In this document: piece after piece, positions 1 to 64,000 of the stretch
Layout of the letters: the number at the start of each line of letters is the position of its first letter
Numbering within the stretch: position 1 is the first letter of the stretch
Sequence record: PZ445431.1
Strand: one strand, 5' to 3'
From: a phage
Length of the DNA stretch: 64,000 nucleotides
Notes under the pieces: generated by a model
Database searches by the model: none
What the model was told of the DNA's origin: nothing
What the model saw: only the letters and a program-made list of their open reading frames with translations
Program-made: the position numbers and the translations under genes

Positions 1-419
1 TGAGCGTGAATGATTTCATCACGAGGGATACCAGCACGTTCCAGAAGGTCATCAACGTTAGTAGTGAAGTTCTTCACGCTATCCGCACCATAACGCTGGA
101 ACCATTCTGCAATTCGCAGATGGGCAATGTTAGGCTCAACAGTCTGTAATTCCTGACGACGCATGTTGTAGAACTCATGAGTCTTGAGATACAGATCGTT
201 ACCATCTTTATCAATGCCAGGGAAACGAGCACTGAAGTAGTTAGGATCATCTTCACCACAGAAGCGACGGAAGCCAGCTTCAAAGTTAGGCAAGCTACAT
301 ACTTCCTCTAGATCGTACTCATCCCACAAGGATTTCCCACTAGCAGTATCAGTACGGAAAGCACGAACACCACTATCTACACTCAAACCTGCACCACTAA
401 CAACGATTAGTCTACGCAT
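1..419 (-). CDS. Sir2-like NAD-dependent deacetylase/ADP-ribosyltransferase family protein, partial (C-terminus beyond window start)
   Basis: Minus-strand frame from ATG at 419-417 translates MRRLIVVSGAGLSVDSGVRAFRTD..., i.e. the sirtuin N-terminal GAG[IL]S..SG..FR motif; stop of upstream gene overlaps the ATG (TAATG); not in ORF track because truncated. Confidence 0.55.
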   Translation of the reverse strand, partial: MRRLIVVSGAGLSVDSGVRAFRTDTASGKSLWDEYDLEEVCSLPNFEAGFRRFCGEDDPNYFSARFPGIDKDGNDLYLKTHEFYNMRRQELQTVEPNIAHLRIAEWFQRYGADSVKNFTTNVDDLLERAGIPRDEIIHA

Positions 420-613
420 TATACGATTCCTTGCTTGAATCCTTCGATGATATTTTGGAGCAGAATTGCTTCTTCTGGGCGAACCTTCTCTTGCTTAATA
501 AGCATATCCAAACCAGCAATACAGGTAGCTACTCCAGCATTATACCCAGCATTCCACTGCTCCATGAGCATATTTTCTAAATTACTTTTTAGATTCTGAT
601 TCAAGAAGTCCAT
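419..613 (-). CDS. hypothetical small protein (about 65 aa; ORF track lists longer 419..697 form)
   Basis: GGAGGA RBS immediately upstream of internal ATG at 613; region upstream of 613 better explained by the overlapping 582..785 ORF. Confidence 0.4.
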   Translation of the reverse strand: MDFLNQNLKSNLENMLMEQWNAGYNAGVATCIAGLDMLIKQEKVRPEEAILLQNIIEGFKQGIV

Positions 614-785
614 AAAGTTTTTCCTCCAATTCCATAATACGATTTTCGTAAGAAGCACGCAGCTTCTCGATGGACAAAGCACGAACTGTAACTTCATCTG
701 AATTGATCGCTAGCTGAGCTAGATCTTCTGTTTCCATACGTCCGTTGTAAATTAAGCGATATTTAAGATGTTTTACGTTTTTCAT
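582..785 (-). CDS. hypothetical protein (67 aa)
   Basis: ORF in minus-strand gene string; exact 3' end versus the 419..613 gene unresolved. Confidence 0.4.
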   Translation of the reverse strand: MKNVKHLKYRLIYNGRMETEDLAQLAINSDEVTVRALSIEKLRASYENRIMELEEKLYGLLESESKK

Positions 786-794
786 TCTTGTTCC

Positions 795-1076
795 TTAGTT
801 CTGTACTGTAAATTCATTCTTATCACAGTGAGCATAATAATACCCATACATACGATAAATTTTCACAGCCTTAGTAGACCCCTTCGATTCTTCATAATCA
901 ATCCAGAGCCACTTGTCTTTACCTACATAATGTACCCGAAACTTCTTAACTTTCTTATCATTCCATGTTGCAACAACACGACGATAATCAAATCCGCCCA
1001 ACCAATCTAGAGCCTTACGTTCTTCACTAGGCTCTCCAAGATGGGAAACATCTACTTTTGGAAGCAATTCGCTCAT
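795..1076 (-). CDS. hypothetical protein (93 aa)
   Basis: ORF with GAGGAGA RBS upstream of the ATG. Confidence 0.5.
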   Translation of the reverse strand: MSELLPKVDVSHLGEPSEERKALDWLGGFDYRRVVATWNDKKVKKFRVHYVGKDKWLWIDYEESKGSTKAVKIYRMYGYYYAHCDKNEFTVQN

Positions 1077-1174
1077 AGCTTTCTCCTCTCAAATTTATAA
1101 ATCAATTATACATAAGTTTTAGTTCGAAAGCAAATAAAATAAAAGCCAGGTCGACTAGCAACCTGGCTGATTCA

Positions 1175-3049
1175 TTATTTAGCGCGAATGTCTTGATGTT
1201 TCACTCGACCCATAACCTCATGTTGTTTACCTGGGTTAAACGGACGAGCACCTGGATTTCCAAGATATCCACAAACTCGACGAGTTACCTCAAGAGTCTC
1301 AGGATCATGGTTGCCACAAATAGGGCATTTGAAACCATCCTCAGAAGCTATAGTTTCACCCAAGAACCCACATTCCCCACAAGAGTCTACTGGAGTATTA
1401 ATACCGAAGTAATGAACTTTACTTGCAGCATAGTTAATAACCCATTCCAGTGCATCAGGGAATCGTTTCATATCCGGTAATTCCACATAGGAAATGCACC
1501 CACCAGAAGCAATAGGAGTAAAGTTAGACTCATAATCAAACTTCACATTTGGAGCAACCTTACGTTCTACATCAAGGTGATGGGAATTAGTGTAATATCC
1601 TTTAGCCAGAATATCTTCATGCTCTGGGAAATACTCACGGTCTAGGCGACAGAAGCGATCACATAGAGATTCAGATGGTGTAGCATACAGACTATACCCT
1701 AATTGAGTCTCTTCCTTCTTCTGATCAGCACGATCACGCATGTATTGTAGCACACGTTGAACGAACTTGATACAAGACTCAGACATTGTATCTACATCTT
1801 TACCAAACATGAGTTGCAACATTTCGTGGCAGCCAATATATCCTAGGGATACAGAAGCACGCTTGTAGAAATGATCAAACACATATTCATCTGGCCCCAG
1901 ACGTAATCCAAAGGCTCCTGACGTATAGAGGATGGGCGCAGCTTTAGCTTGAATGTATTTTAAGCGATCAACCCTCCACTCCAATGCTTTTAACGCGGTA
2001 TCCACACGCAGCTCAAGCAGATCGAAGAATAGATCAATATTTCCTTCCGCTTCGATAGCGATTCGAGGAAGGTTTACGGAAACAACGCCTAAGTTGTTAC
2101 GACCAGAAGTTTCACCATCTTCCGCAGCAGCCAGGAATGAACGACAGCCCATAGAGACTTTGTAGTCCCCCGTAACTTCTACAACCTTATCATAACTGAT
2201 GTAGTCAGGATACATACGTTCAGCAGTACATTTCATAGCTAACTTCTTGATATCATAGTTAACATCACCAGGTTTCATGTTTACGCCCTCACGCAAAACA
2301 AATACCAGTTTAGGGAAGATAGCTGTACGTTTATTGATACCCAAACCATCCATACGTACTTCTAGTATTGCTTTCTGTACAAGACGTGCTTCCCAAGAAG
2401 TTCCTAGACCAAAACCAAAGGTAATAAACGGACTTTGACCATTAGAGTTGAACATCGTATTGATTTCATACTCCAGGCCCTGACAGGCATCGTAAACTTC
2501 TTTCTCAGTCATTTCCGTAGCCATTACAGATGCTTTAGCTTCATCCTTAGTCCAACGCTTTGCAAACGCATGATTCTTATCATAAGACTTACGAACATAA
2601 GGAGCCAATACTTCATCTAATCGGTCTACAGAAGTACCCCCATATTGATGTGAACTAACCTGAGTGATAATCTGAGCTGTGATAGCAGCCGCAGTAGTAA
2701 TAGAGTTTGGTGTACTGATTTCAGCATTACCAACCTTCATACCATTCTTCAACATATCTTCCAAAGCAACCAGGCAACAGTTAGTCATACCTAACGCAGC
2801 GTAATCAGCATCATGGAAGTGAATATCACCAATCATGTGAGCATTTCGAATCTGGATTGGCATTTCTTCCAGAATCAGATATTTACTCAATTCCCCTGCA
2901 AGCATATCCCTTTGTGTAGGGAAACGTTCTGAGGGCTTATTGGCATTATTAAACAGCAGCTCTTCATCTGCTGAACCTTCGATAATTTCTTTGCAGTTTC
3001 GAATCAAGGACTGCATTCCTTTATACTTTAGTTCTTCATTGCGATTCAT
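1175..3049 (-). CDS. nrdD: anaerobic ribonucleoside-triphosphate reductase (class III RNR, glycyl-radical enzyme)
   Basis: 624 aa; C-terminal glycyl radical motif RVCGYLG preceded by Cys-rich zinc ribbon (CGECG...CPICG); length and layout typical of NrdD. Confidence 0.9.
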   Translation of the reverse strand: MNRNEELKYKGMQSLIRNCKEIIEGSADEELLFNNANKPSERFPTQRDMLAGELSKYLILEEMPIQIRNAHMIGDIHFHDADYAALGMTNCCLVALEDMLKNGMKVGNAEISTPNSITTAAAITAQIITQVSSHQYGGTSVDRLDEVLAPYVRKSYDKNHAFAKRWTKDEAKASVMATEMTEKEVYDACQGLEYEINTMFNSNGQSPFITFGFGLGTSWEARLVQKAILEVRMDGLGINKRTAIFPKLVFVLREGVNMKPGDVNYDIKKLAMKCTAERMYPDYISYDKVVEVTGDYKVSMGCRSFLAAAEDGETSGRNNLGVVSVNLPRIAIEAEGNIDLFFDLLELRVDTALKALEWRVDRLKYIQAKAAPILYTSGAFGLRLGPDEYVFDHFYKRASVSLGYIGCHEMLQLMFGKDVDTMSESCIKFVQRVLQYMRDRADQKKEETQLGYSLYATPSESLCDRFCRLDREYFPEHEDILAKGYYTNSHHLDVERKVAPNVKFDYESNFTPIASGGCISYVELPDMKRFPDALEWVINYAASKVHYFGINTPVDSCGECGFLGETIASEDGFKCPICGNHDPETLEVTRRVCGYLGNPGARPFNPGKQHEVMGRVKHQDIRAK

Positions 3050-3158
3050 TATACCCTCCTTCTCTAACTAAGACTACTATTATAACTCATTCGAAGGCGG
3101 ATGTCAACAATATTTTACTATAAAGTTCTGTAACATGATCTGAGTCAAAAAATTTTAT

Positions 3159-3187
3159 TTGCCAACCTCTACTAAAAATAGTATAAT
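3159..3187 (+). promoter_or_regulatory. sigma70-type promoter (TTGCCA-N17-TATAAT)
   Basis: -35 at 3159-3164, -10 at 3182-3187. Confidence 0.55.
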
Positions 3188-3299
3188 CACGCATCCGTGT
3201 ACGCGATATAAAATGATTATCTAGTACCATACATCTCCCAATAAAAGCAAGCAAATTTTTTATTTAAATGCAATATCATAGGCTTATTTAAAATTGTAG

Positions 3300-3328
3300 T
3301 TGCTTTCTCCCGTATATATTGGTATAAT
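3300..3328 (+). promoter_or_regulatory. T5-type early promoter (TTGCTT-N17-TATAAT) upstream of phoH
   Basis: -35 at 3300-3305, -10 at 3323-3328. Confidence 0.65.
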
Positions 3329-3401
3329 ATATTTGTAAGTTGATAAACAAGATCTTTTTGTTGATCCTCTGTTAGCGAAGTACACTATAGGAGTGTTATT
3401 T

Positions 3402-4154
3402 ATGGGAAAAGCACGTCAAAAAAGAGAGAACCGCAATGGTTCAAGAAAGCGTGGCAACAAGTATGAGAGTAACGTAATTCAAGCAGATTTCTCTGGTGAT
3501 TACGCCAATCCAGTTGCTAAATCCCTAGTTGGTAAAAACCGTGAGCAAAAATCATATATCAATATGATCAAGAACAACACAGTGACTGTGGGTATTGGTG
3601 AACCAGGTACTGGTAAAACCTTTATTCCGTCCGTTCTTGCAGCTCAGGAACTCGTAGACATTCACTCAGATATTGAGCAAGTGATCCTCGTGCGTCCGAA
3701 CGAACCTCTAGGTAAATCTCTTGGTATGCTCCCAGGTGATCTGGCAGAAAAGCTAGAGCCTTGGTTGGAACCAATAACCGATGGTATGAAATGGGCAATC
3801 GGTGATCACGCCTACAAAGGATATGTCGAACGTCAGAAAATTAAATTCCTGGCTATCGAACATGCCCGTGGCCGAACTTTCAACAACTCCTATGTAATTG
3901 TCGATGAAGCTCAGAATATCTCCGTTGAAGCAATGATCTGTCTCCTGACTCGTGTAGGACAAGATTGTCGTTTAATTATCTGTGGGGATATAGCTCAGAA
4001 AGACATCAAGGGTGATTCAGGTCTAGCACTTCTTATGGAAGTCTATGAGAAGTACGAAAACTCTCCTTTCTCTATGATCGAACTGATCGACAACGTTCGC
4101 TCACCAGAGTCTAAAGCATTCTACGATATCTTTAAGGATATGGGGAAGGTGTAA
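3402..4154 (+). CDS. phoH: PhoH-like ATPase
   Basis: Walker A GEPGTGKTF and VIVDEAQN motif; start moved to ATG 3402 (RBS TAGGAG 9 nt upstream) rather than track start 3393. Confidence 0.85.
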   Translation: MGKARQKRENRNGSRKRGNKYESNVIQADFSGDYANPVAKSLVGKNREQKSYINMIKNNTVTVGIGEPGTGKTFIPSVLAAQELVDIHSDIEQVILVRPNEPLGKSLGMLPGDLAEKLEPWLEPITDGMKWAIGDHAYKGYVERQKIKFLAIEHARGRTFNNSYVIVDEAQNISVEAMICLLTRVGQDCRLIICGDIAQKDIKGDSGLALLMEVYEKYENSPFSMIELIDNVRSPESKAFYDIFKDMGKV

Positions 4155-4155
4155 T

Positions 4156-4398
4156 ATGGGAAACGTCGTACATCTGCACCGCAAAACTAAGATCCACCGT
4201 ACTTCACTGAGCGCTGCTAATATGATTACACGTAAGGAAGGGGAAGAAAGTCCTAAGACTACCCTAGCGTGGAAAATTGTAGCCTCTAATCCAAATCGGC
4301 CTTTCAACTATAATGAACTGAGTACTTCTATAGACATTCTTATGGCTAAGGAAATACAACAGAAACTAACTGATATGACCGATAAACTTAAATGGTAA
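4156..4398 (+). CDS. hypothetical protein (80 aa)
   Basis: ORF tightly coupled to phoH stop; followed by hairpin terminator. Confidence 0.5.
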   Translation: MGNVVHLHRKTKIHRTSLSAANMITRKEGEESPKTTLAWKIVASNPNRPFNYNELSTSIDILMAKEIQQKLTDMTDKLKW

Positions 4399-4405
4399 GA
4401 CAGAC

Positions 4406-4439
4406 GAGCCTGGGTATGAAAATATCCGGGCTCTTTTTA
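4406..4439 (+). terminator. rho-independent terminator candidate
   Basis: GAGCCTGG ... CCGGGCTC stem followed by TTTTTA. Confidence 0.6.
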
Positions 4440-4454
4440 TCTGTAAAATTGTAC

Positions 4455-4483
4455 TTGCAAAATGACCCAAAACAAAGTAGAAT
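4455..4483 (+). promoter_or_regulatory. promoter upstream of nrdA (TTGCAA-N17-TAGAAT)
   Basis: -35 at 4455-4460, -10 at 4478-4483. Confidence 0.55.
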
Positions 4484-4521
4484 ATTTCCTAAATCCTGAT
4501 AACTACAAAAAGGAAAGCCAA

Positions 4522-6855
4522 ATGAGCCATCGTATCGAAAAAGTAATTAAACGTGACGGTACTGTTCAGGACTTTGCTCCTGAAAAACTCAATGATTGGG
4601 CTGCATGGGCATGTAAAGATACTGACGTAAGTTGGTCTGCCGTAGTTATGGCTGCCCTGAAAAATCTACCCAAAGGTGTTGTAGACTCCGATACACTCCA
4701 AGATGTGTTAATTAAAGCCGCTGAAGGTCTTATCAAAGACAACCCAGCATATGATACTGTAGCAAAGGAATTACGTCTTGCGCAGATGCGTAAACGCCTA
4801 TATGATTCTTTTGAACCTCCTTCTCTGCGTTTCTTCCACGATCATATGGTTCGTGTCGGCGCTTGGGAAGACATGAGTGCATGGATTAGCGATGATCAGT
4901 TTGAAGCTCTGAACCAAGTTATTGATCATGATCGTGATCGTTTATTCACCAGTGGTGGACTGAAACAGTTCTTCGACAAGTATTCCCGTCGTAATATTGC
5001 AACTGGTGAAATTTATGAAACCCCGCAGTTTGCCTACATGGGTATGGCAATGGCGATGTTATCTCAACCTAACTGGACAATTCTCGATGCAATCGACCTC
5101 TACAACGCAATGTCACTCCATAAAATCAACGTGCCGACTCCACCTCTCGTGGGTCTTAGGAGCAGCGACCGCGGTTTTGCTTCTTGTTGTCTTGTTGATA
5201 GTACTGATACCCTCGATTCAATCGACACAGCCGAGCACATCGTCTTCAAAATGGTCGCAGCCAGAGCGGGAATCGGGTATCATCTTGAAAGCCGATCAAT
5301 TGCTGATCCGGTGCGAAATGGGGCATTCCCGCATTCCGGAAAACTGCCATATTATCGACACATTGACCGATCAGTAAAAGCTAACACTCAGCAAACCCGT
5401 GGTGGTTCTGCTACTGTGTCTTACCCATACTTCGATCCTGAAATCATTCAGTTGATGCAGGTTAAGCAGCAACGTGCTACAGACGAGAATAAAATCGATA
5501 AGATGGATTACTCTCTGAGCTTTAACAACCTTCTGTTAAAACGTTACCTGAAAAATGAAGATATTACGCTAATGTCCTACTTCTACGCACCAGAAGTTCA
5601 TGAAGCGTTTTATGGCGAAGATGAGGCTAAGTTTGAAGAAATCTACGTGGCAGCGGAGAAACGTGTGGCATCTCTTACAAAGATCGACCACGAAGGAAAA
5701 ACAATTCCAGCAGCTCCTAGAATCTCTGCAAAAGAAATCCTAGATACTTGGTTACGTATCCGTATGGAAACAGGGCGTATGTATGCTCATCACATTGGTG
5801 AATCTAACCGTCATGGTAACTTCCTTGACCCGATTCGTATGACCAACCTTTGTGTTGAAATTACTCAGCCAACCCGTCCATTCCATCACATTACGGAGCT
5901 GTATAAGACCCAAGATCAGTTAGACGATATGCGTCCAGAGGACATTGGTGAAGTATCTCTGTGTAACTTAGGTGGTGTTGTACTAGGTCGCATGGAATCT
6001 CTGGCTGAATGGGAGAAAACTTGCTACATCCTTCTGAAATTCGTTGATACAATCATCGAGATTCAGGATTATCCATTCCCAACCATGGAATACACGGCTA
6101 AGAAACGTCGTAACGTTGGTATTGGTCTGATGAACGCAGCAGGTGCAATGGCAGCAGAAGGTTTGGCTTACGAAGGTGTTGAAGCACGTAACTGGATTCA
6201 CCGTGAAGCTGAAAAGCTGTCCTACTTCCTGCACAAAGCCTCTGTACGTCTGGCCAAAGAACAGGGTGCATGTGACTGGTTTAATCGTACTAAGCCTTCA
6301 CAAGGAACTCTGGTAATCGACACGTATAAGAAAACTGTTGATGAACTGGTAACTGTAGGTCTAGAAATGGATTGGGAATCTCTACGTGCAGATATCCTGA
6401 AATATGGTATGCGTAACTCCGTTCTGACTGCTCAGATGCCGGGTGAAAGTTCCTCTGTACTGCTAGGTGTTACTAACTCTATTGAACCGCCTCGTAAGAT
6501 TGTATCTATCAAGGGTAGTGCAGTGAATAAAGTAATTGCAATTGCTCCAGGTGCAACTGATTGGGATACATTAATGAGCTATAAACTGGCTTATGATGTA
6601 GATCGTATCGAGTGGATCAAATGGGTAGCAACCATGCAGAAATTCTTCAGTCAGTCTATAAGTACGAATATGTACTATGACTACACCAAGTTTGAGAATG
6701 AAATTATTCCTGGCCCAGTAGTAGTTCGTGACTTCATGACTGCTGTTAAGTACGGTTGGAAAACTTTCTACTATGCAAACTTTAACACCGAGAATGGTGG
6801 TGGTGCAGGGGAAGAAACTGCTGCTGGATGCGCATCAGGTGGTTGTAACCTGTAA
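4522..6855 (+). CDS. nrdA: ribonucleoside-diphosphate reductase large subunit (class Ia)
   Basis: ATP-cone N-terminus (VIKRDGTVQDF), about 778 aa from ATG 4522 with AAGGAAAG RBS; track start 4462 lies inside the promoter. Confidence 0.9.
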   Translation: MSHRIEKVIKRDGTVQDFAPEKLNDWAAWACKDTDVSWSAVVMAALKNLPKGVVDSDTLQDVLIKAAEGLIKDNPAYDTVAKELRLAQMRKRLYDSFEPPSLRFFHDHMVRVGAWEDMSAWISDDQFEALNQVIDHDRDRLFTSGGLKQFFDKYSRRNIATGEIYETPQFAYMGMAMAMLSQPNWTILDAIDLYNAMSLHKINVPTPPLVGLRSSDRGFASCCLVDSTDTLDSIDTAEHIVFKMVAARAGIGYHLESRSIADPVRNGAFPHSGKLPYYRHIDRSVKANTQQTRGGSATVSYPYFDPEIIQLMQVKQQRATDENKIDKMDYSLSFNNLLLKRYLKNEDITLMSYFYAPEVHEAFYGEDEAKFEEIYVAAEKRVASLTKIDHEGKTIPAAPRISAKEILDTWLRIRMETGRMYAHHIGESNRHGNFLDPIRMTNLCVEITQPTRPFHHITELYKTQDQLDDMRPEDIGEVSLCNLGGVVLGRMESLAEWEKTCYILLKFVDTIIEIQDYPFPTMEYTAKKRRNVGIGLMNAAGAMAAEGLAYEGVEARNWIHREAEKLSYFLHKASVRLAKEQGACDWFNRTKPSQGTLVIDTYKKTVDELVTVGLEMDWESLRADILKYGMRNSVLTAQMPGESSSVLLGVTNSIEPPRKIVSIKGSAVNKVIAIAPGATDWDTLMSYKLAYDVDRIEWIKWVATMQKFFSQSISTNMYYDYTKFENEIIPGPVVVRDFMTAVKYGWKTFYYANFNTENGGGAGEETAAGCASGGCNL

Positions 6856-6864
6856 TAAAAACAA

Positions 6865-6890
6865 GGAGATCTTCGGGTCTCCTTTTTCTT
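6865..6890 (+). terminator. rho-independent terminator candidate
   Basis: GGAGAT-CTTCGG-GTCTCC hairpin followed by TTTTTCTTT. Confidence 0.6.
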
Positions 6891-6901
6891 TGAAATTTTA
6901 C

Positions 6902-6930
6902 TTGCTAATCGCTACCAGATTTGCTATAAT
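6902..6930 (+). promoter_or_regulatory. promoter (TTGCTA-N17-TATAAT) upstream of HNH/nrdB
   Basis: -35 at 6902-6907, -10 at 6925-6930. Confidence 0.65.
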
Positions 6931-6956
6931 ATCTCCATTAGTTAAGGAGATTAGTT

Positions 6957-7472
6957 TTGATAACACAAGATGAATTAAAAAGGATTCTGGAGTATAATCC
7001 AGATGAAGGAACATTTACTTGGTTAAATAACCAAGAAGTACACAATAAAGTAAGAGGACTACCTGCTGGTTGTTTAAAACCCCACTCAGTAGATCCTAAC
7101 CGAAAAGACTTAGTAATACAAATCAATGGTAAGAAATATCCTGCACAAAATATTGCTTTCCTGTACATGACAGGAAACTTACCTAAAGTTATGGTTGATC
7201 ATATAGATGGAGATTCACTAAACTATAAGTGGACTAATCTAAGAGAAGCAGACTGGCAGTTAAATAGTCAAAATAGAAAAACCAGTAAAAACAATATATT
7301 GGGTACTAAGAATATTCGGAAGAAAGGGTCTGGATTTCAAGTTAGAAAATCCATTAACGGAAAAGAATACGTGAAAACTCTTCCAACTCTCGAAGAGGCG
7401 ATAGAGTATCGAGATTCTTTAATCCTCTCTATAACCAAAGACCCAACACTACTTAGAAACACAGATAAATAG
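6957..7472 (+). CDS. HNH homing endonuclease with AP2-type DNA-binding domain (free-standing, between nrdA and nrdB)
   Basis: N-terminal ELK..LEYNPDEG.F.W motif, DHIDGD...N...NLR HNH core, AP2-like SGFQVRK..NGKEY; TTG start after AAGGAG; paralogous to 28254, 39420, 41576. Confidence 0.8.
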   Translation: MITQDELKRILEYNPDEGTFTWLNNQEVHNKVRGLPAGCLKPHSVDPNRKDLVIQINGKKYPAQNIAFLYMTGNLPKVMVDHIDGDSLNYKWTNLREADWQLNSQNRKTSKNNILGTKNIRKKGSGFQVRKSINGKEYVKTLPTLEEAIEYRDSLILSITKDPTLLRNTDK

Positions 7473-7480
7473 GAGAACTA

Positions 7481-8626
7481 ATGACAACTTTACTTAACTT
7501 AAACTGGGATCATACCAATAAAGATCTATTTCTCGGTGATTCTCTTGGTATTGCAGATTATGTACGAGTAGCTCATCCAGAGCTAGAAAGGCTGGCGTTA
7601 TTAGCTCGCTCTCAATTCTGGACTGAAACTGAAATCAGTCTGGAAGCTGATAAGAAACAATGGCCAAACCTTCCGCGTGATATTCAGGAAATTACTCTCC
7701 TGAACTTAGCATGGCAGACCCAAACAGATTCTTTCATTAGCCGTGCTCCTGAAGCAGCTATTATGCCGCTTGTAAGCCGTCCTGAATTGGAGGGTATGCT
7801 CAAGCAGTGGAGCTACTTCGAAGATCTGCATAGCCGTGCATATAGTAACATTATTCGTAACGTTCTGACTGATCCAGCAGAATTTATTGATTCTGTAACT
7901 AAAAACCAAGAAGCATTTGCACGTATCGCAGATTCTGTTGAACTGTTTGATGAATTGTATCTGTTAGGTCAGTATTTCCTTGCAGTACGTGATCATCGTG
8001 GTGATAATACTTATCCAGAAACTGAGTTCCCTGAAGTTAAACGTGAAACTCAGGCTAAGCTGTTAGATGCTTACTTTGCAATCTACGGTCTGGAAGCAAT
8101 GCAGTTCTACGCATCCTTTGCATGTACCTTTGCTCTAGCAGAGAACGATATTCTGCAAGGTATTGCCAAGAACCTGCAACTAATCGCTAAAGATGAAGCT
8201 CTACATACTCAAATGTCTAAAGCTATCATCCAGATTATGTTCCAGCAGTTTGATAAAGATCTGGTAGACGAAGCATTAGCTAAAGCACCAGCACAACTCC
8301 TAAAAACTCTGAAAACTGAGATTGAATGGGGCCACTTTATCTTTAAAGGCCGCAGTCTGATTGGTTTGAACGCAGAATTGCTTGAAGAATACCTTTACTT
8401 TGTAGGACGTAACGCATTTATGCACATTGGTGTAGAATGGCCAAGCCACTTACCTGTAATTACTAAGAACCCTATTCCGTGGATTATGAACTGGCTGGAT
8501 ACTACTTCCTTACAGCCTGCCCCACAAGAAATCCAGATTGGTGCAGCATATCGTGTGGGTCAGGTAACTGAAACTTCTGCTGATACCCTGAAAGATCTGG
8601 GTAACGAATTTGAGGGCATGTTCTAA
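7481..8626 (+). CDS. nrdB: ribonucleoside-diphosphate reductase small subunit (class Ia)
   Basis: 381 aa, di-iron RNR small-subunit layout, directly downstream of nrdA. Confidence 0.85.
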   Translation: MTTLLNLNWDHTNKDLFLGDSLGIADYVRVAHPELERLALLARSQFWTETEISLEADKKQWPNLPRDIQEITLLNLAWQTQTDSFISRAPEAAIMPLVSRPELEGMLKQWSYFEDLHSRAYSNIIRNVLTDPAEFIDSVTKNQEAFARIADSVELFDELYLLGQYFLAVRDHRGDNTYPETEFPEVKRETQAKLLDAYFAIYGLEAMQFYASFACTFALAENDILQGIAKNLQLIAKDEALHTQMSKAIIQIMFQQFDKDLVDEALAKAPAQLLKTLKTEIEWGHFIFKGRSLIGLNAELLEEYLYFVGRNAFMHIGVEWPSHLPVITKNPIPWIMNWLDTTSLQPAPQEIQIGAAYRVGQVTETSADTLKDLGNEFEGMF

Positions 8627-9156
8627 TGATAGCAGCAATCTATGCAACTGGGCCGAATGGGGAGTTCGGCCTCAATGGTAAGCTCCCCTGGGGTTCTTTC
8701 AAAGAAGAACTAGATATCTTCTATACTACTTTGGATTCTCTAGCACCTGATAATATTATTGTAGGTGCAGGAACTTGGTTAGCCTTCCCTGAGACTCTGC
8801 AAAAAAGAATACTAGGAGATTCTGACCTATTTATTTATGCAAATAGATCACTACCTAACTCTGTAGGATCAGCTACACGCATAAGCAACATTGGATACCG
8901 TCTGCCTGATTTTCTCAAGGAAGAGGTAACTGTAGTATTAGGGGGAGCAACTCTGCTTCTTGAAATGTATGTCAAAAATCATCTAGATATGGCGTATATC
9001 TCTACTATTACTTCAGCCACACCATTATCTGCTGATGTACATCTGCATCATCATATTACTTTAACTAATTCAATGGCAACTAGAATGGACTATGTGGCAG
9101 GACAGAATGCAGATAAAACGCTTTCATTCTTACAAGAATTGGTGATATTTAAATGA
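8626..9156 (+). CDS. frd: dihydrofolate reductase
   Basis: N-terminus [22 protein letters not shown] matches the DHFR signature; sits between nrdB and thymidylate synthase. Confidence 0.75.
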
Positions 9157-10007
9157 AGCAATATATTGAAACTGGAAAACGTATTCTTGAAGAGGGTGTA
9201 TGGGTAACGAATCCTAGAACAGGGGTTCGTTGCCTAACCATTATTGATGCAGACTTTACCTTTAACGTAGGAGCAGGAGAACTGCCGCTAGTAACTACTC
9301 GTAAAGCATTTGCTAAACAAGCAATAATGGAAATGATCGGATATCTCCGTGGGTACGACTCAGCAGCACAATTCCGCGCTATTGGTGTTAATACATGGAA
9401 TGCTAATGCAAATGAAAATATTGCCTGGCTAGGTAATCCATTCCGTAAAGGCGAGGATGATATGGGACGAGTCTATGGTGTTCAAGGACGTCATTGGACT
9501 AATTCTGATGGTATGGTATTTGATCAGTTAGCCAAAGTCTATCATAATTTGAAAAGAGGGATTGACGATCGTGGAGAAATTTTAACTTTTTGGAACCCTG
9601 GGGAATTTCGTAAAGGATGCCTACGTCCGTGTATGCATACCCATCAATTCTCTATTTTAGGTGATACACTATACCTAAACTCTTTCCAGAGGTCTAATGA
9701 TTTCTTGCTGGGCCAAGTATTTAATATGGTGCAATGCTATGCACTTCTAGCTATTATGGCACAGATTACAGGTCTTAAGCCAGGTATTGCTCGTCAAAAG
9801 ATTATTAATCTTCATATCTATGAAGATCAGTATAATGTTCTGATGGAGCACAAGCAATTCGATCGTGAACCTTTTGCACCTCCTACTTTAGAAATCAATC
9901 CAAATATTAGAACTTTGGATGATGTATTAACGTGGGTAAGTAAGGATGATTTTACTGTTCGTGGCTATGAACACCATCCTGCTATTGCATATCCATTTAC
10001 GGTGTAA
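9153..10007 (+). CDS. thyA: thymidylate synthase
   Basis: MKQY start, [14 protein letters not shown] (active-site Cys region), [24 protein letters not shown]; collinear with E. coli ThyA. Confidence 0.9.
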
Positions 10008-10055
10008 CATATATTAATTATACTATTATTTGTCATATTCTTTCTAAAACATTTT

Positions 10056-10364
10056 ATGGCCGATTATCCACTCCAAACACCATATATGCTAAAAAAGACG
10101 CATAAAATAGGGTGGAAACTTCCATTATTAACCCATTCGCTAGTACATGCTGGATTAACATTTGCAATTCTAATCCTATTCACATCACCAGGAATGTCTA
10201 TAGCTTTAGCTATTATGGAATTAATTCTACACTTTATTATAGATTATTGGAAAGCACAACGCTGTAAATACGCTATAAGCGATGCTAAGTTTTGGATAGC
10301 TTTAGGATTTGATCAGTTACTGCATTATCTGACATACGCCCTAATAATCTTGATTATAATCTAA
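10056..10364 (+). CDS. hypothetical membrane protein
   Basis: Highly hydrophobic 102 aa ORF; start may be the internal ATG near 10086. Confidence 0.5.
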   Translation: MADYPLQTPYMLKKTHKIGWKLPLLTHSLVHAGLTFAILILFTSPGMSIALAIMELILHFIIDYWKAQRCKYAISDAKFWIALGFDQLLHYLTYALIILIII

Positions 10365-10368
10365 TTCA

Positions 10369-10394
10369 AATAGCCCTTCGGGGCTATTATATTT
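10369..10394 (+). terminator. rho-independent terminator
   Basis: TAGCCC-TTCG-GGGCTA hairpin followed by T-rich tract. Confidence 0.7.
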
Positions 10395-10403
10395 AAATTT
10401 CAT

Positions 10404-10432
10404 TTGCTTACTGAGTGAAATTCAAATATAAT
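10404..10432 (+). promoter_or_regulatory. T5-type early promoter
   Basis: TTGCTT 10404-10409, TATAAT 10427-10432. Confidence 0.65.
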
Positions 10433-10462
10433 ATACTTCTAATTTGACAGAAGGATTTAATA

Positions 10463-11041
10463 ATGACAGCCATAGTAGCATTTAAATATAAAGATAAAGT
10501 ATACTTAGCCGGTGATCGTATGGGTTCTAATGGCTATACGAAACTGCTGGTTAAAAATCCGAAAGTATTCAAAATCTCTGATGATTTGTGCTTCGGATAC
10601 ACTAGTTCCTTCTACATGGGACAATTACTAGAGCATAGCTTTACTGTACCACCACGTTTAGCAGATATTTCTGATGATAAATATTTATATACGGAAATAG
10701 TACCTAAATTACGTGATATGTTTAACCAGAAAGATTTTGGCGAAAAGAAAAATGAAAAATATGCTGAACCTAATCTGGGACAATTTATTATGCTCTACAA
10801 AGGAAGAATCTTTATTTTCCAATCTAATGCTTCTATTCTAGAAGTTGAATATGCCGGTGTAGGCTGTGGAGGAGAAGATGTACTTTCCAGTATTCGTACA
10901 GGTTTAGCTATTGCGGATTGTCGAGCCACAGATTTAGATGTAGATGATATATTTGAAATCATTGATCTGGCTTTTACGCATTGTGCAGATTATATGTGTG
11001 GTGTATCTTCTCAACATGATATTTTAGTAATTGGAGAATAA
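10463..11041 (+). CDS. putative Ntn-hydrolase, HslV/proteasome-beta-like peptidase
   Basis: N-terminal MTAIVAFKYKDKVYLAGD (Thr2 after Met, as in HslV TTIVSVRR..V.IAGDGQ) and later YAGVGCGGEDV resembling the HslV GSGG motif; similarity judged by eye. Confidence 0.4.
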   Translation: MTAIVAFKYKDKVYLAGDRMGSNGYTKLLVKNPKVFKISDDLCFGYTSSFYMGQLLEHSFTVPPRLADISDDKYLYTEIVPKLRDMFNQKDFGEKKNEKYAEPNLGQFIMLYKGRIFIFQSNASILEVEYAGVGCGGEDVLSSIRTGLAIADCRATDLDVDDIFEIIDLAFTHCADYMCGVSSQHDILVIGE

Positions 11042-11043
11042 AT

Positions 11044-11313
11044 ATGTCTATTCTTTTATCTGCTTTAGAAGCAAAACAAAATACTATTGCTAGCATTAAA
11101 AAGGAAGTAATTGACCTAGAATCACTTATTGCCGTAGAGATTGACAAAGCTATTAAAGATAAAGAATTTAATTGTCACATCCAGGGATTAACTGAATACT
11201 CAGAAAACGCTAGAAATAGCGTCATGCAAAAACTTAGCAAACTAGGTTATGTTGTAGAAGCTAAGTATGAACAGCGTGAAGGTTTTTGGCTTGAAATTGA
11301 TTGGAGCAAATAA
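11044..11313 (+). CDS. hypothetical protein (89 aa)
   Basis: ORF coupled to upstream gene. Confidence 0.5.
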   Translation: MSILLSALEAKQNTIASIKKEVIDLESLIAVEIDKAIKDKEFNCHIQGLTEYSENARNSVMQKLSKLGYVVEAKYEQREGFWLEIDWSK

Positions 11314-11789
11314 TGTCGGTTTTCCACATATATACAGATGGTGCATGTAAAGGCAATCCTGGTTTAGGTGCGTGGGGATTCGTTGTCTATAATGATAATG
11401 ATGATCGTATTGGCTCTAAATCTGGCTTCAGCCCTAAAACTACTAATAACGAAATGGAACTTACTGCAATTGTAGAAGTTCTTCGTTGGTCTACTAAGAA
11501 AGATAATCGTCCAGTAATTATCTACACTGATTCTGCTTACTGCAAAAATGGTATGGAAAGCTGGATGTGGTCTTGGCAGAAGAAAGGCTGGAAGAAGGGA
11601 GATGGTGAAACCCCTCTTAATCTAGAACTCTGGCAAGAAGCATTTAAACTAACCCAACAGTACATTAACTTCCATGATACCAATCCAACCTTTGTTAAGG
11701 TTAAAGGTCACTCAGGTATTCGTGGTAATGAAGAAGTTGATGCTCTATGCAATACTGTAATTACTGAGCAAGAACTTGCTGAGATGTAA
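11301..11789 (+). CDS. rnh: ribonuclease H
   Basis: RNase HI motif HIYTDGACKGNPGLGAWG and downstream catalytic acidic residues; true start probably ATG near 11313. Confidence 0.85.
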   Translation: MEQIMSVFHIYTDGACKGNPGLGAWGFVVYNDNDDRIGSKSGFSPKTTNNEMELTAIVEVLRWSTKKDNRPVIIYTDSAYCKNGMESWMWSWQKKGWKKGDGETPLNLELWQEAFKLTQQYINFHDTNPTFVKVKGHSGIRGNEEVDALCNTVITEQELAEM

Positions 11790-11809
11790 TAAATAAATTA
11801 AAAATTCAC

Positions 11810-11838
11810 TTGCTTAAAGCCCTCGAATTTAGTATAAT
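11810..11838 (+). promoter_or_regulatory. T5-type early promoter
   Basis: AAAATTCACTTGCTTAAAGCC...TAGTATAAT; -35 at 11810, -10 at 11833. Confidence 0.7.
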
Positions 11839-11865
11839 ATTCGTATTGAAAGTGAGGAGGGCTTT

Positions 11866-12144
11866 ATGCGAATTTACAACTCAAATTCATTAGGATTTAA
11901 ACCTTTGAGAAAACGCGCACAATCTCCGCGTCAGATCAGAAAGGCAAATATTGGTGAGCCAGAAACTAGGCTTCCACCACCTCCGGAGCAACGTCTAGTT
12001 TACCTAGATGAAGAGTTAGCCGAAAGGGAACGCAAAGCTCAAGAAGAAATTGAGCGTAAGAAACTGTGTACTGCTCCTGCGTATAACAAGGGTGGTTATC
12101 AATACGTTTCCAGTGAGGAACAAGCTAAGATGATCGGCAGATAA
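11866..12144 (+). CDS. hypothetical protein (92 aa)
   Basis: ORF directly after a consensus early promoter with GAGGAGG RBS. Confidence 0.55.
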   Translation: MRIYNSNSLGFKPLRKRAQSPRQIRKANIGEPETRLPPPPEQRLVYLDEELAERERKAQEEIERKKLCTAPAYNKGGYQYVSSEEQAKMIGR

Positions 12145-12160
12145 TTTTTAAAAAATTCAT

Positions 12161-12189
12161 TTGCTAAACGCTTCAAAATTTAGTATAAT
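12161..12189 (+). promoter_or_regulatory. T5-type early promoter
   Basis: TTGCTA 12161-12166, TATAAT 12184-12189. Confidence 0.7.
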
Positions 12190-12227
12190 ATATCTCATAA
12201 ATTGATCAACAAAAAGGAAAACAAATA

Positions 12228-12743
12228 ATGGCTAAGCAGAAAAACGCAAAAACTCAGGCAGCTCCGGCAGTTAAAACTTTCGCTCAGACCGAAGCCAATC
12301 GTAAGGCTCGTCTGGAACGTCATCTGCGTAAGCATCCTAGCGATGCTCAGGCTCAGACTGCTCTGAAGTCTCCGGTTCCGATTCGTCAGAAGCCGAAGGC
12401 TAAGAACTCCACTCGCGCAACTGCTAAGCAGGTTGTGTTCATCAAGGGTGAAGGTCATAAGTCTGTACCGGTAACTCTGAGCTTTAACGGAGGTGCTGAG
12501 ATGTTCGCCCGCAACGGTATGGCTCTGAAAGATTACGAAAAAGCAGTCAATCAGAAGCGTAAGCCAATGGCTGACGTAATGCGTGAATCCCGTGGACAGT
12601 TTGGCTCCGTTAAACCGAATATCTTCGGGGTAGAGTATAGCCGTGACAACGTTCGCGCTCTGTGCTATGGTATCGGTATTAAGTTTACTGGTGCTTCTGA
12701 TCGTAAATCCACTAAACCTGCTCGTAAGCGTAAAGCGAAGTAA
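12228..12743 (+). CDS. hypothetical basic protein (171 aa), probable highly expressed early protein
   Basis: Lys/Arg-rich; codon choice dominated by CTG/CGT/AAA; consensus promoter upstream and GNRA-loop hairpin terminator downstream. Confidence 0.6.
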   Translation: MAKQKNAKTQAAPAVKTFAQTEANRKARLERHLRKHPSDAQAQTALKSPVPIRQKPKAKNSTRATAKQVVFIKGEGHKSVPVTLSFNGGAEMFARNGMALKDYEKAVNQKRKPMADVMRESRGQFGSVKPNIFGVEYSRDNVRALCYGIGIKFTGASDRKSTKPARKRKAK

Positions 12744-12749
12744 TGATTG

Positions 12750-12767
12750 ATGGGGCGAAAGCCCCAT
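12750..12767 (+). terminator. hairpin terminator with GAAA tetraloop
   Basis: ATGGGGC-GAAA-GCCCCAT perfect 7 bp stem. Confidence 0.6.
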
Positions 12768-12804
12768 ATACTAACTCTTTCTCTGACTAATTAAGGATAT
12801 TTTT

Positions 12805-13020
12805 ATGTTCTCTAAGAAACCACGTTCCGTTACTGAAATCGTTGCTTCCTTTACCACTATTACTGATGAACTTCAAGCTCGTATTGAAGCTGACCAGAAA
12901 ACTGCTGCTGATATTCAGAAACAGCAGGAAGAACTCGCTCTGAAACTGGCTGAAACCAATAAGAGTGAAAAATCTGCTCAAACTATTAAGGAAAATATCC
13001 TTAAACTGCTGGGCAAGTAA
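12805..13020 (+). CDS. hypothetical protein (71 aa)
   Basis: ORF with AAGGA RBS between two GAAA-tetraloop hairpins. Confidence 0.55.
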   Translation: MFSKKPRSVTEIVASFTTITDELQARIEADQKTAADIQKQQEELALKLAETNKSEKSAQTIKENILKLLGK

Positions 13021-13027
13021 TTTAAAT

Positions 13028-13052
13028 CAGGGGGCGAAAGCCCCTCTTATTT
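13028..13052 (+). terminator. hairpin terminator with GAAA tetraloop
   Basis: GGGGGC-GAAA-GCCCC followed by TCTTATTT. Confidence 0.6.
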
Positions 13053-13061
13053 GGAGAAACT

Positions 13062-13274
13062 ATGCGTAACTTCGTTGCAAAGAATGATTTTAACCGTGCT
13101 AGCACTCACAAGTCTGCTAGAGACTACACTCGTCTTTCTAAACATGAGCTTCTAGAAGAAATCATGGAAGAAAACTGGGATGTTAGTGAAAATGGAACAG
13201 ACCTGTTTGAAGAAGGGGAACTTCCTCTGAAAGACCCCAAACAGTGGGAGTCTATTAAAGAGACAGCTCTTTAA
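13062..13274 (+). CDS. hypothetical protein (70 aa)
   Basis: ORF with GGAGAAA RBS. Confidence 0.5.
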   Translation: MRNFVAKNDFNRASTHKSARDYTRLSKHELLEEIMEENWDVSENGTDLFEEGELPLKDPKQWESIKETAL

Positions 13275-13304
13275 TAGTTTTCTACAACAATAAAGGACAT
13301 AATT

Positions 13305-14006
13305 ATGAAATTCAAGCCCTTTGGTATGCTGGACATTGAATCTCTAGGTACTCCAGGAAATTGCGGTACTACTCATATTGCAATGCCTTCTTTCGCTTTT
13401 GTAGCGATGCACGGAATTGATAAAGATCCTGATCTGGTATTCGTTACTCTAGACGTTCAAGATCAGCTTAATGCGGGTGCTAAGGTAACTGCCTCTACTA
13501 TTGCATTCTGGATGGATCAAGCTAAAAACAGTCCATCTGCGCTCCATATTATGGAGGCTCTAAATGGTCGTAATCCTAAACTGATTGCCTTCCGTGATGG
13601 TAAGCATCACTGCACTAATGACGTAGGCTCTAATTATGCTGCCTTCTCTATGGCTCAGAACATTATGGAATTGTCTCTAGGAGATAATGCTCTGTATTAC
13701 GGCAATGGCCCAGAGTTTGATATGACTATCTACTCTGCAAATACGTTCCATGCCGGAACCCATGAAGAAGTAGTTCCGTGGAAATTCTGGAACTTAGGTA
13801 ATGTTCGATCTTTCCGTAATCAATGGATGCAAGCTGGTTATAGTTATAAAGATCTAGAAGCCGAAGGTGCTAGCTGGGCAAAAGCTAAAATGGAAAAGAT
13901 GGATACCATTCGTTATGGAATCTATCCAGTTAAACATGATCCAGCATTCGATGCTTTAGTTGAAAGTTATTGTGTAGCCATCATGATCGAAAAAATCAAA
14001 ATTTGA
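13305..14006 (+). CDS. putative DEDDh-type 3'-5' exonuclease-like protein
   Basis: Exo I-like MLDIESLG near N-terminus and C-terminal H-x4-D (KHDPAFD); weak, motif-only. Confidence 0.35.
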   Translation: MKFKPFGMLDIESLGTPGNCGTTHIAMPSFAFVAMHGIDKDPDLVFVTLDVQDQLNAGAKVTASTIAFWMDQAKNSPSALHIMEALNGRNPKLIAFRDGKHHCTNDVGSNYAAFSMAQNIMELSLGDNALYYGNGPEFDMTIYSANTFHAGTHEEVVPWKFWNLGNVRSFRNQWMQAGYSYKDLEAEGASWAKAKMEKMDTIRYGIYPVKHDPAFDALVESYCVAIMIEKIKI

Positions 14007-14007
14007 T

Positions 14008-14036
14008 TTGCTTTCAGCTCCAAAATTCTGTATAAT
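14008..14036 (+). promoter_or_regulatory. T5-type early promoter
   Basis: TTGCTT 14008-14013, TATAAT 14031-14036, then leader CATAAATTTGAGAGAACAA. Confidence 0.7.
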
Positions 14037-14076
14037 ATATTCATAAATTTGAGAGAACAACAAAAGGAAAATAATT

Positions 14077-14259
14077 ATGCCAGTATCTAAAAACGTCCGT
14101 AAAAATGGTAAAGTAGCAAAACGTAACCTGGGTCTGCGTCGTATGGCTGAGCGTCAGTCCGGCATCCAGAAAATCTTTAATGTACTGAATCGCACCAACC
14201 CGAATATTGATAACAGTTCTGATACTGTTCTGCGCACTCTGCTCGCAATCGGTCTGTAA
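14077..14259 (+). CDS. hypothetical small basic protein (60 aa)
   Basis: ORF downstream of consensus promoter with AAAGGAAA RBS. Confidence 0.5.
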   Translation: MPVSKNVRKNGKVAKRNLGLRRMAERQSGIQKIFNVLNRTNPNIDNSSDTVLRTLLAIGL

Positions 14260-14313
14260 TAGACCGTTTTTAAAACAAGTTCAAATCTCAAACTTCATAT
14301 AAGGAAGCAAATA

Positions 14314-14952
14314 ATGACTACTCGTATCTCTAAAACTCGTGCTCTGGCAACTATCAAGTCTCTGGAAGCTAAAATCCGTAAAGCTACTGAACAACAGCTT
14401 TTGATTGCTGTTGGTGAAGGTAAAGACAAGAATCAAGTTGTCGTTGGTGCTGCAATCGAAGTAGATGCTCTGTCTACTCGTATTAAAACTGATTTCCAGT
14501 CTCTGCTGGATATGATGACCCAGCGTGATCATCTGAAAGCAGCGCTGATCAAGAGCAATGCTGAAACTGTTGTAGAGATCGGTTCCCGCTCTATGACTGT
14601 TGCGGAAGCAATCGAAGCTAAGCGTTCTATGGAACTCAAAGCTCAGTTGCTGGCTAACATGCGTAAGCAGTTCCATGCTGCTACTGTTAAGTTTAACACT
14701 CAAAAGGCTCAGTTTGATGCCAAGTATGAGCGTTTGCAGGATACCATGGCTACCCGTGACAAGAAGACTTCCGAGGATGAAGTTAAGATGCAGCTTAACC
14801 TGCTGGAACTCAAGAACACTCCGTTCCTGATCGATCCGCTGGAGCTGGAAAAGCTGATCAAGCAACACGACGAAGAGTACCAGGACTTTGCAACCAACGT
14901 TGACTTTGTTCTGTCTGAGTCCAACGCCTCTACTTTTATCGAAGTAGAGTAA
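14314..14952 (+). CDS. hypothetical protein (212 aa), coiled-coil-rich, probable highly expressed
   Basis: AAGGAAG RBS, host-like high-expression codon usage; antisense ORF 14281..14868 judged spurious. Confidence 0.6.
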   Translation: MTTRISKTRALATIKSLEAKIRKATEQQLLIAVGEGKDKNQVVVGAAIEVDALSTRIKTDFQSLLDMMTQRDHLKAALIKSNAETVVEIGSRSMTVAEAIEAKRSMELKAQLLANMRKQFHAATVKFNTQKAQFDAKYERLQDTMATRDKKTSEDEVKMQLNLLELKNTPFLIDPLELEKLIKQHDEEYQDFATNVDFVLSESNASTFIEVE

Positions 14953-15336
14953 TAATTTAAAAGACTAGTAAATCGGTAGACGAAAGCCCAAGCATCTTAC
15001 CTCGCAGCAGCGGTTGAAATACGAGGTTAAATAAGACCGCTGACCATACTATAAAGTATAATCTATTGGAGATTATGTTTATTACATCAGACATTTAATC
15101 TGACACGTAAAAACAAAAGGTCGTTGGTAGTACCAACACAACTTCAAAGATCAACGCTCAAGTATGAAAGCTGAAAAGTTAAAAGCACTCAAACTTCTAA
15201 CCTTCTAAAGCTAAAAGATGCAAAGTATTCGTTGATGATTCAAACCCTAGATCAAAGGTACATGGCTCATAAGATATGGCCTGTGGCGCCTCTAGGCTGT
15301 TTATCGGTTTACTAGTCTCTCAATTTAAAAATGTAT

Positions 15337-15365
15337 TTGCTAATTAGTTTAGTTTTCTATATAAT
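15337..15365 (+). promoter_or_regulatory. T5-type early promoter
   Basis: TTGCTA 15337-15342, TATAAT 15360-15365. Confidence 0.65.
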
Positions 15366-15395
15366 ATATTTTTAAATTGATGAGACGAGGCTATT

Positions 15396-15713
15396 ATGAT
15401 TTTTCATATTCTGATTGATGATGTGCGTAACCTTCATGGAATGGACATTATCATTCGAACCCCCGAAGCCGCTGTTGAGTTTCTGAATAAAACCGATACC
15501 ACAGGTCATTTCGTTTATATGGATAACGATCTGGCTGTAGATGGTATGGAAGGTTATCAAATTCTTCGTTTACTCCTAGAATTTGGTCAGAGACCCAAGA
15601 AAGTGGTACTAGTAACCTCGAACCCAGTAGCTAAAGAGACCATGCGTAATGATCTCTTAGACGAAGGGTATCAAGAAAGCCCTAATCGTATTGAGTACGA
15701 TTGGCCGGAGTAA
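15396..15713 (+). CDS. putative stand-alone CheY-like receiver (REC) domain protein
   Basis: ILIDD near N-terminus, YMDNDLAVDGMEGYQIL (acidic pocket/phospho-acceptor region resembling CheY DWNMPNMDG), LVTSN and a following Lys; shorter than canonical REC. Confidence 0.35.
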   Translation: MIFHILIDDVRNLHGMDIIIRTPEAAVEFLNKTDTTGHFVYMDNDLAVDGMEGYQILRLLLEFGQRPKKVVLVTSNPVAKETMRNDLLDEGYQESPNRIEYDWPE

Positions 15714-16168
15714 ATAAAATGAAGGCAGCTTTGCTTTTAATAGCTGCCCTAACCTATAGCTTCAATAGTCATGCGACCTACGACTCAAAGCAGATTGATT
15801 GCATTGCAAAAAATATCTACTTCGAAGCACGAGGTGAGGGCACTAAAGGAATGATCGCAGTTGCACAGGTTACTAAAAACCGTGTTAACTCTGGTACTTT
15901 TCCTAATTCTTACTGTAAAGTAGTATATCAGTCTAACCAGTTCTCTTGGGTGGCCAAGAGACCAAAAGTTGATAAAACCGATGAGGCTTGGCAAGTTGCT
16001 AAGAATTTAGCTAGAGTGATATACTACGTTGATTTACCACAAGATCCAACACATGGAGCGTTATACTTCCATAGTGGTAAAGATAAACCGTACTGGACAA
16101 AGAAGTTTAAGAAAACAACGAAGATTCAAGGCCATACGTTCTACAAGCCTGTGGTTAAGAAAACTTAA
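15701..16168 (+). CDS. secreted SleB-like cell-wall hydrolase (Hydrolase_2 family)
   Basis: Signal peptide MKAALLLIAALTYSFNSHA and the NIYFEARGEG...AVAQVTKNR signature; start probably ATG near 15719. Confidence 0.7.
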   Translation: MAGVNKMKAALLLIAALTYSFNSHATYDSKQIDCIAKNIYFEARGEGTKGMIAVAQVTKNRVNSGTFPNSYCKVVYQSNQFSWVAKRPKVDKTDEAWQVAKNLARVIYYVDLPQDPTHGALYFHSGKDKPYWTKKFKKTTKIQGHTFYKPVVKKT

Positions 16169-16176
16169 AAATTCGA

Positions 16177-16205
16177 TTGCTTAAAGCCTTAAATTTCTGT
16201 ATAAT
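16177..16205 (+). promoter_or_regulatory. T5-type early promoter
   Basis: TTGCTT 16177-16182, TATAAT 16200-16205. Confidence 0.7.
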
Positions 16206-16236
16206 ACTTTCATAAATTAATGAGAGGAAGCGAAAT

Positions 16237-16407
16237 ATGAAATCAGTTGTAATTATTGGTGTTAATACTCGTGGTATCCGTACTACGAAAACAGTTAAAA
16301 CTACTAACGTTGCTGAAATTACTACAAACCCTAAGAAGTTTGATTTCGCTAAAGTCTCGGCAGTTATGACAGAACAATCTTTTAACCAAGCACTGGGAAT
16401 TAAATAA
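16237..16407 (+). CDS. hypothetical small protein (56 aa)
   Basis: Not in ORF track (<60 aa); sits exactly behind the conserved promoter/leader ...AATTAATGAGAGGAAGCGAAATATG and is coupled (TAATG) to the next gene. Confidence 0.5.
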   Translation: MKSVVIIGVNTRGIRTTKTVKTTNVAEITTNPKKFDFAKVSAVMTEQSFNQALGIK

Positions 16408-16850
16408 TGGAAGAGAATATTCTAGATGTTTTGCGTAGGGCTTTGCAGGAATCTAAGGTTGATGGTTCTGATAAAGAAGTAGCTAAAAGCTACCAGACCA
16501 TAATCGGAGATCTTCAGCGTGTTGATAAAGACTTCATTACTTCTGAACAGTTTGTATCTTATATAAAAGCTCAACTGAAAAGCATTAATCAGACGAAAGC
16601 TAAACTTCACGGTCAAGACCTTGATAATTATAGCTTGCAGTCTGCTCAGTATGAGTATATACTGAACAAATGGCTACAACAGTATCTGCCGCCTCAGTTA
16701 TCTGATTCTGAGATTCGCAAATACTTTGCAGAATTAGTTAAGTTGAACCCTGGGATTACAAAAGGTATGCTGATGAAAGCGATTAAGGAAGAGTTTCCTG
16801 GTCGTTACGACGGTGGCATTGCTGCTCAGGTTGCTGGCGAATTTAATTAA
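16407..16850 (+). CDS. GatB/YqeY-domain protein
   Basis: C-terminal GMLMKAIKEEFPGRYDGGIAAQVA resembles YqeY; 147 aa. Confidence 0.6.
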   Translation: MEENILDVLRRALQESKVDGSDKEVAKSYQTIIGDLQRVDKDFITSEQFVSYIKAQLKSINQTKAKLHGQDLDNYSLQSAQYEYILNKWLQQYLPPQLSDSEIRKYFAELVKLNPGITKGMLMKAIKEEFPGRYDGGIAAQVAGEFN

Positions 16851-16858
16851 AAATTGAT

Positions 16859-16887
16859 TTGCTAAACGCCTCAAAATTCTGTATAAT
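16859..16887 (+). promoter_or_regulatory. T5-type early promoter driving an ORF-free segment
   Basis: TTGCTA 16859-16864, TATAAT 16882-16887. Confidence 0.7.
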
Positions 16888-17770
16888 AGATTCATAAATT
16901 AGAGAACAGCGAGCCGATTACGCTGAGTGAGTTTAGTGATTCCTACTAGGATAGCTATTCCACTGAATAGAGTCGGTGAGTTTAGAATGATCACCTGTTA
17001 GAGTTCCGAGTCCAGTCCGGTATATCCGGCCAAGTGACTAGAGTAACGAATATAGGTTCGAGACTTCTTGTAAAACTCGGGAGCTGTCCCGAAATCTCGT
17101 AAACTCTTCTCTAGTTTATGTTAGTGGGGTGTCGAACTGACTTATGTGATAACACTGCCGTCCTAGTATAAACGGTAATATCAAACCGTAACTGGTGGAA
17201 GATGCAGGTTCGAATCCTGCGGTCGGAAAGAATCAGATAACTCGGGCTTATACCGGATAAGCATTCGCTGCTGGAGTACATACTATGACGGTTCAGGAGG
17301 TACGCCACCTGATCAGTATTAGGTTAGAATCGAAACAGCTAAACCACGAGGAAACCTGACGGCCTCAACCAAACTCGGAACTCGGGATCACTGCCTAGTG
17401 TGTGCCCCGTTTAACCTGAGACTAGGCATCCAGCTTCGCATCGAAAATCGGAGGTGCGATTCTAACAGACCGCGTGAATATGAGAGTGGGAAACGCTGAC
17501 ATGAGAGATGTCACTAATGGTGCCCAATAGTACAGGTAATTCGCGATAATTCCTGTTGAGCGGCAGCAGTAGGCTGGGAGTCATGACCTAAGCCTAACCG
17601 AGTTCTTCACATACGGAGAACATAACCACAAAGTCACCCTGACTTAAACTGGAAGATATTGTCTGACGGAAGGGCTGCAGAGCTTAATCTGAGGGGGCTG
17701 ACCCTACCTACCATCGGGTATCTTTAAGAGCTTTTTCGAGAGTTCTTAAAAATACCTAACAAAAGGAATC
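16888..17770 (+). ncRNA. candidate structured non-coding RNA region (no ORF >=60 aa on the sense strand)
   Basis: About 0.88 kb directly downstream of consensus promoter 16859-16887; contains tRNA-like T-arm GCAGGTTCGAATCCTGC (17204-17220) without a pairing acceptor stem and several short hairpins. Confidence 0.35.
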
Positions 17771-17773
17771 AAT

Positions 17774-18283
17774 ATGAATCTAGGAACAACTTGTATCTTT
17801 GATCATCAAGAAATGTGTTGCCCTCGTATTCTGCATATAGCACATTTCTCTGAACGATTGACACTTGATCAAGCTCGCGAGAAAATGAGTGAGATTACAG
17901 GATATAATTTTCGAGAAGGTGAATACTTTAGCGTAGCTTTGGATTACATCGACAATACTCGTCTTTATCACCTAGTTCAGCTTGGTGAAGAAACTGATGA
18001 AGTAAAAATGGCGAAAGATACATTACGTCGTTATCGCCCGCAGATTCTAGAGAGTACACTTCGCGGAGAGCCTAGTGATTACTTCTATATGCGCTGTTAT
18101 GACGCAGATGCACAAGAATACATGGCACATCAACGTTTCTACCACGATATTAAAGAGTTCGTTAATATCAAGTATGACAAGCTATTGATTGACTCTAAAG
18201 CACAACGTGCAGCTAAAAATGCTGAGAAATCTGCTAAAGAAGCTGTTGAAAGTCAAACTAAATTGAATAAAGTCATTAAATGA
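17774..18283 (+). CDS. hypothetical protein (169 aa)
   Basis: ORF with AAAAGGAA RBS. Confidence 0.55.
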   Translation: MNLGTTCIFDHQEMCCPRILHIAHFSERLTLDQAREKMSEITGYNFREGEYFSVALDYIDNTRLYHLVQLGEETDEVKMAKDTLRRYRPQILESTLRGEPSDYFYMRCYDADAQEYMAHQRFYHDIKEFVNIKYDKLLIDSKAQRAAKNAEKSAKEAVESQTKLNKVIK

Positions 18284-18291
18284 TTAACTTT

Positions 18292-18363
18292 CGGGGTGTA
18301 GTCTAAGGGATAGGCAGGAGTCTTCTAAATTCCTTTATGCAGGTTCGAATCCTGTCACCTCGG
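18292..18363 (+). tRNA. tRNA-Arg (anticodon UCU, read by eye)
   Basis: Acceptor CGGGGTG/CACCTCG (one G-U), anticodon arm GGAGT-CTTCTAA-ATTCC, T-arm GCAGG-TTCGAAT-CCTGT, encoded CCA. Confidence 0.55.
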
Positions 18364-18392
18364 CCAATTTTATTAACTGCTAGGAAAATAAA

Positions 18393-18593
18393 GTGAAAAC
18401 ACGATATATAGTAAAAGTAGTAGGTGAACATTCACAAGTAAATACCACCGATGTTACAGCGCTAGCATTTGAAGTAGTCTCCGGTATAGTCATATTTCAT
18501 AACGGAGATATCAAAGCTCCTGAATTTGCTGTGGATGCTAGCCTGTTTATTTCTGCAACTAAAGTAACTGTAGTAGCTAACTCTTCTAAATAA
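18393..18593 (+). CDS. hypothetical protein (66 aa)
   Basis: ORF track only. Confidence 0.4.
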   Translation: MKTRYIVKVVGEHSQVNTTDVTALAFEVVSGIVIFHNGDIKAPEFAVDASLFISATKVTVVANSSK

Positions 18594-18604
18594 TAAGGAA
18601 ATAT

Positions 18605-19549
18605 ATGTTTACTAAAAACACTAAAGAACTGACTTCCGATCAAAAAGTAATTCGTACTATTAAACGTTGGGGCGTTGGTGCTGTAGTTGGTCTTGGCGCT
18701 CTTATTCTGGCTCTCAATTCCTATACAGTTGTTCAGGACGGTACGGTTAAAACTCAGACTTTCCTGGGTAAAGTTAGTCCTAATCCTGTATTGCCGGGGT
18801 TCCATATTGTCAACCCATTCGCCTCTTTTGATACTTTTAGTACGAAAGATATTTCTATGAAACTGGATAAACTTCAGGTTCCTAGCCAGGATAAGTTTAA
18901 GTCCACTGTTGACATTACCGTTATGTTGCAGTTTGATGGTGCTAAAGCTCCTATGAACCGTGTTAACGCAGGTACTCAGGATCAAGCTCTGAACAAGTAC
19001 GTTGAAGAGAAGATGCTATCTACGATTCGTGAGTTTGGTAAGTCTGTACCAAAAGCACAAGATCTGTTCGACGCTAAGATTCAGGCTCAACTGCAAACTG
19101 CTATTCAGCAAGAAGTAGAAGAGTACGCGCGTCCTTATGGTTACACGGTTAAGCAAGTATTCCTTCAGGATATTACTCTGCCACCTGTAATCATGGAACA
19201 GGTACAAAACACAAAAGTTCGTGAAGAACAAGTTAACGCCGCTAAAGCTGAATTGGCTCGTGTTGAACAAGAAGCACAGCAGAAAGTTAAGCAAGCTGAA
19301 GCTGATCGTTCTGCTCGTGAAAACATGGCAGTAGCTAACGAACGTGACGCAGATGCTAAACTGTACGCAGCTAAGAAAGAAGCTGAAGCTAACGCCGCGC
19401 TGCAACGTACCATTACTCCTGAAATGATTCGTTGGAAGCAGCTGGAAGTTGAAATGCTTCGTGCTGAAAAATACCAAGGTGGTGTACCGCAGACTGTTGT
19501 TGGTACTGGCTACGATGGTCAAATGATCATGGATATGCGTAACAAGTAA
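18605..19549 (+). CDS. SPFH/band-7 (prohibitin/HflKC-like) membrane protein
   Basis: N-terminal TM helix, then VVQDGTVK...LPGFHIVNPF SPFH core and long Ala/Glu/Gln-rich coiled-coil tail. Confidence 0.7.
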   Translation: MFTKNTKELTSDQKVIRTIKRWGVGAVVGLGALILALNSYTVVQDGTVKTQTFLGKVSPNPVLPGFHIVNPFASFDTFSTKDISMKLDKLQVPSQDKFKSTVDITVMLQFDGAKAPMNRVNAGTQDQALNKYVEEKMLSTIREFGKSVPKAQDLFDAKIQAQLQTAIQQEVEEYARPYGYTVKQVFLQDITLPPVIMEQVQNTKVREEQVNAAKAELARVEQEAQQKVKQAEADRSARENMAVANERDADAKLYAAKKEAEANAALQRTITPEMIRWKQLEVEMLRAEKYQGGVPQTVVGTGYDGQMIMDMRNK

Positions 19550-19572
19550 TAGTTACACGTAATCTTCGAACC

Positions 19573-19612
19573 AAGCCCGCGTTTCCTCTGAGAGCGCGGG
19601 CTTTTCTGTATT
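19573..19612 (+). terminator. rho-independent terminator
   Basis: AAGCCCGCG ... CGCGGGCTT stem followed by TTCTGTATTT. Confidence 0.7.
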
Positions 19613-19752
19613 TAAGGCAAAAGAAAAGCCCATAAGTTATTCAACTAAGGTCTTTAGTATTTAATTCTTTAGAATCATATACTATTATTTCAGCAACAAC
19701 GTGCTGCCCTTAAGTGCCCTGCGATTTTCCTCTAAAAAGTTAAAAAATTCGA

Positions 19753-19781
19753 TTGCTTGAATGCTAAATTCTCTGTATAAT
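19753..19781 (+). promoter_or_regulatory. T5-type early promoter upstream of nadR-like gene
   Basis: TTGCTT 19753-19758, TATAAT 19776-19781. Confidence 0.7.
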
Positions 19782-19811
19782 ATATTTATAAATTTGAGAG
19801 AGGAATCAAAT

Positions 19812-20867
19812 ATGATTAAGACTGGTCTAGTAATTGGTAAGTTCGCACCATTAACACGTGGTCATATTAACCTAATAAACACAGCAGCAACTATGTGTGA
19901 ACGAGTTATAGTTGTAGTTAGTCATGATAATCGCTGGCTGGATAAACAAAACACACGTGATCAGGAAGTCTTACAGTTAAAGAACCGACTTCGTTGGTTA
20001 GAACAAACTTACGCGGATATTGAGCACATTTCGGTAGAGTACATTATTGAAGATGATATTCCTGAATATCCGAATGGTTGGCCGGAATATGCTAGAATAC
20101 TTAATGAAAATTATGGACATTTGCCTGAGATCACCATTTTCTCTAGCGAACTAGACTATGATGCAGAATATAAGAAATATCTGCCGAAGTTTGGTCATTA
20201 TATTGTAGATTCTGATCGGACTCGTGTTCCAATCTCAGCTACAATGATTCGTAATGATCTTATGAAGTATTGGGAGTTTCTTCCTAGCGTAGTTCGTAAA
20301 GATTACGTGCGTAAGGTTGTAATCATTGGGACTGAAAGCTCGGGAAAGACTACTTTAACAAAATACCTTGCGAAGCTATACAACACTTCGTGGGTAGAAG
20401 AATATGGTCGAACGTATTGTGAAGTTGATCTAGTTGGTAACGAAAATCTGCTTACCAGCGAAGATTATAGTAAAATTGCGTTCAGACACAAAGAGCTAGA
20501 GTTTGAAGCAGAACGTACTGCAAATAAGATCATGTTTGTGGATACAAATGCTTTTATTACTGAGTTCTACCACAGACTTTATGAACATAGTAAGAATCCT
20601 GTGGTTACAGCAATTGCAAAAGAAGAACATTATGATTTAGTAATTGTTCTAGCGCCTACTGTCAAGTGGGTAGATGATGGTTTACGTATTAACTCCGATC
20701 GTTCAATTACTTCTGAACTGTTCGAGCAGATGAAGAAAGAATTTCCAAATCAGTTCCCTGAAGGGCGTACTGTTTACATCGACTCTCCGGACTACAAAGT
20801 TCGTATGGACGAAGCAGTAAACGCAGTAGACTGGCTGATTCATCACTTTAACGTTGGAGAGTTTTAA
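19812..20867 (+). CDS. nadR: NadR-like bifunctional NMN adenylyltransferase / ribosylnicotinamide kinase (no HTH domain)
   Basis: GKFAPLTRGHINLI nucleotidyltransferase motif and VVIIGTESSGKTTLTKYLAKLYNTSWVEEYGR P-loop closely matching NadR; start ATG 19812 after conserved leader GAGAGAGGAATCAAAT. Confidence 0.8.
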   Translation: MIKTGLVIGKFAPLTRGHINLINTAATMCERVIVVVSHDNRWLDKQNTRDQEVLQLKNRLRWLEQTYADIEHISVEYIIEDDIPEYPNGWPEYARILNENYGHLPEITIFSSELDYDAEYKKYLPKFGHYIVDSDRTRVPISATMIRNDLMKYWEFLPSVVRKDYVRKVVIIGTESSGKTTLTKYLAKLYNTSWVEEYGRTYCEVDLVGNENLLTSEDYSKIAFRHKELEFEAERTANKIMFVDTNAFITEFYHRLYEHSKNPVVTAIAKEEHYDLVIVLAPTVKWVDDGLRINSDRSITSELFEQMKKEFPNQFPEGRTVYIDSPDYKVRMDEAVNAVDWLIHHFNVGEF

Positions 20868-20868
20868 T

Positions 20869-21546
20869 ATGACTAACTATCTCGTAAATGACTTTAAAAA
20901 CTGGAAACCTCTGGAATATCTGTGGCTGTTCATAGCGGTTGTCTTCATTAGTTTAGCAAACTATAATGGTACAGCTCTAGATTGGGCTACTGCAATAACC
21001 AATGTGGTTTGTGTTATTCTGGTTGCAAAAGGACGTGTTTCCAACTATATTTGGGGCTTAGTGGGTGTTCTTACATATGGTATTACAGCTTTAAACGCAG
21101 ATCTTTATGGTAACGCTGCACTAAACCTGCTATACTACGTTCCTATGCAGTTTTATGGAATGTACTTATGGCATAAAAATAAGCCAAGTAATCTGCCGGA
21201 TGTTCCAACTAAGGTTCTGACTAAAGCCCAAGCTCTGCTGACTCTAGGGATTCTAGCAGTAGCCACGTTAGGGTATGGTAGTTTCTTAGCTACTACGGCT
21301 GATCCATTTCCAATGTTGGATGCATTTACTGCGGTAGGTAGTGTGATCGCTATGTGGCTTATGGTTAAGCAGTATGCCGAGCAGTGGCTGATCTGGATTG
21401 CTATTAACATTGGTACTGTGTACATTTGGCTTGTAACTGCTCAATCTACAGGTGCATCTTATGCAATCCTAGCAATGTGGCTAGTATTCTTAGGTAACTC
21501 TATTATGGGAGCCTATAAAGGATACTTTGTACGCGTTAACAAATAA
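20869..21546 (+). CDS. pnuC: PnuC-family nicotinamide riboside transporter
   Basis: Multi-TM 226 aa protein with Trp-rich PnuC-like helices, immediately downstream of the nadR-like gene. Confidence 0.7.
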   Translation: MTNYLVNDFKNWKPLEYLWLFIAVVFISLANYNGTALDWATAITNVVCVILVAKGRVSNYIWGLVGVLTYGITALNADLYGNAALNLLYYVPMQFYGMYLWHKNKPSNLPDVPTKVLTKAQALLTLGILAVATLGYGSFLATTADPFPMLDAFTAVGSVIAMWLMVKQYAEQWLIWIAINIGTVYIWLVTAQSTGASYAILAMWLVFLGNSIMGAYKGYFVRVNK

Positions 21547-21553
21547 AGTAGTT

Positions 21554-21580
21554 ATAGCCCTCGCTTAGAGGGCTATTATA
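21554..21580 (+). terminator. rho-independent terminator
   Basis: TAGCCCTC-GCTTA-GAGGGCTA hairpin followed by TTATAC. Confidence 0.6.
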
Positions 21581-21593
21581 CAGAAATTTTCAC

Positions 21594-21622
21594 TTGCTTA
21601 ATATAGAAAATTTCTGTATAAT
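21594..21622 (+). promoter_or_regulatory. T5-type early promoter
   Basis: TTGCTT 21594-21599, TATAAT 21617-21622. Confidence 0.7.
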
Positions 21623-21652
21623 ATATTTATAAATTTGAGAGAGGAATCAAAT

Positions 21653-21949
21653 ATGAAACGCATTGTACTTGCATTGACTCTAGTATCTACTTCTGTATTT
21701 GCTGCTCCACAACAGGAACTTTGTCAAGTTCAAGTTTGTAATAAGCTAGAACGATTTACTCTAGACATTTGGTCACATATTAAAGATAATATGGGTGAAC
21801 AGTGTTTTGATATTGTTCTGCCAAAAGAACAAGCTGTTCCTGGTGCTGTTCTCAGTTCAGAATCACGTTGGTGGCAGGGTTCTTCTATCAATCCAACTAA
21901 GAAGTCAGTGACACGTATCAAACAAGTATATCAGTGCAATGTTCAGTAA
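21653..21949 (+). CDS. secreted small Cys-containing protein
   Basis: Signal peptide MKRIVLALTLVSTSVFA; four Cys; conserved promoter/leader upstream. Confidence 0.6.
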   Translation: MKRIVLALTLVSTSVFAAPQQELCQVQVCNKLERFTLDIWSHIKDNMGEQCFDIVLPKEQAVPGAVLSSESRWWQGSSINPTKKSVTRIKQVYQCNVQ

Positions 21950-21957
21950 AATTTCAC

Positions 21958-21986
21958 TTGCTTAATGCCGAAATTTTCTGTATAAT
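21958..21986 (+). promoter_or_regulatory. T5-type early promoter driving tRNA-Ser/tRNA-CAU
   Basis: TTGCTT 21958-21963, TATAAT 21981-21986; tRNA starts 15 nt downstream. Confidence 0.7.
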
Positions 21987-22000
21987 ATATTCATAATTTC

Positions 22001-22091
22001 GGAAGATTAACCCTAAAGGTAAGGGAGCTGTTTGCTAAACAGCTAGTAGCTGTGGAAACACGGTGTGCCAGTTCGAGTCTGGCATCTTCCT
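22001..22091 (+). tRNA. tRNA-Ser (anticodon GCU), type II
   Basis: Perfect acceptor GGAAGAT/ATCTTCC, anticodon arm GCTGT-TTGCTAA-ACAGC, long variable arm, T-arm GCCAG-TTCGAGT-CTGGC, encoded CCA. Confidence 0.75.
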
Positions 22092-22099
22092 CCAAATTT

Positions 22100-22174
22100 G
22101 GTTCTCAAGCTCATTTGGTATGAGCCGTCGCCTCATAAGCGAAAGGTAGGTAGGTTCGAATCCTCCGGGAGCCA
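22100..22174 (+). tRNA. tRNA with CAU anticodon (Met/fMet or Ile-lysidine)
   Basis: Acceptor GGTTCTC/GGGAGCC (two G-U), anticodon loop CTCATAA, T-loop TTCGAAT, encoded CCA. Confidence 0.6.
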
Positions 22175-22194
22175 CCAATTAACTAGGAGACGAT

Positions 22195-22380
22195 ATGTCT
22201 AAGTTTCAGGAATTGAAGCAGGAACTAGAAGAGTGTGCCTGCCCAAAATGCTTCGGAGCAGGTGAATGGAACGATGCTGAACCTGGTGATACATGGTATA
22301 ATACATACGTTTGTACACATTGTAATGGTTCTGGTATTAATCCTGAATGCGGTATTTCTCTAGGTATTGAGCGAGGCTAA
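22195..22380 (+). CDS. hypothetical Cys-rich (zinc-ribbon-like) small protein
   Basis: CxxC ... CxxC pairs in 61 aa; AGGAG RBS. Confidence 0.5.
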   Translation: MSKFQELKQELEECACPKCFGAGEWNDAEPGDTWYNTYVCTHCNGSGINPECGISLGIERG

Positions 22381-22381
22381 G

Positions 22382-22714
22382 ATGGATATTTACACTACAC
22401 CAGCAGTAAACCTGATTGGCTCTTGCCTTGTGCATTTCCGCTTCTTCCAAACGGATGATAGCAAAGAGGAGTATACCTATCCTCTGATGGATTTTCAGAT
22501 TGAGGACTTCTTCCGTGAAGTGCGTAATATCTCTGAGAACTTCTATTATGGCATGGATAAGGAAGACTTTGACATTGAGTTCCCTATAATCTCTCGTTAT
22601 TTCCTAGAGCAGTCCGACGCTCGGTTTGAGAAGATTGAACACATGGAAGTAGCCTGGGCTATCCAGTTCGAAATTACTGGCTTTGCTCGATACATTCAAG
22701 GTTACGAACTATGA
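22382..22714 (+). CDS. hypothetical protein (about 110 aa)
   Basis: ORF; start moved to internal ATG 22382 to avoid overlap. Confidence 0.5.
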   Translation: MDIYTTPAVNLIGSCLVHFRFFQTDDSKEEYTYPLMDFQIEDFFREVRNISENFYYGMDKEDFDIEFPIISRYFLEQSDARFEKIEHMEVAWAIQFEITGFARYIQGYEL

Positions 22715-22809
22715 AATTAAAAGATTATTATATTGGTTGGTTTGTAGGACTAATAGTAGGATTTTCACTGGGCTACAACTTGTATCAACTGATAAACTGA
22801 TTACATGGG
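22714..22809 (+). CDS. possible small hydrophobic peptide (31 aa)
   Basis: ATGA-coupled to upstream stop; single predicted TM; overlaps the 5' end of the following tRNA by 3 nt. Confidence 0.25.
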
Positions 22810-22880
22810 GGTGTAATCGAATTGGCATAGGTACTGGACTTAAAATTCAGGTTTTGTGGGTTCGAATCCCACCACCCCTA
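22807..22880 (+). tRNA. tRNA, anticodon UAA by eye (Leu-type anticodon on a short-variable-arm body)
   Basis: Acceptor GGGGGTG/CACCCCT, anticodon arm CTGGA-CTTAAAA-TTCAG, T-arm GTGGG-TTCGAAT-CCCAC, A73, encoded CCA. Confidence 0.55.
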
Positions 22881-22898
22881 CCAAATTAAGGAAATAAA

Positions 22899-23021
22899 AT
22901 GAAAGCTATTAAGAAAGCACTGCGTAAATTTATGTATTGTCGTTTTCATAGCATCAAGGCTTCAACTAATGGTACTACTTACGATCGCTATGATCCTAAG
23001 TTTGGCTTACATTCTAAATAA
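22899..23021 (+). CDS. possible small basic protein (40 aa)
   Basis: AAGGAA RBS then ATG; not in track (<60 aa). Confidence 0.3.
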   Translation: MKAIKKALRKFMYCRFHSIKASTNGTTYDRYDPKFGLHSK

Positions 23022-23035
23022 CTGGAGAAAACAAA

Positions 23036-23241
23036 TGGCTAATCCTGAAATTACGGCACAACGCTTTATGCTGAAAGGAATTATTGCTGAAGCAGGCATG
23101 ACAGAAGAAGTTGCAGATTTTCAAAAGCAATTCCTCAATATTCTCACTCAAGCCAAAGAGCTAGGAGAGAAAGAACATGGCGCGGCTATTATGGCAATCA
23201 CATTGGTTGGGCTTGATCTGGCTGAAGAATCAGGAGTTTAA
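23036..23241 (+). CDS. hypothetical protein (68 aa)
   Basis: ATG 23036 after GGAGAA RBS; track form 22969..23241 begins inside the preceding small ORF. Confidence 0.45.
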
Positions 23242-23271
23242 CTCCTCCAAGCAGAAATTTTAAAAATGTAC

Positions 23272-23301
23272 TTGCTTTTTACTTAAGATTTCTGCTATAA
23301 T
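23272..23301 (+). promoter_or_regulatory. T5-type early promoter (N18 spacing)
   Basis: TTGCTT 23272-23277, TATAAT 23296-23301. Confidence 0.6.
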
Positions 23302-23330
23302 AGTTATATAAGTTGATGAGAGGAATCAGA

Positions 23331-23597
23331 ATGTTAAAACGTTTTGCAGCAACTGGTATTGAAAGCTCAGTATGTAAATCCTGGGGTGGTTGGGAAGGTG
23401 AGATCGAGTGGCTTTATTTCTACAATGTAGAACTTCTTCCAGAGATCAAAGCTCAATGTATTGAGGCTGGTATGGCTCCTGATGCTACGGCTGATGTTGA
23501 AATCAGCATGAATAAGCTAGAGGGTCGAGTAGTCACTGTTACTGATGAAGGTGAAGAGGTATTCGAACTTCCATTCACTTTGAAAGTCACTCCTTAA
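23331..23597 (+). CDS. hypothetical protein (88 aa)
   Basis: ATG directly after conserved leader TTGATGAGAGGAATCAGA. Confidence 0.55.
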   Translation: MLKRFAATGIESSVCKSWGGWEGEIEWLYFYNVELLPEIKAQCIEAGMAPDATADVEISMNKLEGRVVTVTDEGEEVFELPFTLKVTP

Positions 23598-23642
23598 TTT
23601 GATTAACTGATACAGCACTGAGCAAGTTCTTTAAAATTTGAC

Positions 23643-23671
23643 TTGCTCAGTCCTTCAAAACTTGATATAAT
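23643..23671 (+). promoter_or_regulatory. T5-type early promoter driving tRNA-Tyr/Glu cluster
   Basis: TTGCTC 23643-23648, TATAAT 23666-23671. Confidence 0.65.
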
Positions 23672-23735
23672 AGTTATCTAATTTGGAAAACATATTTAAA
23701 AGTGTTTAAACTAGTATTTGAATATTTCTAAATAT

Positions 23736-23823
23736 GTTGGATTAGTATCGTAGAGGTAGCGAAGCAGACTGTAAATCTGCCGACTCGGAAGGGTCTCGGG
23801 TGGTTCGACTCCATCATCCAACA
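23736..23823 (+). tRNA. tRNA-Tyr (anticodon GUA), type II
   Basis: Perfect acceptor GTTGGAT/ATCCAAC, anticodon arm GCAGA-CTGTAAA-TCTGC, long variable arm, encoded CCA. Confidence 0.75.
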
Positions 23824-23833
23824 CCAAATTTAA

Positions 23834-23907
23834 GTCCTGTTAGACAAACTGGTAAAGTCACTACCCTTTCAAGGTAGGATTTGCGGGTTCGATCCCCGCA
23901 CAGGACG
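23834..23907 (+). tRNA. tRNA-Glu (anticodon UUC)
   Basis: Perfect acceptor GTCCTGT/ACAGGAC, anticodon arm CTACC-CTTTCAA-GGTAG, T-arm GCGGG-TTCGATC-CCCGC, encoded CCA. Confidence 0.75.
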
Positions 23908-23917
23908 CCAATTTCTG

Positions 23918-23995
23918 CATTCCTAGAGTGTTACTGGACAGCATGTCGGTCTCCAAAACCGTACGGTCTAGGTTCGAGTCCTAGTAGGTTTGCCA
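23918..23995 (+). tRNA. tRNA-like gene, possibly Trp (CCA anticodon arm CGGT-CTCCAAA-ACCG); acceptor stem not resolved
   Basis: Anticodon arm and T-arm CTAGG-TTCGAGT-CCTAG resemble tRNA-Trp but I could not pair a 5' acceptor strand by eye. Confidence 0.35.
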
Positions 23996-24001
23996 ATATT
24001 T

Positions 24002-24073
24002 GCACCTTTAGCTGAGATGGATTAGCGCTTGCCTGAAGAGCTTGAGAGGTTCGTTCGATACGAACAGGGTGCA
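24002..24073 (+). tRNA. tRNA, anticodon not resolved by eye (possibly CCU)
   Basis: Acceptor GCACCTT/AGGGTGC, T-arm GTTCG-TTCGATA-CGAAC, encoded CCA; anticodon stem has a mismatch. Confidence 0.5.
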
Positions 24074-24087
24074 CCAATTTGAAGGAG

Positions 24088-24366
24088 ATGCTGATGCATC
24101 CTGAAAACTTCTTTATTTACTGTGCGGATAAGTCACTGAAACGCAGAATTAACAAAGTCTATCATTATCGTGCTAGTCAACAGCCTTATGTTTATGCTTT
24201 TGATGGAGATTACATCCCACTAGAACAGTTGGCCTGTGATTACATGGTTTTGAAGAACTTTGACGAGACAAAGATCTCAAGCGTTCATAATCGACAGAAC
24301 CCGTTAACGTGGAAATATAAGAAGAAAAAGAAAGGCATCAAATTCTTAAAAAATGTAGTTGCTTAA
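24088..24366 (+). CDS. hypothetical protein (about 92 aa)
   Basis: GAAGGAG RBS then ATG; 3' end overlaps the next promoter. Confidence 0.5.
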   Translation: MLMHPENFFIYCADKSLKRRINKVYHYRASQQPYVYAFDGDYIPLEQLACDYMVLKNFDETKISSVHNRQNPLTWKYKKKKKGIKFLKNVVA

Positions 24367-24387
24367 CCGCTTAAAGTTCTGTATAAT
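24359..24387 (+). promoter_or_regulatory. T5-type early promoter embedded in the 3' end of a CDS
   Basis: TTGCTT 24359-24364, TATAAT 24382-24387. Confidence 0.65.
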
Positions 24388-24416
24388 TATTACATAAATT
24401 GAACTGGAGAAGCAAC

Positions 24417-24641
24417 ATGACAGAACAAGAATTGAAAGAACGTAAGCTGGTAATGCTTCGCTTACTAAACATTTTCTCTGGTATGGATGGTGGTATTGAC
24501 TTCATTCAACTACGCACTTTTGTAGAAGAAGCAGAAGGCGAGGCTATCACTAGGATTCTTAAACATATGGGTTTGTTACTAGATGCTGCTAATGTGGCTA
24601 CTCAATATAAACTCGAAGATTTACCGGAGCGTGTTAAATGA
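24417..24641 (+). CDS. hypothetical protein (74 aa)
   Basis: ATG after conserved leader; track start 24399 lies inside the leader. Confidence 0.55.
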   Translation: MTEQELKERKLVMLRLLNIFSGMDGGIDFIQLRTFVEEAEGEAITRILKHMGLLLDAANVATQYKLEDLPERVK

Positions 24642-24829
24642 AAATGTTAGTTAAATTTAAGTGTTGTGGTTCTGAACATATTTTCACTCGTTATAGAGAG
24701 TTTAAGATGTGTGAGTGCGGTAAATCAGGCTACGATGCTGGAGATGGCTATTATGCTAGATCTATAGGACATTCTAAAGATCTAGAGTTTACTAATCTCG
24801 AAAAGCAAGATAAATCGACCGTTGGCTGA
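24638..24829 (+). CDS. hypothetical Cys-rich small protein (63 aa)
   Basis: CC...CxC cluster; overlapping ATGA coupling. Confidence 0.5.
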   Translation: MKMLVKFKCCGSEHIFTRYREFKMCECGKSGYDAGDGYYARSIGHSKDLEFTNLEKQDKSTVG

Positions 24830-24888
24830 ATGGCTTAGGCGGAGGCCTGCAAAACCTCCTTATGTGAGTTCGAATCTCATGCGGTCGT
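24816..24888 (+). tRNA. tRNA-Cys (anticodon GCA)
   Basis: Acceptor CGACCGT/GCGGTCG, anticodon arm GAGGC-CTGCAAA-ACCTC with a C-A closing mismatch, T-arm GTGAG-TTCGAAT-CTCAT, encoded CCA. Confidence 0.55.
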
Positions 24889-24898
24889 CCAAATTTTA

Positions 24899-24978
24899 GG
24901 GTCGTTAGCCAAGCGGTTTGGCGGTGGACTGTTAATCCATGTCGAAAGACAACGTAGGTTCGAATCCTACACGGCCCG
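24899..24978 (+). tRNA. tRNA-Asn (anticodon GUU) with unusually long variable region
   Basis: Acceptor GGGTCGT/ACGGCCC, anticodon arm GTGGA-CTGTTAA-TCCAT (close to E. coli tRNA-Asn), extra hairpin GTCGAAAGAC before the T-arm, encoded CCA. Confidence 0.55.
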
Positions 24979-25084
24979 CCATATTCTGTGTAGAGTTAAG
25001 TAAACCGGTAGCCAACCAGCTATCATTGCTGATATCGAATTCAGTCACAGATACCATTTTTCATTAACAACTGAGGAAATAGAT

Positions 25085-25270
25085 ATGACAACTCGTGCAA
25101 TTGCTCGACTAGAAGCTGATCGTGATAATCTGATTAATAATATTAAGGTTCGTGGTAATATTATTAAGGCTCTGAAAGCTGAACTTCTTGAAGAACTTCA
25201 AGGTCAAGTAGAGCGTCGTGAAGCTCTAAAAGAGGTTGAGGAAGCTATCGAAAAACTCAAAACTGAGTAA
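25085..25270 (+). CDS. hypothetical coiled-coil protein (61 aa)
   Basis: GAGGAAA RBS. Confidence 0.5.
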   Translation: MTTRAIARLEADRDNLINNIKVRGNIIKALKAELLEELQGQVERREALKEVEEAIEKLKTE

Positions 25271-25273
25271 ATT

Positions 25274-25855
25274 ATGCACGGAATATCCTTACCCATTCCA
25301 GGGTTTGAGGAGTACTTAGTAAGTTTGGATGGGTTAGTATTTAGTATCAAATCAAACAAAATACTAACCCAAATAACCAGTAATTACGGATACTTATCTA
25401 TACGTCTCCATAAAAATGGTCAACAGAGAAATACCGGTGTACATAGGATTTTAGCATGTGCATTTAAGAAATTACCAAGTCTAGACTCTGAACTAGAAGT
25501 TGACCATATTAACACAGACATTACTTATTGGGGTCTTAATAACTTACAAGTGCTCACAAAAGAGCAGCATCTAGAAAAGACTTTAAAAGATAAAGGATTT
25601 AGTAAACTAAACCATGATAATTGTTGTAAGGATTGTGGTAAAGCTATTTCTTTAAAAGCTGAAAAATGTCAGGAGTGCTCTTCACATAAACCAAAAGATA
25701 TCTCTATAACTAAAGAAATAATCGAGGTTACAGTAAGAGAGCTAGGCTGGTCAGGTGCAGGGAGAAAGTTAAGTTATTCAGATAATGGGTTGCGTAAAAG
25801 ATACACTTCTTTAGGAGGCAATCCTAAAGAACTTAAAAAGTTAAAGGTACTATAG
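25274..25855 (+). CDS. HNH homing endonuclease (NUMOD-type N-terminus)
   Basis: IPGFEEYLVSLDGLVFS N-terminal motif and VDHINTD...NNLQVL HNH core; stop codon lies inside the acceptor stem of the next tRNA. Confidence 0.75.
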   Translation: MHGISLPIPGFEEYLVSLDGLVFSIKSNKILTQITSNYGYLSIRLHKNGQQRNTGVHRILACAFKKLPSLDSELEVDHINTDITYWGLNNLQVLTKEQHLEKTLKDKGFSKLNHDNCCKDCGKAISLKAEKCQECSSHKPKDISITKEIIEVTVRELGWSGAGRKLSYSDNGLRKRYTSLGGNPKELKKLKVL

Positions 25856-25917
25856 TCTAACGGTTAGGATACTCCCCTGTCACGGGAGAGGTAGGGTTTC
25901 GATTACCCTTAGTACCG
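25846..25917 (+). tRNA. tRNA-Asp (anticodon GUC)
   Basis: Perfect acceptor GGTACTA/TAGTACC, anticodon arm CTCCC-CTGTCAC-GGGAG, T-arm AGGGT-TTCGATT-ACCCT, encoded CCA; 5' end overlaps the HNH gene stop. Confidence 0.75.
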
Positions 25918-25926
25918 CCAAATTAT

Positions 25927-26000
25927 ACATCCATAGCTCAATTGGTTAGAGCTACCGCCTCTTAAGCGGTAGGTTCTAGGTTCAAGTCCTTCATTGGAGA
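25927..26000 (+). tRNA. tRNA-Lys-like (anticodon CUU); acceptor/T stems imperfect
   Basis: Canonical D-arm GCTCAATTGGTTAGAGC and anticodon arm ACCGC-CTCTTAA-GCGGT; acceptor pairing poor by eye. Confidence 0.4.
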
Positions 26001-26010
26001 CCAAACAATT

Positions 26011-26084
26011 GCGGGTTAGATCTTTGGTAGAGATCGCTAGTCTCATAAGCTAGAAAGAGGTAGGTTCGATTCCTGCACCCGCTT
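26011..26084 (+). tRNA. tRNA with CAU anticodon (second copy)
   Basis: Acceptor GCGGGTT/CACCCGC region, anticodon arm CTAGT-CTCATAA-GCTAG, T-arm GTAGG-TTCGATT-CCTGC, encoded CCA. Confidence 0.6.
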
Positions 26085-26108
26085 CCAATTTAATAGAAGG
26101 ATTTCGAA

Positions 26109-26273
26109 ATGAAATTATTTCGTTTAAAAGTAAGTGATTTACGTTCTAGCAAAGATCGTAAGAAGTATCCACTAGCCCATTACGGTAAAGATGAAAACGA
26201 AGTGATGGCGGAATTTGGTATTAATCACCCTTACTTAAAAGTTTATTCTATTAAGGAAGTCTATGCTAATTAA
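26109..26273 (+). CDS. hypothetical small protein (54 aa)
   Basis: AAGGA RBS then ATG; not in track (<60 aa). Confidence 0.4.
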   Translation: MKLFRLKVSDLRSSKDRKKYPLAHYGKDENEVMAEFGINHPYLKVYSIKEVYAN

Positions 26274-26736
26274 TAAAGTTTTAGCTGCCTTAAACCTTCC
26301 TGATAACTTCATTATAGATGATAAGCTCATAAGAGCTTATATGAGCAAATATAACGAAATTTCAGGTAAAGAAGGTAAGTTAAAAACTTCAGAGTTTAGA
26401 TTCTGTTATCGAATGGCAGCCTTAAATCTCTTAAAATATAAAAGGGAGCATAAAATACCTATAACGGAAGGTTTTGTATATGTAATTGGTAATCCAGCAT
26501 GGCCAGGCATGTATAAAATAGGTATGACTATAGATGTGAATGAGAGGTTAACAAGTTATCAAACTTATTCACCTAATAGAGACTACAAGCTATACCATTT
26601 CAGATTTTCGTCGGATAAAAGACGTACAGAGAAAGAATTACATAATCTTCTTAAAGATTATAGAGTATCTGGAGAATGGTTTGAAGTACCTGTACTAGAT
26701 GCTTTTAAATTATTAGTAGAAAAATTGGATTGCTAG
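26263..26736 (+). CDS. T5orf172-domain (GIY-YIG-like) protein, putative homing endonuclease
   Basis: GFVYVIGNPAWPGMYKIGMTIDVNERL matches the T5orf172/GIY-YIG-like core; 3' end overlaps the next tRNA acceptor stem. Confidence 0.6.
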   Translation: MLINKVLAALNLPDNFIIDDKLIRAYMSKYNEISGKEGKLKTSEFRFCYRMAALNLLKYKREHKIPITEGFVYVIGNPAWPGMYKIGMTIDVNERLTSYQTYSPNRDYKLYHFRFSSDKRRTEKELHNLLKDYRVSGEWFEVPVLDAFKLLVEKLDC

Positions 26737-26801
26737 CTCAACTGGATAAGAGTAGCGGACCTTTAATCCGTCAGTTCTGGGTTCGAATCCCAGGCAATCC
26801 A
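26727..26801 (+). tRNA. tRNA, anticodon UUU by eye (Lys) with C at position 33
   Basis: Perfect acceptor GGATTGC/GCAATCC, T-arm CTGGG-TTCGAAT-CCCAG, encoded CCA. Confidence 0.55.
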
Positions 26802-26808
26802 CCAAATT

Positions 26809-26879
26809 GCTCGGTTAGTTTAATGGGAGAACCCCGTCTTTACACGGCGGTTGCGATAGTTCGATTCTATCACCGAGTA
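26809..26879 (+). tRNA. tRNA-like gene with apparent 6-nt anticodon loop (anticodon unresolved)
   Basis: Acceptor GCTCGGT/ACCGAGT, perfect T-arm GATAG-TTCGATT-CTATC, encoded CCA; only CCGT/ACGG pairs around loop CTTTAC. Confidence 0.45.
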
Positions 26880-26906
26880 CCACTCAACTAAAATAAGGAA
26901 TTGCAA

Positions 26907-27143
26907 ATGCAATTATCATCTAAAGTTCAAGGTTTCTTCGCACATGCAACAGCAGAATTTGCTATTAGCAAGGGTTGGGATTTTGAGCAAGAACTTTCTG
27001 AGTTCTATAAAGATATAGATATGAATACGCCATACATGGGACTCTCCACTGGTCAAGAGATCACAGAAGGCGATGTGTTCAAGGCAAGTCAAGGTGAGGT
27101 AACACCTAGTTTTGCCGCTTTTTTGGAGTGGCTTCACAATTAA
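26907..27143 (+). CDS. hypothetical protein (78 aa)
   Basis: AAGGAA RBS; second in-frame ATG chosen for spacing. Confidence 0.5.
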   Translation: MQLSSKVQGFFAHATAEFAISKGWDFEQELSEFYKDIDMNTPYMGLSTGQEITEGDVFKASQGEVTPSFAAFLEWLHN

Positions 27144-27252
27144 AGAAGAAGCTCCAGATGATGATGTATTTATGCAAAGCATGCACTCTGGGAGTTCTGA
27201 TATGTTATTTGTTAAAGATGTACGACATATCCAAGAAGTGGTAAAAACGCAG

Positions 27253-27281
27253 TTGCTTAATGCTTAATTTCTTGTTATAAT
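27253..27281 (+). promoter_or_regulatory. T5-type early promoter driving ORF-free/tRNA-like segment
   Basis: TTGCTT 27253-27258, TATAAT 27276-27281. Confidence 0.7.
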
Positions 27282-27284
27282 ATT

Positions 27285-27615
27285 TATATAAATTGATGCG
27301 AAAATAGCTGCCTAGATACCAGGTGTATGACGTCTACACTAGCAGAGCTACCGAAAAAGAGATCCTCAGGATAAACGTCGTAGCAAAATTAGTCTGGTAT
27401 CCATTAATTTAGTTCACTAAGGTATTAGCTCGACCTAGGACTGGCTGCCAAAAAGCACGATCCCTACGATTTGGGAGAAGTTCTAGATTAGTCCACTAGA
27501 TTCAGCGGCAACTGAATAGTGTATCGGGTTTGTGAAGAGCAGCTATTCTCTACTGGCTAATGTCTGAGGTTAGTACGCACACCGAGCTAATAGCCTTAGT
27601 AAACTTAAAGAATTT
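27285..27615 (+). ncRNA. candidate non-coding RNA (ORF-free segment downstream of consensus promoter)
   Basis: About 330 nt with no ORF >=60 aa after promoter 27253-27281; long-range complement GATACCAG (27308) / CTGGTATC (27394) and hairpin ATTCAG-CGGCAA-CTGAAT. Confidence 0.35.
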
Positions 27616-27688
27616 GGGCGAATAGTGTCAGCGGGAGCACACCAGACTTGCAAGTCTGGTAGGGAGGGTTCGAGTCTCTCTTTGTCCA
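27616..27688 (+). tRNA. tRNA-like gene with non-canonical anticodon loop (6 or 8 nt around TTGCAA)
   Basis: Acceptor GGGCGAA/TTTGTCC (two G-U), D-stem GTGT/ACAC, stem CCAGAC/GTCTGG, T-arm GAGGG-TTCGAGT-CTCTC, encoded CCA. Confidence 0.45.
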
Positions 27689-27706
27689 CCAAATTAAAAA
27701 GAATGC

Positions 27707-27780
27707 GCGCGATTGACGGAATAGGTATACGTGTCAGCCTTAGAAGTTGAATTTTGAGGGTTCGAATCCCTTGTCGCGCA
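27707..27780 (+). tRNA. tRNA, anticodon UAG by eye (Leu-type anticodon on a short-variable-arm body)
   Basis: Perfect acceptor GCGCGAT/GTCGCGC, anticodon arm TCAGC-CTTAGAA-GTTGA, T-arm GAGGG-TTCGAAT-CCCTT, A73, encoded CCA. Confidence 0.55.
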
Positions 27781-27908
27781 CCAAATTTGATGGTCAGAGT
27801 AAATTAAACCTACTATCTCGGTTGAGCTGTTTTAATGGATTCGAATCCCAGCGAGGCGTAACTGCCTGGCGTGATAGAGGCATCATTCCACTAACATTGG
27901 AAAAACTA

Positions 27909-28139
27909 ATGAAACGAAAATTAAAAAAGTCTTATATAATTAAGATAAATAAGCTACGAAGTAGGGCAAAAGGATGGCCACTTCGAATATTAATTGCGGA
28001 TAACCATATTAGATACCATGCGGAACAACATCATTACAAACAGTGGGAGTCATACTGTCGCTCAAAAGCAGGTCGTTTAGATGGATCTTATGAGCTTCTA
28101 TTTGGTAAGAAGCCTACTAGATTAGCTTTAGGTAAGTAA
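27909..28139 (+). CDS. hypothetical basic protein (76 aa)
   Basis: Internal ATG of track ORF 27747..28139; the upstream part of that ORF overlaps tRNA-like sequence. Confidence 0.35.
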   Translation: MKRKLKKSYIIKINKLRSRAKGWPLRILIADNHIRYHAEQHHYKQWESYCRSKAGRLDGSYELLFGKKPTRLALGK

Positions 28140-28144
28140 TACTT

Positions 28145-28235
28145 GGAAAAGCAAATAGACTGGCGACTAAACCCGATTGGAAATCGGTTGAGTAATAGCA
28201 ATATTGCCTTATGGGTTCAACTCCCATCTTTTCCG
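28145..28235 (+). tRNA. tRNA-Ser (anticodon GGA), type II
   Basis: Perfect acceptor GGAAAAG/CTTTTCC, anticodon arm CCCGA-TTGGAAA-TCGGT, long variable arm, T-arm ATGGG-TTCAACT-CCCAT, encoded CCA. Confidence 0.7.
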
Positions 28236-28253
28236 CCAAATATTGGAGTATAG

Positions 28254-28769
28254 ATGCTAACACAACAAGAATTAAAATCCGTGTTGTTATATAAACCAGA
28301 TACTGGAGAGTTTTTCTGGAAATATAGATCTGATTTAGATAGTCAATGGAATAGTAAATATGCTGGAACTAGGGCAGGATTTATTAATGAACTAGGCTAT
28401 TGGAAGATAACTCTAGGAAATACTAGCTGGTTAGCACATCGTCTAGCATTCTTATACATGACTGGGGAAATACCAGATCTAATTGACCACAAGGATCAAG
28501 ATAAGTCCAATACTAAATGGGATAACTTACGAATAGCCACTGTATCACAGAATCAGGCTAATGCTAAATTAAGGGTAGATAATACCTCTGGGTACAAAAA
28601 TGTAACTTGGCATAAGCAAAGAAATAAGTGGAAAGTAGAAGTACGTAAAGATGGCAAACTCCATTATGGTGGACTTTTTACAGAACTAGATAAAGCTGTA
28701 AATAAAGCTAATAATCTTAGACGTGAGTTATTCGGGGAATTTGCAGTATATGAAGAGTTTATGGGGTAG
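28254..28769 (+). CDS. HNH homing endonuclease with AP2-type DNA-binding domain
   Basis: Same architecture as 6957..7472 (ELK..LYKPDTG.F.W, IDHKDQDKSNTKWDNLR, AP2-like SGYKNVTWHK); stop lies inside the next tRNA acceptor stem. Confidence 0.8.
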   Translation: MLTQQELKSVLLYKPDTGEFFWKYRSDLDSQWNSKYAGTRAGFINELGYWKITLGNTSWLAHRLAFLYMTGEIPDLIDHKDQDKSNTKWDNLRIATVSQNQANAKLRVDNTSGYKNVTWHKQRNKWKVEVRKDGKLHYGGLFTELDKAVNKANNLRRELFGEFAVYEEFMG

Positions 28770-28856
28770 GTCAATCCAACGGCTGGCGCTGGACTCCGAC
28801 TTGAAATCGGTTGATCGTAGTGATACGGTGTAAGGGTTCGATCCCCTTACCTACCT
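28765..28856 (+). tRNA. tRNA-Ser (anticodon UGA), type II
   Basis: Perfect acceptor GGTAGGT/ACCTACC, anticodon loop CTTGAAA, long variable arm, T-arm AAGGG-TTCGATC-CCCTT, encoded CCA. Confidence 0.7.
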
Positions 28857-28879
28857 CCAATTAACTATAAGGAATCCTT

Positions 28880-29053
28880 ATGAGCAAAACAGCTACTGTA
28901 ACAATGAAGGATGGTACAAAATTTAAAGCATGTCTTCATGAAACAGATAATGGATGGAAGGCTTATTTGCCACACCTAGATTCCACTGGGTATGGAATGA
29001 CCCAACGTGAAGCTATTGTTGATGCTTTAAATGAGGCTTCCGCTGGTTTATAA
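28880..29053 (+). CDS. hypothetical small protein (57 aa)
   Basis: TAAGGAA RBS then ATG; not in track (<60 aa). Confidence 0.4.
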   Translation: MSKTATVTMKDGTKFKACLHETDNGWKAYLPHLDSTGYGMTQREAIVDALNEASAGL

Positions 29054-29060
29054 AAATTCT

Positions 29061-29191
29061 TGGAATATGCCGGAATTGGTAGACGGGACTGCCGAATAGG
29101 TTTACTAGGAACATCCACTCCTAGAAATATACCTTAAAAGCGGTTGAGTTAAATGGTATAACTCATGAAGGTTCAAGTCCTTCTATTCCTT
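29061..29191 (+). tRNA. tRNA-like element of abnormal length (about 131 nt, or 85 nt from alternative 5' end); possible insertion-containing or degenerate tRNA
   Basis: Leu-like D-arm TGCCGGAATTGGTAGACGGG near 5' end, perfect T-arm GAAGG-TTCAAGT-CCTTC at 3' end, acceptor candidates pair 6/7, no encoded CCA. Confidence 0.3.
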
Positions 29192-29312
29192 GATACATCA
29201 ATGGCTCAAAGTGTAACGGTGCTATTTGATGCTCTTGGCAAGACTTCCCCGACATGCGTTCGGGAGTAAGCTGCTAAGACTAGAGTAGAAGAGTTTCAAC
29301 AAGACAACGATA

Positions 29313-29384
29313 GCTCTTAAAGCATTGCTGGCGATGCAGTTGCCTTGTAAGCATCTGAACCGGGTTCGATTCCTAGTGGGAGCA
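29313..29384 (+). tRNA. tRNA-Thr (anticodon UGU)
   Basis: Acceptor GCTCTTA/TGGGAGC (two G-U), D-arm GCAT...ATGC, anticodon arm GTTGC-CTTGTAA-GCATC, T-loop TTCGATT, encoded CCA. Confidence 0.55.
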
Positions 29385-29403
29385 CCAAAATTAAAAAATT
29401 CAT

Positions 29404-29432
29404 TTGCCTTCTCTCTTATTTCTTGTTATTAT
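29404..29432 (+). promoter_or_regulatory. early promoter variant (TTGCCT-N17-TATTAT)
   Basis: -35 at 29404-29409, -10 at 29427-29432. Confidence 0.55.
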
Positions 29433-29462
29433 ATTTATATAAATTAATGAGAGGGAAACCAA

Positions 29463-29756
29463 ATGAAACGTTATCTTTCTGTTATGTTCCAAACTGGTGG
29501 TCAACGCTATACTTATGAATTTCCATCTTCTTGGAAGATCAAAGAAGGTGATCAAGTAGTAGTGTTAACACCGCGTGATGGTTTCAAGGTAGTAACGGTT
29601 AAGCAAGTATTTCCAAAAGATCACGAACCATCTAAGGCTATTCAGTACAAGATGATTCATGGTCTGGTACGAAAAGTACCTAGAACAGAAGTCGAAGTAG
29701 ATAAAACTGGGGAAGCTAAATACCAGTATACCTCTTACTTAGACGAGTTGTTATAA
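29463..29756 (+). CDS. hypothetical protein (97 aa)
   Basis: ATG directly after conserved leader AATTAATGAGAGGGAAACCAA. Confidence 0.55.
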   Translation: MKRYLSVMFQTGGQRYTYEFPSSWKIKEGDQVVVLTPRDGFKVVTVKQVFPKDHEPSKAIQYKMIHGLVRKVPRTEVEVDKTGEAKYQYTSYLDELL

Positions 29757-29962
29757 TGGGAATTACTTTCACAGAAAAGATTATGGGCAATGGTGTTATG
29801 ATCATTACCGCATGGGATGGTAATCAGTGGTGTAGTGTTTCAGGTATTAAGCCTGAAGAACAAACACTAGAAAATATCTCAAAGATTAAGCGAAGAATGG
29901 CAGAACGTGCACGACTTCCAGGTGCGCCTAGAAATGGTAAACGTTCTGCAATTAAATGTTAA
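29756..29962 (+). CDS. hypothetical protein (68 aa)
   Basis: ATAATG-coupled ORF. Confidence 0.5.
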   Translation: MGITFTEKIMGNGVMIITAWDGNQWCSVSGIKPEEQTLENISKIKRRMAERARLPGAPRNGKRSAIKC

Positions 29963-29963
29963 T

Positions 29964-30037
29964 GCTTCGGTAGCTTAGCGATCTAAAGCACTCGGCTGAT
30001 AACCGAGAGATCGGGGGTTTAAATCCCTCCCGGAGTA
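29964..30037 (+). tRNA. tRNA-Ile (anticodon GAU)
   Basis: Acceptor GCTTCGG/CCGGAGT (two G-U), anticodon arm CTCGG-CTGATAA-CCGAG, T-arm GGGGG-TTTAAAT-CCCTC, encoded CCA. Confidence 0.65.
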
Positions 30038-30058
30038 CCAAATTTAGGAAGTAAGACT

Positions 30059-30133
30059 ATGCGTCCAGGAAAGTTTAAAAAAAAAAAAAAGCTAATTGGT
30101 CTAAAGAGTATAAAGAATATTTACTTAGTCTAG
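30059..30133 (+). CDS. possible mini-ORF (24 aa) containing an A14 homopolymer
   Basis: ATG after TAGGAAG; translation MRPGKFKKKKKLIGLKSIKNIYLV; coding status doubtful. Confidence 0.2.
   Translation: MRPGKFKKKKKLIGLKSIKNIYLV
30077..30090. repeat. A14 homopolymeric tract
   Basis: 14 consecutive A between tRNA-Ile and the third CAU tRNA. Confidence 0.95.
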
Positions 30134-30144
30134 TAAAACATAAT

Positions 30145-30217
30145 AGTTAGTTGGCAGAGTGGTTATGCACCTCCTTCATACGGAGCGACTACAGTGGTTC
30201 AAATCCACTACTAACTA
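30145..30217 (+). tRNA. tRNA with CAU anticodon (third copy)
   Basis: Perfect acceptor AGTTAGT/ACTAACT, anticodon loop TTCATAC, T-arm AGTGG-TTCAAAT-CCACT, encoded CCA. Confidence 0.6.
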
Positions 30218-30258
30218 CCATAAAAAAGAGCTAGAGATAGCTAAATATAGGAGCAAGT

Positions 30259-30453
30259 GTGTTAACTGTTAAAATAATGTCTGCAAATGGTGGTGAAGAA
30301 ATTCATGATGGTAATAGCGTAGGATTTAATCCTAAAAATAAGAGTATTCATGTCTCGGGATTAGATCAAGCCATATTCCTAAAAGAGGATGAAGTCGCCT
30401 ACGTTATGAATCAGAACGGTAAAACAGTTTCTGTTTACTACGGTAAGCTGTAA
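30259..30453 (+). CDS. hypothetical protein (64 aa)
   Basis: GTG/ATG start after TAGGAGC. Confidence 0.45.
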   Translation: MLTVKIMSANGGEEIHDGNSVGFNPKNKSIHVSGLDQAIFLKEDEVAYVMNQNGKTVSVYYGKL

Positions 30454-30820
30454 AGAACAGAGGATCAGGTCATTGTACCAGATCCTGCTGAGAAGAGAGT
30501 CCACATTCTATAAATGGCCGGGCGTGACAGCAGGAAGTAGACTGCAACTCCATGCTATCCAGGAGTATAAATGTAGAAGCTAAGACTTTAGATAGCCATT
30601 GTCTTAGCGTGAGCAATCACGTAGTTGCAACAGACCTGGAAGATCGCAACGTTAAAATCAAAGCTCCTGTGCTTATTAAACTGAATGGGACTATCAATCC
30701 ACAAGCCGGACTACGAGCGATTATCGGGTATTCACTTAATAAGCAAGCCTGCCTTCCAGTTTTTATCTTGCTTCTGGGTTAACAAAAAGCTGAGCCAAAT
30801 TCTAACATCAGGGAGATCTA

Positions 30821-31189
30821 ATGAAAGCATATCAAAGTCTTAAGTCTGGCGTAATTAACATTGTTCATAACAATCAGATCATTCAACTATATTCTAAAGA
30901 TGGTGAACTTAAACAGAAAGTTCTAGTCGAAGATCTAGAAGGTATCACACCTCACTTTGACCCTGAGGCCTTTCGCATTGTAGATGTGGAAGTGGTTCCT
31001 CAAGTCGAGGGTGGTCAGCACCTAAATGTCAATGTGTTAAGCCGTGATCAGCTTTTGGATGCACAGAAACATCCTGAAAAATATCCTCAGTTGACCATCC
31101 GTGTCTCTGGCTATGCTGTTCGATTTAACGCATTGACGCGTGAACAACAGAACGACGTTATTAGTCGTACATTTACTCAGGCGATATAA
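30821..31189 (+). CDS. grcA: GrcA/YfiD-like autonomous glycyl-radical cofactor (pyruvate formate-lyase C-terminal domain homologue)
   Basis: C-terminal [60 protein letters not shown] is near-identical to the glycyl-radical domain of E. coli GrcA/PflB (RVSGYAV motif); host-like codon usage. Confidence 0.85.
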
Positions 31190-31270
31190 TGGGGTTTGGA
31201 TACGATTTCTCCCAGCTACGCAAGGTAGTCGAGCAAACTCCATTTATCTCCCAAGTTTTAGGAGAAATGT

Positions 31271-31570
31271 GTGGATCGAGCATTAAGACGCCATCACCGG
31301 CAACGTGTGAAAAACAATCGCAAAAAGTATTGGACAGTCTTCCCACATGAAGAAAGTCCTAAGCGGTTAGGCATTATCACTACCACTCCTTGCATCTGTT
31401 CTTGTTGGATGTGTGGGAATCCTCGCAAATACTATAAGAATAGTAAAGCAGGCATGAAAATCTCGGAGATTAAAAAGATGGATGCAATGATTATGGGCAT
31501 CACCTTTACAGGTGGTATCTCTGATGAATTCGACGGTTTTGTAACTCAGGATATTGTCGAAATTATCTAA
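31271..31570 (+). CDS. hypothetical Cys-rich protein (99 aa)
   Basis: GTG start 8 nt after TAGGAG; CxCxC...C cluster. Confidence 0.45.
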   Translation: MDRALRRHHRQRVKNNRKKYWTVFPHEESPKRLGIITTTPCICSCWMCGNPRKYYKNSKAGMKISEIKKMDAMIMGITFTGGISDEFDGFVTQDIVEII

Positions 31571-31579
31571 TTAATAATA

Positions 31580-31617
31580 AACCCCAGCTATTGAATAGGT
31601 AGTCTGGGGTTTTCTTG
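31580..31617 (+). terminator. rho-independent terminator
   Basis: ACCCCAG ... CTGGGGT stem followed by TTTCTTG. Confidence 0.65.
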
Positions 31618-31634
31618 TATGTAGGATTTTCGAA

Positions 31635-31820
31635 ATGAAAATTTTTAAAGTGAACTATAGCGGCCTGTGGTTAGGTGGTACAGCTATTGTCGTTGCAGAA
31701 ACTGCAGAAGAAGCAATCGAACTGACTAGAAACCATAGAAGTTCTATAGAATTCGAGGATGTGACAGTAGAAGAACTCCCGAGCAGTGGGGTAGTATACA
31801 ACAACAACGGAGATTACTGA
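31635..31820 (+). CDS. hypothetical protein (61 aa)
   Basis: ORF with weak RBS. Confidence 0.4.
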   Translation: MKIFKVNYSGLWLGGTAIVVAETAEEAIELTRNHRSSIEFEDVTVEELPSSGVVYNNNGDY

Positions 31821-31878
31821 TGTTATATTTTGAAGTTCGCCCACATTAAGTTAATTTAAAAGACTTAATGGAGGTAAT

Positions 31879-32274
31879 ATGAGCCGTACATATCGTAAAC
31901 AATCTGGTGATCGTCACTGGCGTGATGCACATCGTTCTACTTATAATTTTCATAGCACTAATATCCGTATTCCGTATACCTACACGGATAGGGATGGTAA
32001 GCAGTGGAAGTATTATCAAGTTCGATCCAATGAAGCATGGGCTAAAACTTGGGATGAAATTGAGAAGGAGATTCAGGAAAATATCATCCGTAACGAGAAG
32101 AAAGATGGGCACTGGTGGGATTCTGTTAGTAGGAATGTTAAGTGGCATTCTAACAAAATGGTTCGTCAGGGAAACCGTCGCGAACTTCATCGTGTGATGA
32201 AAGATCCAGAAAATTACGACTATAATCGCGATCATGATCTGCGTAAGCGTGGGTTATGGTGGTGCTACGACTAA
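31879..32274 (+). CDS. hypothetical basic Trp/His-rich protein (131 aa)
   Basis: GGAGG RBS; antisense ORF 31846..32235 judged spurious. Confidence 0.5.
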   Translation: MSRTYRKQSGDRHWRDAHRSTYNFHSTNIRIPYTYTDRDGKQWKYYQVRSNEAWAKTWDEIEKEIQENIIRNEKKDGHWWDSVSRNVKWHSNKMVRQGNRRELHRVMKDPENYDYNRDHDLRKRGLWWCYD

Positions 32275-32291
32275 TTTCGTAAATAATTCAT

Positions 32292-32320
32292 TTGCTAAAA
32301 CCCTCTCCTTTTGATATAAT
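32292..32320 (+). promoter_or_regulatory. T5-type early promoter
   Basis: TTGCTA 32292-32297, TATAAT 32315-32320. Confidence 0.7.
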
Positions 32321-32350
32321 ATTTATATAAATTGATGAGAGGGCTTTGAA

Positions 32351-32623
32351 ATGAAAGAAGCAGAAATTAATGAAATGGCTAGAATATTCATCGTTTCCTA
32401 TATGCAAGGCAGTTGCAATAGTTTATTCGAGTCTGCTATAGTATTTCAGGAAATGTTAGCCGAGAAAGGCGTACATATGGAAGATACTGAAATTGAAGAT
32501 CTTCTAATGGAAACTTGTAGTAGTGCTGAAGTCTTCCAGTGTGGTAACTGTAATTGGTGGTGTCCAGAGCATGATCGTTCTGAAGAAGGTTCCTACTGTT
32601 CCGATTGTGAAGGAGAAGAATAA
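32351..32623 (+). CDS. hypothetical acidic protein with C-terminal CxxC...CxxC zinc ribbon
   Basis: ATG after conserved leader; QCGNCNWWC...YCSDCEGEE. Confidence 0.55.
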   Translation: MKEAEINEMARIFIVSYMQGSCNSLFESAIVFQEMLAEKGVHMEDTEIEDLLMETCSSAEVFQCGNCNWWCPEHDRSEEGSYCSDCEGEE

Positions 32624-32922
32624 TGAATAAGTTTATTATTGCTCTAGTAATTTCAGCAGTTAGTTTCGGTTCTCTGGCATCTACCAAAGTTTCTATGAAA
32701 AATGGTAATGTTAAAGTTCAGCAGAATGGCATTACCACCGAATATGGTAAAGTACGTGATGTAAAAGAACGTAATGGCAAAGTAGAAATATATACTAATA
32801 AAAACTTCTCTACTCCGGCTGTTACTGTTAGTAAACGTGGTGAAATCACTACTCAACGTACTAATAGTTCTGATTCTTTTACTTGCCGTTATGACTGCGG
32901 CTTTGAAGGTGAAGATGAGTAA
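32623..32922 (+). CDS. secreted protein (signal peptide)
   Basis: MNKFIIALVISAVSFGSLAS signal peptide; ATAATG coupling. Confidence 0.55.
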   Translation: MNKFIIALVISAVSFGSLASTKVSMKNGNVKVQQNGITTEYGKVRDVKERNGKVEIYTNKNFSTPAVTVSKRGEITTQRTNSSDSFTCRYDCGFEGEDE

Positions 32923-33334
32923 TTTAGACCCTAGAATTAAACATGCAGTCGAAGAAATCCAAGATCAGATAGATGAGGACTTCACTGTTTGGTCAAGATT
33001 TGGCAATGGTGAAGGCTGTCAGCTTTATAGCATGAAAATGGGCATCTCGATTGAACTTAGTATCAATCCAGAGGGCAACGTAGAAGCCCAACCCATGTTC
33101 AGTGTTCCAGGCTTCTCTGGATTTGTTATGGGCATGAAACTATGTCTACCAAATAAACATCTTTACCGTGTTATCTGTCAGCTAGAAACAATTAAACATT
33201 TCTTGCCAGAAGATAACATTAATGACTACTATCATGAAGTTGTAGCAGCTTACATGATGAAAGAACGCAAACGTCGGAGAGAAGAACGTGAAAGAGCTAA
33301 ATCTCAACAGTCTAGTACAGATTCCAGCAACTGA
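32915..33334 (+). CDS. hypothetical protein (about 139 aa)
   Basis: Internal ATG 32915 overlapping upstream stop (ATGAGTAA); track start 32837 would overlap 85 nt. Confidence 0.5.
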   Translation: MSNLDPRIKHAVEEIQDQIDEDFTVWSRFGNGEGCQLYSMKMGISIELSINPEGNVEAQPMFSVPGFSGFVMGMKLCLPNKHLYRVICQLETIKHFLPEDNINDYYHEVVAAYMMKERKRRREERERAKSQQSSTDSSN

Positions 33335-33581
33335 TGCTGTACTAGAATATCTTAGAAAGGATCATGTTAAATTCTGGACTGATTATAGCTACGAGCATAA
33401 CTCAGATTTAGCTACTGATTTTGCAAATAAACGAATAGCTGAGTATACAGATCCTAGAGTTAAGAATGGTGTGATTACTTTACCACTTTGGGATGTGATG
33501 GAAAAGTTTGGTAAAGATTTGTGCCCAGGTTGTGTACCATTGTTTGTTACTATTCTAATTGATGAAAAGGATCTTAAATGA
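33288..33581 (+). CDS. hypothetical protein (97 aa)
   Basis: ORF overlapping upstream gene by 47 nt. Confidence 0.45.
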   Translation: MKELNLNSLVQIPATDAVLEYLRKDHVKFWTDYSYEHNSDLATDFANKRIAEYTDPRVKNGVITLPLWDVMEKFGKDLCPGCVPLFVTILIDEKDLK

Positions 33582-33862
33582 TTATCTCTCCATTTGCTTT
33601 GTGGTTTGTTATTGGTGCAGTTGTCGCGATTTACAGCCTGATTGATGATCTGTATATCTCTAAAAATAAAGATGTTATTCTTTATGTTATAAACAAATAT
33701 CGTCCACCAGAATTAGCAGAATTTGACAATGAAAAGATGTTCAAATTCATTATGTCAGGTATGCTTATCATGGACACCTTGTTCGGGCCAGTAGCTACTT
33801 ACTTCTTCTTCCGTAAAACTCGTAAGATGAAAAAGTTTCGCGCTGAAATGCAGAGCAAGTAA
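33578..33862 (+). CDS. hypothetical membrane protein (94 aa)
   Basis: Two hydrophobic helices; ATGA coupling. Confidence 0.5.
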   Translation: MIISPFALWFVIGAVVAIYSLIDDLYISKNKDVILYVINKYRPPELAEFDNEKMFKFIMSGMLIMDTLFGPVATYFFFRKTRKMKKFRAEMQSK

Positions 33863-33979
33863 AGAACTCGCGTAGGACCGAGTTGCGTCACCTGCAACTG
33901 TTACGGATAAGGGAGTCGTGCCCCTTTAGTGCGGTAAGTGGTGAGTTGGTCGCTGACCTCAACTTTAACTGGAGATATC

Positions 33980-34327
33980 ATGAGCTTTATTTTATTCAGT
34001 GTAGCAGCATGGTTTATTATTGGTTTAGGCTATGCTATTGCAGTTATTCGTCATCTGGATGAATATTCTGCTGAATGGTTTATTAAGTACCTACGTTTAG
34101 ACGATCGAGAACACGAGTTCGACAGTGCTGAGGAAAGACAGGCTGTCCAGTCAATGACTCCCAAAGAATGCTTGCTTTACATGCGTGTAATTGGTTTCTT
34201 TGGACTGTTGGTAGTGGGGCCGCTAGGTCTTACTATTGCTCCCTACAAAGAAGTTGTTGACGACATTAAACTATGGAGAACCGCTGGATCGCTACGTCGT
34301 GCTAGAGAATTAAGTAAACAAGAGTGA
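33980..34327 (+). CDS. hypothetical membrane protein (about 115 aa)
   Basis: Start at ATG 33980 after CTGGAGA; two predicted TM segments. Confidence 0.5.
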   Translation: MSFILFSVAAWFIIGLGYAIAVIRHLDEYSAEWFIKYLRLDDREHEFDSAEERQAVQSMTPKECLLYMRVIGFFGLLVVGPLGLTIAPYKEVVDDIKLWRTAGSLRRARELSKQE

Positions 34328-34361
34328 TGATAATCACCTCCTAGCAAGAATAATAATGACA

Positions 34362-34396
34362 AAGCCCAGCCTGCAATTTTGCGACTGGGCTATTTT
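34362..34396 (+). terminator. rho-independent terminator
   Basis: AGCCCAG ... CTGGGCT stem followed by ATTTTTG. Confidence 0.65.
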
Positions 34397-34412
34397 TGTA
34401 ATAAAATTTCAG

Positions 34413-34441
34413 TTGCTCAGATGCCACAAGTATTGTATAAT
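34413..34441 (+). promoter_or_regulatory. T5-type early promoter
   Basis: TTGCTC 34413-34418, TATAAT 34436-34441. Confidence 0.65.
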
Positions 34442-34472
34442 ATGTTTATAGATTGAGGCAAAAGGATAATTT

Positions 34473-35171
34473 ATGAGAATCATTTCAAAGTTCAATGATG
34501 TATACGATTTGCAGAATAGTTTATTTGATCCAGATCGTGTCTGGGAGCGTAAAACTGAAGAGCTGCGAGTAAAAGTAACTGACGATGTAGAAAAGAATAT
34601 CGTTCATAATCGTCAGGTGTTTCGTGAGGGTTCCTTATCCTTCCGTGGTGACTTCGAATACTCAGTAAATCCACTGTTTATTGCAGGCGAAGTTTACTGG
34701 TTACATGAACTGTCCTGCTGGCATCCAGCATTCAGTTTCAAAACGTTCAACATCGATGCTGTGTTCGATAAAATGGAAGAAATGGGATTACATGCCCGTT
34801 CTTACTTACTAGATAAGAATCGTGGTGATGTTCGTGAAACCATGCGAGATATGTTGGTTGAAGCAAAACCTAAAGCAGAACGTATCTTATCTGAACTGCG
34901 CGTACCAATTGCATATGTGAAAGGTATTAAGAAGAACGATAACGATGATGTTCGTAACTTCGTAATTCAGACAAACATTCGTTTCCATCAGTCAGGTATT
35001 CCGTGGCAGGAAATTGAAAGTAACTTATACCGTTTACACCAAGTTCTCGAACAGTATATCTTCGGTGTACTAGGAACTGGTGAGCCTGATATGATTACCG
35101 TATCAGATAAAGACAGGTTAGCAGCACATGGATTTGATACAAAAACTTCTTTCAGGAATATGGCAAGGTAA
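34473..35171 (+). CDS. hypothetical protein (232 aa)
   Basis: ATG after AAAAGGATAA and consensus promoter; no motif recognised. Confidence 0.6.
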   Translation: MRIISKFNDVYDLQNSLFDPDRVWERKTEELRVKVTDDVEKNIVHNRQVFREGSLSFRGDFEYSVNPLFIAGEVYWLHELSCWHPAFSFKTFNIDAVFDKMEEMGLHARSYLLDKNRGDVRETMRDMLVEAKPKAERILSELRVPIAYVKGIKKNDNDDVRNFVIQTNIRFHQSGIPWQEIESNLYRLHQVLEQYIFGVLGTGEPDMITVSDKDRLAAHGFDTKTSFRNMAR

Positions 35172-35577
35172 GTGGTATATCCTGGGAGCTGGTCTTGCGA
35201 TAGGTATCGGATTCGGTGCTTATCACTTAGTTAATAAGGTTGAGACTCTAGCAGGTGATCTTGCAGTTGCGACTAAAAAGATCTCCACTCTAGAGACTTC
35301 TCTTAATAAAGTGAAAACTGAGAGTGAACTTCGTGAGACTCGAATGAACCAGTATTTCACAATGAATAATATTTCGCAAGCAGATCTAGACAAAAAGATT
35401 AAGCAGTTAGATAAAGCTCTTAGTCGTCAAGATGTTATCGCTGCAAAGCCTGGATTGGTAACATTAATTGCTAAAAAGCAGAATAAAGAGTTCGAGGAAA
35501 GATTAGCGTGTTTAACTGGAAACTTGGAGTACTGCTCGCAGCCGCAATCACAATCACAGGCTGTGCAGAAGAAATAA
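35128..35577 (+). CDS. membrane-anchored coiled-coil protein, i-spanin-like
   Basis: N-terminal TM helix (WYILGAGLAIGIGFGAYHLV) then coiled coil; 3' end overlapped by a lipoprotein gene in another frame. Confidence 0.4.
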   Translation: MDLIQKLLSGIWQGKWYILGAGLAIGIGFGAYHLVNKVETLAGDLAVATKKISTLETSLNKVKTESELRETRMNQYFTMNNISQADLDKKIKQLDKALSRQDVIAAKPGLVTLIAKKQNKEFEERLACLTGNLEYCSQPQSQSQAVQKK

Positions 35578-35861
35578 AACCGGAGCCATCCCATGAGTTA
35601 AAGCAAGCTCATATAGATTGGCCTAAAGGACTTCAGCCGTGTAGCTTTGATTTCAAATTCGAAAAGAAATTAGCTACAAATGGTGAAGATGGCGTAGTAG
35701 TTGTTGTACCTTACAAAGATTGGAATGCAAAAGCAAAATGCGAGGAAGCAGTTTACTCTTACATTTCACGACTGACCGGTATGGTTTGCTTCTATCGTCA
35801 AGATTTACAAGAAAAACGTTGCTTAGTTTATTATCCACCCATTACAAATAGGAAAGATTAA
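35508..35861 (+). CDS. lipoprotein, o-spanin-like (embedded/overlapping arrangement)
   Basis: Signal peptide with lipobox LAAAITITGC; overlaps 3' end of preceding membrane protein. Confidence 0.4.
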   Translation: MFNWKLGVLLAAAITITGCAEEIKPEPSHELKQAHIDWPKGLQPCSFDFKFEKKLATNGEDGVVVVVPYKDWNAKAKCEEAVYSYISRLTGMVCFYRQDLQEKRCLVYYPPITNRKD

Positions 35862-36613
35862 TGTCAGTATTAGTCGGTTTACACGGTGAGGCTGGTGCGG
35901 GAAAAGATACCGTTGCAGAATTAATGATTGACTGGTGTAATGACACGTTCCCAACGTGTTTATCCCGTCGTTACAGTTTTGCTAAACCCGTTTACGAACT
36001 TGCATCCGTAATCCTCGGGGTAACTCCAGAGTTTCTGGGAGAGCGCAGGGGGAAAGAGATTGACCAATGGTTTACAGTCACACAATCTCAATTGGAGCGA
36101 GCTAGAGACATATGGTTTAAGTATGGTATCGATAAGTTTGAGGACTTCTCGTACGTTTGGCCTATTTTTGAAGGAAAATACCTTGATCCTCAGCAGTTAA
36201 TTGGGCAAGCTGATGATGCGCTGTATAGCGTGTTTATCTCCCCAAGAAAAATGCTACAGCTTGTAGGTACTGAGTTAGGAAGGCAGCTGGTGCATGAACG
36301 CATTTGGCTCATAATTCTGGAGCAATCCATCGATAAAGACGACCCAGACGTCGCAATCGTTACCGATGTGCGTTTTCCCAATGAGGGAGAGCTAATCATG
36401 GAAACCAATACTCTAGATATGGATTCCATACTTATTAAGGTTGAATCTGGTATTACTAATAAGTATCGCATCGAGACAGATCATCCGTCTGAAAGCGGTA
36501 TTCCTGAAAAATACATTTCTCATAAATTTGAGAATACCTTCAACGGACTTGATGCACTTCGTACCGATGTGTACCACTTCTGTGACTTAGAGCTAGAACC
36601 ACTAGTTGGATAA
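35861..36613 (+). CDS. dnk: deoxynucleoside monophosphate kinase
   Basis: P-loop GLHGEAGAGKDT at N-terminus, 250 aa, matching T5 dNMP kinase size and layout. Confidence 0.7.
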   Translation: MSVLVGLHGEAGAGKDTVAELMIDWCNDTFPTCLSRRYSFAKPVYELASVILGVTPEFLGERRGKEIDQWFTVTQSQLERARDIWFKYGIDKFEDFSYVWPIFEGKYLDPQQLIGQADDALYSVFISPRKMLQLVGTELGRQLVHERIWLIILEQSIDKDDPDVAIVTDVRFPNEGELIMETNTLDMDSILIKVESGITNKYRIETDHPSESGIPEKYISHKFENTFNGLDALRTDVYHFCDLELEPLVG

Positions 36614-36625
36614 TTAAGGATCACT

Positions 36626-37225
36626 ATGACTAACAAGAAAGAAGAAAAGACTAACCTGTTTCACACTGTTCGCCAATCTAATGAGTATACCTTTTTCTTT
36701 GACGAAGAGTTAGGCTCACCGGATGAGTATCGTGATCTATCAATGATACTGATGCAGGCTGGTGAAGATGATGAAATTAATCTGATGATTAATGGGCCTG
36801 GTGGTTACGTTGATACTGCTGCACAGCTATCTAACCTAATAGCTAACTGTCGTGGAACGGTTATTGGGCACCTGCTCGGTCCTAGTGCTTCTGCTTACTG
36901 CACAATCTTCCTATCTTGCCACGGTTGGGTTGTACATCCACATGCTACGCTTATGGGACATACGTTCTCTGGCGGATTCTGCGAGAAAGGTCAAGAAATC
37001 AAGAAAGCCTATGAATCCTACAACCAGTTTGTAGAAGATATGATGCTAGATATTTACTTTCCGTTCTTCTCTGTCGACGAAATCGAGGACATGGTAAAAG
37101 AGAATAAGAATATCTATCTCAACAGCAAAGAAATCAATAAGCGTATTGAAATTTTGGCGAATTATCGTAAAGAGCAGTGTAGTAAAGCTCAAGCCCCACA
37201 TCCAGAAGAACATGGAGAAGTGTAA
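36626..37225 (+). CDS. ClpP-like serine peptidase (S14 family-like)
   Basis: INLMINGPGGYVDTA (ClpP INSPGGVITAG), GPSASAYCTIFL (GQAASMG) and LMGHTFSGG (MIHQPLGG) blocks collinear with ClpP. Confidence 0.55.
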   Translation: MTNKKEEKTNLFHTVRQSNEYTFFFDEELGSPDEYRDLSMILMQAGEDDEINLMINGPGGYVDTAAQLSNLIANCRGTVIGHLLGPSASAYCTIFLSCHGWVVHPHATLMGHTFSGGFCEKGQEIKKAYESYNQFVEDMMLDIYFPFFSVDEIEDMVKENKNIYLNSKEINKRIEILANYRKEQCSKAQAPHPEEHGEV

Positions 37226-37233
37226 GTAGTTTT

Positions 37234-37267
37234 AAGCCAGAGTTTAACGACTCTGGCTTTTCTTTTG
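37234..37267 (+). terminator. rho-independent terminator
   Basis: AAGCCAGAG ... CTCTGGCTT stem followed by TTCTTTTG. Confidence 0.7.
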
Positions 37268-37327
37268 CCTAAAATTCTTCTTGACAACGACAAAAAATTG
37301 TGCTCCAGAAGTGATCTTAAAAAACAC

Positions 37328-37357
37328 ATTGTAATTTTACTCTAGAATTAGTATAAT
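37328..37357 (+). promoter_or_regulatory. candidate promoter upstream of holin (TTGTAA-N18-TATAAT)
   Basis: -10 TATAAT at 37352-37357. Confidence 0.4.
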
Positions 37358-37381
37358 GGTAGTGGTTAGAGGAGGTTACAA

Positions 37382-38038
37382 GTGGAAAAGTTTATACAAC
37401 TATTAACGATACTGCTACAAGAAGCGAAAGATCCAGCTTCACTACTAAAACGTCTGCTAACTATCTTAGTTGCTGTCATTATTTTCTTGTTTGTAAGTAA
37501 CACTAGCGAGGTGATGTCATTTTTAAAGACTTTCTCCACGTCTTCGGTTTTACAGGATGTTCAAACCCAAAGGATAGATAACTTTCCTAATGTAGCACGA
37601 GAAAAGAGTATGGTTCTTTTCTCCCAGACTGGTGCGGATGCCGTTTTTGTAGTAAAGTATAAACCAGATGCTATAAATGATTATTCAAACATTATTGCAT
37701 GGGAAAGCAATGCGCAATTGGATAGGGCTGACTTGGCCGATAAAGCAGTAAATAAGACGTCTGAACTTTATAGACGTCACCTGGAAGGCTTTAACTACGC
37801 TGCGGATTTAAGTGTAAAAGTAAATAAATATACGGGGTCAAATATACCAGCGTTTAAGAACATTACTTTTAATTACGTCTACACTTGTCCATATTTCAAC
37901 CTAAATAATATCTATGCTGGATACATAGGTATTGCATGGAAGGATAAACCCGTAGATACAGCTGATTCGGAACAATTTAATGAGTACTTAGCAAAGCTCT
38001 GTTCCCCACAACGGAGATCATTAGGTAGATCTATATGA
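37382..38038 (+). CDS. holin (T5-type, large)
   Basis: GTG start after AGAGGAGG; N-terminal TM helix; immediately upstream of and overlapping the endolysin gene. Confidence 0.6.
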   Translation: MEKFIQLLTILLQEAKDPASLLKRLLTILVAVIIFLFVSNTSEVMSFLKTFSTSSVLQDVQTQRIDNFPNVAREKSMVLFSQTGADAVFVVKYKPDAINDYSNIIAWESNAQLDRADLADKAVNKTSELYRRHLEGFNYAADLSVKVNKYTGSNIPAFKNITFNYVYTCPYFNLNNIYAGYIGIAWKDKPVDTADSEQFNEYLAKLCSPQRRSLGRSI

Positions 38039-38448
38039 GTTTTAAATTTGGTAAAAATAGCGAAAAACAATTAGCAACTGTTAAGCCCGAGCTACAGAAG
38101 GTAGCTCGTAGGGCTTTAGAATTATCTCCATATGATTTCATAATCGTACAGGGTATTCGTACAGTAGCACAAAGTGCCCAAAACATTGCTAATGGTACTT
38201 CATTTTTGAAAGACCCTAGCAAGAGTAAGCATGTAACTGGAGACGCTATCGATTTTGCACCATATATTAATGGAAAGATTGATTGGAAAGATCTGGAAGC
38301 ATTTTGGGCTGTTAAGAAGGCTTTTGAACAAGCCGGTAAGGAACTTGGTGTCAAACTTCGTTTTGGTGCCGACTGGAATAGTTCTGGTGATTATCATGAT
38401 GAGATCGATCGTGGTACTTACGACGGTGGTCACGTAGAATTAGTCTGA
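38035..38448 (+). CDS. lys: endolysin, L-alanyl-D-glutamate peptidase (M15 family)
   Basis: 137 aa with SKHVTGDAIDF and DGGHVEL zinc-binding motifs; size and motifs match T5 endolysin. Confidence 0.85.
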   Translation: MSFKFGKNSEKQLATVKPELQKVARRALELSPYDFIIVQGIRTVAQSAQNIANGTSFLKDPSKSKHVTGDAIDFAPYINGKIDWKDLEAFWAVKKAFEQAGKELGVKLRFGADWNSSGDYHDEIDRGTYDGGHVELV

Positions 38449-38458
38449 TAATAAATCA

Positions 38459-38482
38459 AGGCGGGGTAATTCCCGCCTTTTA
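38459..38482 (+). terminator. rho-independent terminator
   Basis: GGCGGG-GTAATT-CCCGCC followed by TTTT. Confidence 0.7.
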
Positions 38483-38523
38483 AAGCAAAGGGGGCTTTAA
38501 AAACTTAATGATAGGAGAAAGCC

Positions 38524-38940
38524 ATGTTTGCAGAACTATTCACCATGATATTACTAGGAATATGGAAAATAAGCCTAGTAATTTTCATCTTAATGATAAT
38601 TCTCACTGTTGTCGCACTAGTTACCCAAAATGATACATTAAAGAAAGTCGTTCATGGGCTAGAGTATATAATTATGGGCACATTCGGCGTTTGCAAATGC
38701 AACTGTCAGAGGAATACGAAATATTGTTGGCTTTGGATGGAGTTAGAGAACTGCATCACAGTAGCCCTGGCTGTCTCATTCGGTATGATTCTTATGGCCC
38801 TAACTCTAGCATTGATACCACTAATGTTAGCTGGGGGAGTCACGGCTTATTTCACCCTTTTCTCCCCTATACTTATGTATTCAATATATCCAATAACTAT
38901 GTACTTAGTTAGGAAGAGATTCCCACATCAAGCACACTAA
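38524..38940 (+). CDS. hypothetical polytopic membrane protein (138 aa)
   Basis: Several hydrophobic helices and a CKCNC cluster. Confidence 0.5.
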   Translation: MFAELFTMILLGIWKISLVIFILMIILTVVALVTQNDTLKKVVHGLEYIIMGTFGVCKCNCQRNTKYCWLWMELENCITVALAVSFGMILMALTLALIPLMLAGGVTAYFTLFSPILMYSIYPITMYLVRKRFPHQAH

Positions 38941-38953
38941 TATAAAAAAGTAG

Positions 38954-38982
38954 TTGACTTTCCGCTGAAATTTTTATATAAT
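38954..38982 (+). promoter_or_regulatory. early promoter (TTGACT-N17-TATAAT)
   Basis: -35 at 38954-38959, -10 at 38977-38982. Confidence 0.7.
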
Positions 38983-39015
38983 ATTTGTATAAATTGAATC
39001 AGAGGAGTTTCACAA

Positions 39016-39423
39016 ATGTCAGATCGTTACTATACTCAGATGGCTAACCATTACAATATGGCTCCGTATGAATTGAACATCGCATTACGTGACCTCGATT
39101 CACCAGAGCGTGCAAAACTTGAGAAAAAGGCGGGAATTCGTATGTCTAGCAAGGGCAAGAAACTTACTCGTATTGACTTAAATACCATGTTAATGGAAGA
39201 GCTTGGCGTGAATATTGAAGGTCAGAAGTTGCCTCTCAATGTTCTTGAAACGATGCTGGATAAAGTCAAAAAGAAAACCTATAAGAAAGTACAAGTACCG
39301 GAAGGCAGGCTAAAAGCCCCTTATCAGGCTGCTGTATCTGAGTGCTTAGGTGCTACCTTAGATCTTAGCACTGCAACTGTTAAAGTGATGCGTGCGTTTT
39401 TAGAGGCAGTTAATAAATTGTGA
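39016..39423 (+). CDS. hypothetical protein (135 aa)
   Basis: ATG after conserved leader. Confidence 0.55.
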   Translation: MSDRYYTQMANHYNMAPYELNIALRDLDSPERAKLEKKAGIRMSSKGKKLTRIDLNTMLMEELGVNIEGQKLPLNVLETMLDKVKKKTYKKVQVPEGRLKAPYQAAVSECLGATLDLSTATVKVMRAFLEAVNKL

Positions 39424-39947
39424 TTACCCAAGAAAGATTGAAGGAGCTTCTAGAGTACAATCCAGATACAGGGATATTTATATGGAAGAGCCGAAAGATA
39501 GATAGAAGTGGTTTTAACAAGCAATTCGCAGGAAAAGTTGCTGGCAATCCTCAAAATAACGGTTATATCAATATTACTGTTGATTCCGAAGTTCATGGGG
39601 CACATAGATTAGCTTTTCTTTACATGGAAGGCTATATGCCTGCAAGGGTAGACCACGAAAACATGGTTAGGTCTGATAACAAATGGCTTAACCTACGAGA
39701 AGCTACAGTCTCTCAAAATGGTGCTAATGCGTTAAAGTATTCTAACAATAGTTCTGGATATAAGAACGTATACTGGACAAAGAAAACGTGTAAATGGCAA
39801 GTACAGGTTATGAAAGATGGTAAATCCTACTCGGGAGGATACTTCACAAACCTCAAAGATGCTGTAGAAACTGCCAATGAGTTAAGATTTGAATTATTTG
39901 GGGAATTTGCCCTATATGAACCATTTAAAGGAGATAAACATGAGTAA
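39420..39947 (+). CDS. HNH homing endonuclease with AP2-type DNA-binding domain
   Basis: GTG start; ERLKELLEYNPDTGIFIW, VDHENMVRSDNKWLNLR, AP2-like SGYKNVYWTKK; paralogue of 6957, 28254, 41576. Confidence 0.8.
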   Translation: MITQERLKELLEYNPDTGIFIWKSRKIDRSGFNKQFAGKVAGNPQNNGYINITVDSEVHGAHRLAFLYMEGYMPARVDHENMVRSDNKWLNLREATVSQNGANALKYSNNSSGYKNVYWTKKTCKWQVQVMKDGKSYSGGYFTNLKDAVETANELRFELFGEFALYEPFKGDKHE

Positions 39948-40230
39948 ATTAGTATATCTATTAAAGGGATCTACCTGCAATCCGTGCAAAATGTTCGAGC
40001 CTGTATTCGATAAAGTAGTACAGGACTACAGTCTAGAAGTTCATAAAGAGACTGATAACACAGAACTTATGCAGAAATTTGGCGTTCGTCAGGTTCCTGT
40101 AGTAGTTCTAGCAGATCGTCTCCCTAATGGTCGTGTGGAAGCCAACCACATTCTGATTGGTCGTCAGCTTCGTAAAGAAACTATGCACGATGCAATCAAA
40201 AACTTCCTGGAAGATAATCCAGAAGATTAA
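39940..40230 (+). CDS. thioredoxin/glutaredoxin-like protein
   Basis: CNPC redox motif near N-terminus and thioredoxin-fold-like length (96 aa); start ATG 39940 after AAAGGAGA. Confidence 0.5.
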   Translation: MSKLVYLLKGSTCNPCKMFEPVFDKVVQDYSLEVHKETDNTELMQKFGVRQVPVVVLADRLPNGRVEANHILIGRQLRKETMHDAIKNFLEDNPED

Positions 40231-40238
40231 TAAATCCA

Positions 40239-40268
40239 ACCCAGATCTTAGCTGATCTGGGTTTTTTA
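40239..40268 (+). terminator. rho-independent terminator
   Basis: ACCCAGATC-TTAGCT-GATCTGGGT followed by TTTTTATT. Confidence 0.75.
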
Positions 40269-40272
40269 TTAC

Positions 40273-40301
40273 TTGCTTTCTGCTAAAAATTTTGATATAA
40301 T
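40273..40301 (+). promoter_or_regulatory. T5-type early promoter
   Basis: TTGCTT 40273-40278, TATAAT 40296-40301. Confidence 0.7.
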
Positions 40302-40332
40302 ATATTTATAAATTGATGAGAGGAGTATCACA

Positions 40333-40713
40333 TTGAATTACGCATATCTTATAATACATAACAACGTGGTCTGTGGTACTCGTGCTGTAGAAATGGGAAT
40401 CACAGAAGAAAAATATAAGTCACTACCTGAAAAAGAGCAAGAATATTACGTTGAGCAAGCTGCTTGGGAATATGCTGAAGTTTATCCCGAAGAACGTGAA
40501 GGTCGTGTTACTATTGTTGTTGCTCTGGGGCTGGTGGGCTGTGATACCGAAGTTGATACAGATCTAGAAACACTTGAAGAATGGGAAGAGCTGGATATTG
40601 CAGAGCAAAATGCTATTATCCGTGAATCTTTCTGGGAAGCAGTAGACTGTCACGTTGTCTTTGAGCCAAACGATACAGAAGCTGAAAAACATACTAATTG
40701 GATGACTCGATAA
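40333..40713 (+). CDS. hypothetical acidic protein (126 aa)
   Basis: TTG start after conserved leader GAGAGGAGTATCACA; alternative ATG at about 40393. Confidence 0.45.
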   Translation: MNYAYLIIHNNVVCGTRAVEMGITEEKYKSLPEKEQEYYVEQAAWEYAEVYPEEREGRVTIVVALGLVGCDTEVDTDLETLEEWEELDIAEQNAIIRESFWEAVDCHVVFEPNDTEAEKHTNWMTR

Positions 40714-41576
40714 TGAAAAAAGAATTTAACCTGCATGAAATGTTAGTAGTACCAGACGATGTTAACCTGTTCTTCGTAGGAGATATTCACGGCTGTAATG
40801 ATATGCTGGAAGATGCTCTTAAACTAGCAGGATATAAAGAAAAGCGTGACTATGTTGTCTGTGTTGGCGACTTAATTGACCGTGGCCCGCAGAACTTACA
40901 GGTTCTAGCCAAATTCTTATATAACCCACGTTTCCGTAGCGTTCGTGGCAACCATGATCAGTTTATGATTGCCGGGGATTATGCCAACTGGATGTATAAT
41001 GGTGGAATGTGGGCAATGAATGATCTGGATACCGATACAATTAAAGGTATCGCAGAAGATATGGCAGTTAAAATGCCAGTATTCATGACTGTACTCCATC
41101 GTGGCAAGAAATACGGTATTGTTCATGGTGGAATACCATTCCAGTATAAAGATGCGGGATTCGATGTACATACACCTAATTGGGACGATATTATTGATCA
41201 TATCGCTGCAAGTGAAAATGATCCTAATGATCATCCTAGTTATTACATTGAGCCATATCTATGGGATCGTGATGTAATTCAGGAAATTGGGTTCATCCTA
41301 GCACGTGGAGGAGCTACTCATGAGTACTTCAATCGTTATGCTAGCTTTAAGAATCAGTTAGTAGTTGAAGTACCTCCAGTTAAAGGTGTGGACTATGTAT
41401 TCCATGGGCACACAGGTGTACCATACCCAATCCTGTACCAGAACCGCGTATACCTAGATACTGGCGGTGTGTTCAACGGGAAGTTGACGGTTGCGCAAGT
41501 TAATGATGAAGCCGGTAAGATTATGACATTTACCACAGATAAAAATGATAGCTGTGGTGTACAGAGGATTCTGTAA
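40713..41576 (+). CDS. serine/threonine protein phosphatase (calcineurin-like metallophosphoesterase, lambda-PPase type)
   Basis: GDIHGC, GDLIDRG, GNHD motifs. Confidence 0.8.
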   Translation: MKKEFNLHEMLVVPDDVNLFFVGDIHGCNDMLEDALKLAGYKEKRDYVVCVGDLIDRGPQNLQVLAKFLYNPRFRSVRGNHDQFMIAGDYANWMYNGGMWAMNDLDTDTIKGIAEDMAVKMPVFMTVLHRGKKYGIVHGGIPFQYKDAGFDVHTPNWDDIIDHIAASENDPNDHPSYYIEPYLWDRDVIQEIGFILARGGATHEYFNRYASFKNQLVVEVPPVKGVDYVFHGHTGVPYPILYQNRVYLDTGGVFNGKLTVAQVNDEAGKIMTFTTDKNDSCGVQRIL

Positions 41577-42088
41577 TGGCCGGTATTTCTCAGGAATACC
41601 TGAAGAGTAGACTAACCTATAATCCTGAAACATGGGAGTTTCGGTGGAAGCCTAACCCAAATGCTAGTAAAACATGGAATACTAGGTTTGCTGGTAAAGA
41701 AGCAGGTACTCTAAATAAAACTACCGGATATATCAATTTAACAATTGATGGGGTTAAGCATGGTGCACATAGAATGGCTTTCTTATACATGGAGGGCTAT
41801 TTACCTACTAAAGTGGATCACAAAGATACAATAAGAACAAATAATGCTTGGAGTAACCTTAGGGCTGCTGATAATGCTCAGAATACTTGGAATGCTGGTA
41901 TGAAAAGCTCCAATACTTCAGGATTTAAAGGTGTTTACTTAGATAAGCGTATAAATAAATATGTAGGTAGAGTTCGCTTTAGAGACAAAAGGTTCTCTAC
42001 TAAATATTATGAAAATGCTGAGGATGCAGCTAAAGAGTTGGAAATCCTTAGAGAACAGTTACATAAAGAATTTGCGAGGAATGAATAA
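41576..42088 (+). CDS. HNH homing endonuclease with AP2-type DNA-binding domain
   Basis: Same family as 6957, 28254, 39420; KVDHKDTIRTNNAWSNLR HNH core and AP2-like SGFKGVYLDK. Confidence 0.8.
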   Translation: MAGISQEYLKSRLTYNPETWEFRWKPNPNASKTWNTRFAGKEAGTLNKTTGYINLTIDGVKHGAHRMAFLYMEGYLPTKVDHKDTIRTNNAWSNLRAADNAQNTWNAGMKSSNTSGFKGVYLDKRINKYVGRVRFRDKRFSTKYYENAEDAAKELEILREQLHKEFARNE

Positions 42089-42686
42089 TGCGTGTTAAAT
42101 TCTGGTCGGATTTGCACTTAGACCACCCTGGAACTCTTCGCTTCCGTCCGTGGTTTAAGAATATGAAAGAACATGATGAATATATCCTAGATACTTTGTC
42201 CAAGCACATTGGCAAGCGTACTAAGCTCGTCTTGCTAGGGGATATTGCCGTGGGGCGTGAAGGGTTGGCTAAATTAAAGTCGGTTATCCACAATGTGCCT
42301 AACCAGTTAATCATGGGCAACCACGATGCTGAACGTCAGGGTCTGCATATTAAAGATCTTGTAGACGTTTATGATGATATTCAGGCTCTAGGTAAGCAAA
42401 CAGGTGGTGGCAAGAAGTTTTGGCTGTCACACTGTCACACTGTCCATTGCACGAAGCAGAACTTCGTGGTAAGCTAAACATTCACGGACATGTGCACACC
42501 AATTCTGTGCGCGACCCACGTTATATCAACATCTCTTTTGAGATGAGTAAGACTCCTATTCCTCTAGAAGATATTGTATCTGGCAAGTTCACAAGCTATG
42601 ATAGAGTAGTTAACTGCACTACTGGTGAAGTACTCCAAATCGATGAAGATGTGGCAGCAGTATTGAGGGGAGATATCAATGTTTGA
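42088..42686 (+). pseudogene. calcineurin-like metallophosphoesterase interrupted by a frameshift (8 bp tandem duplication)
   Basis: ORFs 42088..42477 (DLHLDH, GDIAVG, GNHD) and 42420..42686 (HGHVH) are two halves of one phosphoesterase; frames switch at CTGTCACA CTGTCACA (42424-42439); removing one copy restores ...FWLSHCPLHEAELRG... Confidence 0.65.
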
Positions 42687-42780
42687 TTTTGATGGTATGG
42701 CTCGTGAGATATTTATAGCAATAGGGGTAGTAGTTCTTATCTCTTTCTTTACGGGCCTAGGCTTAGGCCTTTTATTTTAA
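42679..42780 (+). CDS. possible small hydrophobic peptide (33 aa)
   Basis: ATG overlapping upstream stop (ATGTTTGA); single TM. Confidence 0.3.
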   Translation: MFDFDGMAREIFIAIGVVVLISFFTGLGLGLLF

Positions 42781-42788
42781 AACTTCAT

Positions 42789-42817
42789 TTGCTAAAATGC
42801 TTAGTTTTCTGTATAAT
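42789..42817 (+). promoter_or_regulatory. T5-type early promoter
   Basis: TTGCTA 42789-42794, TATAAT 42812-42817. Confidence 0.7.
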
Positions 42818-42847
42818 TACTTTATAAATTGATGAGAAGGAATCAAA

Positions 42848-43279
42848 ATGCAAAAGATTGATAAAGCACTTTTAATCGCAACAGCAGATAAGTTTGAGCA
42901 AGTTAAAGCTACTTTTAAGGCAGTCTTTCAGTCCTATGTTCAAGACAAATCGAACCCGATTTCTGAGCGTTTGATGATGTGGGAATGTTTTGCTTGCAAT
43001 GCTCTGCTAATTTCCGATTATAAGGGAGAAGTATCTGAGGAATTGCATGAGATCTTTATTAATGAGGATACTCCACGCTATCAGTTAGTGAACTTCCAAG
43101 ATCTAGCTGAGCAAGTTATTCCTGATGATCTTTGGGACAAGTATTACGGTGATCCTGAAGAAGATGGTATGGAACCTGAGAAGTGCATTGAACTGATCTG
43201 TAAAGATCATCCTGAAATTGCTGAGAAATTTGAGTTGGTATTTGCTTCGGAGTTCTCAGGTTTCGTTAACGATTGGTAA
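42848..43279 (+). CDS. hypothetical acidic protein (143 aa)
   Basis: ATG after conserved leader. Confidence 0.55.
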   Translation: MQKIDKALLIATADKFEQVKATFKAVFQSYVQDKSNPISERLMMWECFACNALLISDYKGEVSEELHEIFINEDTPRYQLVNFQDLAEQVIPDDLWDKYYGDPEEDGMEPEKCIELICKDHPEIAEKFELVFASEFSGFVNDW

Positions 43280-43292
43280 ATAAATAATTTAC

Positions 43293-43321
43293 TTGCTAAA
43301 TGTCCAGAAATCTTATATAAT
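43293..43321 (+). promoter_or_regulatory. T5-type early promoter
   Basis: TTGCTA 43293-43298, TATAAT 43316-43321. Confidence 0.7.
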
Positions 43322-43353
43322 ATATTTATAAATTAATGAGAGAGGAAGTTCAA

Positions 43354-43605
43354 ATGGAAAACATGACTAAAACTGAAATGGCAAACGTATTGGCTATCCT
43401 GCTGGACATGCAAGGGTTTGAAGGTCAGCTCATGAAGATGTCTATTCCGGCAATGAAAAAGATGTACGATTCTCTGAACAAGAATGCTATGGCATTCAAC
43501 CTCGCAAAACAGGAAGCACGTTTTGCGAAAGAGCATCAAGCAACTGCCGAACGTCGTGCAGCATCTTTTGAGCGTGAAGTTAAGCAACTAAAAGGTAAGA
43601 AATAA
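43354..43605 (+). CDS. hypothetical protein (83 aa)
   Basis: ATG after conserved leader; track start 43336 lies in the leader. Confidence 0.55.
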   Translation: MENMTKTEMANVLAILLDMQGFEGQLMKMSIPAMKKMYDSLNKNAMAFNLAKQEARFAKEHQATAERRAASFEREVKQLKGKK

Positions 43606-43979
43606 TGACTAACGGAAAATTCTTACTTGTACTAGGGCTGAATGCCCTAGTTTCCCTGGCTATCACGCTTGGTGTTACCGATTTCACGCTCAACCAGCGT
43701 GAGAAGATGGAGGACTTACCTTTATCCTTCTCAGCGGTTGAATATACTAACCAAGAAGCAGATGTTATACGTTACCAAGCTAACCTAGACGAGGGTCTTT
43801 CGAAGTATTCTGGTGTGGAAGTTTTTGATGCGTATAAACTGAATGATATCGCTGAAGCTAAGCTTCAGATTGAAGAAGGTAAACTCTTCTGTAAAGCAAG
43901 TAACTCATCCCTAGTAAAAATTAAGTTTTATGAAACTATAAGCCCCTACATTAAATGTAGTAATGGAGTAACGGATTAA
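43605..43979 (+). CDS. hypothetical exported/membrane-anchored protein (124 aa)
   Basis: N-terminal hydrophobic signal-like segment; ATAATG coupling. Confidence 0.5.
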   Translation: MTNGKFLLVLGLNALVSLAITLGVTDFTLNQREKMEDLPLSFSAVEYTNQEADVIRYQANLDEGLSKYSGVEVFDAYKLNDIAEAKLQIEEGKLFCKASNSSLVKIKFYETISPYIKCSNGVTD

Positions 43980-44260
43980 TGATTACAGAAATTTTAATTG
44001 GATTGCTGGTTCTCACGACTTTAGCAGCAATTGGCGGAATCATTGGCATTATTAATGCTAATAAAAATATGGATAGGATGCGCCTCACTAATGATGGGCT
44101 AGTTAAACGTCTCGTTGAACAGGAAGAAGATATCGAATTAGCACAAAGACGCTCAGATCTTCTTAAAGAAAAGCTAACGAATATTGAAACTCTTGTTGGT
44201 AACACTAAACTTCCTATTAAAGTCCTGCGCGCTCAGGTAATCACGGAGATTAAGAAATGA
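43979..44260 (+). CDS. hypothetical membrane protein (93 aa)
   Basis: N-terminal TM helix, coupled start. Confidence 0.5.
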   Translation: MITEILIGLLVLTTLAAIGGIIGIINANKNMDRMRLTNDGLVKRLVEQEEDIELAQRRSDLLKEKLTNIETLVGNTKLPIKVLRAQVITEIKK

Positions 44261-44502
44261 TGTTAATTATCTTAGCTTTTTATCTGGTTATTGTTGGTGT
44301 TCTGGTTACTAAGTATCATACCTGGATCCCGAAGAACGTTGCTAAAGTAGCACTGTTTGTTCTGCCAGTTCCTATCATCATCGTTGCAATGCTGTTCACG
44401 ATGTTGGCTGGTAAAGTGACAAAAACCGACGTTAAACGCATTGTAGATGAACTACAGCAATCTTCTGACCTGATCGAGGATATTCTGAAAGATGAAGCTT
44501 AA
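44257..44502 (+). CDS. hypothetical membrane protein (81 aa)
   Basis: Two hydrophobic helices, ATGA coupling. Confidence 0.5.
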   Translation: MMLIILAFYLVIVGVLVTKYHTWIPKNVAKVALFVLPVPIIIVAMLFTMLAGKVTKTDVKRIVDELQQSSDLIEDILKDEA

Positions 44503-44824
44503 TTTTAGTGAATTAACCCTGCTGGACGAGTTTCTAGGTTTTGTTACTGAACGTGGGTTTATTAATGTAGATCCTCAGACACTAGAAGTTCTGCAATCTA
44601 TCCAGAATAAAACTAGAACAGATCTAGAAGACTTATGGCGACCGCTTTCTGAGCTAACTCCTCTTAACATGAAAGTGATTGTTAAAAATATTGAAACTGG
44701 TGAAGAACGCGAAATGGTTCGTAAAGAACTGGCTAATAGTTATTCTCCAGAGTCCTTAGTAATGCATCATGACGATGAACCAGAAACACTTTGGACAGCC
44801 CATTACGTTTGGCGTCTGCCTTGA
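44492..44824 (+). CDS. hypothetical protein (110 aa)
   Basis: Coupled ORF. Confidence 0.5.
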   Translation: MKLNFSELTLLDEFLGFVTERGFINVDPQTLEVLQSIQNKTRTDLEDLWRPLSELTPLNMKVIVKNIETGEEREMVRKELANSYSPESLVMHHDDEPETLWTAHYVWRLP

Positions 44825-44924
44825 TTGATTTAACAACTGTTACGGCAATCCTAGTCTTCGGTTTAGTGGTTGCCGTTTTCATAATAGTTGAGCAGGCCAA
44901 AGTAATACGGAGACTTAAAAATAG

Positions 44925-45125
44925 ATGATTAATTTTTATAACCCTAAATTGCAGAAAGCAACGTGGGATTACTTTATAATTCTACCAGCTTTTATGTTAA
45001 GTTGTGCAATCATTAACATTATGTATCAAGAAGCTGGTTGGACAGTCCAAGATTTCCACATTTCACAAGTTCTTCCTTTCATGTATGAAGGCGTTATCGC
45101 AGCAATAAATGGAGTTTGTAAATGA
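44925..45125 (+). CDS. hypothetical membrane protein (66 aa)
   Basis: Hydrophobic ORF. Confidence 0.45.
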   Translation: MINFYNPKLQKATWDYFIILPAFMLSCAIINIMYQEAGWTVQDFHISQVLPFMYEGVIAAINGVCK

Positions 45126-45589
45126 CAGCACTGCAAAGATTACAGAATTACTGGTTTGATGGCCAATTTAATGATTTATTCATCCAGTTGTTTGTCGAAA
45201 CGAACGGACGTTTTAATTACCGCTTCTTTAATACTTTCCATGAAACGAAGTTCTCGCATACAGAGATTAACGCAGCGATTCAAGATCTCACTGGTTCTAA
45301 GGTAATTCCTTATCGTGATGTAGATTTTGCACCTGACTGTTTTGGTTTTGAACTGTTTAAGAAAGCATATAAGTTCGGTAAGTTCGAAGATGCACGACAT
45401 TGGGTTCATGACTTCTGGTATAATACCGATATCGTCCCTAGCCGTGTACTGATCCTCAACTGGATTGCTAAACAACATCCGCCGAAGGCACAATCGGCAT
45501 TCCTTCCAACTGATACAGGAAATCTTTACCATGACACAAAAGAAAAATCCAGTGCTAGAGCAGATGAAGCAGTTGGAGAAGCAGATTGA
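45122..45589 (+). CDS. hypothetical protein (155 aa)
   Basis: Coupled ORF. Confidence 0.5.
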   Translation: MTALQRLQNYWFDGQFNDLFIQLFVETNGRFNYRFFNTFHETKFSHTEINAAIQDLTGSKVIPYRDVDFAPDCFGFELFKKAYKFGKFEDARHWVHDFWYNTDIVPSRVLILNWIAKQHPPKAQSAFLPTDTGNLYHDTKEKSSARADEAVGEAD

Positions 45590-45914
45590 GGAAGGAAGCG
45601 TTGATGGACAGTCAATTGTCAATCATGCTTTTGATCTTACAGTAGGATGTGCTAATCCGCTGGTGGCAGGTGAAACAGCAGATATTCTTGGGCTTTTAAT
45701 GGCAGTTGGCCAGTTAATCGAGATTACCCAAGAAGAGCTAGACAATGATGAAGAAGTAATTGTTCATGATGTTCTTGGTGCTCTAGATCTGATTGTTAAT
45801 GCTTATGCCTATAAACGCCGCCACTCAATTGATGAATATCGAGTTTCTCGTGAGATTACCGAATCTATTCTGGAAACTGCTGATATGGCCTTAAACGGCA
45901 AGCAACTTCACTAA
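45531..45914 (+). CDS. hypothetical acidic protein (about 127 aa)
   Basis: Internal ATG 45531 of track ORF 45465..45914. Confidence 0.45.
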   Translation: MTQKKNPVLEQMKQLEKQIEEGSVDGQSIVNHAFDLTVGCANPLVAGETADILGLLMAVGQLIEITQEELDNDEEVIVHDVLGALDLIVNAYAYKRRHSIDEYRVSREITESILETADMALNGKQLH

Positions 45915-45968
45915 TCCTAGAGGCCAGGACTTAATTGTTCTGGCCTTTCGTGTATCAAGGAATATAAT

Positions 45969-46166
45969 ATGAAATCACTAGATAATTACTTAAAAGCTAA
46001 ATACAGTCCTATAGAAGATCAATCCGCTGTAACTTGTGAAATAAGTCAAAATAATACATTACGATTAGCTCAAAAAGGTGGAGGAGCATCCGCCAGCATT
46101 ATTTGGCTATCCGAAGAACAAGCAAAAGACTTGTACCATAAGCTAGACAAGTTATTTAATAAGTAA
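45969..46166 (+). CDS. hypothetical protein (65 aa)
   Basis: ORF with AAGGAA RBS. Confidence 0.45.
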   Translation: MKSLDNYLKAKYSPIEDQSAVTCEISQNNTLRLAQKGGGASASIIWLSEEQAKDLYHKLDKLFNK

Positions 46167-46167
46167 T

Positions 46168-46686
46168 ATGAGAGATAAAATAAACGAATTACTTTATGAG
46201 GAAGCATTACAATTCCCCATAAATAGATTCACTAAATCAGATGGATCTATTAATAGAACTAAGCTCAAACAACTTCATCCAGATTTCCAGCAAGATGCAC
46301 TTAATCTAATCTTTATTAGAAGAGCTGTAGAAGCACATGGTAAGTTCTTTGGGTATGAAAGAGTTAAGTATAGAACTATGCAACAGCAAGTTGAGATCTA
46401 TTGTCCAGATCATGATGGTTACTTCTTGCAAACTGCACGGTCTCACTTAGAAGGACATGGTTGCCGATTATGTGCACATAAAGTTGTGACACGCTTAACA
46501 GAATATGGAGTGTACACCGTACCAGCACCTTTCCACAAATTTATAGTTGACGGTGAGCACATAATTTGGTATAATAAAGATCAAAAGTTAAAACAGGAGT
46601 TAAAGAAAGATGGAGTACGTAGTCTGGTCAAACCCCTTAGCTCTACTCTCCCACAAACTGTTCAAGACGACGTGGGGAAAGAATGA
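46168..46686 (+). CDS. putative endonuclease-like protein with His/Cys zinc-binding module (paralogue of 48708..49436)
   Basis: Shares HPDFQQDALNLIFI...YGYERV...QTARSHLEGHGC..CA block with 48708..49436. Confidence 0.5.
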   Translation: MRDKINELLYEEALQFPINRFTKSDGSINRTKLKQLHPDFQQDALNLIFIRRAVEAHGKFFGYERVKYRTMQQQVEIYCPDHDGYFLQTARSHLEGHGCRLCAHKVVTRLTEYGVYTVPAPFHKFIVDGEHIIWYNKDQKLKQELKKDGVRSLVKPLSSTLPQTVQDDVGKE

Positions 46687-46894
46687 GATAATTGTTAACG
46701 AGAGTCCTCTTAATCATCAACATCCTTTAGTCCCAGCTCTCTACAAGATTATTATAAATGGTACAGAATACCTAGTAGATGATTTCGGTAAAGAGTTTGT
46801 ACAAGAAGCCATAGACAACAATAACATTTCTATGGGCGAATTAATTAATAGAGCATCTAATTTTGATAAGAGTTGGATGCTAATCTGGGGTTGA
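46610..46894 (+). CDS. hypothetical protein (94 aa); start uncertain
   Basis: Track ORF overlapping previous gene by 77 nt. Confidence 0.3.
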   Translation: MEYVVWSNPLALLSHKLFKTTWGKNEIIVNESPLNHQHPLVPALYKIIINGTEYLVDDFGKEFVQEAIDNNNISMGELINRASNFDKSWMLIWG

Positions 46895-46895
46895 T

Positions 46896-47060
46896 ATGGA
46901 AACATTACTTCTTGTACTACTAGGCGGTTCACTCTTAACCATTCTAGGCTTGATAATTATATGTAGTCGCCTCAATGTTAAGAATCTAGAATTAGATAGT
47001 GAGAATCAGATTCTTAACCGAGAAATTAAACAACATAATACACAGCTCGTAAGCTGTTAG
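46896..47060 (+). CDS. possible small membrane-anchored protein (54 aa)
   Basis: ATG then hydrophobic N-terminus; not in track. Confidence 0.3.
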   Translation: METLLLVLLGGSLLTILGLIIICSRLNVKNLELDSENQILNREIKQHNTQLVSC

Positions 47061-47079
47061 ATAAACTGGAGAATAGATA

Positions 47080-47685
47080 ATGTTTACACAACAAACCATT
47101 AAAGTAGTTGCAGATCATGAACTCGACACATGGGATTACAGCTTTAAAGATCTGACTGCTACAGTACAGTTTAAATCTATGCAACTGTCGTTTTTGCACA
47201 TTGATCTTCAGGCTTGCAAAGAGTTTCAGGCTAAGCTCATGAATGCTCGTAAGATCTTTGGCACAGCTCGCATCCCGGCTGATAATCTGATTAATGCACT
47301 GATCGATGCAGGATACAAACTCGTGAAGACTGAAGTGAACCGCCCGAGTACTACAACTATTCCTCGTAATGACCCTTGGCATATTACTGCACTAACTAAT
47401 TCTGATAAAAGATTAATGTCGGATATGCACAATGTTCCGTGTGGTGGCGTGGTAAGCAATACGCAATCATATAAATTTGGGGAAACATCTAGCGTAGACG
47501 AGTGGAATAAAGCTGGCGTTGCAATGATGGGCTTTGCAAAAGATCGCGGAGCACAAGAAGACTCCGGAGTTTCTAGGAACTCATATACTATCCGTTTGAG
47601 CAATCCTAGAAAAGAGGGAGAGCTTGAAGAAATGTTAACGAAAGTATTCGAAGCTATTGATGCAGATAAAGCTAGAGGTCGTTAA
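47080..47685 (+). CDS. hypothetical protein (201 aa)
   Basis: ORF track; antisense ORFs judged spurious. Confidence 0.55.
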   Translation: MFTQQTIKVVADHELDTWDYSFKDLTATVQFKSMQLSFLHIDLQACKEFQAKLMNARKIFGTARIPADNLINALIDAGYKLVKTEVNRPSTTTIPRNDPWHITALTNSDKRLMSDMHNVPCGGVVSNTQSYKFGETSSVDEWNKAGVAMMGFAKDRGAQEDSGVSRNSYTIRLSNPRKEGELEEMLTKVFEAIDADKARGR

Positions 47686-47993
47686 TGGATATAATTACTC
47701 AGTTTACTGTAGGCCGCTGTAAGGTGGCCACACTCAATAAACATACAGTCGGAGTTAGTACATTATCTGAAAACGAATATGAACAAAAAGAAGATATGCA
47801 GTATATTCTCTTCATTGGTTCAGATGATATGAAGTTACTTAAAGACCTAGTATTTAAGTTACCTCCAAATATAAAAATAACACCTAGAAATATATCTCAC
47901 TTATCTAAGCAGCTAGGGTTTACGTGGATTAAGTTAGATCCTTCAGTGAAATCAGTAACAAAAACTAAACCAAAACCGGATGATTATATATGA
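47685..47993 (+). CDS. hypothetical protein (102 aa)
   Basis: Coupled ORF. Confidence 0.5.
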   Translation: MDIITQFTVGRCKVATLNKHTVGVSTLSENEYEQKEDMQYILFIGSDDMKLLKDLVFKLPPNIKITPRNISHLSKQLGFTWIKLDPSVKSVTKTKPKPDDYI

Positions 47994-48715
47994 GTATAAA
48001 AAAGAATTTAGCAGAGATTATTAAGTTAGCTAGAGCTTGTAATGGAAAGAATGTTTCCGAACTTAATGAGTTAGAAGCTCATGCAGTAGCATTTTGTGCA
48101 GAGTTTTATCCAGCATATATTAATGCTAGTGGGCAACCTAAATATAATAAAGATGCAGAAGAAGTCACATTAGCCCCTTCATACATTAGCTTACGTCGTC
48201 TAATTCAAACTATTGATCCGACTATTAAAGGATTCTCAGCGGATTCATTCCATGTGTTTGCAGATGTAGAACTTCCACATTTTAAGGAAGCAAATGCAAA
48301 GTCAGCATTAGAATGTTATCCAAATATTTTAATGGTTCCACAAAAGCAATGTAAATACGATCATCTTCCTAGACTTATTAAAAAGGTAGAACCTCCTTAT
48401 TCTTCCTTATCTGAATTAAAGCTAGGGATTGTATCTACTCTTACGCAAGTTCATCTAAGTTTAGTTGATGACAATGTTACTTCTAATCCTATTCTAGATG
48501 CCGCACATTATGAAATTCTACGTGACCCTGAGCAAGCTAGAAAAGTTGCAAAGTCAGTTAAGTTTGATATCTCAACAATTCTTGACATTGAACAAGAAAC
48601 GAGACCTAGAGGAAGTGTGGATTATTCTGCGCTTAATTCTGAAGCATCTTATTTAGCGACATTCCTTTTTATGGCATCGAAAGGAGTTATTCTAAAGGTT
48701 AACAAAGATGGATGA
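47990..48715 (+). CDS. hypothetical protein (241 aa)
   Basis: Coupled ORF. Confidence 0.55.
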   Translation: MSIKKNLAEIIKLARACNGKNVSELNELEAHAVAFCAEFYPAYINASGQPKYNKDAEEVTLAPSYISLRRLIQTIDPTIKGFSADSFHVFADVELPHFKEANAKSALECYPNILMVPQKQCKYDHLPRLIKKVEPPYSSLSELKLGIVSTLTQVHLSLVDDNVTSNPILDAAHYEILRDPEQARKVAKSVKFDISTILDIEQETRPRGSVDYSALNSEASYLATFLFMASKGVILKVNKDG

Positions 48716-49436
48716 TTTACGTAGTGAAATTAATAAAAACCTAAGAGAGGAAGCCAGGAGGTTTCCTCTCAAAAACTTTTTAAAGTCAAACGGTTCTACT
48801 AATATTACAAAGATTAGGCAGCTTCATCCAGACTTCCAACAAGAGGCATTAAATCTTATCTTTATTAAGAAAGCATTGAAAGTCCAAAAGGAAGAGTATG
48901 GGTATGAAAGAGTTAACTATAAAACAGCTACTCAATTAGTAGAGATTTGGTGTTACAAACATCAAGGCTATTTTATGCAAACAGCTAGATCCCATCTAGA
49001 AGGGCACGGTTGTTTACAATGTGCTAGAGAAAGCAATCTCAATACACCTATCGAGAAACCGGAAATAGATGAGGATGTTCAGTTTCCCACCTATCTCTAT
49101 ATCTTCTCTAATAAGGATCAGTCTAGGAAGAAATTAAAGACGAAGATTGGAGTTTCTAGAGAGCCACATCAAAGGTTTAAGAATCTAGAATATGATAAAC
49201 TGCGTGTGCCGGGTTTCGAAGATATGGAAGTATTTGGTATATATCAGTATAAGAAAGGATCTAAAGAACTTGCTTATAAAATGGAACATCAAGCACATAA
49301 ATTTTTCGAGAGCAGATTTGCTAATCATTATAAATTCGATGGAGCAAAAGAGATATTCAACGTTAAGGCTGTGGAGGCAGAAGAATATTTATTAAGTCAA
49401 GGATGCATAAAAATTTACCCAACTCCAAACTCATGA
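48708..49436 (+). CDS. putative GIY-YIG/T5orf172-like endonuclease with His/Cys zinc-binding module (paralogue of 46168..46686)
   Basis: N-terminal block shared with 46168 (HPDFQQEALNLIFI, QTARSHLEGHGCLQCA) plus C-terminal YLYIFSNKDQSRKKLKTKIGVSREPHQRFKNL GIY-YIG-like segment. Confidence 0.5.
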   Translation: MDDLRSEINKNLREEARRFPLKNFLKSNGSTNITKIRQLHPDFQQEALNLIFIKKALKVQKEEYGYERVNYKTATQLVEIWCYKHQGYFMQTARSHLEGHGCLQCARESNLNTPIEKPEIDEDVQFPTYLYIFSNKDQSRKKLKTKIGVSREPHQRFKNLEYDKLRVPGFEDMEVFGIYQYKKGSKELAYKMEHQAHKFFESRFANHYKFDGAKEIFNVKAVEAEEYLLSQGCIKIYPTPNS

Positions 49437-49463
49437 TAAAAATTTAAAAGTAACGAAATCTGC

Positions 49464-49493
49464 TTGACATTCGTGAGAATAATGTGTTATAAT
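49464..49493 (+). promoter_or_regulatory. near-consensus sigma70 promoter (TTGACA-N17/18-TATAAT) with no ORF downstream
   Basis: TTGACA at 49464-49469, TTATAAT at 49487-49493; differs from the TTGCTT early promoter class. Confidence 0.5.
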
Positions 49494-49779
49494 AATCTCA
49501 TAGATTAAAAACATCAACTTGTTTTTACCTCTAGGCCGTAGATTTACATCATTCCTCGTAGGAAAACACTTGATGACGGTTCTGCTTGCAGGTTCTCGTC
49601 AATTGTTCTTCCTCCCCGAGACTCAGGAGGATGTATCAAATCGCGCGCGCCTAGAGGGGCTAACTCTCATGAAATGGGGGTATATTAACTTTTAAATAAC
49701 TAAAAATATTTAAAGGCAATATTTATGTTCAAGATGATACACCTGTTGCCGCTCATCTGCTAGGATGGCACAACACTTT

Positions 49780-49960
49780 CTTCTAGGCTCCTAAGTTTCT
49801 AGGAATAGTTAAGCACTAACTCTAGAGTTTACACTAAACTTTAAATCTGTTTCTCACACATTCTAGGGCAGTTTCTCTCCAACGTTACATATCCTAGGGC
49901 GGTTTCCTATACAGGGCGGTTATAGGGAGGGCGGTTATTTCTAGGAGACATTTTTTGAAA
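49780..49960. repeat. short direct repeats (TTTCTAGG x4-5, GGGCGGTT x3)
   Basis: CTTCTAGG, TTTCTAGG, CTAGGGCGGTT, CAGGGCGGTT, GGGAGGGCGGTT read directly. Confidence 0.8.
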
Positions 49961-49979
49961 ACACATTTCTGGAAATTAC

Positions 49980-50580
49980 TGTCGGATTTGCACATTACAT
50001 TTCTAGAAATTTATGGTCGGATTTGCACATTGATAGGAGTCTCCAAAGTTTTTAGGAACACTGAAAATAGCAGCATTATTTCGGGCCGAAGGCCCATATT
50101 TGCCTGAGTTTTTAGAGCCACAGGAATTTTCACTTGTCAAGCGATTTTGCCCCATTTTGCTAATAAAATTTCGCTTTATCTCCCCTAATCTCAATTCTAG
50201 CCAAAACATCCCGCATTATCCTCAAAAATGCAGCAAACCGGTGCTAAAGCACCATCACCGCTGCTCCTTCCGTAGTTCCTCCCAAAATCTCATCGGATTC
50301 GCACTTCTCCCCAAACTCACACAATCACACACCCTCTCATCGAAGTCACAAAAATCTTGTCGGATTTGCACACCTTAACACTTGTCGGATTTGCACATAC
50401 TCTAGTAAACCCAGCTGGATTGCATCGCAGTTGCGGATTGCTGGAGTTTTTAGGAAAATTCATTGTCGGATTTGCACACTATAAAAATTTTTCGGGTAGG
50501 ATTTGCACATTACCAAAAATTGTCGGATTCGCACATACACGCCAGCACGTAACCCATGGAGCAAATGTCGGATTTGCACA
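49980..50580. repeat. iteron array: about 9 direct copies of TGTCGGATTTGCACA (minor variants)
   Basis: Copies at about 49980, 50016, 50291, 50359, 50383, 50464, 50496, 50521, 50566, all same orientation, irregular spacing. Confidence 0.9.
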
Positions 50581-50599
50581 AAAGCGCAGGGCAATTTGC

Positions 50600-50755
50600 C
50601 CTGCCTGCCGAAATGCGAATGATAATGAGAATGATTCGCATTTGAGAAGTTGAATGCGAATGAGAACAGTTATCATTTGACTACCGGAATACGAATGAGA
50701 ATGATTTGCATTTAGGAAGGGAAACGCTAATAATAATGAGAATGACTCGCATTTA
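50600..50755. repeat. second iteron family AATGAGAATGA(T/C)T(C/T)GCATTT (3 full copies plus partial), each embedding short AATGCGAAT/ATTCGCATT inverted motifs
   Basis: Copies at about 50621, 50693, 50733 plus GCGAATGAGAACAG at 50664. Confidence 0.85.
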
Positions 50756-50786
50756 CAAAGCGAAGTGAGAAACACTGTTATTTAAG

Positions 50787-50856
50787 TTATCCACAGGTTT
50801 ATTAACAGCACGATCTGACTTGACAAAATCCTAGTGATTTTGAGGCGTTATCCACA
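50787..50856 (+). promoter_or_regulatory. two perfect DnaA boxes (TTATCCACA) in direct orientation
   Basis: TTATCCACA at 50787-50795 and 50848-50856. Confidence 0.8.
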
Positions 50857-50894
50857 GACTTATCAACAGGTTATTCTACTGTATATTTATACAG
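50848..50894. repeat. left arm of about 47 bp inverted repeat (partner 54593-54639)
   Basis: TTATCCACAGACTTATCAACAGGTTATTCTACTGTATATTTATACAG versus reverse complement of 54593-54639, about 90% identical. Confidence 0.8.
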
Positions 50895-50926
50895 TATTCC
50901 TGCGTAGTGAATAACTCTAATATAGC

Positions 50927-50957
50927 TCTAAAACGCTCTCAAACGCGTTCTAACGCG
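50927..50957. repeat. direct repeat copy 1 (TCTAAAACGCTCTCAAACGCGTTCTAACGCG); partner at 55019-55050
   Basis: Same orientation, about 27/31 matches to 55019-55050. Confidence 0.8.
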
Positions 50958-51041
50958 TTTATTTTTGGGGGAGGTATTTTAATAAGGGGAAATTTGAGGA
51001 AGGCCAGAAAAGACGGGGCCGATAGTTGCGCCCCGTTATTA

Positions 51042-51236
51042 TTAGTCTGGTAGTCGATGTGTGATCTTTTCGCTTTCGCCGTAGGAGTCTACCAAATGTT
51101 GATAGTAACCATCGTTATCATAAATCACTTTATCATAATCGCCACGCTCCACCGCTTGCCGATTTTCCAGCGTATCAGGCACAAAGAAAGTATCAACGGT
51201 AACAGTAGTTTTAGTTACAACAATTTTATCACTCAT
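51042..51236 (-). CDS. hypothetical protein (64 aa), pre-early-region leftward operon
   Basis: ORF in leftward gene string. Confidence 0.45.
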   Translation of the reverse strand: MSDKIVVTKTTVTVDTFFVPDTLENRQAVERGDYDKVIYDNDGYYQHLVDSYGESEKITHRLPD

Positions 51237-51366
51237 AACGCCATTGCTCCTAGAATGAGAATGATTATCAATATCATTGTGAAGCCATTACCAAATCGTA
51301 AACGCTGGGAATGTTTCCCAGCGGTATTATTAGATTTATGGCTTTGTGTTTTTCGCCACCAGCTAT

Positions 51367-51579
51367 TCACGGTTTTAAATTCTCTATAGTTAATTTTGCG
51401 CGAATAGTGATTCCATATAATTCGCCTCCCTTGTTTCTTACATCAGGTAGCCAGTCCCACAATTCATGGTATCCGCTTAAAATTCCTAGCGATGCAAGAT
51501 TAGCAATAAAACCGGCTATAGTAACCGCTTCCAGTGAAATAGTTACACGATTATTAATAACTAAAGTAAACTTTTTCAT
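51367..51579 (-). CDS. hypothetical protein (70 aa)
   Basis: ATGA-coupled to upstream gene. Confidence 0.5.
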   Translation of the reverse strand: MKKFTLVINNRVTISLEAVTIAGFIANLASLGILSGYHELWDWLPDVRNKGGELYGITIRAKLTIENLKP

Positions 51580-51920
51580 TGCGCCACCTTTCGAAACGCT
51601 GTTTCGATACTTTCAGCGGTTGATTGAATATACGCGCCTTTCATAATTAGACGCTCCGTACATACTTTGCGGAAAATGAAAATGAATTCATTTTCATTTT
51701 CCGCTATTAACGCTTCCCCCATAACCTGAACGTCACAAGACCCAAAAGTTAAAAATTGAAACGCTAGTTCACGGGCGACAACGGCAGAAATTTTATAATG
51801 TGCTTTGCCCTCATAGATATTAACCACGCCTTTATAAACAGGGGAAAGCTGATTTAAATAGTTTGCTAATAATGCCGGACGGCAATTAGTTACAAAGCGA
51901 TTGCCCTCATAAATAACCAT
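51576..51920 (-). CDS. hypothetical protein (114 aa)
   Basis: ORF in leftward gene string. Confidence 0.55.
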   Translation of the reverse strand: MVIYEGNRFVTNCRPALLANYLNQLSPVYKGVVNIYEGKAHYKISAVVARELAFQFLTFGSCDVQVMGEALIAENENEFIFIFRKVCTERLIMKGAYIQSTAESIETAFRKVAQ

Positions 51921-52026
51921 TAAATGATCCTCGCATCACGGATAACCATAATCACTAGCGTGATCAACATTGCAGCACTAGACACGCCACAAACAAAAGT
52001 TAGCATTTTAACAATTGCCCCTTCCA

Positions 52027-52239
52027 TTATAACACCCCACGAAAAGCAGCGTAAAAAGTAGCAAAGTGTTTAACCGTTTCGGCTATCAAATTGCCGCGCT
52101 TGTCAAATTTCTTTTCTGTAACACGGAAAGCGTTTTTGTTGCGTGCTACATATTCTATTTTACAATCTGGACGCTCGAAGGTGTTAACATCCACCAGCTT
52201 AAAACCTTTAGAACGGGCAAGGGAAACATTTTTTAACAT
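52027..52239 (-). CDS. hypothetical basic protein (70 aa)
   Basis: ORF in leftward gene string. Confidence 0.5.
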   Translation of the reverse strand: MLKNVSLARSKGFKLVDVNTFERPDCKIEYVARNKNAFRVTEKKFDKRGNLIAETVKHFATFYAAFRGVL

Positions 52240-52245
52240 TTTTAT

Positions 52246-52395
52246 TCCCCTTTACCAGTCATACAGCCCAACAAGTAAGAAAACCCCGCGATACCTGCTC
52301 CAATAATAACCACGTGAACGCCGAAAGCTATTACAAACAGCGATAAAATAGCGCCCAAGATACTAGCCAGAATAGATCGAAAAATAACCATTTTA
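52246..52395 (-). CDS. possible small membrane protein (49 aa)
   Basis: Minus-strand ATG at 52395 followed by two hydrophobic segments; not in track. Confidence 0.35.
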
Positions 52396-52437
52396 TTAGC
52401 TCCTAGAAATTAGGGGATAATATATCCCCTTTAATAA

Positions 52438-52665
52438 TTACATTAAAACAATTTTTACCGCTTGCTTTTTGGTGCAGTGGTTAGTTTTCAATTCATCCAA
52501 CAAAAAGCCCGCCGTTTGCTGGTCAATCTTGTCATTGTCATAAAGTTCCTGAATGGTAACATAAGTTTTACCTATGCCGAACTCAGAAACCATAACGCTG
52601 ACAATAGCGGGAACGGATACCCATTCCATACCGTTAAAAATTGCAGAAGATGATGAATGTACCAT
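52438..52665 (-). CDS. hypothetical protein (75 aa)
   Basis: ORF in leftward gene string. Confidence 0.5.
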   Translation of the reverse strand: MVHSSSSAIFNGMEWVSVPAIVSVMVSEFGIGKTYVTIQELYDNDKIDQQTAGFLLDELKTNHCTKKQAVKIVLM

Positions 52666-52772
52666 TTTAACGCCTCCTAGAAATCAGGGAAAATTTTCAA
52701 TCCACCGTTTCGGTGTAAAGGCATTATAACAAAAAAGGCCACCATAATAGGCGACCTTTACAAAACTTTACA

Positions 52773-53294
52773 TTAGACTATTTCTAATGCTTCCACACCG
52801 AAACAGCGTTTTAGTTCTTTCTGTAAAACTGCATATTCATCCCAACGGGAATTATCAGGAATATAAACAAGCTGTTTTAATCGATTTGCATATAATAACG
52901 CCTTGTTACCAATTATTTCCGCGCCACCGTGTTTAATAATTAGTTTCATAACGGTATTAATAGGATCGCCGCCATTTACATAAGTACCGGACTTACTCAA
53001 TTGATAATGATAAATACTCGCATATACATTATCATTTTCAATCCATTCCCCTGTTTCTTCATCTTCTTCCCCATCGCTACCGAAACGAGAAGCATTATCA
53101 TATGCGTGTTCGTTTGCGAAAGCGTCCAGATCACAGCCAGCGGGAACAAAATGTTCCTCCGTCCAGCCCTCCCCGCAATAGCCAGTATGACAATCAACTA
53201 AAACGATCATATCGTGCTTAGCTTCATTCACACTTTCTAGTGAAAATCCATACTTGCAAACACTATCACGCTCAATAATTAATTTACTAAACAT
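52773..53294 (-). CDS. hypothetical acidic protein (173 aa)
   Basis: Cys/His cluster (CHTGYCGEGW...GC) followed by strongly acidic tract GSDGEEDEETGEWIEND. Confidence 0.6.
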   Translation of the reverse strand: MFSKLIIERDSVCKYGFSLESVNEAKHDMIVLVDCHTGYCGEGWTEEHFVPAGCDLDAFANEHAYDNASRFGSDGEEDEETGEWIENDNVYASIYHYQLSKSGTYVNGGDPINTVMKLIIKHGGAEIIGNKALLYANRLKQLVYIPDNSRWDEYAVLQKELKRCFGVEALEIV

Positions 53295-53347
53295 AATTAG
53301 TCTCCTAACTAAAAGGGAAAGCGGGGATTATTCCCCACTAGTAATTA

Positions 53348-54343
53348 TTATTCACTTTCGGTGTTAGTGGTAAAGGTAGAAATGTCAATACCTTTTACCA
53401 TTTCGTCGATCATTTCAGCAATATTGAAACTCTGTACCATTTCCAACATTGCCGCTTCCATTGCCGCGCCTGCTACCGCTTTCGCTTTCTGATTAGTCGG
53501 GGCGTACTGGTCAACTGCTACGCTTAACAGGTTAGCGATCACTATACGACCAATCGGCGTATCGATATAACCTTTAATCATAAACGGCGCTTTTTTCGCC
53601 GCTACTTTCGTGATTTGAGTTAATGCAATTTTACCCGCTTCCAGTTTTGCAGCATTTACAACAGCGGATTTATTAGCAGCAACGATAGAAGATACTTTAG
53701 TCATGATATTTCCTTTATTTTCAGTAGTTTGCGCATTTGCGCTTGAAGTTTGAGAGTTTACAGCCTGTTTTGCTACGTTGTCAACTGGTTTTAGTGTAAA
53801 TCCAGCGTTTGCAACGTTTGATTCATTCCCATACTCTAAATAATCGTTAGGGATCAACATGTTACCGCTAGCGCGTTCAAAACACAATACGCCAGTTGTT
53901 TCGATTGCGTCACTATCCGCACGTTTAATGGCGCTTGTCAATTCGCCCCAAATGCTAGACAGTAAATCTTCTACATCTCTGGAATTAATACCATTTACGC
54001 GAGTAGCGAAAACCATTTCTTTTTCTTGTACATTGTAACCACGGGCAATATAGCTTTTTTCGTCGTGACCTACAATGATAAAATCAATATCGCTTCCCCG
54101 CTGATTTCGTATGATGTGATAGTCACGGTTGTAAAGCACTAGAACGCGGCTAGGGTCTAGTAATAGCGTGAAATCATCGACTGAATAATGAGTATCATTA
54201 TTATCTAAAATATCATCGTGAATCTTTTCAACCATTGCCACCGTATGTTGTAGGCTTGCTGGACTTGATCCGTCTAGCAGGTTGCGCAAAATACCCTTAA
54301 TAATAGTGGCGTTTGCTGGTACTGCAATTCTTACAGTAGACAT
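53348..54343 (-). CDS. hypothetical protein (331 aa), first gene of leftward pre-early operon
   Basis: Longest ORF of the block; GGAGAC RBS; Ala/Lys-rich C-terminal half. Confidence 0.6.
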   Translation of the reverse strand: MSTVRIAVPANATIIKGILRNLLDGSSPASLQHTVAMVEKIHDDILDNNDTHYSVDDFTLLLDPSRVLVLYNRDYHIIRNQRGSDIDFIIVGHDEKSYIARGYNVQEKEMVFATRVNGINSRDVEDLLSSIWGELTSAIKRADSDAIETTGVLCFERASGNMLIPNDYLEYGNESNVANAGFTLKPVDNVAKQAVNSQTSSANAQTTENKGNIMTKVSSIVAANKSAVVNAAKLEAGKIALTQITKVAAKKAPFMIKGYIDTPIGRIVIANLLSVAVDQYAPTNQKAKAVAGAAMEAAMLEMVQSFNIAEMIDEMVKGIDISTFTTNTESE

Positions 54344-54592
54344 TTCTTTGTCTCCCTCGTTAATCGGTGAGTGAATGATATAGATAATTGTTCGCTATGG
54401 GCAAGAAAAAAGAAAAGGTTTTTTATTCCTTGCCTAACGCTTGTTTTTATGATACCCGCGTGTTTTCTATTTCTAGCTCTCTGTAAGCGTACACAAGGCT
54501 TTATTATAATAAGGGTAGCAGTGAGAAAACGCCGTGTAGCGTGTTCTAGACCTCTTAAATTTGATTGCGGTTGTTACTGCTACCATTCTACC

Positions 54593-54639
54593 CTGTATAT
54601 TTATACAGTAGGATAACCTGTATATAAGTCTGTGGATAA
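54593..54639. repeat. right arm of about 47 bp inverted repeat (partner 50848-50894), containing a DnaA box
   Basis: CTGTATATTTATACAGTAGGATAACCTGTATATAAGTCTGTGGATAA. Confidence 0.8.
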
Positions 54640-54688
54640 GTCGCCAAATCGTCGCCTATTACGTCAAGTTATTTTGTGCTGTGGATAA
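54631..54688 (-). promoter_or_regulatory. two perfect DnaA boxes (TGTGGATAA on + strand = TTATCCACA on - strand)
   Basis: TGTGGATAA at 54631-54639 and 54680-54688; partial boxes at about 54611 and 54965. Confidence 0.8.
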
Positions 54689-55018
54689 CTTTGGGGATAA
54701 GTTAAATGATAGTGGTTCTCACTTAGCCCGATAGTTTCTCATAGTTATTATTTCTCTTTAATTTATAAGTATATTATATAATATGAAATAGTTAGTTGGC
54801 TAATAGGTTTTTAGAGTATTAATAGTCTGCTAATAATAACGCATGTTACAATCCACCAGCGTGATTATCATCCTAGCGACTATTAGCGTGCTAATGACCT
54901 GATACACGTCCAGACTTATTTGTCAATGAAAAATAATAGCAGAAAATACTTTTTTGAAAAATCAAGTGGATAACTCATTAAATTTCATTTTTGCTTTTTG
55001 TATAAGTTATTAACAGGG

Positions 55019-55050
55019 TCTAAAACGCTCTGTAACGCATTCTAAGCGCC
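55019..55050. repeat. direct repeat copy 2 (TCTAAAACGCTCTGTAACGCATTCTAAGCGCC)
   Basis: Matches 50927-50957 in the same orientation. Confidence 0.8.
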
Positions 55051-55351
55051 TCAAAGGAAAAGATAGGCAATCATAAGGAGTACACCGAGAAAACCTCACC
55101 ACTAGCGAAATAAGTTTTGTCAAGTACCCCAAAGCAGATATAAATGAAAAAATTACTTGCTAAAATGGTTGTTTTGATGTTATTCGCGCGCCCGTTTCAT
55201 TTAATTTTAGGCAGTCGCTGGACGTGGTGCGGTGGCGTTTGTCCTTACGTTTCTTTACAAAAATAAGGTTGCGCCCTTCTCGGTATTCTCCTATTATTTA
55301 TCACGTAGGGCGGCAATGACGAACTACACGGCGGAGAAGTTTACCACCGCG

Positions 55352-55388
55352 CTCTTTAAAAACTAGGGAACATCTTAAAGCCTATCGG
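55352..55388. repeat. left arm of 37 bp near-perfect inverted repeat
   Basis: CTCTTTAAAAACTAGGGAACATCTTAAAGCCTATCGG; reverse complement matches 55795-55831 at 36/37. Confidence 0.9.
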
Positions 55389-55421
55389 CGGTAAACTTAT
55401 ATAATATAAGGAATCGACGAT

Positions 55422-55580
55422 ATGACAACAATATTTAACGATCATCCAGCTACCCACGACACGATCGAAAAAATCGAACAATGGGTAAAGACTGCAAATG
55501 AATACTATGCTAATCATTCGGAAGCGGTAATAATCTGCAATGATGGGAATGGTTTATATGCTTTGGAGGATCTCAAATGA
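55422..55580 (+). CDS. hypothetical small protein (52 aa) inside the IR-flanked cassette
   Basis: ATG after TATATAATATAAGGAATCGACGAT; ATGA-coupled to the next ORF; not in track. Confidence 0.45.
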   Translation: MTTIFNDHPATHDTIEKIEQWVKTANEYYANHSEAVIICNDGNGLYALEDLK

Positions 55581-55786
55581 AACAAACGCTTTTGATCACT
55601 GGCAAGCCTATCAAGTCACTTGATAGCAGAACAAAAAATTTGTTGATAGTAGCGCAAAAATCGGTAAAATACCGATTCAAGCAGTACAAGAAAGGAAGGC
55701 AGCAAGGTCTGGAAATGGTGTGGCGTAATATAATGATTGATTTATATAACTCCCATCAAATCGAAAAAAGTTTAAAAAACGCTTGA
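55577..55786 (+). CDS. hypothetical basic protein (69 aa) inside the IR-flanked cassette
   Basis: ORF track; Lys/Arg-rich. Confidence 0.5.
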   Translation: MKQTLLITGKPIKSLDSRTKNLLIVAQKSVKYRFKQYKKGRQQGLEMVWRNIMIDLYNSHQIEKSLKNA

Positions 55787-55794
55787 TACGCTAG

Positions 55795-55831
55795 CCGATA
55801 GGTTTTAAGATGTTCCCTAGTTTTTAAAGAG
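55795..55831. repeat. right arm of 37 bp near-perfect inverted repeat
   Basis: CCGATAGGTTTTAAGATGTTCCCTAGTTTTTAAAGAG. Confidence 0.9.
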
Positions 55832-56017
55832 CGATAACTTGATAAAATTTGACGGTCGGCACTTACCATAATGTGCCCCGCCCCCTAACTGGGATATAGC
55901 GGCCCGCGTGGAGTTCTTTAAATTTATTATACTGGCGAGCGGATTATAATCTAATAGCGTTTCAACGTATCGAGGCGCTATTGTGGAATAATCCCCCAAT
56001 AAACCGGAGTATTAAAA

Positions 56018-56269
56018 ATGCAAAACGTTATTACCGCGCCGAAAGTAGGTCAATCTGTTTTCATTCCTTTTGTAACTAAAACGGATGAATTAACCGGAAA
56101 AGCCGAACGTATTAAAGGTGTGGCGCTTGATCCTTTCGATAAAATCGAAGCGGTATACGCGGAAACGGAACGGAGTAACAACGGCAAGCCAATTTATAAC
56201 GTTCGCGTTAAATCCGGCGACGTTGTAAAGATCATTCAGAAAGATGATAAATGGCAAGCTATTAGCTAA
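56018..56269 (+). CDS. hypothetical protein (83 aa)
   Basis: ORF with GGAG RBS. Confidence 0.55.
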   Translation: MQNVITAPKVGQSVFIPFVTKTDELTGKAERIKGVALDPFDKIEAVYAETERSNNGKPIYNVRVKSGDVVKIIQKDDKWQAIS

Positions 56270-56368
56270 TTAGTGCTAACTTTATATTCCCCTGAAATAT
56301 GGGGAATATATGGATTAACATTAGTTAATCATAATCCCTTAATTAATAATTGAATGGAGTATTAAATT

Positions 56369-56785
56369 ATGTCTAACGTTAAAACCGAAAAAGCCGCAAA
56401 ATTCGCATGGAATGAAGAAAACACTGAAAAAGCCGTTTCTATGTATTCTGAAATGGTCGCTAAAAGCGGAATTGAATTTGCTAACACTGACGGCTTAAAA
56501 GAAATCGCCGCCGCCGTTGGCGCGGCTTCTCCCGTGTCTGTTCGCTCAAAATTGACCAGCGCAAAAGCCTACCAGAAAAGCGATAAACCTCGCAAAGTTG
56601 GCGGTGGTAGCTCAATCCGTAAAGCTCACTATGTGCGCGTCATTGCTAAACATGCCATTGATAGCGGCATTGTAAAAGACGCCGACGATCTGGCAAGTCT
56701 GGAAAGCGCAAAATTGGAAACGCTGGACGCCGTAGCGCAATTGTTAGGCGTAGCGGAGGAAGTAAAACAGGCCGCAGGCGAATAA
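56369..56785 (+). CDS. hypothetical protein (138 aa)
   Basis: ORF with GGAG RBS. Confidence 0.55.
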   Translation: MSNVKTEKAAKFAWNEENTEKAVSMYSEMVAKSGIEFANTDGLKEIAAAVGAASPVSVRSKLTSAKAYQKSDKPRKVGGGSSIRKAHYVRVIAKHAIDSGIVKDADDLASLESAKLETLDAVAQLLGVAEEVKQAAGE

Positions 56786-56834
56786 ATTTAATCAGTGGGG
56801 AATAATCCCCACTATCCCTTAAAGGAGAATAATT

Positions 56835-57059
56835 TTGATCTTTTATCCTAGCGAAGCGTTTATTTTGGGCTTATTTATAGTTGCCGCCGCTTTTATTCTG
56901 AATTATACGCGGTCAATTCTGGCAATAATCGGAATTAATAACGTTTACGCCGCAAATAATTTCCGCAAAAACGCGAATATTCAAAAATATATGTCAATCA
57001 TCTTTCTTACAATTGGCATTGTATTTGGCTTTTGTTCTAGTTTAACGCCGATTAATTAA
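56835..57059 (+). CDS. hypothetical membrane protein (74 aa)
   Basis: Two hydrophobic helices; AAGGAGAA RBS. Confidence 0.5.
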   Translation: MIFYPSEAFILGLFIVAAAFILNYTRSILAIIGINNVYAANNFRKNANIQKYMSIIFLTIGIVFGFCSSLTPIN

Positions 57060-57171
57060 ATGTTGCAAATTATAACGCCTTTAAAAGTCCTCACTTCAGG
57101 CAAGGCGTTATATTTGGCAATATTGCCAGCTTTAAAATGTTTTAAATCCCTTTAATGGAGTTACTTAACTT

Positions 57172-58836
57172 ATGAATATTTCCGCAGAAAAACAGTCTCA
57201 GATCAATAAACTTGCCGCCGACTTTAATTTCTACGGTAAGCGTTTACGCGCTACCAAACTTGAAGTTTGCGACGATATTTCAAAAGCTGTATATGATACG
57301 CCGAAACATTCAACGGCAATTTGTGACTGGTTGGAAGCAAATAAGCCAGCGAAACCGAAGGCAGCGAAAGCTGTAAAAGCCATTAAAAACGATGATCGCC
57401 CCGAAGCGGCGGGGATCGTTTCTAGCACGGTTGAGCAATGGGAAGTTAAATCCGGTCGCCGTTTTATTCTAACGTCGATTCAAAATAATACTTTCCCGCA
57501 CAAAAACTTTTTGAAAGCGCTTGAGCAATACGCTAGTTATTATGGCGCTGAATTGCTTGTTAGCAAATTCATTTACAACAAAAACGGATTTCAGAATGGG
57601 GAAGGCGGCGAAAAAATCAAATATGATCCCGCATTTGATAAATATATTTGTGAGAAAAACGTATTTTTAAATAATCGCCGCTTTGCTTTCATGGCTGAAA
57701 TTAACGTATTACCAACGGCAGATTATCCGCTTTCAGGATTCGCAGAAACTGCCACCGCTTTAAATATTGAAGGTCTGGCAATTGGTCACGCAAAAATTAC
57801 CGCTGAAAGTGTGCCAGCGTTAAAAGGTGAAGTAGTGCGCCGTATGTACTCCACCGGAACGGCTACGCTTAAAAACTACATTCAGCAGAAAGCAGGTCAA
57901 AAAGCTGAGGCGCTGCATAATTACGGCGCTTTGCTGGTAGAATTTGACGACGACGGCGAATTTTTTGTTCGCCAGCTTGAGACAATGGATGAAAGCGGGA
58001 TGTTTTATGATTTGAATATTTGCGCTATACCAACCGGATGTTTCAAAACATCTGATCATGTTTTAGGTTTGCAATATGGCGATATTCACGCCGAAAAATT
58101 AGATGATGATTGCGCTGTTGCATCATGGGTGGGCGAAAATAGCTTGCTTGATATTCTTAAACCAAAATATCAGTTTATCCATGATGTGCATGATTTTACA
58201 TCGCGTAACCATCATAATCGCGCCTCTGGTGTATTCCTAGCTAAACAGTACGCCGCCGGACGTGATAAAGTTATTGATGATCTTATCGATACTGGACGTG
58301 TATTAGAATCAATGGAGCGCGATTTTTCTCAAACAATCATCGTGGAATCCAATCATGATTTGGCGTTATCCCGTTGGCTTGACGATCGCAACGCTAATAT
58401 TAAAGACGATCCCGCAAACGCCGAACTGTATCACAGCCTAAACGCCGCTATTTATGCAGCTATTGCAAAACAAGATGATACCTTTAACGTATTGGATTAC
58501 GCGCTTAGAAACGTTGCAGGTTGCGAATTTAACGCTATTTTTCTGACTACTGACCAATCTTTCAAGATTGCAGGAATTGAATGCGGCGTACACGGTCACA
58601 ATGGCATTAACGGCAGTCGGGGCAATCCTAAGCAGTTTAAGAAACTTGGACGCCTCAACACTGGCCATACTCACACGGCGAGCATTTACGGTGGCGTGTA
58701 TACCGCTGGCGTTGCTGGTAGTCTCGATATGGGTTACAACGTGGGCGCGTCAAGCTGGACGCAAACGCATTTAATTACCTATGCAAACGGGCAACGTACT
58801 TTGATTGATTTCAAAAACGGTAAATTCTTTGCATAG
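57172..58836 (+). CDS. A1: A1-like pre-early protein (metallophosphoesterase-type)
   Basis: 554 aa with GDIHAE, ESNHD, GVHGHNG, NTGHTHT phosphoesterase-like motifs; size and position next to a dmp-like gene match T5 A1. Confidence 0.6.
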   Translation: MNISAEKQSQINKLAADFNFYGKRLRATKLEVCDDISKAVYDTPKHSTAICDWLEANKPAKPKAAKAVKAIKNDDRPEAAGIVSSTVEQWEVKSGRRFILTSIQNNTFPHKNFLKALEQYASYYGAELLVSKFIYNKNGFQNGEGGEKIKYDPAFDKYICEKNVFLNNRRFAFMAEINVLPTADYPLSGFAETATALNIEGLAIGHAKITAESVPALKGEVVRRMYSTGTATLKNYIQQKAGQKAEALHNYGALLVEFDDDGEFFVRQLETMDESGMFYDLNICAIPTGCFKTSDHVLGLQYGDIHAEKLDDDCAVASWVGENSLLDILKPKYQFIHDVHDFTSRNHHNRASGVFLAKQYAAGRDKVIDDLIDTGRVLESMERDFSQTIIVESNHDLALSRWLDDRNANIKDDPANAELYHSLNAAIYAAIAKQDDTFNVLDYALRNVAGCEFNAIFLTTDQSFKIAGIECGVHGHNGINGSRGNPKQFKKLGRLNTGHTHTASIYGGVYTAGVAGSLDMGYNVGASSWTQTHLITYANGQRTLIDFKNGKFFA

Positions 58837-58888
58837 TTAAATTTAATCGGCGGTTGAAATATACCGCCATTAATAAAAGGTTTATTAA

Positions 58889-59146
58889 ATGAATATTGTA
58901 TTACCTAAAACGCTGGATAAAAAGCAGTATATAACGCCGGATGATATGGAGTGCGGCAAGGTATACCAATTCGATTATATGTTGGCTAGTCCGACAAATA
59001 CAGGTTGTATTATTGCAGTTGATACCCGCGATAATGACGTATTAACGTTTAATGATTATTCTGACTTTATGGAATGGTTAGATGATCAAAGTATCACTAA
59101 TAATGGCGAATTAACGCCCTATCAATTAACGCTCACAATTAAATAG
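58889..59146 (+). CDS. hypothetical acidic protein (85 aa)
   Basis: ORF track. Confidence 0.5.
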   Translation: MNIVLPKTLDKKQYITPDDMECGKVYQFDYMLASPTNTGCIIAVDTRDNDVLTFNDYSDFMEWLDDQSITNNGELTPYQLTLTIK

Positions 59147-59184
59147 TTTAATCCCGTAAATATAAATAATCAGGAGTTATAAAC

Positions 59185-59577
59185 ATGAAACAACAAAATA
59201 TTCCTTTTGACGCTGCAAAATCTTCCATCGTTCTAGTTTATTCTAATGGTGAACGTTATCACGTCGAGGCGGGGCAAGTTAATTTTGATTTGCTGAATTA
59301 TAACGACGCTTTGCAGGTTACTACCTTTGCTTATGATACCGGCAAAGTGGCAAGCCATACGAAAGCAAAAGGCGTTTACGCTGATACTTTGACAGTGCAA
59401 ACAATTATTATTGATGCGCTTAAATCCGGTCTAGCGTTTGCAGTTGTTAAGCCGTGTCCGGTCTGCAATCCAGAAGCTAGCGCGATGGTTTACATTTGCG
59501 CGGGAATCCGTTCTAGTGTATCCGGTGAAGATCTTAGCTTTATTGGTGACGCGCTAGCGTACGGCCTCACTAATTAA
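59185..59577 (+). CDS. hypothetical pre-early protein (130 aa), possible A2 counterpart
   Basis: Position downstream of A1 and size; no motif-level support. Confidence 0.3.
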   Translation: MKQQNIPFDAAKSSIVLVYSNGERYHVEAGQVNFDLLNYNDALQVTTFAYDTGKVASHTKAKGVYADTLTVQTIIIDALKSGLAFAVVKPCPVCNPEASAMVYICAGIRSSVSGEDLSFIGDALAYGLTN

Positions 59578-59665
59578 TAGTTAATTGAACATTGCCAGCT
59601 AATCTAATATAATTAGCTGGCAAGATTGAATTAACCCTAAACCCCTTAAATGGAGAATGTAGCAA

Positions 59666-60400
59666 ATGAATCAAGTTAATATGAATATTACCCGCGCTTT
59701 CCCGCATATTTCCCGCGTTATGATTTGGGATTTAGACGGGACAATCATTAATTCAATGCACCGTGTAGCGCCTTGTTTTGATGATAACGGAAATTTAAAT
59801 TTAAATAAGTATTCCCGCGAAGCCTGCAAACATGATTTAATTATGCAGGATTCTTTATTGCCGTTGGTTGAATATATGCGCCAATGTATGAATGATGCAA
59901 ATACTTTAAATATTATTTGTACCGCGCGCCTTATGTCTAAAAGCGATTACTTTTATTTGCGTAAACAAGGCTTGCGAGGGCGCGGAAATAGCAATATCCG
60001 CGTATTCTCCCGCGATACATTACACAAATACTTTGAAGCGGATAAGGTTAGCGAAATATACCACAGCAAAGACGCTGTATACAAAAGCTATTACTTTGAA
60101 CTATTTAAACAGCTATATCCGAACGCTGATTTTACGATGATTGATGATCATAAAGGCGTATTATCGGCGGCGGCAAGTGCTGGATTTAAAACGTTGGATG
60201 CTCAAGCCGTTAACGATATCCTATCAATCGGCGTAACATTGATCGGTGAAACCTTTATTGATGAATCGCTTGATGATGATAACGATTATCAATTCCTAGC
60301 CGAACGTTTAAAAATGTGTTGGGAAGGTATGACCGAGGAAGAACGCGCGGAATATAGTACCACTCCGCAACAATTCATTGATAAATTAAAAGTTGCCTAA
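59666..60400 (+). CDS. dmp: 5'-deoxyribonucleotidase (HAD-superfamily phosphatase), Dmp-like
   Basis: 244 aa with HAD motif I MIWDLDGTIIN; size and position match T5 dmp. Confidence 0.65.
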   Translation: MNQVNMNITRAFPHISRVMIWDLDGTIINSMHRVAPCFDDNGNLNLNKYSREACKHDLIMQDSLLPLVEYMRQCMNDANTLNIICTARLMSKSDYFYLRKQGLRGRGNSNIRVFSRDTLHKYFEADKVSEIYHSKDAVYKSYYFELFKQLYPNADFTMIDDHKGVLSAAASAGFKTLDAQAVNDILSIGVTLIGETFIDESLDDDNDYQFLAERLKMCWEGMTEEERAEYSTTPQQFIDKLKVA

Positions 60401-60415
60401 CAATTAAAAATAAAA

Positions 60416-60450
60416 TAGTCACACTGTGTAATGATAACATGGTGTGACTA
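60416..60450 (+). other. strong hairpin (9 bp stem) immediately after the dmp-like gene
   Basis: TAGTCACAC ... GTGTGACTA with 17 nt loop; no T tract. Confidence 0.5.
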
Positions 60451-60563
60451 TTAGCTTGCTAAGTACCGGGGCGGTAATGAGACTCATTCTCATCTAGGGA
60501 ACCTCTGGGCACACCTTCATGTGTAATCTTATGAGATTTCGAGAATTGGTAATTAGCGCTAAC

Positions 60564-60809
60564 TTAGGAGGAACACCGGTCTACCGGCTTGTATCCTGAT
60601 TCTGACATACGAAATCTCCTCCGCGATGCCCGAGATCCATCCGACCACTCTCGCTCAAACTCCTCCCGTTTCTCCGCAAACTTCCGCTCCCTTTCCGAAA
60701 GCTCCCGCGATACTCCCGCAATATATTCACGATGCTTATTAATCGCCCCGAGTGTTCCGAAGATTCCCGCAAGCACCCCGATAATGAAGATAGCCACAAA
60801 ACTAAACAT
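60564..60809 (-). CDS. hypothetical membrane-anchored protein (81 aa)
   Basis: N-terminal TM helix then Arg/Glu-rich tail. Confidence 0.45.
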   Translation of the reverse strand: MFSFVAIFIIGVLAGIFGTLGAINKHREYIAGVSRELSERERKFAEKREEFEREWSDGSRASRRRFRMSESGYKPVDRCSS

Positions 60810-60912
60810 TACTTGTCTCCCCGCAGCTTACGTTCGATACGAGCTAAGTGGTTATCTAAGATGCACTGTCCGATAATTACCACAACTAGTAAAGCAATAA
60901 TTACTACTTCCA

Positions 60913-61098
60913 TTATAACCACCCCGCCATAGCTGCTAACCAAAAGAGTACAAAGATAAAGAATAACACAGTCCCGAATCCGAAACTATTTATCCAACTT
61001 TCGTACACTTCCCCGCGTCTGTTCTTTCTTCTGTTGTCGTCTGACATCTCTTTGCTTCTCCTGTAGTCTTGGTATTTGGAATACCCTAGCAATTGCAC
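60913..61098 (-). CDS. hypothetical tail-anchored membrane protein (61 aa)
   Basis: C-terminal TM helix; overlapping alternative ORF 60986..61177 not chosen. Confidence 0.35.
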   Translation of the reverse strand: MQLLGYSKYQDYRRSKEMSDDNRRKNRRGEVYESWINSFGFGTVLFFIFVLFWLAAMAGWL

Positions 61099-61376
61099 GA
61101 ACCATTATGACTGTCCCGATAAGATCCATTACTTCATCAAAGCCGGATTCTTCTAGTAAGAAGGATGTTCCCATCACGTCTTCTATTGTATCTTCTATGA
61201 CGTCTTGAATGATTTCATCAATTGCATCATGTATTGCTTTTTATTCCTGGGATTTATTTCAAAGTTAACAGGTTCCTGAAAGGACTTTTCTTCATCTTGC
61301 ATTGTGTTTGCTACCTGTACCTCATCCCAGAAATAAAAATTTTTGTTTACTTCGAGATCTTTTTACTTTATACTAA

Positions 61377-61643
61377 TTACAAGTGACCAGATTGTTCTAG
61401 TTTAAATTTGCAATCACCATATTTGAGATCAAACTGTGACAAATCCCACCACCCAAACTTAGTGCGTAACTGAGTTTTAGGGAATCGGTAGCCCACAGTA
61501 CGTGCTTCTCGAATATCTAAAGCGTAGTGTTCTTCACCAACATGACCATAAGACTTCACATATGCCTTACAAAATGGCTCGGGAGCTGGCACACAACCCG
61601 TCAACACTACTGCTGCAACTACGATGGCTAGTAACTTTTTCAT
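61377..61643 (-). CDS. llp: lipoprotein, lytic-conversion (Llp-like) candidate
   Basis: Signal peptide with lipobox MKKLLAIVVAAVVLTGC; divergently adjacent to the pb5-like gene, as llp/oad in T5. Confidence 0.65.
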   Translation of the reverse strand: MKKLLAIVVAAVVLTGCVPAPEPFCKAYVKSYGHVGEEHYALDIREARTVGYRFPKTQLRTKFGWWDLSQFDLKYGDCKFKLEQSGHL

Positions 61644-61726
61644 AATCGTTCCTCTGTTTAATTTATAAATATATTATAGCAAAATAGAGGGATCTAAGCA
61701 AATACATTTTTAAAGAAGGAGATTGT

Positions 61727-63508
61727 ATGAGTTTTTTCGCAGGAAAATTTAGTGATGGTAAAACTGTATTATCTCTAAACGCTGCTAATGGTGGTGATAT
61801 AAATCAGCACTACTCTCCAAATACTAATAGTATCTTCCACTCAGATATGCCATTTGTCCTAGTTGATGGGACTTATGAAGCAGCCCTAGGTAACGCAGGT
61901 AATGGATACTTTGTTACTCAGATGCCTTGGGATATTATAAATATTAAATCCAATGATCCGGGTAGAGTTATATTAACTGCTATTGAGATAAACGGTACTC
62001 ATCGTGGATTTCTGAATGGTACTCAATCTCAGGTTGGCCAGTTCTTATCATTCTTTGAAGACCCACCACGTGCTGGTGCTGAATTATCTGTAACATCTGC
62101 TTTTGCGATCGGTGATAGTTTAGCTCATGGTACTTATATCTATAATGGTGGTCTTGGTCATGAGGAATCTATTGCTAGGCAAGGTTCTGGAGGCAGTTTA
62201 CTACAGTCCTCTGGTTTCCAGATCTTTAGACCTGGTGGTGTTTCTGCTGGTGAAGCCATTGCCAGAGCCTGGAGTCTTATGGGTTTTCCAACTGGTGTCT
62301 CTACTGTTCCTTTAGATGGTGGTAACGCAGATTATTGGGAACCTAACTGGCAGGCGCCTATTGGTTCTGCTGGTAGAGGCCATGATTGGTTTTATGTTTG
62401 TAGTTCTAATATTCGTGGCTTCGCAGGTAAAAAAGGCGTACTACCAGATAACGTAAACGTTCTTTACCAATCTCCTGCATACCCAGAAAAAATATATGTT
62501 TGTAGAGGTTCTACTTCTAATATGGCTGCTCAGTCTGCTAGAAAGGTATATGTACAGGACTGGTATAACGTTACGCCAACTAAGGTTATTTGGTATGTGC
62601 TAAATCTGCGCTATTCTAATGGTAGTATGGGAGTTTCTGGTAATCCATTTACCGGTTCAGATATCCTAATATCTCCGTCTAATTTTACTATTAAAGGTGT
62701 TAGCCTACCAAATACAGGCTATAAATTTATTAACCAGAATGCTTTCGGAAACTTAGGCTATCGCCCTGATATGGAGTATGTTGGTAATAACGCTGCGTAT
62801 ACCGGAGTTTTTGGTGATAATACTGCACGATGTGAATTTATCGGCTCTAGTAATGGCGGGTTGTGGTCTCCTGTTAACTATGGGGGTGCAGCTTCTCAAA
62901 TTAGCTTATATAAATTTGGTATAGGTAAACAATGGTATGTAGATACTAATACCAACTCCATTGGTAATGAACATGGACCTGTGTGGAGTCCTAGTACTGT
63001 ACCCCTCAGGTTATTCCCAGGCAACGTTGCAAGTACTTATGTAGGGGACGATATAACTCCATCCTACCCTGGTGCTGGTGACTTCTACACACCTTTGGCC
63101 ACAGTTTGGTTGGGATTACCAAATGCTCACTCTACTGTTATATTAACTACTGAAGTTATTATGGGTAATCTTAATACTGCTGGAATGCCTGTGCGTACTT
63201 ACGGCGGTAGCGCTTGGCAGGTACAAGGTAGACGTCAACAAAGTTATACAGCTGGTGATGGTGTATTCCACCAGATTCTTACTCTGCCACCTGGATATCT
63301 AGTACCTTATCACAGTACAACTTCCTATAGTTATATACAGACTTGGGCTAGTAGGCCTGATGAGTTTGCTTTCCGTAGGAACGGATATATTTATACTATT
63401 AAAAACCTTGGTAATGGCAACGTTGAGTTGGGTGTTATCATTCACGCTGCAGAAGCGGCAGCTGTTTTCTTGCCAAGACTACGTGTAACAGTTCAACGCC
63501 TAACCTAA
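61727..63508 (+). CDS. oad: receptor-binding tail protein, pb5-like
   Basis: 593 aa; N-terminus [41 protein letters not shown] follows the T5 pb5 N-terminal pattern as I recall it; divergent from llp-like gene. Confidence 0.65.
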
Positions 63509-63518
63509 AGGAGGATAT

Positions 63519-64000
63519 ATGGCAAATGATGTATTAGTTCCCGATCTCATGTCTCCCGAAGGCATGGATGTTATTGAAGCCTATTTACAGTGCGGTAGTG
63601 ATGTTCCTGCCGCCGCTCGTAGTCTTGGAATGTCCGAGATTGCATTCCGTGATATAATGAATCGTGGGGAAGTTAAAAACTATCTCAACGATATCTTTAT
63701 GGAAAGTGGCTTCCGTAATCGTGACCGCTTATTCGGAGTTCTTGACGAAGTTATCAAGCGTAAGCTGGAAGAACTTGAAGAAACTGGCATGGGTTCTGAC
63801 CAGGATATCATGGATATTCTCTGGAAGGCGCACAAGATGAAGATGGAAGAAATGAAAATGATGGTAGAACTGGAGAAAGTGAAGGCAGCAGCCCGTACTC
63901 CGGCTAACCAGACTAATATTCAGAATAATATTATTGCTGGAAGTGGTGACGAAAACTATATGAATCTTATTACCGCTCTAGCAGGAGGAGGTAAGAGATA
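63519..64000 (+). CDS. putative terminase small subunit-like protein, partial (3' end beyond window)
   Basis: AGGAGGA RBS; N-terminal helix-turn-helix-like segment ([21 protein letters not shown]) and charged coiled-coil region. Confidence 0.4.

What the first reader, a model, noticed from the sequence alone, without database searches (positions are those of the whole stretch)
52773..53294. Acidic protein with Cys/His cluster: DNA-mimic or anti-restriction candidate
This 173 aa protein has an N-terminal CHTGYCGEGW...GC metal-site-like cluster followed by a strongly acidic tract (GSDGEEDEETGEWIEND). Acidic DNA-mimic proteins (Ocr/ArdA class) are classic early anti-restriction factors; the position in the pre-early block fits.
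Basis: inference. Interest (0 to 1): 0.5.

Follow-up and report, generated by a model that had tools for sequence, protein, structure and literature searches.

The report
Orphan acidic pre-early phage protein
This is a real, conserved early gene of T5-like phages that encodes a strongly acidic protein with no solved structural relative; it could be a decoy that blocks a host DNA-binding protein, but nothing links it to known anti-restriction families and its function remains untested.

The parts
52773..53294 (-). CDS bas30_0188, 173 aa, acidic pre-early protein (PHROG 6741)
   Evidence: ORF list and sequence; 100% identical to the annotated CDS of TrudiRoth; PHROG 6741 at E 1.3e-86; dN/dS 0.03-0.18
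53302..53306 (-). Ribosome-binding site AGGAG, 7 nt upstream of the ATG
   Evidence: Read directly from the sequence
52962..53255 (-). N-terminal acidic domain (residues 14-111; core beta-beta-alpha-loop-beta at residues 29-97), net charge about -17; homologous to stand-alone ~100-aa phage proteins
   Evidence: AF2 secondary structure. Mini-domain proteins match PHROG 6741 positions 22-102. An HMM built from the minis alone finds the target at E 7e-6. The mini model has pLDDT 93 and the same order of elements.
53172..53186 (-). TGYCG signature turn (residues 37-41) between the first two long strands; T37, G38 and G41 are near-invariant across the family, and C40 is the only conserved Cys
   Evidence: Alignments A1, A2 and A4
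53028..53081 (-). Acidic hairpin loop GSDGEEDEETGEWIENDN (residues 72-89); this is where relatives carry a CPxC...CxxC zinc-ribbon insertion, absent in this allele
   Evidence: Loop net charge is -6 to -12 in all 28 representatives, and 15 of 28 have at least 4 Cys here; alignments; modelled as strands 75-77 and 84-86
52776..52961 (-). C-terminal alpha/beta domain (residues 112-173, net charge about +2), with the conserved RLKQLVYIP motif; recombines independently of the N-domain
   Evidence: AF2 model. P0012 is a mosaic: Zn-ribbon-type N-half joined to a TrudiRoth-type C-half. Distant relatives carry other C-terminal extensions or none.
53320..53339 (-). Weak hairpin with interrupted T-run between the 011 stop codon and the target's RBS; it belongs to the cassette that T5 lacks
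   Evidence: Terminator-like scan (the number of sites found is no higher than in shuffles); alignment with the T5 spacer
52734..52759 (-). Strong intrinsic terminator just after the target's stop codon, conserved with the annotated T5 terminator that follows gene 011; followed by TGTTATAAT (extended -10) ahead of the 012 homologue
   Evidence: T5 annotation
53348..54343 (-). Upstream gene of the same transcription unit: homologue of T5 011 (DUF7566), which is toxic in T5
   Evidence: Pfam DUF7566 at E 8e-134; 57% identical to T5 011; toxicity reported in bioRxiv 10.64898/2026.04.02.716235 and PMC8201957

Best explanation
bas30_0188 is an accessory pre-early (first-step-transfer) protein of T5-like phages. 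It is made in the first minutes of infection as the second gene of the 011 transcription unit. It has two domains. The N-terminal domain (order: beta, TGYCG turn, beta, alpha, acidic hairpin, beta) is strongly and conservedly negative and also exists as a stand-alone ~100-aa protein in other large virulent phages. The C-terminal alpha/beta domain is near neutral. I infer that the N-domain acts stoichiometrically as a polyanionic decoy, a nucleic-acid-mimic-like surface that binds and blocks the DNA- or RNA-binding site of a host protein such as a nuclease, a defence sensor or a nucleoid protein. I infer that the C-domain provides oligomerisation or a second contact. Shown here: the gene is real and constrained, its timing class follows from its position, the charge is conserved, the domain is modular, and there is no relationship to known families. 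Inferred: decoy binding, the identity of the target, and any anti-defence effect.
For: The gene is real and constrained: RBS and ORF and dN/dS 0.03-0.18. It lies in the pre-early block in every lineage examined, in the order DUF7566/011, family gene, PF26847/015, next to A2 and A1. It sits between the 011 stop codon and the conserved terminator, so it is co-transcribed with 011. Net negative charge is conserved although the acidic positions are not: pI 4.05-4.80 in 28 of 28 representatives, N-half net -11 to -19, loop net -6 to -12. Stand-alone N-domain proteins carry net -0.15 to -0.29 per residue. The domain folds autonomously (pLDDT 93) and has the same element order as target residues 29-97. 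The gene behaves as an accessory, swappable element. It is absent from T5 by a clean indel. In L023 the neighbours are 95-98% identical but the target only 48%. P0012 is a mosaic allele. Near-invariant residues (T37, G38, G41, A64, A68) look structural rather than catalytic.
Against: There is no experimental or homology link to any function. No paper mentions the family. Acidity alone is weak evidence: about 10% of this phage's proteins are at least as acidic by pI. The model could not be examined for surface charge geometry or dimerisation. Conserved non-acidic loops (TGYCG, NAxSxG, YQLSxSGxYVNGGDP) could form a ligand or catalytic site instead. The conserved linkage to the phage genes 011 and 015, with overlapping stop and start codons in Sugarland, Eos and L008, could mean that its partner is a phage protein rather than a host protein.
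Confidence: 0.35

Rival explanations
1. Ocr/ArdA-like anti-restriction function: the protein mimics DNA and specifically blocks type I restriction-modification enzymes (and possibly BREX), protecting the first-injected DNA.
For: It is a pre-early gene with conserved acidity. TrudiRoth plates at EOP 0.53-1.67 on EcoKI despite 8 sites, so some protection against type I enzymes exists in this phage.
Against: T5 lacks the gene in its pre-early DNA but is equally insensitive to EcoKI (EOP 0.8-0.93). The Tequintaviruses Bas33 and Bas34 are similarly insensitive, although I did not check those genomes for the gene. Type I insensitivity is therefore at least partly independent of this gene and is more simply explained by shared genes. 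Epseptimaviruses, the genus in which most homologues were found, are the more restriction-sensitive genus (PMC8594841; PMC10644984). There is no sequence or fold relationship to Ocr or ArdA.
Confidence: 0.1
2. Partner or modulator of the neighbouring toxic pre-early proteins: it binds and tempers, targets or chaperones the DUF7566/011 protein (nucleoid disruption) or the 015 Ung-dependent AP-site nickase, for example by shielding their DNA-binding surfaces until needed or by protecting phage DNA.
For: The order 011, family gene, 015 is conserved across deeply diverged Demerecviridae. The gene is co-transcribed with 011 in TrudiRoth. Its stop overlaps the start of the 015-like gene in Sugarland, Eos and L008. 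In T5, 011 and 015 are both toxic and act on the nucleoid or on DNA.
Against: T5 runs 011 and 015 without it. The 011 and target alleles assort independently: in L011, 011 is 58% and the target 93% identical; in L023, 011 is 82% and the target 48%. The stand-alone N-domain occurs in phages with no called DUF7566 or PF26847 gene in the 7-kb flanks examined, next to a calcineurin-like phosphoesterase instead.
Confidence: 0.2
3. A small enzyme or ligand or metal-binding protein whose site is formed by the conserved loops (TGYCG with Cys40, NAxSxG, SxSGxYVNGGDP), with the zinc ribbon of relatives serving nucleic-acid or protein recognition. On this view acidity is incidental.
For: The conserved residues cluster in Gly/Ser/Thr/Cys/Asn/Asp-rich loops. 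TGYCG is invariant in the 24 mini proteins, which also conserve an H..C....HD pattern. Fifteen of 28 relatives carry a four-Cys ribbon.
Against: Cys40 is replaced by P, V, I or Y in several family members, and no column is invariant across the broad alignment. A tandem paralogue has AGLAG in place of TGYCG. The Zn ribbon is dispensable, being absent here and in 13 of 28 representatives. There is no match to any enzyme family or fold.
Confidence: 0.1

Closest known systems
PHROG 6741 / EPS7_0009-like hypothetical proteins of Demerecviridae (e.g. Salmonella phage Shivani A0A0A7TY44, Pectobacterium phage My1_018, Klebsiella phage Sugarland gp012)
   Same: Full-length homologues (E 1e-86 to PHROG 6741; BFVD TM 0.73-0.91) in the same position in the pre-early arm
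   Different: Nothing differs in kind. This allele lacks the zinc-ribbon insertion and has a 9-residue N-terminal extension. None of the family has a known function.
Stand-alone ~100-aa 'HTGYCG' acidic proteins of other large virulent phages (PHROG 1997; borderline Pfam DUF7167, PF23768)
   Same: Homologous to residues ~29-100 of the target, shown reciprocally. They share the beta, TGYCG turn, beta, alpha, acidic loop, beta layout and are very acidic.
   Different: They have no C-terminal domain. They sit in a different neighbourhood, next to a calcineurin-like phosphoesterase, in phages encoding Ro60/TROVE, ClpP and ligases. They conserve an extra KHDGH motif that the target lacks. The target itself does not hit DUF7167.
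Ocr (T7 gp0.3) and ArdA DNA-mimic anti-restriction proteins
   Same: They are small, acidic and expressed first after DNA entry. The charge density of the target's N-domain (-0.17 per residue) is in the range I recall for these mimics (from memory, not computed here).
Other unrelated-fold phage DNA mimics and small inhibitors (Ugi, p56, T4 Arn, T7 gp5.9, T4 Dmd)

Membership tests
Ocr (T7 gp0.3) family | Sequence homology to Ocr (Pfam or PDB chain match) | tested here: not met
   No Pfam family at E <= 1. Profile searches of all PDB sequences returned only noise (best E 0.6) and no Ocr.
Ocr (T7 gp0.3) family | All-helical fold that mimics bent B-DNA | tested here: not met
Ocr/ArdA functional class (DNA mimic) | Very high surface density of carboxylates arranged like DNA phosphates, usually on a dimer | tested here: inconclusive
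   Net charge per residue is -0.087 for the whole protein, -0.17 for the N-half and -0.15 to -0.29 for the minis.
Ocr/ArdA functional class (DNA mimic) | Inhibits type I restriction-modification in vivo or in vitro | not testable with these tools
   Only indirect data exist. TrudiRoth (with the gene) and T5 (without it) both plate at EOP of about 1 on EcoKI.
ArdA family | Sequence or fold homology to ArdA (three-domain elongated dimer) | tested here: not met
Zinc-ribbon proteins | Two CxxC knuckles (four Cys) on a beta-hairpin pair | tested here: not met
   The TrudiRoth loop has 0 Cys, whereas 15 of 28 family representatives have 4-5 Cys as CPxC...CxxC at the same position. This allele is a ribbon-less variant.
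   Only C40 is conserved; C35, H36, H48 and C54 vary.
PHROG 6741 | Full-length profile match | tested here: met
   E 1.3e-86, residues 13-173 against profile positions 4-164 of 164.
Pfam DUF7167 (PF23768) | Score at or above the gathering threshold of 24.4 bits | tested here: not met
   The target has no hit. Four of 25 N-domain relatives hit, the best at 24.3 bits, just below the cut-off. The relationship is distant at most.
T5-type pre-early (FST) gene set | Located in the terminal-repeat FST DNA, between the injection stop signal and dmp/A1/A2 | tested here: met
   Synteny with the annotated S114 and T5 FST regions. The neighbours are orthologues of T5 011-017.

The most novel reading that the evidence does not exclude
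The TGYCG acidic module would be a previously unrecognised fold class of nucleic-acid-mimic counter-defence domain. It would be spread among large virulent phages as a stand-alone protein, as a fusion to different C-terminal domains, and with or without a zinc ribbon. In Epseptimaviruses it would neutralise a host DNA-targeting defence or repair factor (for example type I RM or BREX, RecBCD, Ung or a nucleoid protein) during the vulnerable first-step-transfer pause.
Probability: 0.25. Interest if true: 0.65.

Novelty: new member of a known kind. Interest (0 to 1): 0.33.

Why it matters
Most of the roughly 17 pre-early genes of T5-like phages have no known function, and the genes behind their restriction and nuclease insensitivity have been sought since the 1970s. 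This gene cannot by itself account for that insensitivity, because T5 lacks it. It is nevertheless a well-defined, swappable accessory cassette with a conserved polyanionic domain that also circulates in unrelated large phages. That makes it a sensible candidate for counter-defence screens. If it is a decoy, it would add a new fold to the DNA-mimic repertoire. The analysis also clarifies the layout of the right-hand pre-early operon and flags a shifted RefSeq product label on the Ung-dependent nickase.

Tried and rejected
- Pfam scan of the target found nothing at E <= 1.
- Profile searches of PDB sequences with the family and with the N-domain found nothing meaningful.
- Foldseek against the PDB gave a best E of 0.39.
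- BFVD returned only uncharacterised Demerecviridae proteins.
- The search for related loci failed with the broad alignment because no stretch was conserved enough. With the close alignment it returned only Epseptimavirus-type loci.
- Literature searches for the locus tag, EPS7_0009, the PHROG or DUF identifiers, T5-like anti-defence and zinc-bearing DNA mimics found nothing on this family.
- I considered that the gene might be the T5.015-like nickase flagged in RefSeq. That label belongs to a neighbouring gene, and is itself shifted by one gene.
- I considered tight co-evolution with 011. It was rejected because the alleles assort independently.
- I considered that the ~170-aa gene downstream of the minis might be a split-off C-terminal domain. 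It was rejected: it is a calcineurin-like phosphoesterase with no similarity to the target.
- I looked for a second copy in TrudiRoth or a cryptic copy in the T5 FST region. There is none.
- The local Pfam copy lacks PF26847, so that assignment was checked by BLAST instead.

Full report
IDENTITY OF THE WINDOW AND THE ORF

The window is Escherichia phage TrudiRoth (Bas30; Demerecviridae, Markadamsvirinae, Epseptimavirus), matched at 100% identity. It wraps around the origin of the circularly permuted record. The finding corresponds to CDS bas30_0188, annotated only as a hypothetical protein.

An AGGAG sits 7 nt upstream of the ATG. Pairwise dN/dS between TrudiRoth and ten other Epseptimavirus alleles is 0.03-0.18, in both halves of the protein. 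This is a real gene under selection.

THE OBSERVATION

The protein has pI 4.66 and net charge -15. All of the negative charge lies in residues 1-100 (-17), and the C-terminal half is about +2. In a proxy proteome of 151 non-overlapping ORFs from this phage, 16 have an equal or lower pI, 11 have an equal or lower charge per residue, and 5 have a 100-aa stretch at least as acidic. The protein is clearly acidic but not an extreme outlier.

What makes the acidity meaningful is its conservation. All 28 representatives of the family have pI 4.05-4.80. Their N-halves carry net -11 to -19 and the loop equivalent to GSDGEEDEETGEWIEND carries net -6 to -12. The individual acidic positions, however, are not conserved.

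The metal-site part of the observation does not hold. Among close homologues only C40 is invariant. C35 is replaced by S, L, M, V or A, and H36, H48 and C54 all vary. In the broad alignment only T37, G38, G41, A64 and A68 are near-invariant. TGYCG is a signature turn, not a Cys/His cluster.

The acidic tract is a variable hairpin loop. In 15 of 28 representatives it carries a CPxC...CxxC insertion of four to five Cys. By established knowledge of CPxCG knuckles this is a zinc ribbon. The TrudiRoth allele has none.

STRUCTURE AND HOMOLOGY

There is no Pfam family at E <= 1. PHROG 6741, of unknown function, matches at 1.3e-86. An exhaustive HMMER profile search of 1.84 billion representative proteins found only 30 clusters.

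AlphaFold2 gives a confident model (pLDDT 84.8, pTM 0.80) with two parts. The N-terminal part runs beta (29-36), TGYCG turn, beta (44-50), alpha (56-70), acidic hairpin (75-77 and 84-86), beta (91-97). A C-terminal alpha/beta domain follows (112-172).

A PORTABLE ACIDIC DOMAIN

Searching with the diverse family profile recovered 24 proteins of 86-110 aa that match only the N-terminal domain. They share the following layout:
- an 'hhhLHTGYCG' motif,
- a helix 'AWExAxxNAEMYG',
- an acidic loop,
- 'IEG...Y'.

They hit PHROG 6741 positions 22-102 reciprocally. An HMM built from these minis alone finds the target at E 7e-6 among 2147 six-frame ORFs. They are extremely acidic, at net -0.15 to -0.29 per residue and pI 4.05-4.35. 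One of them folds on its own with pLDDT 93.2 and the same order of elements as target residues 29-97.

Four of 25 touch Pfam DUF7167, the best at 24.3 bits, just below its 24.4-bit threshold, and the target itself does not. These minis lie in early-gene arrays of other large virulent phages that encode Ro60/TROVE, ClpP, RNA or DNA ligase and weak A2-like proteins. They sit directly upstream of, and often overlap, a ~170-aa calcineurin-like phosphoesterase. One contig has two tandem paralogues, one of them with AGLAG in place of TGYCG.

Other family members fuse the same N-domain to longer, different C-terminal regions (P0037, and the P0042 and P0049-P0056 group). The conserved functional unit is therefore the acidic N-domain.

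GENOMIC SETTING

All neighbours of the target have T5 orthologues: 011 at 57% identity, 012 at 69%, 013 at 62%, 014 at 94%, 015 at 89% and 017 at 80%. The target has none in the T5 FST DNA, by tblastn or by HMM.

Aligning the flanks shows that the T5 011-012 spacer equals the end of TrudiRoth 011 joined exactly to the sequence that begins at the target's stop codon. The gene is thus a clean cassette made of a weak hairpin (53339-53320), an RBS and the ORF. It lies between the 011 stop codon and the conserved strong terminator (52759-52734, annotated in T5). That terminator is followed by an extended -10 element ahead of 012. In TrudiRoth the target is therefore the second gene of the 011 transcription unit.

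The same order recurs in six further, deeply diverged contexts: Sugarland, Eos and four metagenomic or genomic contigs. The order is DUF7566 (011), then 0-1 small gene, then the family gene, then 0-3 small genes, then the PF26847 (015) nickase. A2/A1 homologues were present wherever the contig extended far enough (five of the six). In Sugarland and Eos, and in a further short contig (L008) that carries only the family gene and a 015-type gene, the family gene's stop overlaps the start of the 015-type gene. This breadth suggests the gene is ancestral in the family and was lost in the T5 lineage; that direction is an inference.

Within Epseptimaviruses the gene behaves as a swappable allele. L023 is 95-98% identical to TrudiRoth in A1, A2, 012, 014, 015 and 017, but only 48% identical in the target. 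P0012 joins a Zn-ribbon-type N-half to a TrudiRoth-type C-half. The 011 and target alleles assort independently.

BEARING ON ANTI-RESTRICTION

BASEL data for this very phage give the following EOP values:
- EcoKI: 0.53-1.67 (8 sites)
- EcoCFT_I: 0.13-0.71 (4 sites)
- EcoRI: 0.009-0.083 (36 sites)
- EcoRV: 0.004-0.0125 (70 sites)

T5, which lacks the gene in its pre-early DNA, plates at 0.8-0.93 on EcoKI, and the Tequintaviruses Bas33 and Bas34 behave similarly. I did not check the Bas33 and Bas34 genomes for the gene.

The literature states that restriction insensitivity is characteristic of Tequintavirus, not Epseptimavirus (PMC8594841; PMC10644984). Insensitivity to type I enzymes therefore does not track the gene, and phages that carry it are restricted by type II enzymes. 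This does not exclude a redundant Ocr-like activity, but it gives no positive support for one. T5 reverse genetics shows that 13 of its 17 pre-early genes are dispensable in the laboratory, and that 011 and 015 are toxic and act on the nucleoid or on DNA (bioRxiv 10.64898/2026.04.02.716235; PMC8201957).

MOST LIKELY MECHANISM

The protein combines very early expression, accessory and mosaic behaviour, a portable domain whose net charge (rather than specific residues) is conserved, and no catalytic signature. I therefore favour a stoichiometric polyanionic decoy that occupies the nucleic-acid-binding surface of a host protein, with the C-domain providing oligomerisation or a second contact (confidence about 0.35). 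The rivals are:
- a partner or modulator of the adjacent toxic proteins 011 and 015 (0.2);
- a specific type I anti-restriction function (0.1);
- a small enzyme or ligand-binding protein that uses the conserved loops and Cys40 (0.1).
The remaining probability covers functions not foreseen here.

NOVELTY AND VERDICT

The sequence family is already catalogued (PHROG 6741; hundreds of 'hypothetical protein' records) but has never been studied. Its predicted fold has no solved relative. I file it as a new, uncharacterised member of the familiar kind 'small acidic early phage accessory protein'. It is not a member of the Ocr or ArdA families. Interest is moderate (0.33). The domain modularity and conserved charge make it a reasonable target for counter-defence screens, but it cannot by itself account for T5's restriction insensitivity, because T5 lacks it.

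Noticed in passing
window 52027-52239 (-) and 51576-51920 (-): The RefSeq product 'endonuclease nicking abasic sites generated by host uracil glycosylase Ung' is attached to the 70-aa ORF (locus tag T5.014 in NC_005859, and its homologues in S114, 3-29 and faergetype). The experimentally studied gene is T5.015. Proteins flagged by Pfam PF26847 (Phage_T5_AP_Endonuclease) match the 114-aa ORF (T5.015 homologue, window 51576-51920) at about 1e-14 to 1e-16 and do not match the 70-aa ORF. The label appears shifted by one gene.
   Followed up: yes
window ~25934-25990: Relative to the TrudiRoth RefSeq record, the window lacks about 0.92 kb (record 75982-76903: bas30_0112, tRNA-Gly, bas30_0114, bas30_0115). 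The missing segment lies between two identical tRNA-Lys(AAG) genes, as if it had been deleted or collapsed by recombination between the repeats. The window also wraps the record origin (window 63519-64000 = record 1-482).
   Followed up: partly
window 53348-54343 (-): The 011/DUF7566 homologue exists in two allele classes within Epseptimavirus. The TrudiRoth type is 82-93% identical in L001, L020 and L023. A second type is only about 57% identical, as far from TrudiRoth as T5's own 011. The class is independent of the neighbouring genes. T5 011 is toxic and disturbs the nucleoid, and its function is unknown.
   Followed up: partly
L001 4253-4561; L025 4690-4995; L027 4685-4990: Many relatives carry an extra ~101-aa gene (EPS7_0008-like in S114) between 011 and the family gene, which TrudiRoth lacks. 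Sugarland and L026 have a 164-170-aa gene in that slot. The interval between 011 and 012 is a hotspot for accessory pre-early genes. I did not test whether the ~101-aa genes are homologous to one another.
   Followed up: no
L029 7321-7830; L030 4570-5094; L028 7407-8012: In other large virulent phages the stand-alone acidic mini-domain gene is followed by a ~170-200-aa calcineurin-like metallophosphoesterase (DHH, GD, GNHD and GHxH motifs), with overlapping stop and start codons in L029 and L030. This may be a functional pairing. L028 has two tandem mini paralogues.
   Followed up: partly
window ~50350-50800: A non-coding stretch whose six-frame ORFs show a repeated peptide (VGFAH...), meaning reiterated DNA motifs. 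It lies roughly where S114 and T5 annotate the injection stop signal of the first-step-transfer DNA.
   Followed up: no
window 52725-52733 (-), just downstream of the terminator at 52759-52734: TGTTATAAT, a perfect extended -10 element, immediately follows the terminator and precedes the 012 homologue. It is conserved base for base in T5, which suggests that 012-017 form their own transcription unit.
   Followed up: partly

What the first reader, a model, noticed from the sequence alone, without database searches (positions are those of the whole stretch)
55352..55831. 406 bp two-ORF cassette flanked by a 37 bp near-perfect inverted repeat
CTCTTTAAAAACTAGGGAACATCTTAAAGCCTATCGG (55352-55388) and its reverse complement (55795-55831, 36/37 identical) flank a segment holding a promoter-like TATAAT region and two coupled small ORFs (52 aa and 69 aa). 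A perfect IR of this length enclosing a tiny transcription unit is unusual. Possibilities are an invertible switch, a miniature mobile element, or a long-range RNA stem that sequesters the transcript.
Basis: seen in the sequence. Interest (0 to 1): 0.7.

Follow-up and report, generated by a model that had tools for sequence, protein, structure and literature searches.

The report
T5 pre-early inverted repeat IRA/IRA′
The 40-bp inverted repeat is real, but it is the local version of an already named and functionally unexplained repeat (IRA/IRA′) of phage T5's first-injected DNA; one arm is the core of a strong early promoter, and the way the arms co-evolve suggests they pair in the messenger RNA rather than flip or move DNA.

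Summary
The window is the T5-like Escherichia phage TrudiRoth. The repeat is confirmed and is longer than reported: arms 55350-55389 and 55794-55833, 39/40 complementary, 404 nt apart. They bracket two coupled small ORFs (52 aa; 69 aa, the T5.008/DUF7416 homologue).

It is the homologue of "inverted repeat A/A′", annotated in the T5 GenBank record inside the pre-early (first-step-transfer) region. The right arm coincides with the core of the pre-early promoter P-D/E20. A second promoter, P-H22, lies inside the loop.

The repeat occurs in every Demerecviridae relative examined (Tequintavirus, Epseptimavirus, Slocum, Sugarland-like, My1). Arm sequences differ between lineages but are compensated. 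The enclosed cargo varies (217-406 nt).

- The interior has the same orientation in 54/54 loci, and there is no extra copy, empty site or recombinase. It is therefore not an invertible switch or a miniature mobile element.
- Arm-versus-arm differences are mostly G·U on the sense strand (12 site classes against 3 A·C; background transitions are symmetric).
- The helix dominates the predicted folds.

Best model: a long-range duplex in read-through pre-early mRNA, expected to be an RNase III substrate. DNA-level roles are not excluded. The feature is known; its function is unknown.

The parts
55350..55389 (+). Left arm of the inverted repeat (homologue of T5 'inverted repeat A′'). It ends 32 nt before the ATG of the first enclosed ORF. 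The outer motif GCTCTTTAAAAA is invariant in all seven phages aligned across genera.
55794..55833 (+). Right arm (homologue of T5 'inverted repeat A'). It starts 7 nt after the stop of the 69-aa ORF. It contains the spacer, the -10 element and the start region of promoter P-D/E20.
55783..55811 (+). P-D/E20 homologue: -35 TTGATA (55783-55788), 17-nt spacer, -10 TAAGAT (55806-55811). The predicted start is about 55818-55819. T5's 25-nt IRA core corresponds to promoter positions -29 to +1.
55408..55412 (+). Shine-Dalgarno AAGGA serving the first ORF in the loop. The motif ATAAGG is invariant across genera.
55422..55580 (+). 52-aa ORF (bas30_0191; phrog_21018, unknown function). Present in TrudiRoth, HMD-7, saus111K and Slocum. 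Absent in T5, S114 and most relatives.
55577..55786 (+). 69-aa ORF, the T5.008 homologue (bas30_0192; Pfam DUF7416, phrog_4718). Predicted to be a two-helix hairpin. Translationally coupled to the 52-aa ORF by an ATGA overlap.
55643..55670 (+). P-H22 homologue (TTGATA-16-TAAAAT) inside the 69-aa ORF. In T5 this pre-early promoter was validated by primer extension (PMC7472727). Its transcripts would carry only the right arm.
55232..55366 (+). Annotated 44-aa ORF (bas30_0190) whose 3′ end overlaps the left arm. Its coding status is doubtful.
55834..56017 (+). Conserved, GC-rich, untranslated leader between the right arm and the T5.007 homologue. It is the 5′ UTR of P-D/E20 transcripts.
56018..56269 (+). 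T5.007 homologue (DUF7177). It is the first gene downstream of the repeat and is followed by A2 (56369-56785) and A1 (57172-58836).

Best explanation
This is TrudiRoth's copy of the T5 repeat IRA/IRA′. It lies at the head of the pre-early operon that leads into T5.007, A2, A1 and dmp.

The right arm is the core of the strong pre-early promoter P-D/E20. The left arm is an inverted copy of that core, without a -35 element. It lies just upstream of the ribosome-binding site of a small gene module: the 52-aa ORF plus T5.008, with P-H22 inside.

Proposed mechanism:
- Transcripts that start at promoters upstream of the left arm and read through P-D/E20 carry both arms.
- In those transcripts the arms pair into a 25-40 bp duplex that closes the 217-406 nt module as a loop.
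- In E. coli a duplex of this length is expected to be cut by RNase III. That would detach the small-gene module from the downstream T5.007-A2-A1 message and leave the module with base-paired ends.
- Transcripts started at P-H22 or P-D/E20 lack the left arm and escape cleavage.

The repeat would therefore act as a promoter-dependent RNA processing or retroregulation device.

Shown: the identity with IRA/IRA′, the overlap with P-D/E20, conservation with compensated changes, the sense-strand G·U bias, and the predicted folds. Inferred: co-transcription of both arms, formation of the duplex in vivo, RNase III cleavage, and its consequence.
For: Identity with the known T5 feature:
- The window is 100% identical to phage TrudiRoth.
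- T5 record AY587007 annotates inverted repeat A at 4682-4706 and A′ at 4950-4974. Record AY692264 places P-D/E20 at 4664-4738 and P-H22 at 4810-4867.
- The T5 arms I found independently lie at 4683-4707 and 4951-4975 in NC_005859.
- The annotated 75-nt P-D/E20 sequence reads TTGACA-N17-TAAGAT, with the IRA core at -29 to +1.

Conservation and covariation:
- There are 34 distinct arm pairs in 48 loci, plus 10 metagenomic loci.
- The repeat is also present in Slocum, Sugarland-like phages, oselot, STyj5-1, mar003J3 and My1.
- Compensated changes include GGGAAC versus GGGTAC in both arms, the series C-G, U·G, U-A at one position, CATTTT in both arms of DT57C, and an extra A mirrored in both arms of L025.
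- In the core helix 99.4% of cells pair, 3 pairs change on both sides, and 0 of 500 shuffles reach the covariation score. Slid controls pair only 28-45%.

RNA on the sense strand:
- 310 of 312 cells pair on the + strand, against 294 of 312 on the - strand.
- Among arm-versus-arm differences, 12 site classes are G·U-type and 3 are A·C-type. The binomial P of 0.02 was computed at the earlier tally of 11:3.
- Transitions in unpaired columns are symmetric, 168 against 180.
- A DNA-level control repeat of the same region (IRC/IRD type) shows 20 G·U-type, 14 A·C-type and 55 transversion differences. Fisher P = 0.0015 for G·U-type against the rest.

Folding:
- The long-range helix is in both the MFE and the centroid structure for TrudiRoth (z = -7.65), T5 (z = -8.0) and the Sugarland-like phage (z = -4.7).
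- RNAalifold predicts the helix on its own from 15 full-length sequences.

Other:
- No terminator-like site lies between the divergent promoter region and the arms.
- The arms bracket the translated unit tightly in the three phages measured: 32-34 nt before the ATG and 7-12 nt after the stop (TrudiRoth, T5, DT57C).
- That RNase III cleaves perfect duplexes of about 20 bp or more is established biochemistry, cited from my own knowledge.
Against: - No transcript data were available, and no paper in the searchable library links T5 pre-early RNA with RNase III.
- The upstream promoter that would place both arms in one RNA is annotated only as putative in T5 (T5P3). It is not clearly conserved in sequence in TrudiRoth.
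- The G·U statistic rests on about 15 site classes that I classified by eye. They are not fully independent, and P is only about 0.02. My1 adds 2 G·U-type, 2 A·C-type and 2 transversion differences.
- Several changes are multi-nucleotide: TrudiRoth's perfect 40 bp against T5's 7 bp + 4x4 loop + 28 bp, and the mirrored insertion in L025. These look like DNA-level template switching or gene conversion, which produces 'compensation' without RNA selection.
- The inner half of the arms (CTTAAAGCCTATCGGC) is more conserved in sequence than pairing alone requires. This could reflect a protein site or promoter constraints.
- Other inverted repeats of this region (IRB/IRB′, IRC/IRD) cannot act in one RNA, so DNA-level roles for repeats clearly exist here.
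Confidence: 0.45

Rival explanations
1. DNA-level twin site. Both arms are bound as double-stranded DNA by the same factor, which could be RNA polymerase/sigma70, the A2 DNA-binding protein or A1/A2, or a host protein. One site lies on P-D/E20 itself. Cooperative binding or looping then controls P-D/E20 and P-H22, for example in the A1-dependent shut-off of pre-early transcription.
For: The right arm is a promoter core. The inner half of the arm is strongly conserved in sequence from T5 to Slocum, beyond what pairing requires. [quoted passage not shown] P-H22's -10 element also sits in a small palindrome, 55659-55677.
Against: A protein-site model predicts conservation of the sequence, not lineage-specific co-variation of both arms. 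It also predicts no excess of sense-strand G·U differences. The minus strand next to the left arm has no usable -35 element (ATAAGT at the 17-nt spacing), so the left arm is not a consensus promoter. The cargo protein T5.008 is a two-helix hairpin with no match to DNA-binding folds. DT57C keeps the repeat without T5.008.
Confidence: 0.25
2. Evolutionary by-product. An old inverted duplication of a promoter module is kept similar by template switching or gene conversion. It now mainly provides conserved flanks at which small pre-early genes are swapped between co-infecting phages, and has no dedicated function.
For: The cargo differs between lineages while the arms stay: T5.008 only, 243-261 nt; the 52-aa ORF plus T5.008, 398-404 nt; another 56-aa ORF in DT57C, 217 nt; Slocum 367 nt; Sugarland-like 406 nt; My1_014, 232 nt. 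Several changes perfect the repeat in one multi-base step, and the insertion in L025 is mirrored in both arms. Similarity to Sds2-type relatives breaks at 55817/55818, inside the right arm. GCTCTTTAA occurs as a direct copy after the right arm in the Sds2 type, Slocum, the Sugarland-like phage and My1, but inverted in the T5 type.
Against: The repeat is retained in every Demerecviridae lineage examined, including ones whose T5.007 protein is only 60% identical. The arms stay 92-100% complementary, whereas the control repeat has decayed to about 75%. The sense-strand G·U bias is not expected from strand-symmetric DNA homogenisation.
Confidence: 0.17
3. Invertible promoter switch, of the fimS or hin type. 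Recombination between the arms would flip the segment that carries P-H22.
For: An inverted repeat encloses a promoter.
Against: The interior has the same orientation in 54 of 54 loci. All BLAST alignments are collinear. No recombinase is annotated in the surrounding 13 kb. An inverted state would put both ORFs in antisense.
Confidence: 0.02
4. Miniature mobile element or mobile cassette bounded by terminal inverted repeats.
For: A perfect terminal-inverted-repeat-like pair encloses a small unit.
Against: There are only the two arms in the 64 kb window. The bases directly outside the arms are not a target-site duplication. The repeat is at one fixed homologous position in all relatives, and no empty site was found. 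A metagenome scan anchored on the internal ribosome-binding region found only T5-like loci plus three chance matches. One arm is a resident promoter.
Confidence: 0.02
5. Transcription terminator or attenuator formed by the long hairpin.
For: A very stable hairpin would form just as the polymerase leaves the right arm.
Against: No U-tract follows the stem, and the scan calls no terminator-like site in 54300-56400. The essential genes A2 and A1 lie downstream in the same direction.
Confidence: 0.04

Closest known systems
Phage T5 'inverted repeat A / A′' in Repeat Region 1 of the left terminal repeat (GenBank AY587007; Davison, bioRxiv 10.1101/866236)
   Same: Homologous sequence, homologous position (flanking T5.008 and upstream of T5.007-A2-A1), and the same overlap of one arm with P-D/E20. 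[quoted passage not shown]
   Different: In T5 only a 25-bp core is annotated. The full helix there is 7 bp + a 4x4 internal loop + 28 bp. In TrudiRoth it is one uninterrupted 40-bp duplex that encloses an extra 52-aa ORF. In the one paper I could read on this (Davison's preprint) the region is called 'untranslated' and given no function. The 2005 genome paper and Davison's 2015 review were not available to me.
RNase III processing stems of rRNA operons and phage T7 early mRNA (my own knowledge, not tested here)
   Same: Long-range pairing of sequences that flank a functional unit, giving a duplex of 20 bp or more. The T5-type version has an internal loop, as T7 sites do.
   Different: Cleavage has never been shown here. 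The enclosed unit is a small protein-coding module. One strand of the duplex doubles as a promoter.
Lambda sib retroregulation of int (my own knowledge)
   Same: Only transcripts from one promoter (read-through) contain the complete RNase III hairpin. Transcripts with other end points escape.
   Different: sib is a local hairpin downstream of the gene. Here the two halves are 217-406 nt apart and bracket the genes. The outcome (decay or stabilisation) is unknown.
Invertible promoter switches (fimS, hin/gin)
   Same: Inverted repeats flank a segment that contains a promoter.
   Different: There is no recombinase and no orientation polymorphism.
Single-strand promoters of conjugative plasmid leading regions (Frpo/ssi) (my own knowledge)
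   Same: An inverted repeat involving promoter sequence, in the DNA that enters the cell first and carries early takeover genes.
   Different: Those hairpins form in single-stranded DNA and rebuild both the -35 and the -10 element. T5 DNA enters double-stranded, and the left arm lacks the -35 complement.

Membership tests
T5 IRA/IRA′ (Repeat Region 1 of the FST region) | Arm sequence homologous to T5 IRA (GCCGATAGGCTTTAAGATGTACCCA) | tested here: met
   The core GGGAACATCTTAAAGCCTATCGGC in TrudiRoth aligns with GGGTACATCTTAAAGTCTATCGGC in T5.
T5 IRA/IRA′ (Repeat Region 1 of the FST region) | Position: the arms flank T5.008 upstream of T5.007-A2-A1 in the terminal-repeat (pre-early) region | tested here: met
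   Gene order. The 69-aa ORF is DUF7416, the T5.008 family.
T5 IRA/IRA′ (Repeat Region 1 of the FST region) | One arm coincides with promoter P-D/E20, and P-H22 lies between the arms | tested here: met
   Annotation in AY692264 and AY587007. Both promoters map onto the window.
RNase III processing site | A duplex of about 20 bp or more formed within one transcript | tested here: inconclusive
   A 25-40 bp helix is predicted in the MFE, centroid and consensus folds. Co-transcription of both arms is inferred, not shown.
RNase III processing site | rnc-dependent staggered cleavage in both strands | not testable with these tools
   This needs RNA end mapping in wild-type and rnc hosts. No report was found.
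Invertible DNA switch | Both orientations of the segment occur in populations or genomes | tested here: not met
   54 of 54 loci have one orientation.
Invertible DNA switch | A dedicated site-specific recombinase is encoded nearby | tested here: not met
   None among the 28 features annotated around the locus.
MITE / IS-like element | Multiple copies, or presence/absence polymorphism with empty sites | tested here: not met
   Only the two arms occur in 64 kb. All relatives carry the repeat at the same site.
MITE / IS-like element | Target-site duplication flanking the terminal repeats | tested here: not met
   The bases directly outside the arms (...ACCACCG on the left, ATAACTTG... on the right) share no direct repeat.
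Intrinsic terminator | GC-rich stem with a short loop followed by a U-tract | tested here: not met
   No terminator-like sites in 54300-56400. The loop is 404 nt.
Any Rfam RNA family | Match to a curated covariance model | tested here: not met
   No match at E ≤ 1 in 54300-56400.

The most novel reading that the evidence does not exclude
A promoter-embedded RNA gate. The sequence of the strong pre-early promoter P-D/E20 would also serve, at the RNA level, as one strand of a long-range duplex. That duplex would mark only read-through transcripts for RNase III processing. It would excise or stabilise a swappable module of tiny host-takeover genes, and it would uncouple that module from the A2/A1 message. 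The device would be conserved across two subfamilies of Demerecviridae.
Probability: 0.3. Interest if true: 0.6.

Novelty: already known. Interest (0 to 1): 0.38.

Why it matters
The first-step-transfer DNA of T5-like phages carries the first genes expressed after infection. These genes handle host shut-off, escape from restriction, and entry of the remaining genome. How their expression is ordered and then switched off is still not understood.

[quoted passage not shown] The one paper I could read assigns it no function.

If the arms act as a sense-strand RNA duplex, three things follow. It would be the first post-transcriptional control element proposed for T5 pre-early genes. It would explain why an inverted copy of a promoter core is kept. 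It would give a simple experiment: compare an rnc host with wild type, and make left-arm mutants.

Practically, the repeat marks a conserved slot in which small pre-early genes are exchanged. If the repeat turns out to be only a recombination scar, the finding is ordinary.

Tried and rejected
- **Literature.** Davison's 2015 review and the Bujard-lab promoter papers are not held. A search for the P-D/E20 sequence string and a search for the promoter names found nothing useful. No paper links T5 and RNase III in a relevant way. The main text of the CRISPRi-ART study reports fitness effects for A1 and A2 and does not mention T5.008.
- **Metagenome scan.** I anchored it on the ribosome-binding region inside the loop (TAAGGAATCGACGATATGA). 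It gave 13 loci: 10 T5-like with the same repeat, and 3 chance matches in unrelated contexts (L059, L064, L066). There was no cassette copy elsewhere.
- **Rfam.** No match.
The scan did not call it. The best -35 candidate is 19 nt away.
- **Left arm as a leftward twin of P-D/E20.** Rejected, because no -35 element lies at a workable spacing.
- **Minus-strand promoter call at 55428-55401.** It depends on codons of the 52-aa ORF and is absent where that ORF is absent.
- **Cargo protein as the factor that binds the arms.** T5.008 models as a generic two-helix hairpin (pLDDT 77), and all Foldseek PDB hits have E > 1. DT57C keeps the repeat without T5.008.
- **Relationship of the 52-aa ORF to the 56-aa ORF of DT57C.** Not supported (BLASTP E = 0.04).
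- **More distant carriers of a T5.007-like gene.** Klebsiella phage KP13-26 and the Vibrio phages have no comparable repeat.
- **Mapping T5's upstream promoter T5P3 onto TrudiRoth.** Inconclusive.

Full report
**What is there.** The window is 100% identical to Escherichia phage TrudiRoth (Bas30, Epseptimavirus, Demerecviridae), a T5-like phage. The reported inverted repeat is real and slightly longer than described. The arms are 55350-55389 and 55794-55833, 40 nt each, 39/40 complementary, with 404 nt between them. No shuffle of the window produced a match to the arm. The single mismatch is a G·U pair on the + strand. Between the arms lie a Shine-Dalgarno sequence (55408-55412) and two coupled ORFs, of 52 aa (55422-55580) and 69 aa (55577-55786). 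Both are annotated in the public record. The 69-aa protein belongs to the T5.008 family (Pfam DUF7416, phrog_4718). The 52-aa protein is phrog_21018. Both are of unknown function. Downstream, on the same strand, come the T5.007 homologue, A2, a small membrane protein, A1 and dmp. This is the pre-early operon of the first-step-transfer (terminal-repeat) DNA.

**It is a known, named repeat.** T5 carries the same repeat at the same place. I found arms at 4975-4951 and 4707-4683 of NC_005859. GenBank AY587007 annotates exactly these as "inverted repeat A" (4682-4706) and "inverted repeat A′" (4950-4974). [quoted passage not shown] He assigns it no function and calls it untranslated (bioRxiv 10.1101/866236). 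I could not read Wang et al. 2005 or Davison 2015.

**One arm is a promoter.** AY692264 annotates promoter P-D/E20 at 4664-4738 and P-H22 at 4810-4867. The annotated P-D/E20 sequence is ...TTGACA-CCCTAGCCGATAGGCTT-TAAGAT-GTACCC-A..., so the 25-nt IRA core spans promoter positions -29 to +1. An alignment across genera shows TTGACA (or TTGATA), a 17-nt spacer and TAAGAT (or TAAAAT, TATTAT) conserved at the right arm in TrudiRoth, S114, T5, DT57C, HMD-7, a Sugarland-like Klebsiella phage and Serratia phage Slocum. In the window the elements are 55783-55788 and 55806-55811. P-H22 was validated in T5 by primer extension (PMC7472727). It maps to 55643-55670, inside the 69-aa ORF and therefore inside the loop. 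The minus strand beside the left arm has no usable -35 element, so the left arm is an inverted copy of the promoter core only.

**Conservation and co-variation.**
- In 48 related loci there are 34 distinct arm pairs. Ten metagenomic loci add to them.
- The repeat is also present in Slocum, in Sugarland/IME260-like phages (TTGGGATTCTATAA·AAAGCGTTATCGGC), and in Pectobacterium phage My1 of another subfamily. In My1 a 38-nt repeat brackets the small gene My1_014, and TTGCAA-N18-TACTAT overlaps the right arm.
- Arm sequences differ between lineages but change together. Examples are GGGAAC versus GGGTAC in both arms, the series C-G, U·G, U-A at one position, CATTTT in both arms of DT57C, and an extra A mirrored in both arms of one phage.
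- On the 24-bp core, 99.4% of cells pair and three pairs change on both sides. No shuffle reaches the covariation score, and slid controls pair only 28-45%.
- The helix has three forms: 40 bp uninterrupted in TrudiRoth-type phages; 7 bp + a 4x4 internal loop + 28 bp in T5-type phages; and the 24-bp core only in Sds2/EPS7-type phages.

**The cargo varies, the frame does not.** Loop lengths are as follows:

| Loop length | Content |
|---|---|
| 243-261 nt | T5.008 alone |
| 398-404 nt | 52-aa ORF + T5.008 |
| 217 nt | DT57C: T5.008 lost, an unrelated 56-aa ORF present |
| 367 nt | Slocum |
| about 406 nt | Sugarland-like |
| 232 nt | My1 (My1_014) |

Slocum, HMD-7 and TrudiRoth share the two-gene form, so that form is probably old and T5 lost the 52-aa ORF. 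In the three phages measured the arms hug the translated unit, 32-34 nt before the ATG and 7-12 nt after the stop (TrudiRoth, T5, DT57C).

**Not a switch, not a mobile element.** The interior has the same orientation relative to T5.007 in 54 of 54 loci. No recombinase is annotated nearby. There are no extra copies in the window, no target-site duplication, and no empty site in any relative. A metagenome scan anchored inside the loop found the module only in T5-like contexts. No terminator-like site is called, and no Rfam family matches.

**RNA or DNA?** Pairing-preserving co-variation can come from selection on a base-paired structure or from DNA-level homogenisation of the arms. The strand test favours RNA on the sense strand.
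- 310 of 312 core cells pair on the + strand, against 294 of 312 on the - strand.
- Distinct arm-versus-arm differences fall into 12 G·U-type and 3 A·C-type classes. The binomial P of about 0.02 was computed at the earlier tally of 11:3.
- Transitions in unpaired columns of the same alignment are symmetric, 168 against 180.
- The other large inverted repeat of the region (IRC/IRD type; 50760-50894 and 54593-54727 in the window) is thought to act as DNA. Its arms differ by 20 G·U-type, 14 A·C-type and 55 transversion differences. This pattern is different (Fisher P = 0.0015).
- The long-range helix is in the MFE and centroid folds of TrudiRoth (z = -7.65), T5 (z = -8.0) and the Sugarland-like phage (z = -4.7). 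It is also predicted independently by RNAalifold.

Against a purely RNA explanation:
- Some changes are multi-base and look like template switching.
- The inner arm half is more conserved than pairing needs.
- My1 shows no strand bias.
- The site classes are few and not independent.

**Mechanism proposed.** Transcripts from promoters upstream of the left arm would contain both arms. In T5 that promoter is T5P3, annotated as putative. In TrudiRoth its counterpart is unclear. No terminator intervenes. The resulting 25-40 bp duplex should be a substrate of host RNase III; this is established biochemistry that I cite from memory and did not test here. Cleavage would separate the small-gene module, with paired ends, from the T5.007-A2-A1 message. 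Transcripts started at P-H22 or P-D/E20 lack the left arm and would be untouched. I put this at about 0.45 overall. The identity with IRA/IRA′ is close to certain. The RNA duplex is about even odds. The RNase III step is less likely than that.

**Rivals.**
- A DNA-level twin site for a protein, 0.25. The cargo protein gives it no support: T5.008 models as a plain two-helix hairpin with no structural match.
- A by-product of an inverted promoter duplication that now serves as a recombination frame, 0.17.

**Verdict.** The feature is an already annotated element of T5-like phages, in a somewhat more perfect form. The switch and mobile-element readings are rejected. The RNA-stem reading is the best supported but unproven.

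Noticed in passing
window 51669-51704: A perfect 36-bp palindrome, GCGGAAAATGAAAATGAATTCATTTTCATTTTCCGC, centred on an EcoRI site. It lies about 1.6 kb beyond the T5.011-like gene (53348-54343) on its downstream side. I did not check the annotation at this position.
   Followed up: no
window 50760-50894 and 54593-54727: A 135-nt inverted repeat, 76% identical, about 3.7 kb apart. It is the homologue of T5 IRD′-spacer-IRC′ / IRC-spacer-IRD and shows DnaA-box-like TTATCCACA motifs. I used it only as a DNA-level control.
   Followed up: partly
window 55834-56017: The roughly 185-nt untranslated leader between the right arm and the T5.007 start is GC-rich and highly conserved among TrudiRoth, S114, T5, DT57C and HMD-7. 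It contains a hairpin, GGCACTTACCATAATGTGCC (55858-55877). There is no Rfam match.
   Followed up: no
window 55659-55677: The -10 element of P-H22 (TAAAAT) sits in the centre of a small palindrome, AATCGGTA-AAA-TACCGATT. RNAalifold picks it up as a local hairpin. It is only partly conserved and lies in coding sequence.
   Followed up: no
window 55817/55818; L002, L007, L011, L050, L070: Similarity to Sds2/EPS7-type relatives breaks exactly at the predicted +1 of P-D/E20. In those phages, and in Slocum, the Sugarland-like phage and My1, the right arm is followed by a direct copy of GCTCTTTAA(C/A)AATTTGG, the motif that begins the left arm. In T5-type and TrudiRoth-type phages that motif is inverted.
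   Followed up: partly
L010 (DT57C) 1584-1754: DT57C has lost T5.008 but keeps the repeat. Its 217-nt loop contains an unannotated 56-aa ORF behind the same ribosome-binding site. DT57C is also the only phage with two A·C mismatches in the core helix.
   Followed up: partly
L070 (My1) 7046-7009 and 6776-6739: Pectobacterium phage My1 (Mccorquodalevirinae) has a 38-nt inverted repeat that brackets the single small gene My1_014, with a promoter-like TTGCAA-N18-TACTAT over the right arm. The design is the same, in another subfamily, and several genes away from its T5.007 homologue.
   Followed up: partly
window 54790-54880: The motif TGCTAAT recurs three times in the divergent promoter region upstream of the left arm, and it recurs in T5 around the putative promoter T5P3. 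The real rightward pre-early promoter of TrudiRoth was not pinned down.
   Followed up: no

Follow-up and report, generated by a model that had tools for sequence, protein, structure and literature searches.

A receptor-binding protein gene of the BtuB-specific class and a divergent gene for a putative receptor-blocking lipoprotein in an Epseptimavirus sequence

The gene pair for a receptor-binding tail-tip protein (RBP) and a small lipoprotein belongs to the textbook picture of T5-like phages, and it has been annotated in about 400 phage genomes. In T5 itself the pair is oad, which encodes pb5, and llp, and the receptor is FhuA (structures 8b14 and 8a8c; FhuA-Llp complex, van den Berg et al. 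2022). T5 Llp jams FhuA from the periplasm, a mechanism that has been suggested to apply to further TonB-dependent transporters, and in its crystal structure the FhuA-Llp complex contains a disulphide between Cys11 and Cys58 of Llp (PMC9586334). In BF23 the corresponding genes are hrs and llp (Mondigler et al. 1996, 2006), with products of 595 amino acids (the BtuB-binding RBP) and 88 amino acids (a lipoprotein that blocks BtuB), and BF23, DT57C and phiR2-01 are described in the literature as phages that use BtuB (for DT57C, PMC4728585). The llp gene of DT57C, which differs from that of BF23 by one substitution, was cloned by Golomidova et al., who cite Mondigler et al.; when it was expressed at a leaky level, BF23 and the DT57C group plated more than 100-fold less efficiently, with T5 unaffected (PMC4728585). 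Llp of T5 and Llp of BF23 have been called non-homologous (PMC4728585 among other sources).

The locus described here lies in a stretch of 64,000 nucleotides of phage DNA (record PZ445431.1), called the window below. It is like the BF23 hrs/llp locus in gene order, divergence, product sizes, intergenic promoter region and receptor class, but represents the Epseptimavirus allele instead of the Tequintavirus allele, with 76% identity in the RBP and 68% in Llp. With T5 oad/llp it shares the architecture, the small-terminase neighbour, RBP homology, the style of the Llp signal peptide and lipobox, a similar Llp size and a pair of cysteines, whereas the receptor is BtuB and no similarity to that of T5 could be detected in the mature Llp. 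The anatomy of the locus thus fits the published picture, and the locus is very probably a host-recognition and receptor-blocking module that consists of a BtuB-binding RBP and a BtuB-blocking lipoprotein. For TrudiRoth or close relatives, RBP alignment and receptor prediction across the Markadamsvirinae, plating on btuB mutants and expression of llp from the sister allele have already been published.

Gene pair, phage identity and control region

The genes of the locus and its neighbourhood are the following:

59666-60400: dmp
61377..61643, minus strand: llp, predicted BF23/BtuB-type lipoprotein for receptor blocking (superinfection exclusion); 88-aa ORF starting with ATG
61644..61726: divergent control region of 83 bp between the start codons of llp and the RBP gene
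61727..63508, plus strand: receptor-binding tail-tip protein of the pb5/Oad/Hrs family, assigned to the BtuB-specific allele; 593-aa ORF starting with ATG
63519: start of terS, the small terminase subunit gene

The first-pass annotation, made from the sequence, had placed an 88-aa lipoprotein on the minus strand at 61377-61643 and a 593-aa RBP on the plus strand at 61727-63508, and had compared the pair with T5 llp/oad. The list of open reading frames returned the same coordinates and lengths, with the two genes divergent and their start codons 83 bp apart, and synteny with T5 and BF23 agreed with the comparison, as the divergent lipoprotein gene is followed by the RBP gene and then by the small terminase subunit gene. 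In bux, T5, BF23 and TrudiRoth the RBP gene sits between the divergent llp and the small terminase gene, bordering the terminal-repeat side (dmp, A1). The two ORFs can be regarded as real genes, and their reading as a chance pair is dismissed because both have profile matches, the RBP to PHROG 4815 and the lipoprotein to PHROG 1119.

When the region 61200-63700 of the window was used as a megablast query, 239 phage records were matched, the best of them being Salmonella phage bux with 99.8% DNA identity, in which the annotation of the two genes reads 'receptor-blocking protein' and 'receptor-binding tail protein', with the genes for the terminase subunits, small and then large, coming next. 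Many further phage records annotate the pair of receptor-blocking and receptor-binding tail protein in the same manner as bux. A gene of the llp family was present in 398 phage records, falling into two allele groups relative to the present one (192 records at 95% identity or higher, 204 at 60-80%).

A megablast search with positions 40000-64000 gave 100.0% DNA identity over 23.5 kb between window positions 40000-63518 and positions 90970-114488 of the TrudiRoth record MZ501109. Window position 63518 corresponds to the end of that record, and there are no differences between the two other than that the window, going past this arbitrary end of a linear record, reaches the small terminase gene. 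The RBP is 100% identical to bas30_0206 of TrudiRoth (tblastn), and the lipoprotein is 100% identical to bas30_0205, annotated there as 'superinfection exclusion protein'. Judged by this identity, the sequence is that of Escherichia phage TrudiRoth (Bas30; Demerecviridae, Markadamsvirinae, Epseptimavirus). TrudiRoth serves as the reference BtuB-dependent phage of the BASEL paper, in which a btuB knockout is resistant to it, and the legends of the S8 and S9 Figs state that the phage 'targets BtuB' and that its btuB dependence 'could be fully complemented' (PMC8594841). The receptor of the present phage is BtuB, the vitamin B12 transporter, because its RBP is identical to that of TrudiRoth, for which btuB dependence has been published with complementation; the receptor is thus experimentally established for the identical phage.

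Within the 83-bp control region and at its edges the following signals were read:

61701..61696, minus strand: predicted sigma-70-like -35 element of the llp promoter, TTGCTT, followed by a 17-nt spacer
61681..61673, minus strand: predicted extended -10 element of the llp promoter, TGCTATAAT, found as a pattern match to TGNTATAAT
61654..61650, minus strand: Shine-Dalgarno sequence of llp, GAGGA
61716-61721, plus strand: Shine-Dalgarno sequence AAGGAG preceding the ATG of the RBP gene

In an alignment of the intergenic region with those of bux, BF23 and even T5, the -35, -10 and Shine-Dalgarno blocks are invariant. The invariant blocks AAGCAA and TATTATA read on the minus strand as TTGCTT and TATAAT, 17 nt apart and pointing at llp, and a GGAGA Shine-Dalgarno block upstream of the RBP start is likewise invariant. 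Divergent promoters are annotated at the same place in the T5 and BF23 records. A strict scan for consensus promoters returned no site in the intergenic region; the llp promoter was missed by it because the -35 element matches at only three of six positions. From manual reading, the extended -10 pattern and the conservation, we infer that a minus-strand promoter of the sigma-70 type drives llp. The spacer can be aligned with those of BF23 and T5 even though DNA alignment of the flanking genes is hardly possible or fails.

The lipoprotein and its possible action on BtuB

The lipoprotein begins MKKLLAIVVAAVVLTGC, and its signal peptide and lipobox read MKKLLAIVVAAVVLTG followed by CV. The signal peptide comprises residues 1-16 and the lipobox L-T-G-C residues 14-17, with Cys17 as the predicted lipidation site, so that the lipobox proposed for the 88-aa protein in the first-pass annotation is indeed seen, along with a weak match to Pfam LPAM_1 over residues 1-17 (18.6 bits, just below the 20-bit cutoff). 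The match to Pfam Phage_lipoprotein was also sub-threshold (15.2 bits). By the general Lol rule a valine at position +2 signals outer-membrane sorting, and the lipoprotein, which has valine at this position, is predicted to be sorted accordingly. An AlphaFold2 (AF2) model of the protein (mean pLDDT 82.6) consists of five beta strands and then a C-terminal helix.

The lipoprotein is 68% identical to the receptor-blocking protein of BF23 over 88 of 88 residues (E 3e-48), 67% identical to Llp of DT57C and 100% identical to the lipoprotein of phage S132, and on this similarity it is assigned to the BF23-type Llp family. The family is compact, with ten clusters at 90% identity among 5.8 billion proteins. 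In an alignment of 11 homologues Gly16, Cys17, Cys25 and Cys78 are invariant, and the C-terminal half, GWWDLSQFDLKYGDCKFKLE, is strongly conserved among the 11 representatives. Cys25 and Cys78 lie at positions analogous to Cys11 and Cys58 of T5 Llp, near both ends of the mature protein, and by analogy with T5 a disulphide between them probably ties the termini together.

The relation to T5 Llp itself seems to end at the signal peptide. In BLASTP the two proteins matched with an E value of 0.059, and the match was confined to the signal peptide region. PHROG 1119, labelled 'Cor superinfection exclusion protein', matches both Llp types over their full length (E 1.2e-23 for the present lipoprotein, E 1.1e-19 for T5 Llp), but this label is a lumped annotation for a remote-homology cluster that takes in several types. 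When alignments of the BtuB-type and the T5-type Llp were compared with hhalign, the probability was 94.6% with the signal peptide kept and 0.5% (E 0.11) when the signal peptide and the lipobox cysteine were trimmed from both alignments, after which the alignment was reduced to a short C-[KE]-A-Y motif at the second cysteine. Remote homology of the lipoprotein to T5 Llp was thus rejected as an artefact of the signal peptide.

A shared fold was likewise unsupported by Foldseek searches with the AF2 model against PDB and BFVD, although fold comparison is weak evidence for such small and plastic proteins. Against PDB there was no match below E 0.001 and T5 Llp was not retrieved, the best matches being weak ones to chromo/Tudor-like small barrels (best E 0.17); a PDB sequence search with the lipoprotein returned nothing, even at E 10. 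Against BFVD the only strong match was the receptor-blocking protein of phiR2-01 (E 1.4e-10), and T5 Llp was absent among the best 50 matches. A T1-like 'super-infection exclusion protein' of phage CEC_Kaz_2018 was a borderline match in BFVD (E 2.5e-3, TM 0.46). Cor lipoproteins of T1/phi80/N15-like phages, likewise small and located in the outer membrane, exclude phages whose receptor is a TonB-dependent transporter; the transporter that they target is FhuA, whereas the predicted target of the present lipoprotein is BtuB. As far as the sequence comparisons go, the lipoprotein is best described as a functional analogue, and no demonstrated homologue, of T5 Llp and Cor.

In the mechanism that we propose for the locus, the RBP, which sits at the end of the straight central fibre of the tail, binds the TonB-dependent BtuB, which leads to irreversible adsorption and DNA ejection; the need for btuB was shown genetically for TrudiRoth in the published work, and the structural details of RBP binding to BtuB are modelled on pb5 and FhuA of T5. 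The lipoprotein would presumably be made early from the sigma-70-type promoter, exported and lipidated on Cys17, and valine at +2 would direct it to the outer membrane's inner leaflet, which predicts a periplasmic location. There it would bind BtuB and thereby deny it to RBPs of the same receptor class, and this block would exclude superinfection and spare the progeny from inactivation on receptor in cell debris. It is most likely that the lipoprotein blocks BtuB after infection, as exclusion by the present allele can be extrapolated from the 67-68% identical Llp proteins of DT57C and BF23. In the literature searched, no experimental report of exclusion by the Epseptimavirus Llp allele was found. 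Neither PDB nor the literature searched contained a structure of a BtuB-type RBP or Llp, alone or with BtuB.

How the receptor would be blocked is a separate question. By analogy with T5, we think with fair confidence that the lipoprotein acts from the periplasmic side, jamming the plug of BtuB, with the extracellular loops folded inward and the RBP site closed allosterically; our confidence in this step stays at that level because homology to T5 Llp is not detectable. Since the mature lipoprotein has no detectable similarity to T5 Llp, the transfer of the T5 mechanism is an analogy and not a deduction from homology. It is unlikely, though it deserves to be taken seriously, that an independently evolved protein in the same genomic slot blocks BtuB by a mechanism other than that of T5, for example by occlusion from the outside, by interference with BtuB assembly or abundance, or by a block after adsorption (channel formation, DNA entry). 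Such a mechanism would suit the loss of profile similarity to T5-type Llp once the signal peptide is removed, the failure of a confident AF2 model (pLDDT 82.6) to retrieve T5 Llp from PDB or from the best 50 BFVD matches, and the literature view that the two Llp types are non-homologous. Against it speak the same divergent slot, the conserved promoter region, the similar size, the lipobox and sorting signal, and the analogous cysteine pair. In addition, BtuB, like FhuA, is a TonB-dependent transporter that has a plug domain, the T5 study argues that jamming generalises, and the fold comparison counts for little with proteins so tiny, as the AF2 model of T5 Llp is itself inaccurate (PMC9586334).

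It is very improbable that the protein is a phage lipoprotein of some other kind, for instance the outer-membrane component of a spanin or a generic moron. The two sub-threshold Pfam matches given above, to LPAM_1 and Phage_lipoprotein, and the lumped 'Cor' label of PHROG 1119 would leave room for such a reading, but the full-length identity of 68% is to an experimentally characterised Llp of the BF23 type. The gene also always adjoins the RBP gene, divergent from it and outside any lysis cassette (bux, BF23, TrudiRoth), and the window's ORF list has no gene for an i-spanin partner overlapping llp.

The receptor-binding protein and its receptor class

Residues 1-593 of the RBP are all covered by a match to PHROG 4815, 'receptor binding tail protein' (E 7.5e-282), and the sole sequence matches of the protein in PDB are the T5 pb5 structures 8b14 and 8a8c (E about 4e-46). 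The first-pass annotation had called the protein pb5-like, had noted that beyond the N-terminus it departs from T5 pb5 and had suggested alignment with its counterparts in T5 and BF23. These alignments gave 29% identity to T5 pb5 (640 aa), end to end (BLASTP, E 2e-51), and 76.1% identity to BF23 Hrs (595 aa) over the full length, in line with the pb5 likeness. The divergence was also borne out, as a comparison with T5 pb5 in 40-residue blocks of a MAFFT alignment gave 58% identity for residues 1-40 and 20-30% for residues 41-280, and it can be refined: there are conserved islands at residues 281-360 and 401-440 (40-50%), with about 22-25% elsewhere, and both proteins share the N-terminus MSFFAGK and the C-terminus QRLT. 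The lowest block against BF23 Hrs was residues 161-200 (52%), within the region thought to recognise the receptor.

Within the family, the RBP is 96.3% identical to that of EPS7 and 59.1% to that of phiR2-01, and identity falls to about 28-33% for the other allele classes in the phage collection. EPS7 and S132 are BtuB phages according to the BASEL paper (PMC8594841), the evidence for EPS7 being second-hand by way of the BASEL and phiR2-01 papers. On these comparisons the RBP is placed as a full-length, distant pb5 homologue and a member of the BtuB-specific BF23/EPS7 allele class, in which SPC35, DT57C and phiR2-01 are also counted. The conserved N-terminal and the central and C-terminal segments are common to this protein and T5 pb5, and the divergent part, at about residues 41-280, is assigned to the BF23/EPS7 class.

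Use of a receptor other than BtuB, whether FhuA, FepA or a new one, might be read from the identity to BF23 Hrs being only 76% and lowest (52%, residues 161-200) within the presumed receptor-recognition region, but the chance of it is negligible and the reading is refuted in practice, as the RBP is 100% identical to that of TrudiRoth, for which the BASEL paper reports both the btuB knockout and its complementation (PMC8594841), and as it shares 96% identity with the RBP of the BtuB phage EPS7 and only 29% with the FhuA-type T5 pb5, with the other allele classes at about 28-33%. The earlier guess that the receptor and the target of the lipoprotein might differ from FhuA was thus right, BtuB being the published receptor for TrudiRoth and for the relatives BF23, EPS7, DT57C and phiR2-01.

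Use of the alleles and exchange of Llp

For annotation, the RBP and Llp alleles are of value in that together they predict the use of BtuB by this phage. Cross-exclusion and shared resistance mutations with other BtuB-dependent T5-like phages are predicted as well, and these are relevant to the design of phage cocktails. A structure of BtuB with Llp would bear on whether the 'reverse allostery' described for FhuA is a general mechanism.

We put forward tentatively, and with some doubt, that the mature domains of the BtuB-type and T5 Llp proteins are evolutionarily unrelated, with a different small beta-rich fold following a promoter, signal peptide and lipobox that are conserved. If so, lipoproteins that jam the receptor would have originated repeatedly in this one slot of the cassette, for different TonB-dependent transporters, and Llp could be exchanged separately from the RBP. 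An example of such separate exchange may be phage JLBYU43, in which Llp is 100% identical to the present one and the RBP is 70% identical.

Probable allele exchange around a conserved spacer

In two other phages, JLBYU43 (OK272477) and Sw2 (MH631454), the lipoprotein Llp is 100% identical to that of the window, but the receptor-binding protein (RBP) is only 69.9% and 84.8% identical, respectively. Judged from these sequences, the pairing of an identical Llp with a diverged RBP implies probable recombination inside the module, between llp and the RBP gene, and recombination at this place has previously been remarked for DT57C by Golomidova et al. (PMC4728585). Llp is the more conserved of the two proteins.

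The divergent spacer between the two genes is kept across the BtuB-type and FhuA-type modules. When the intergenic region of the window (61634-61736) was aligned with those of T5 (L002:10341-10439) and BF23 (L003:1406-1510), 63 of the 105 columns were invariant, start-codon flanks counted in. In contrast, between the BtuB-type module and the FhuA-type module of T5 the RBP is 29% identical and the mature Llp shows no detectable similarity. The regulatory core looks like a scaffold that stays fixed while the coding alleles around it are swapped.

Llp relatives and the Cor label

Salmonella phage GE_vB_N8 (MG969413), whose genome of 51 kb is not T5-sized, encodes at 13861-14070 a product that shares 50.7% identity with the mature portion of the window Llp, and phage CEC_Kaz_2018 has a 'super-infection exclusion protein' (BFVD A0A4P8EX77) that gave a weak fold match to Llp (E 2.5e-3). 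Together these matches suggest that smaller siphoviruses may also carry a BtuB-type Llp.

In RefSeq re-annotations the window-type lipoprotein is called 'Cor superinfection exclusion protein', after PHROG 1119, which pools the T5-type and BF23-type Llp. When these two families were compared directly with each other, the signal peptide was the sole source of similarity. The 'Cor' label hints that FhuA is the target, and for BtuB-type lipoproteins it is misleading.

Record match and other features of the window

The window belongs to Escherichia phage TrudiRoth (Bas30, MZ501109), to which it is 100.0% identical over 40000-63518, and position 63518 corresponds to the final base of that record. 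Since the match ends there and the small terminase gene, which opens related records, is reached in 63519-64000, the window must come from a copy of the record that had been circularised or re-permuted.

Downstream of llp, several short minus-strand ORFs lie in 60564-61177, a position occupied in T5 by the small single-transmembrane proteins T5.159-T5.162, and in BF23 and TrudiRoth by hypothetical proteins. Elsewhere, 18292-30220 holds 21 clustered tRNA genes, every one of them on the plus strand. One member of each group is listed here:

60564-60809, minus strand, 81-aa ORF with a hydrophobic segment at the N-terminus
27616-27691, plus strand, tRNA that ARAGORN lists with the four-base anticodon 'tgca' and without an assigned amino acid

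In the latter the anticodon loop may be unusual, or the gene may be a pseudo-tRNA.

The extended -10 motif TGNTATAAT was found 16 times in the whole window (13 on the plus strand) against 4.9 expected, a count reached in 0 of 100 shuffles. As a sequence pattern, this excess would fit an early region with many strong promoters of the host type.
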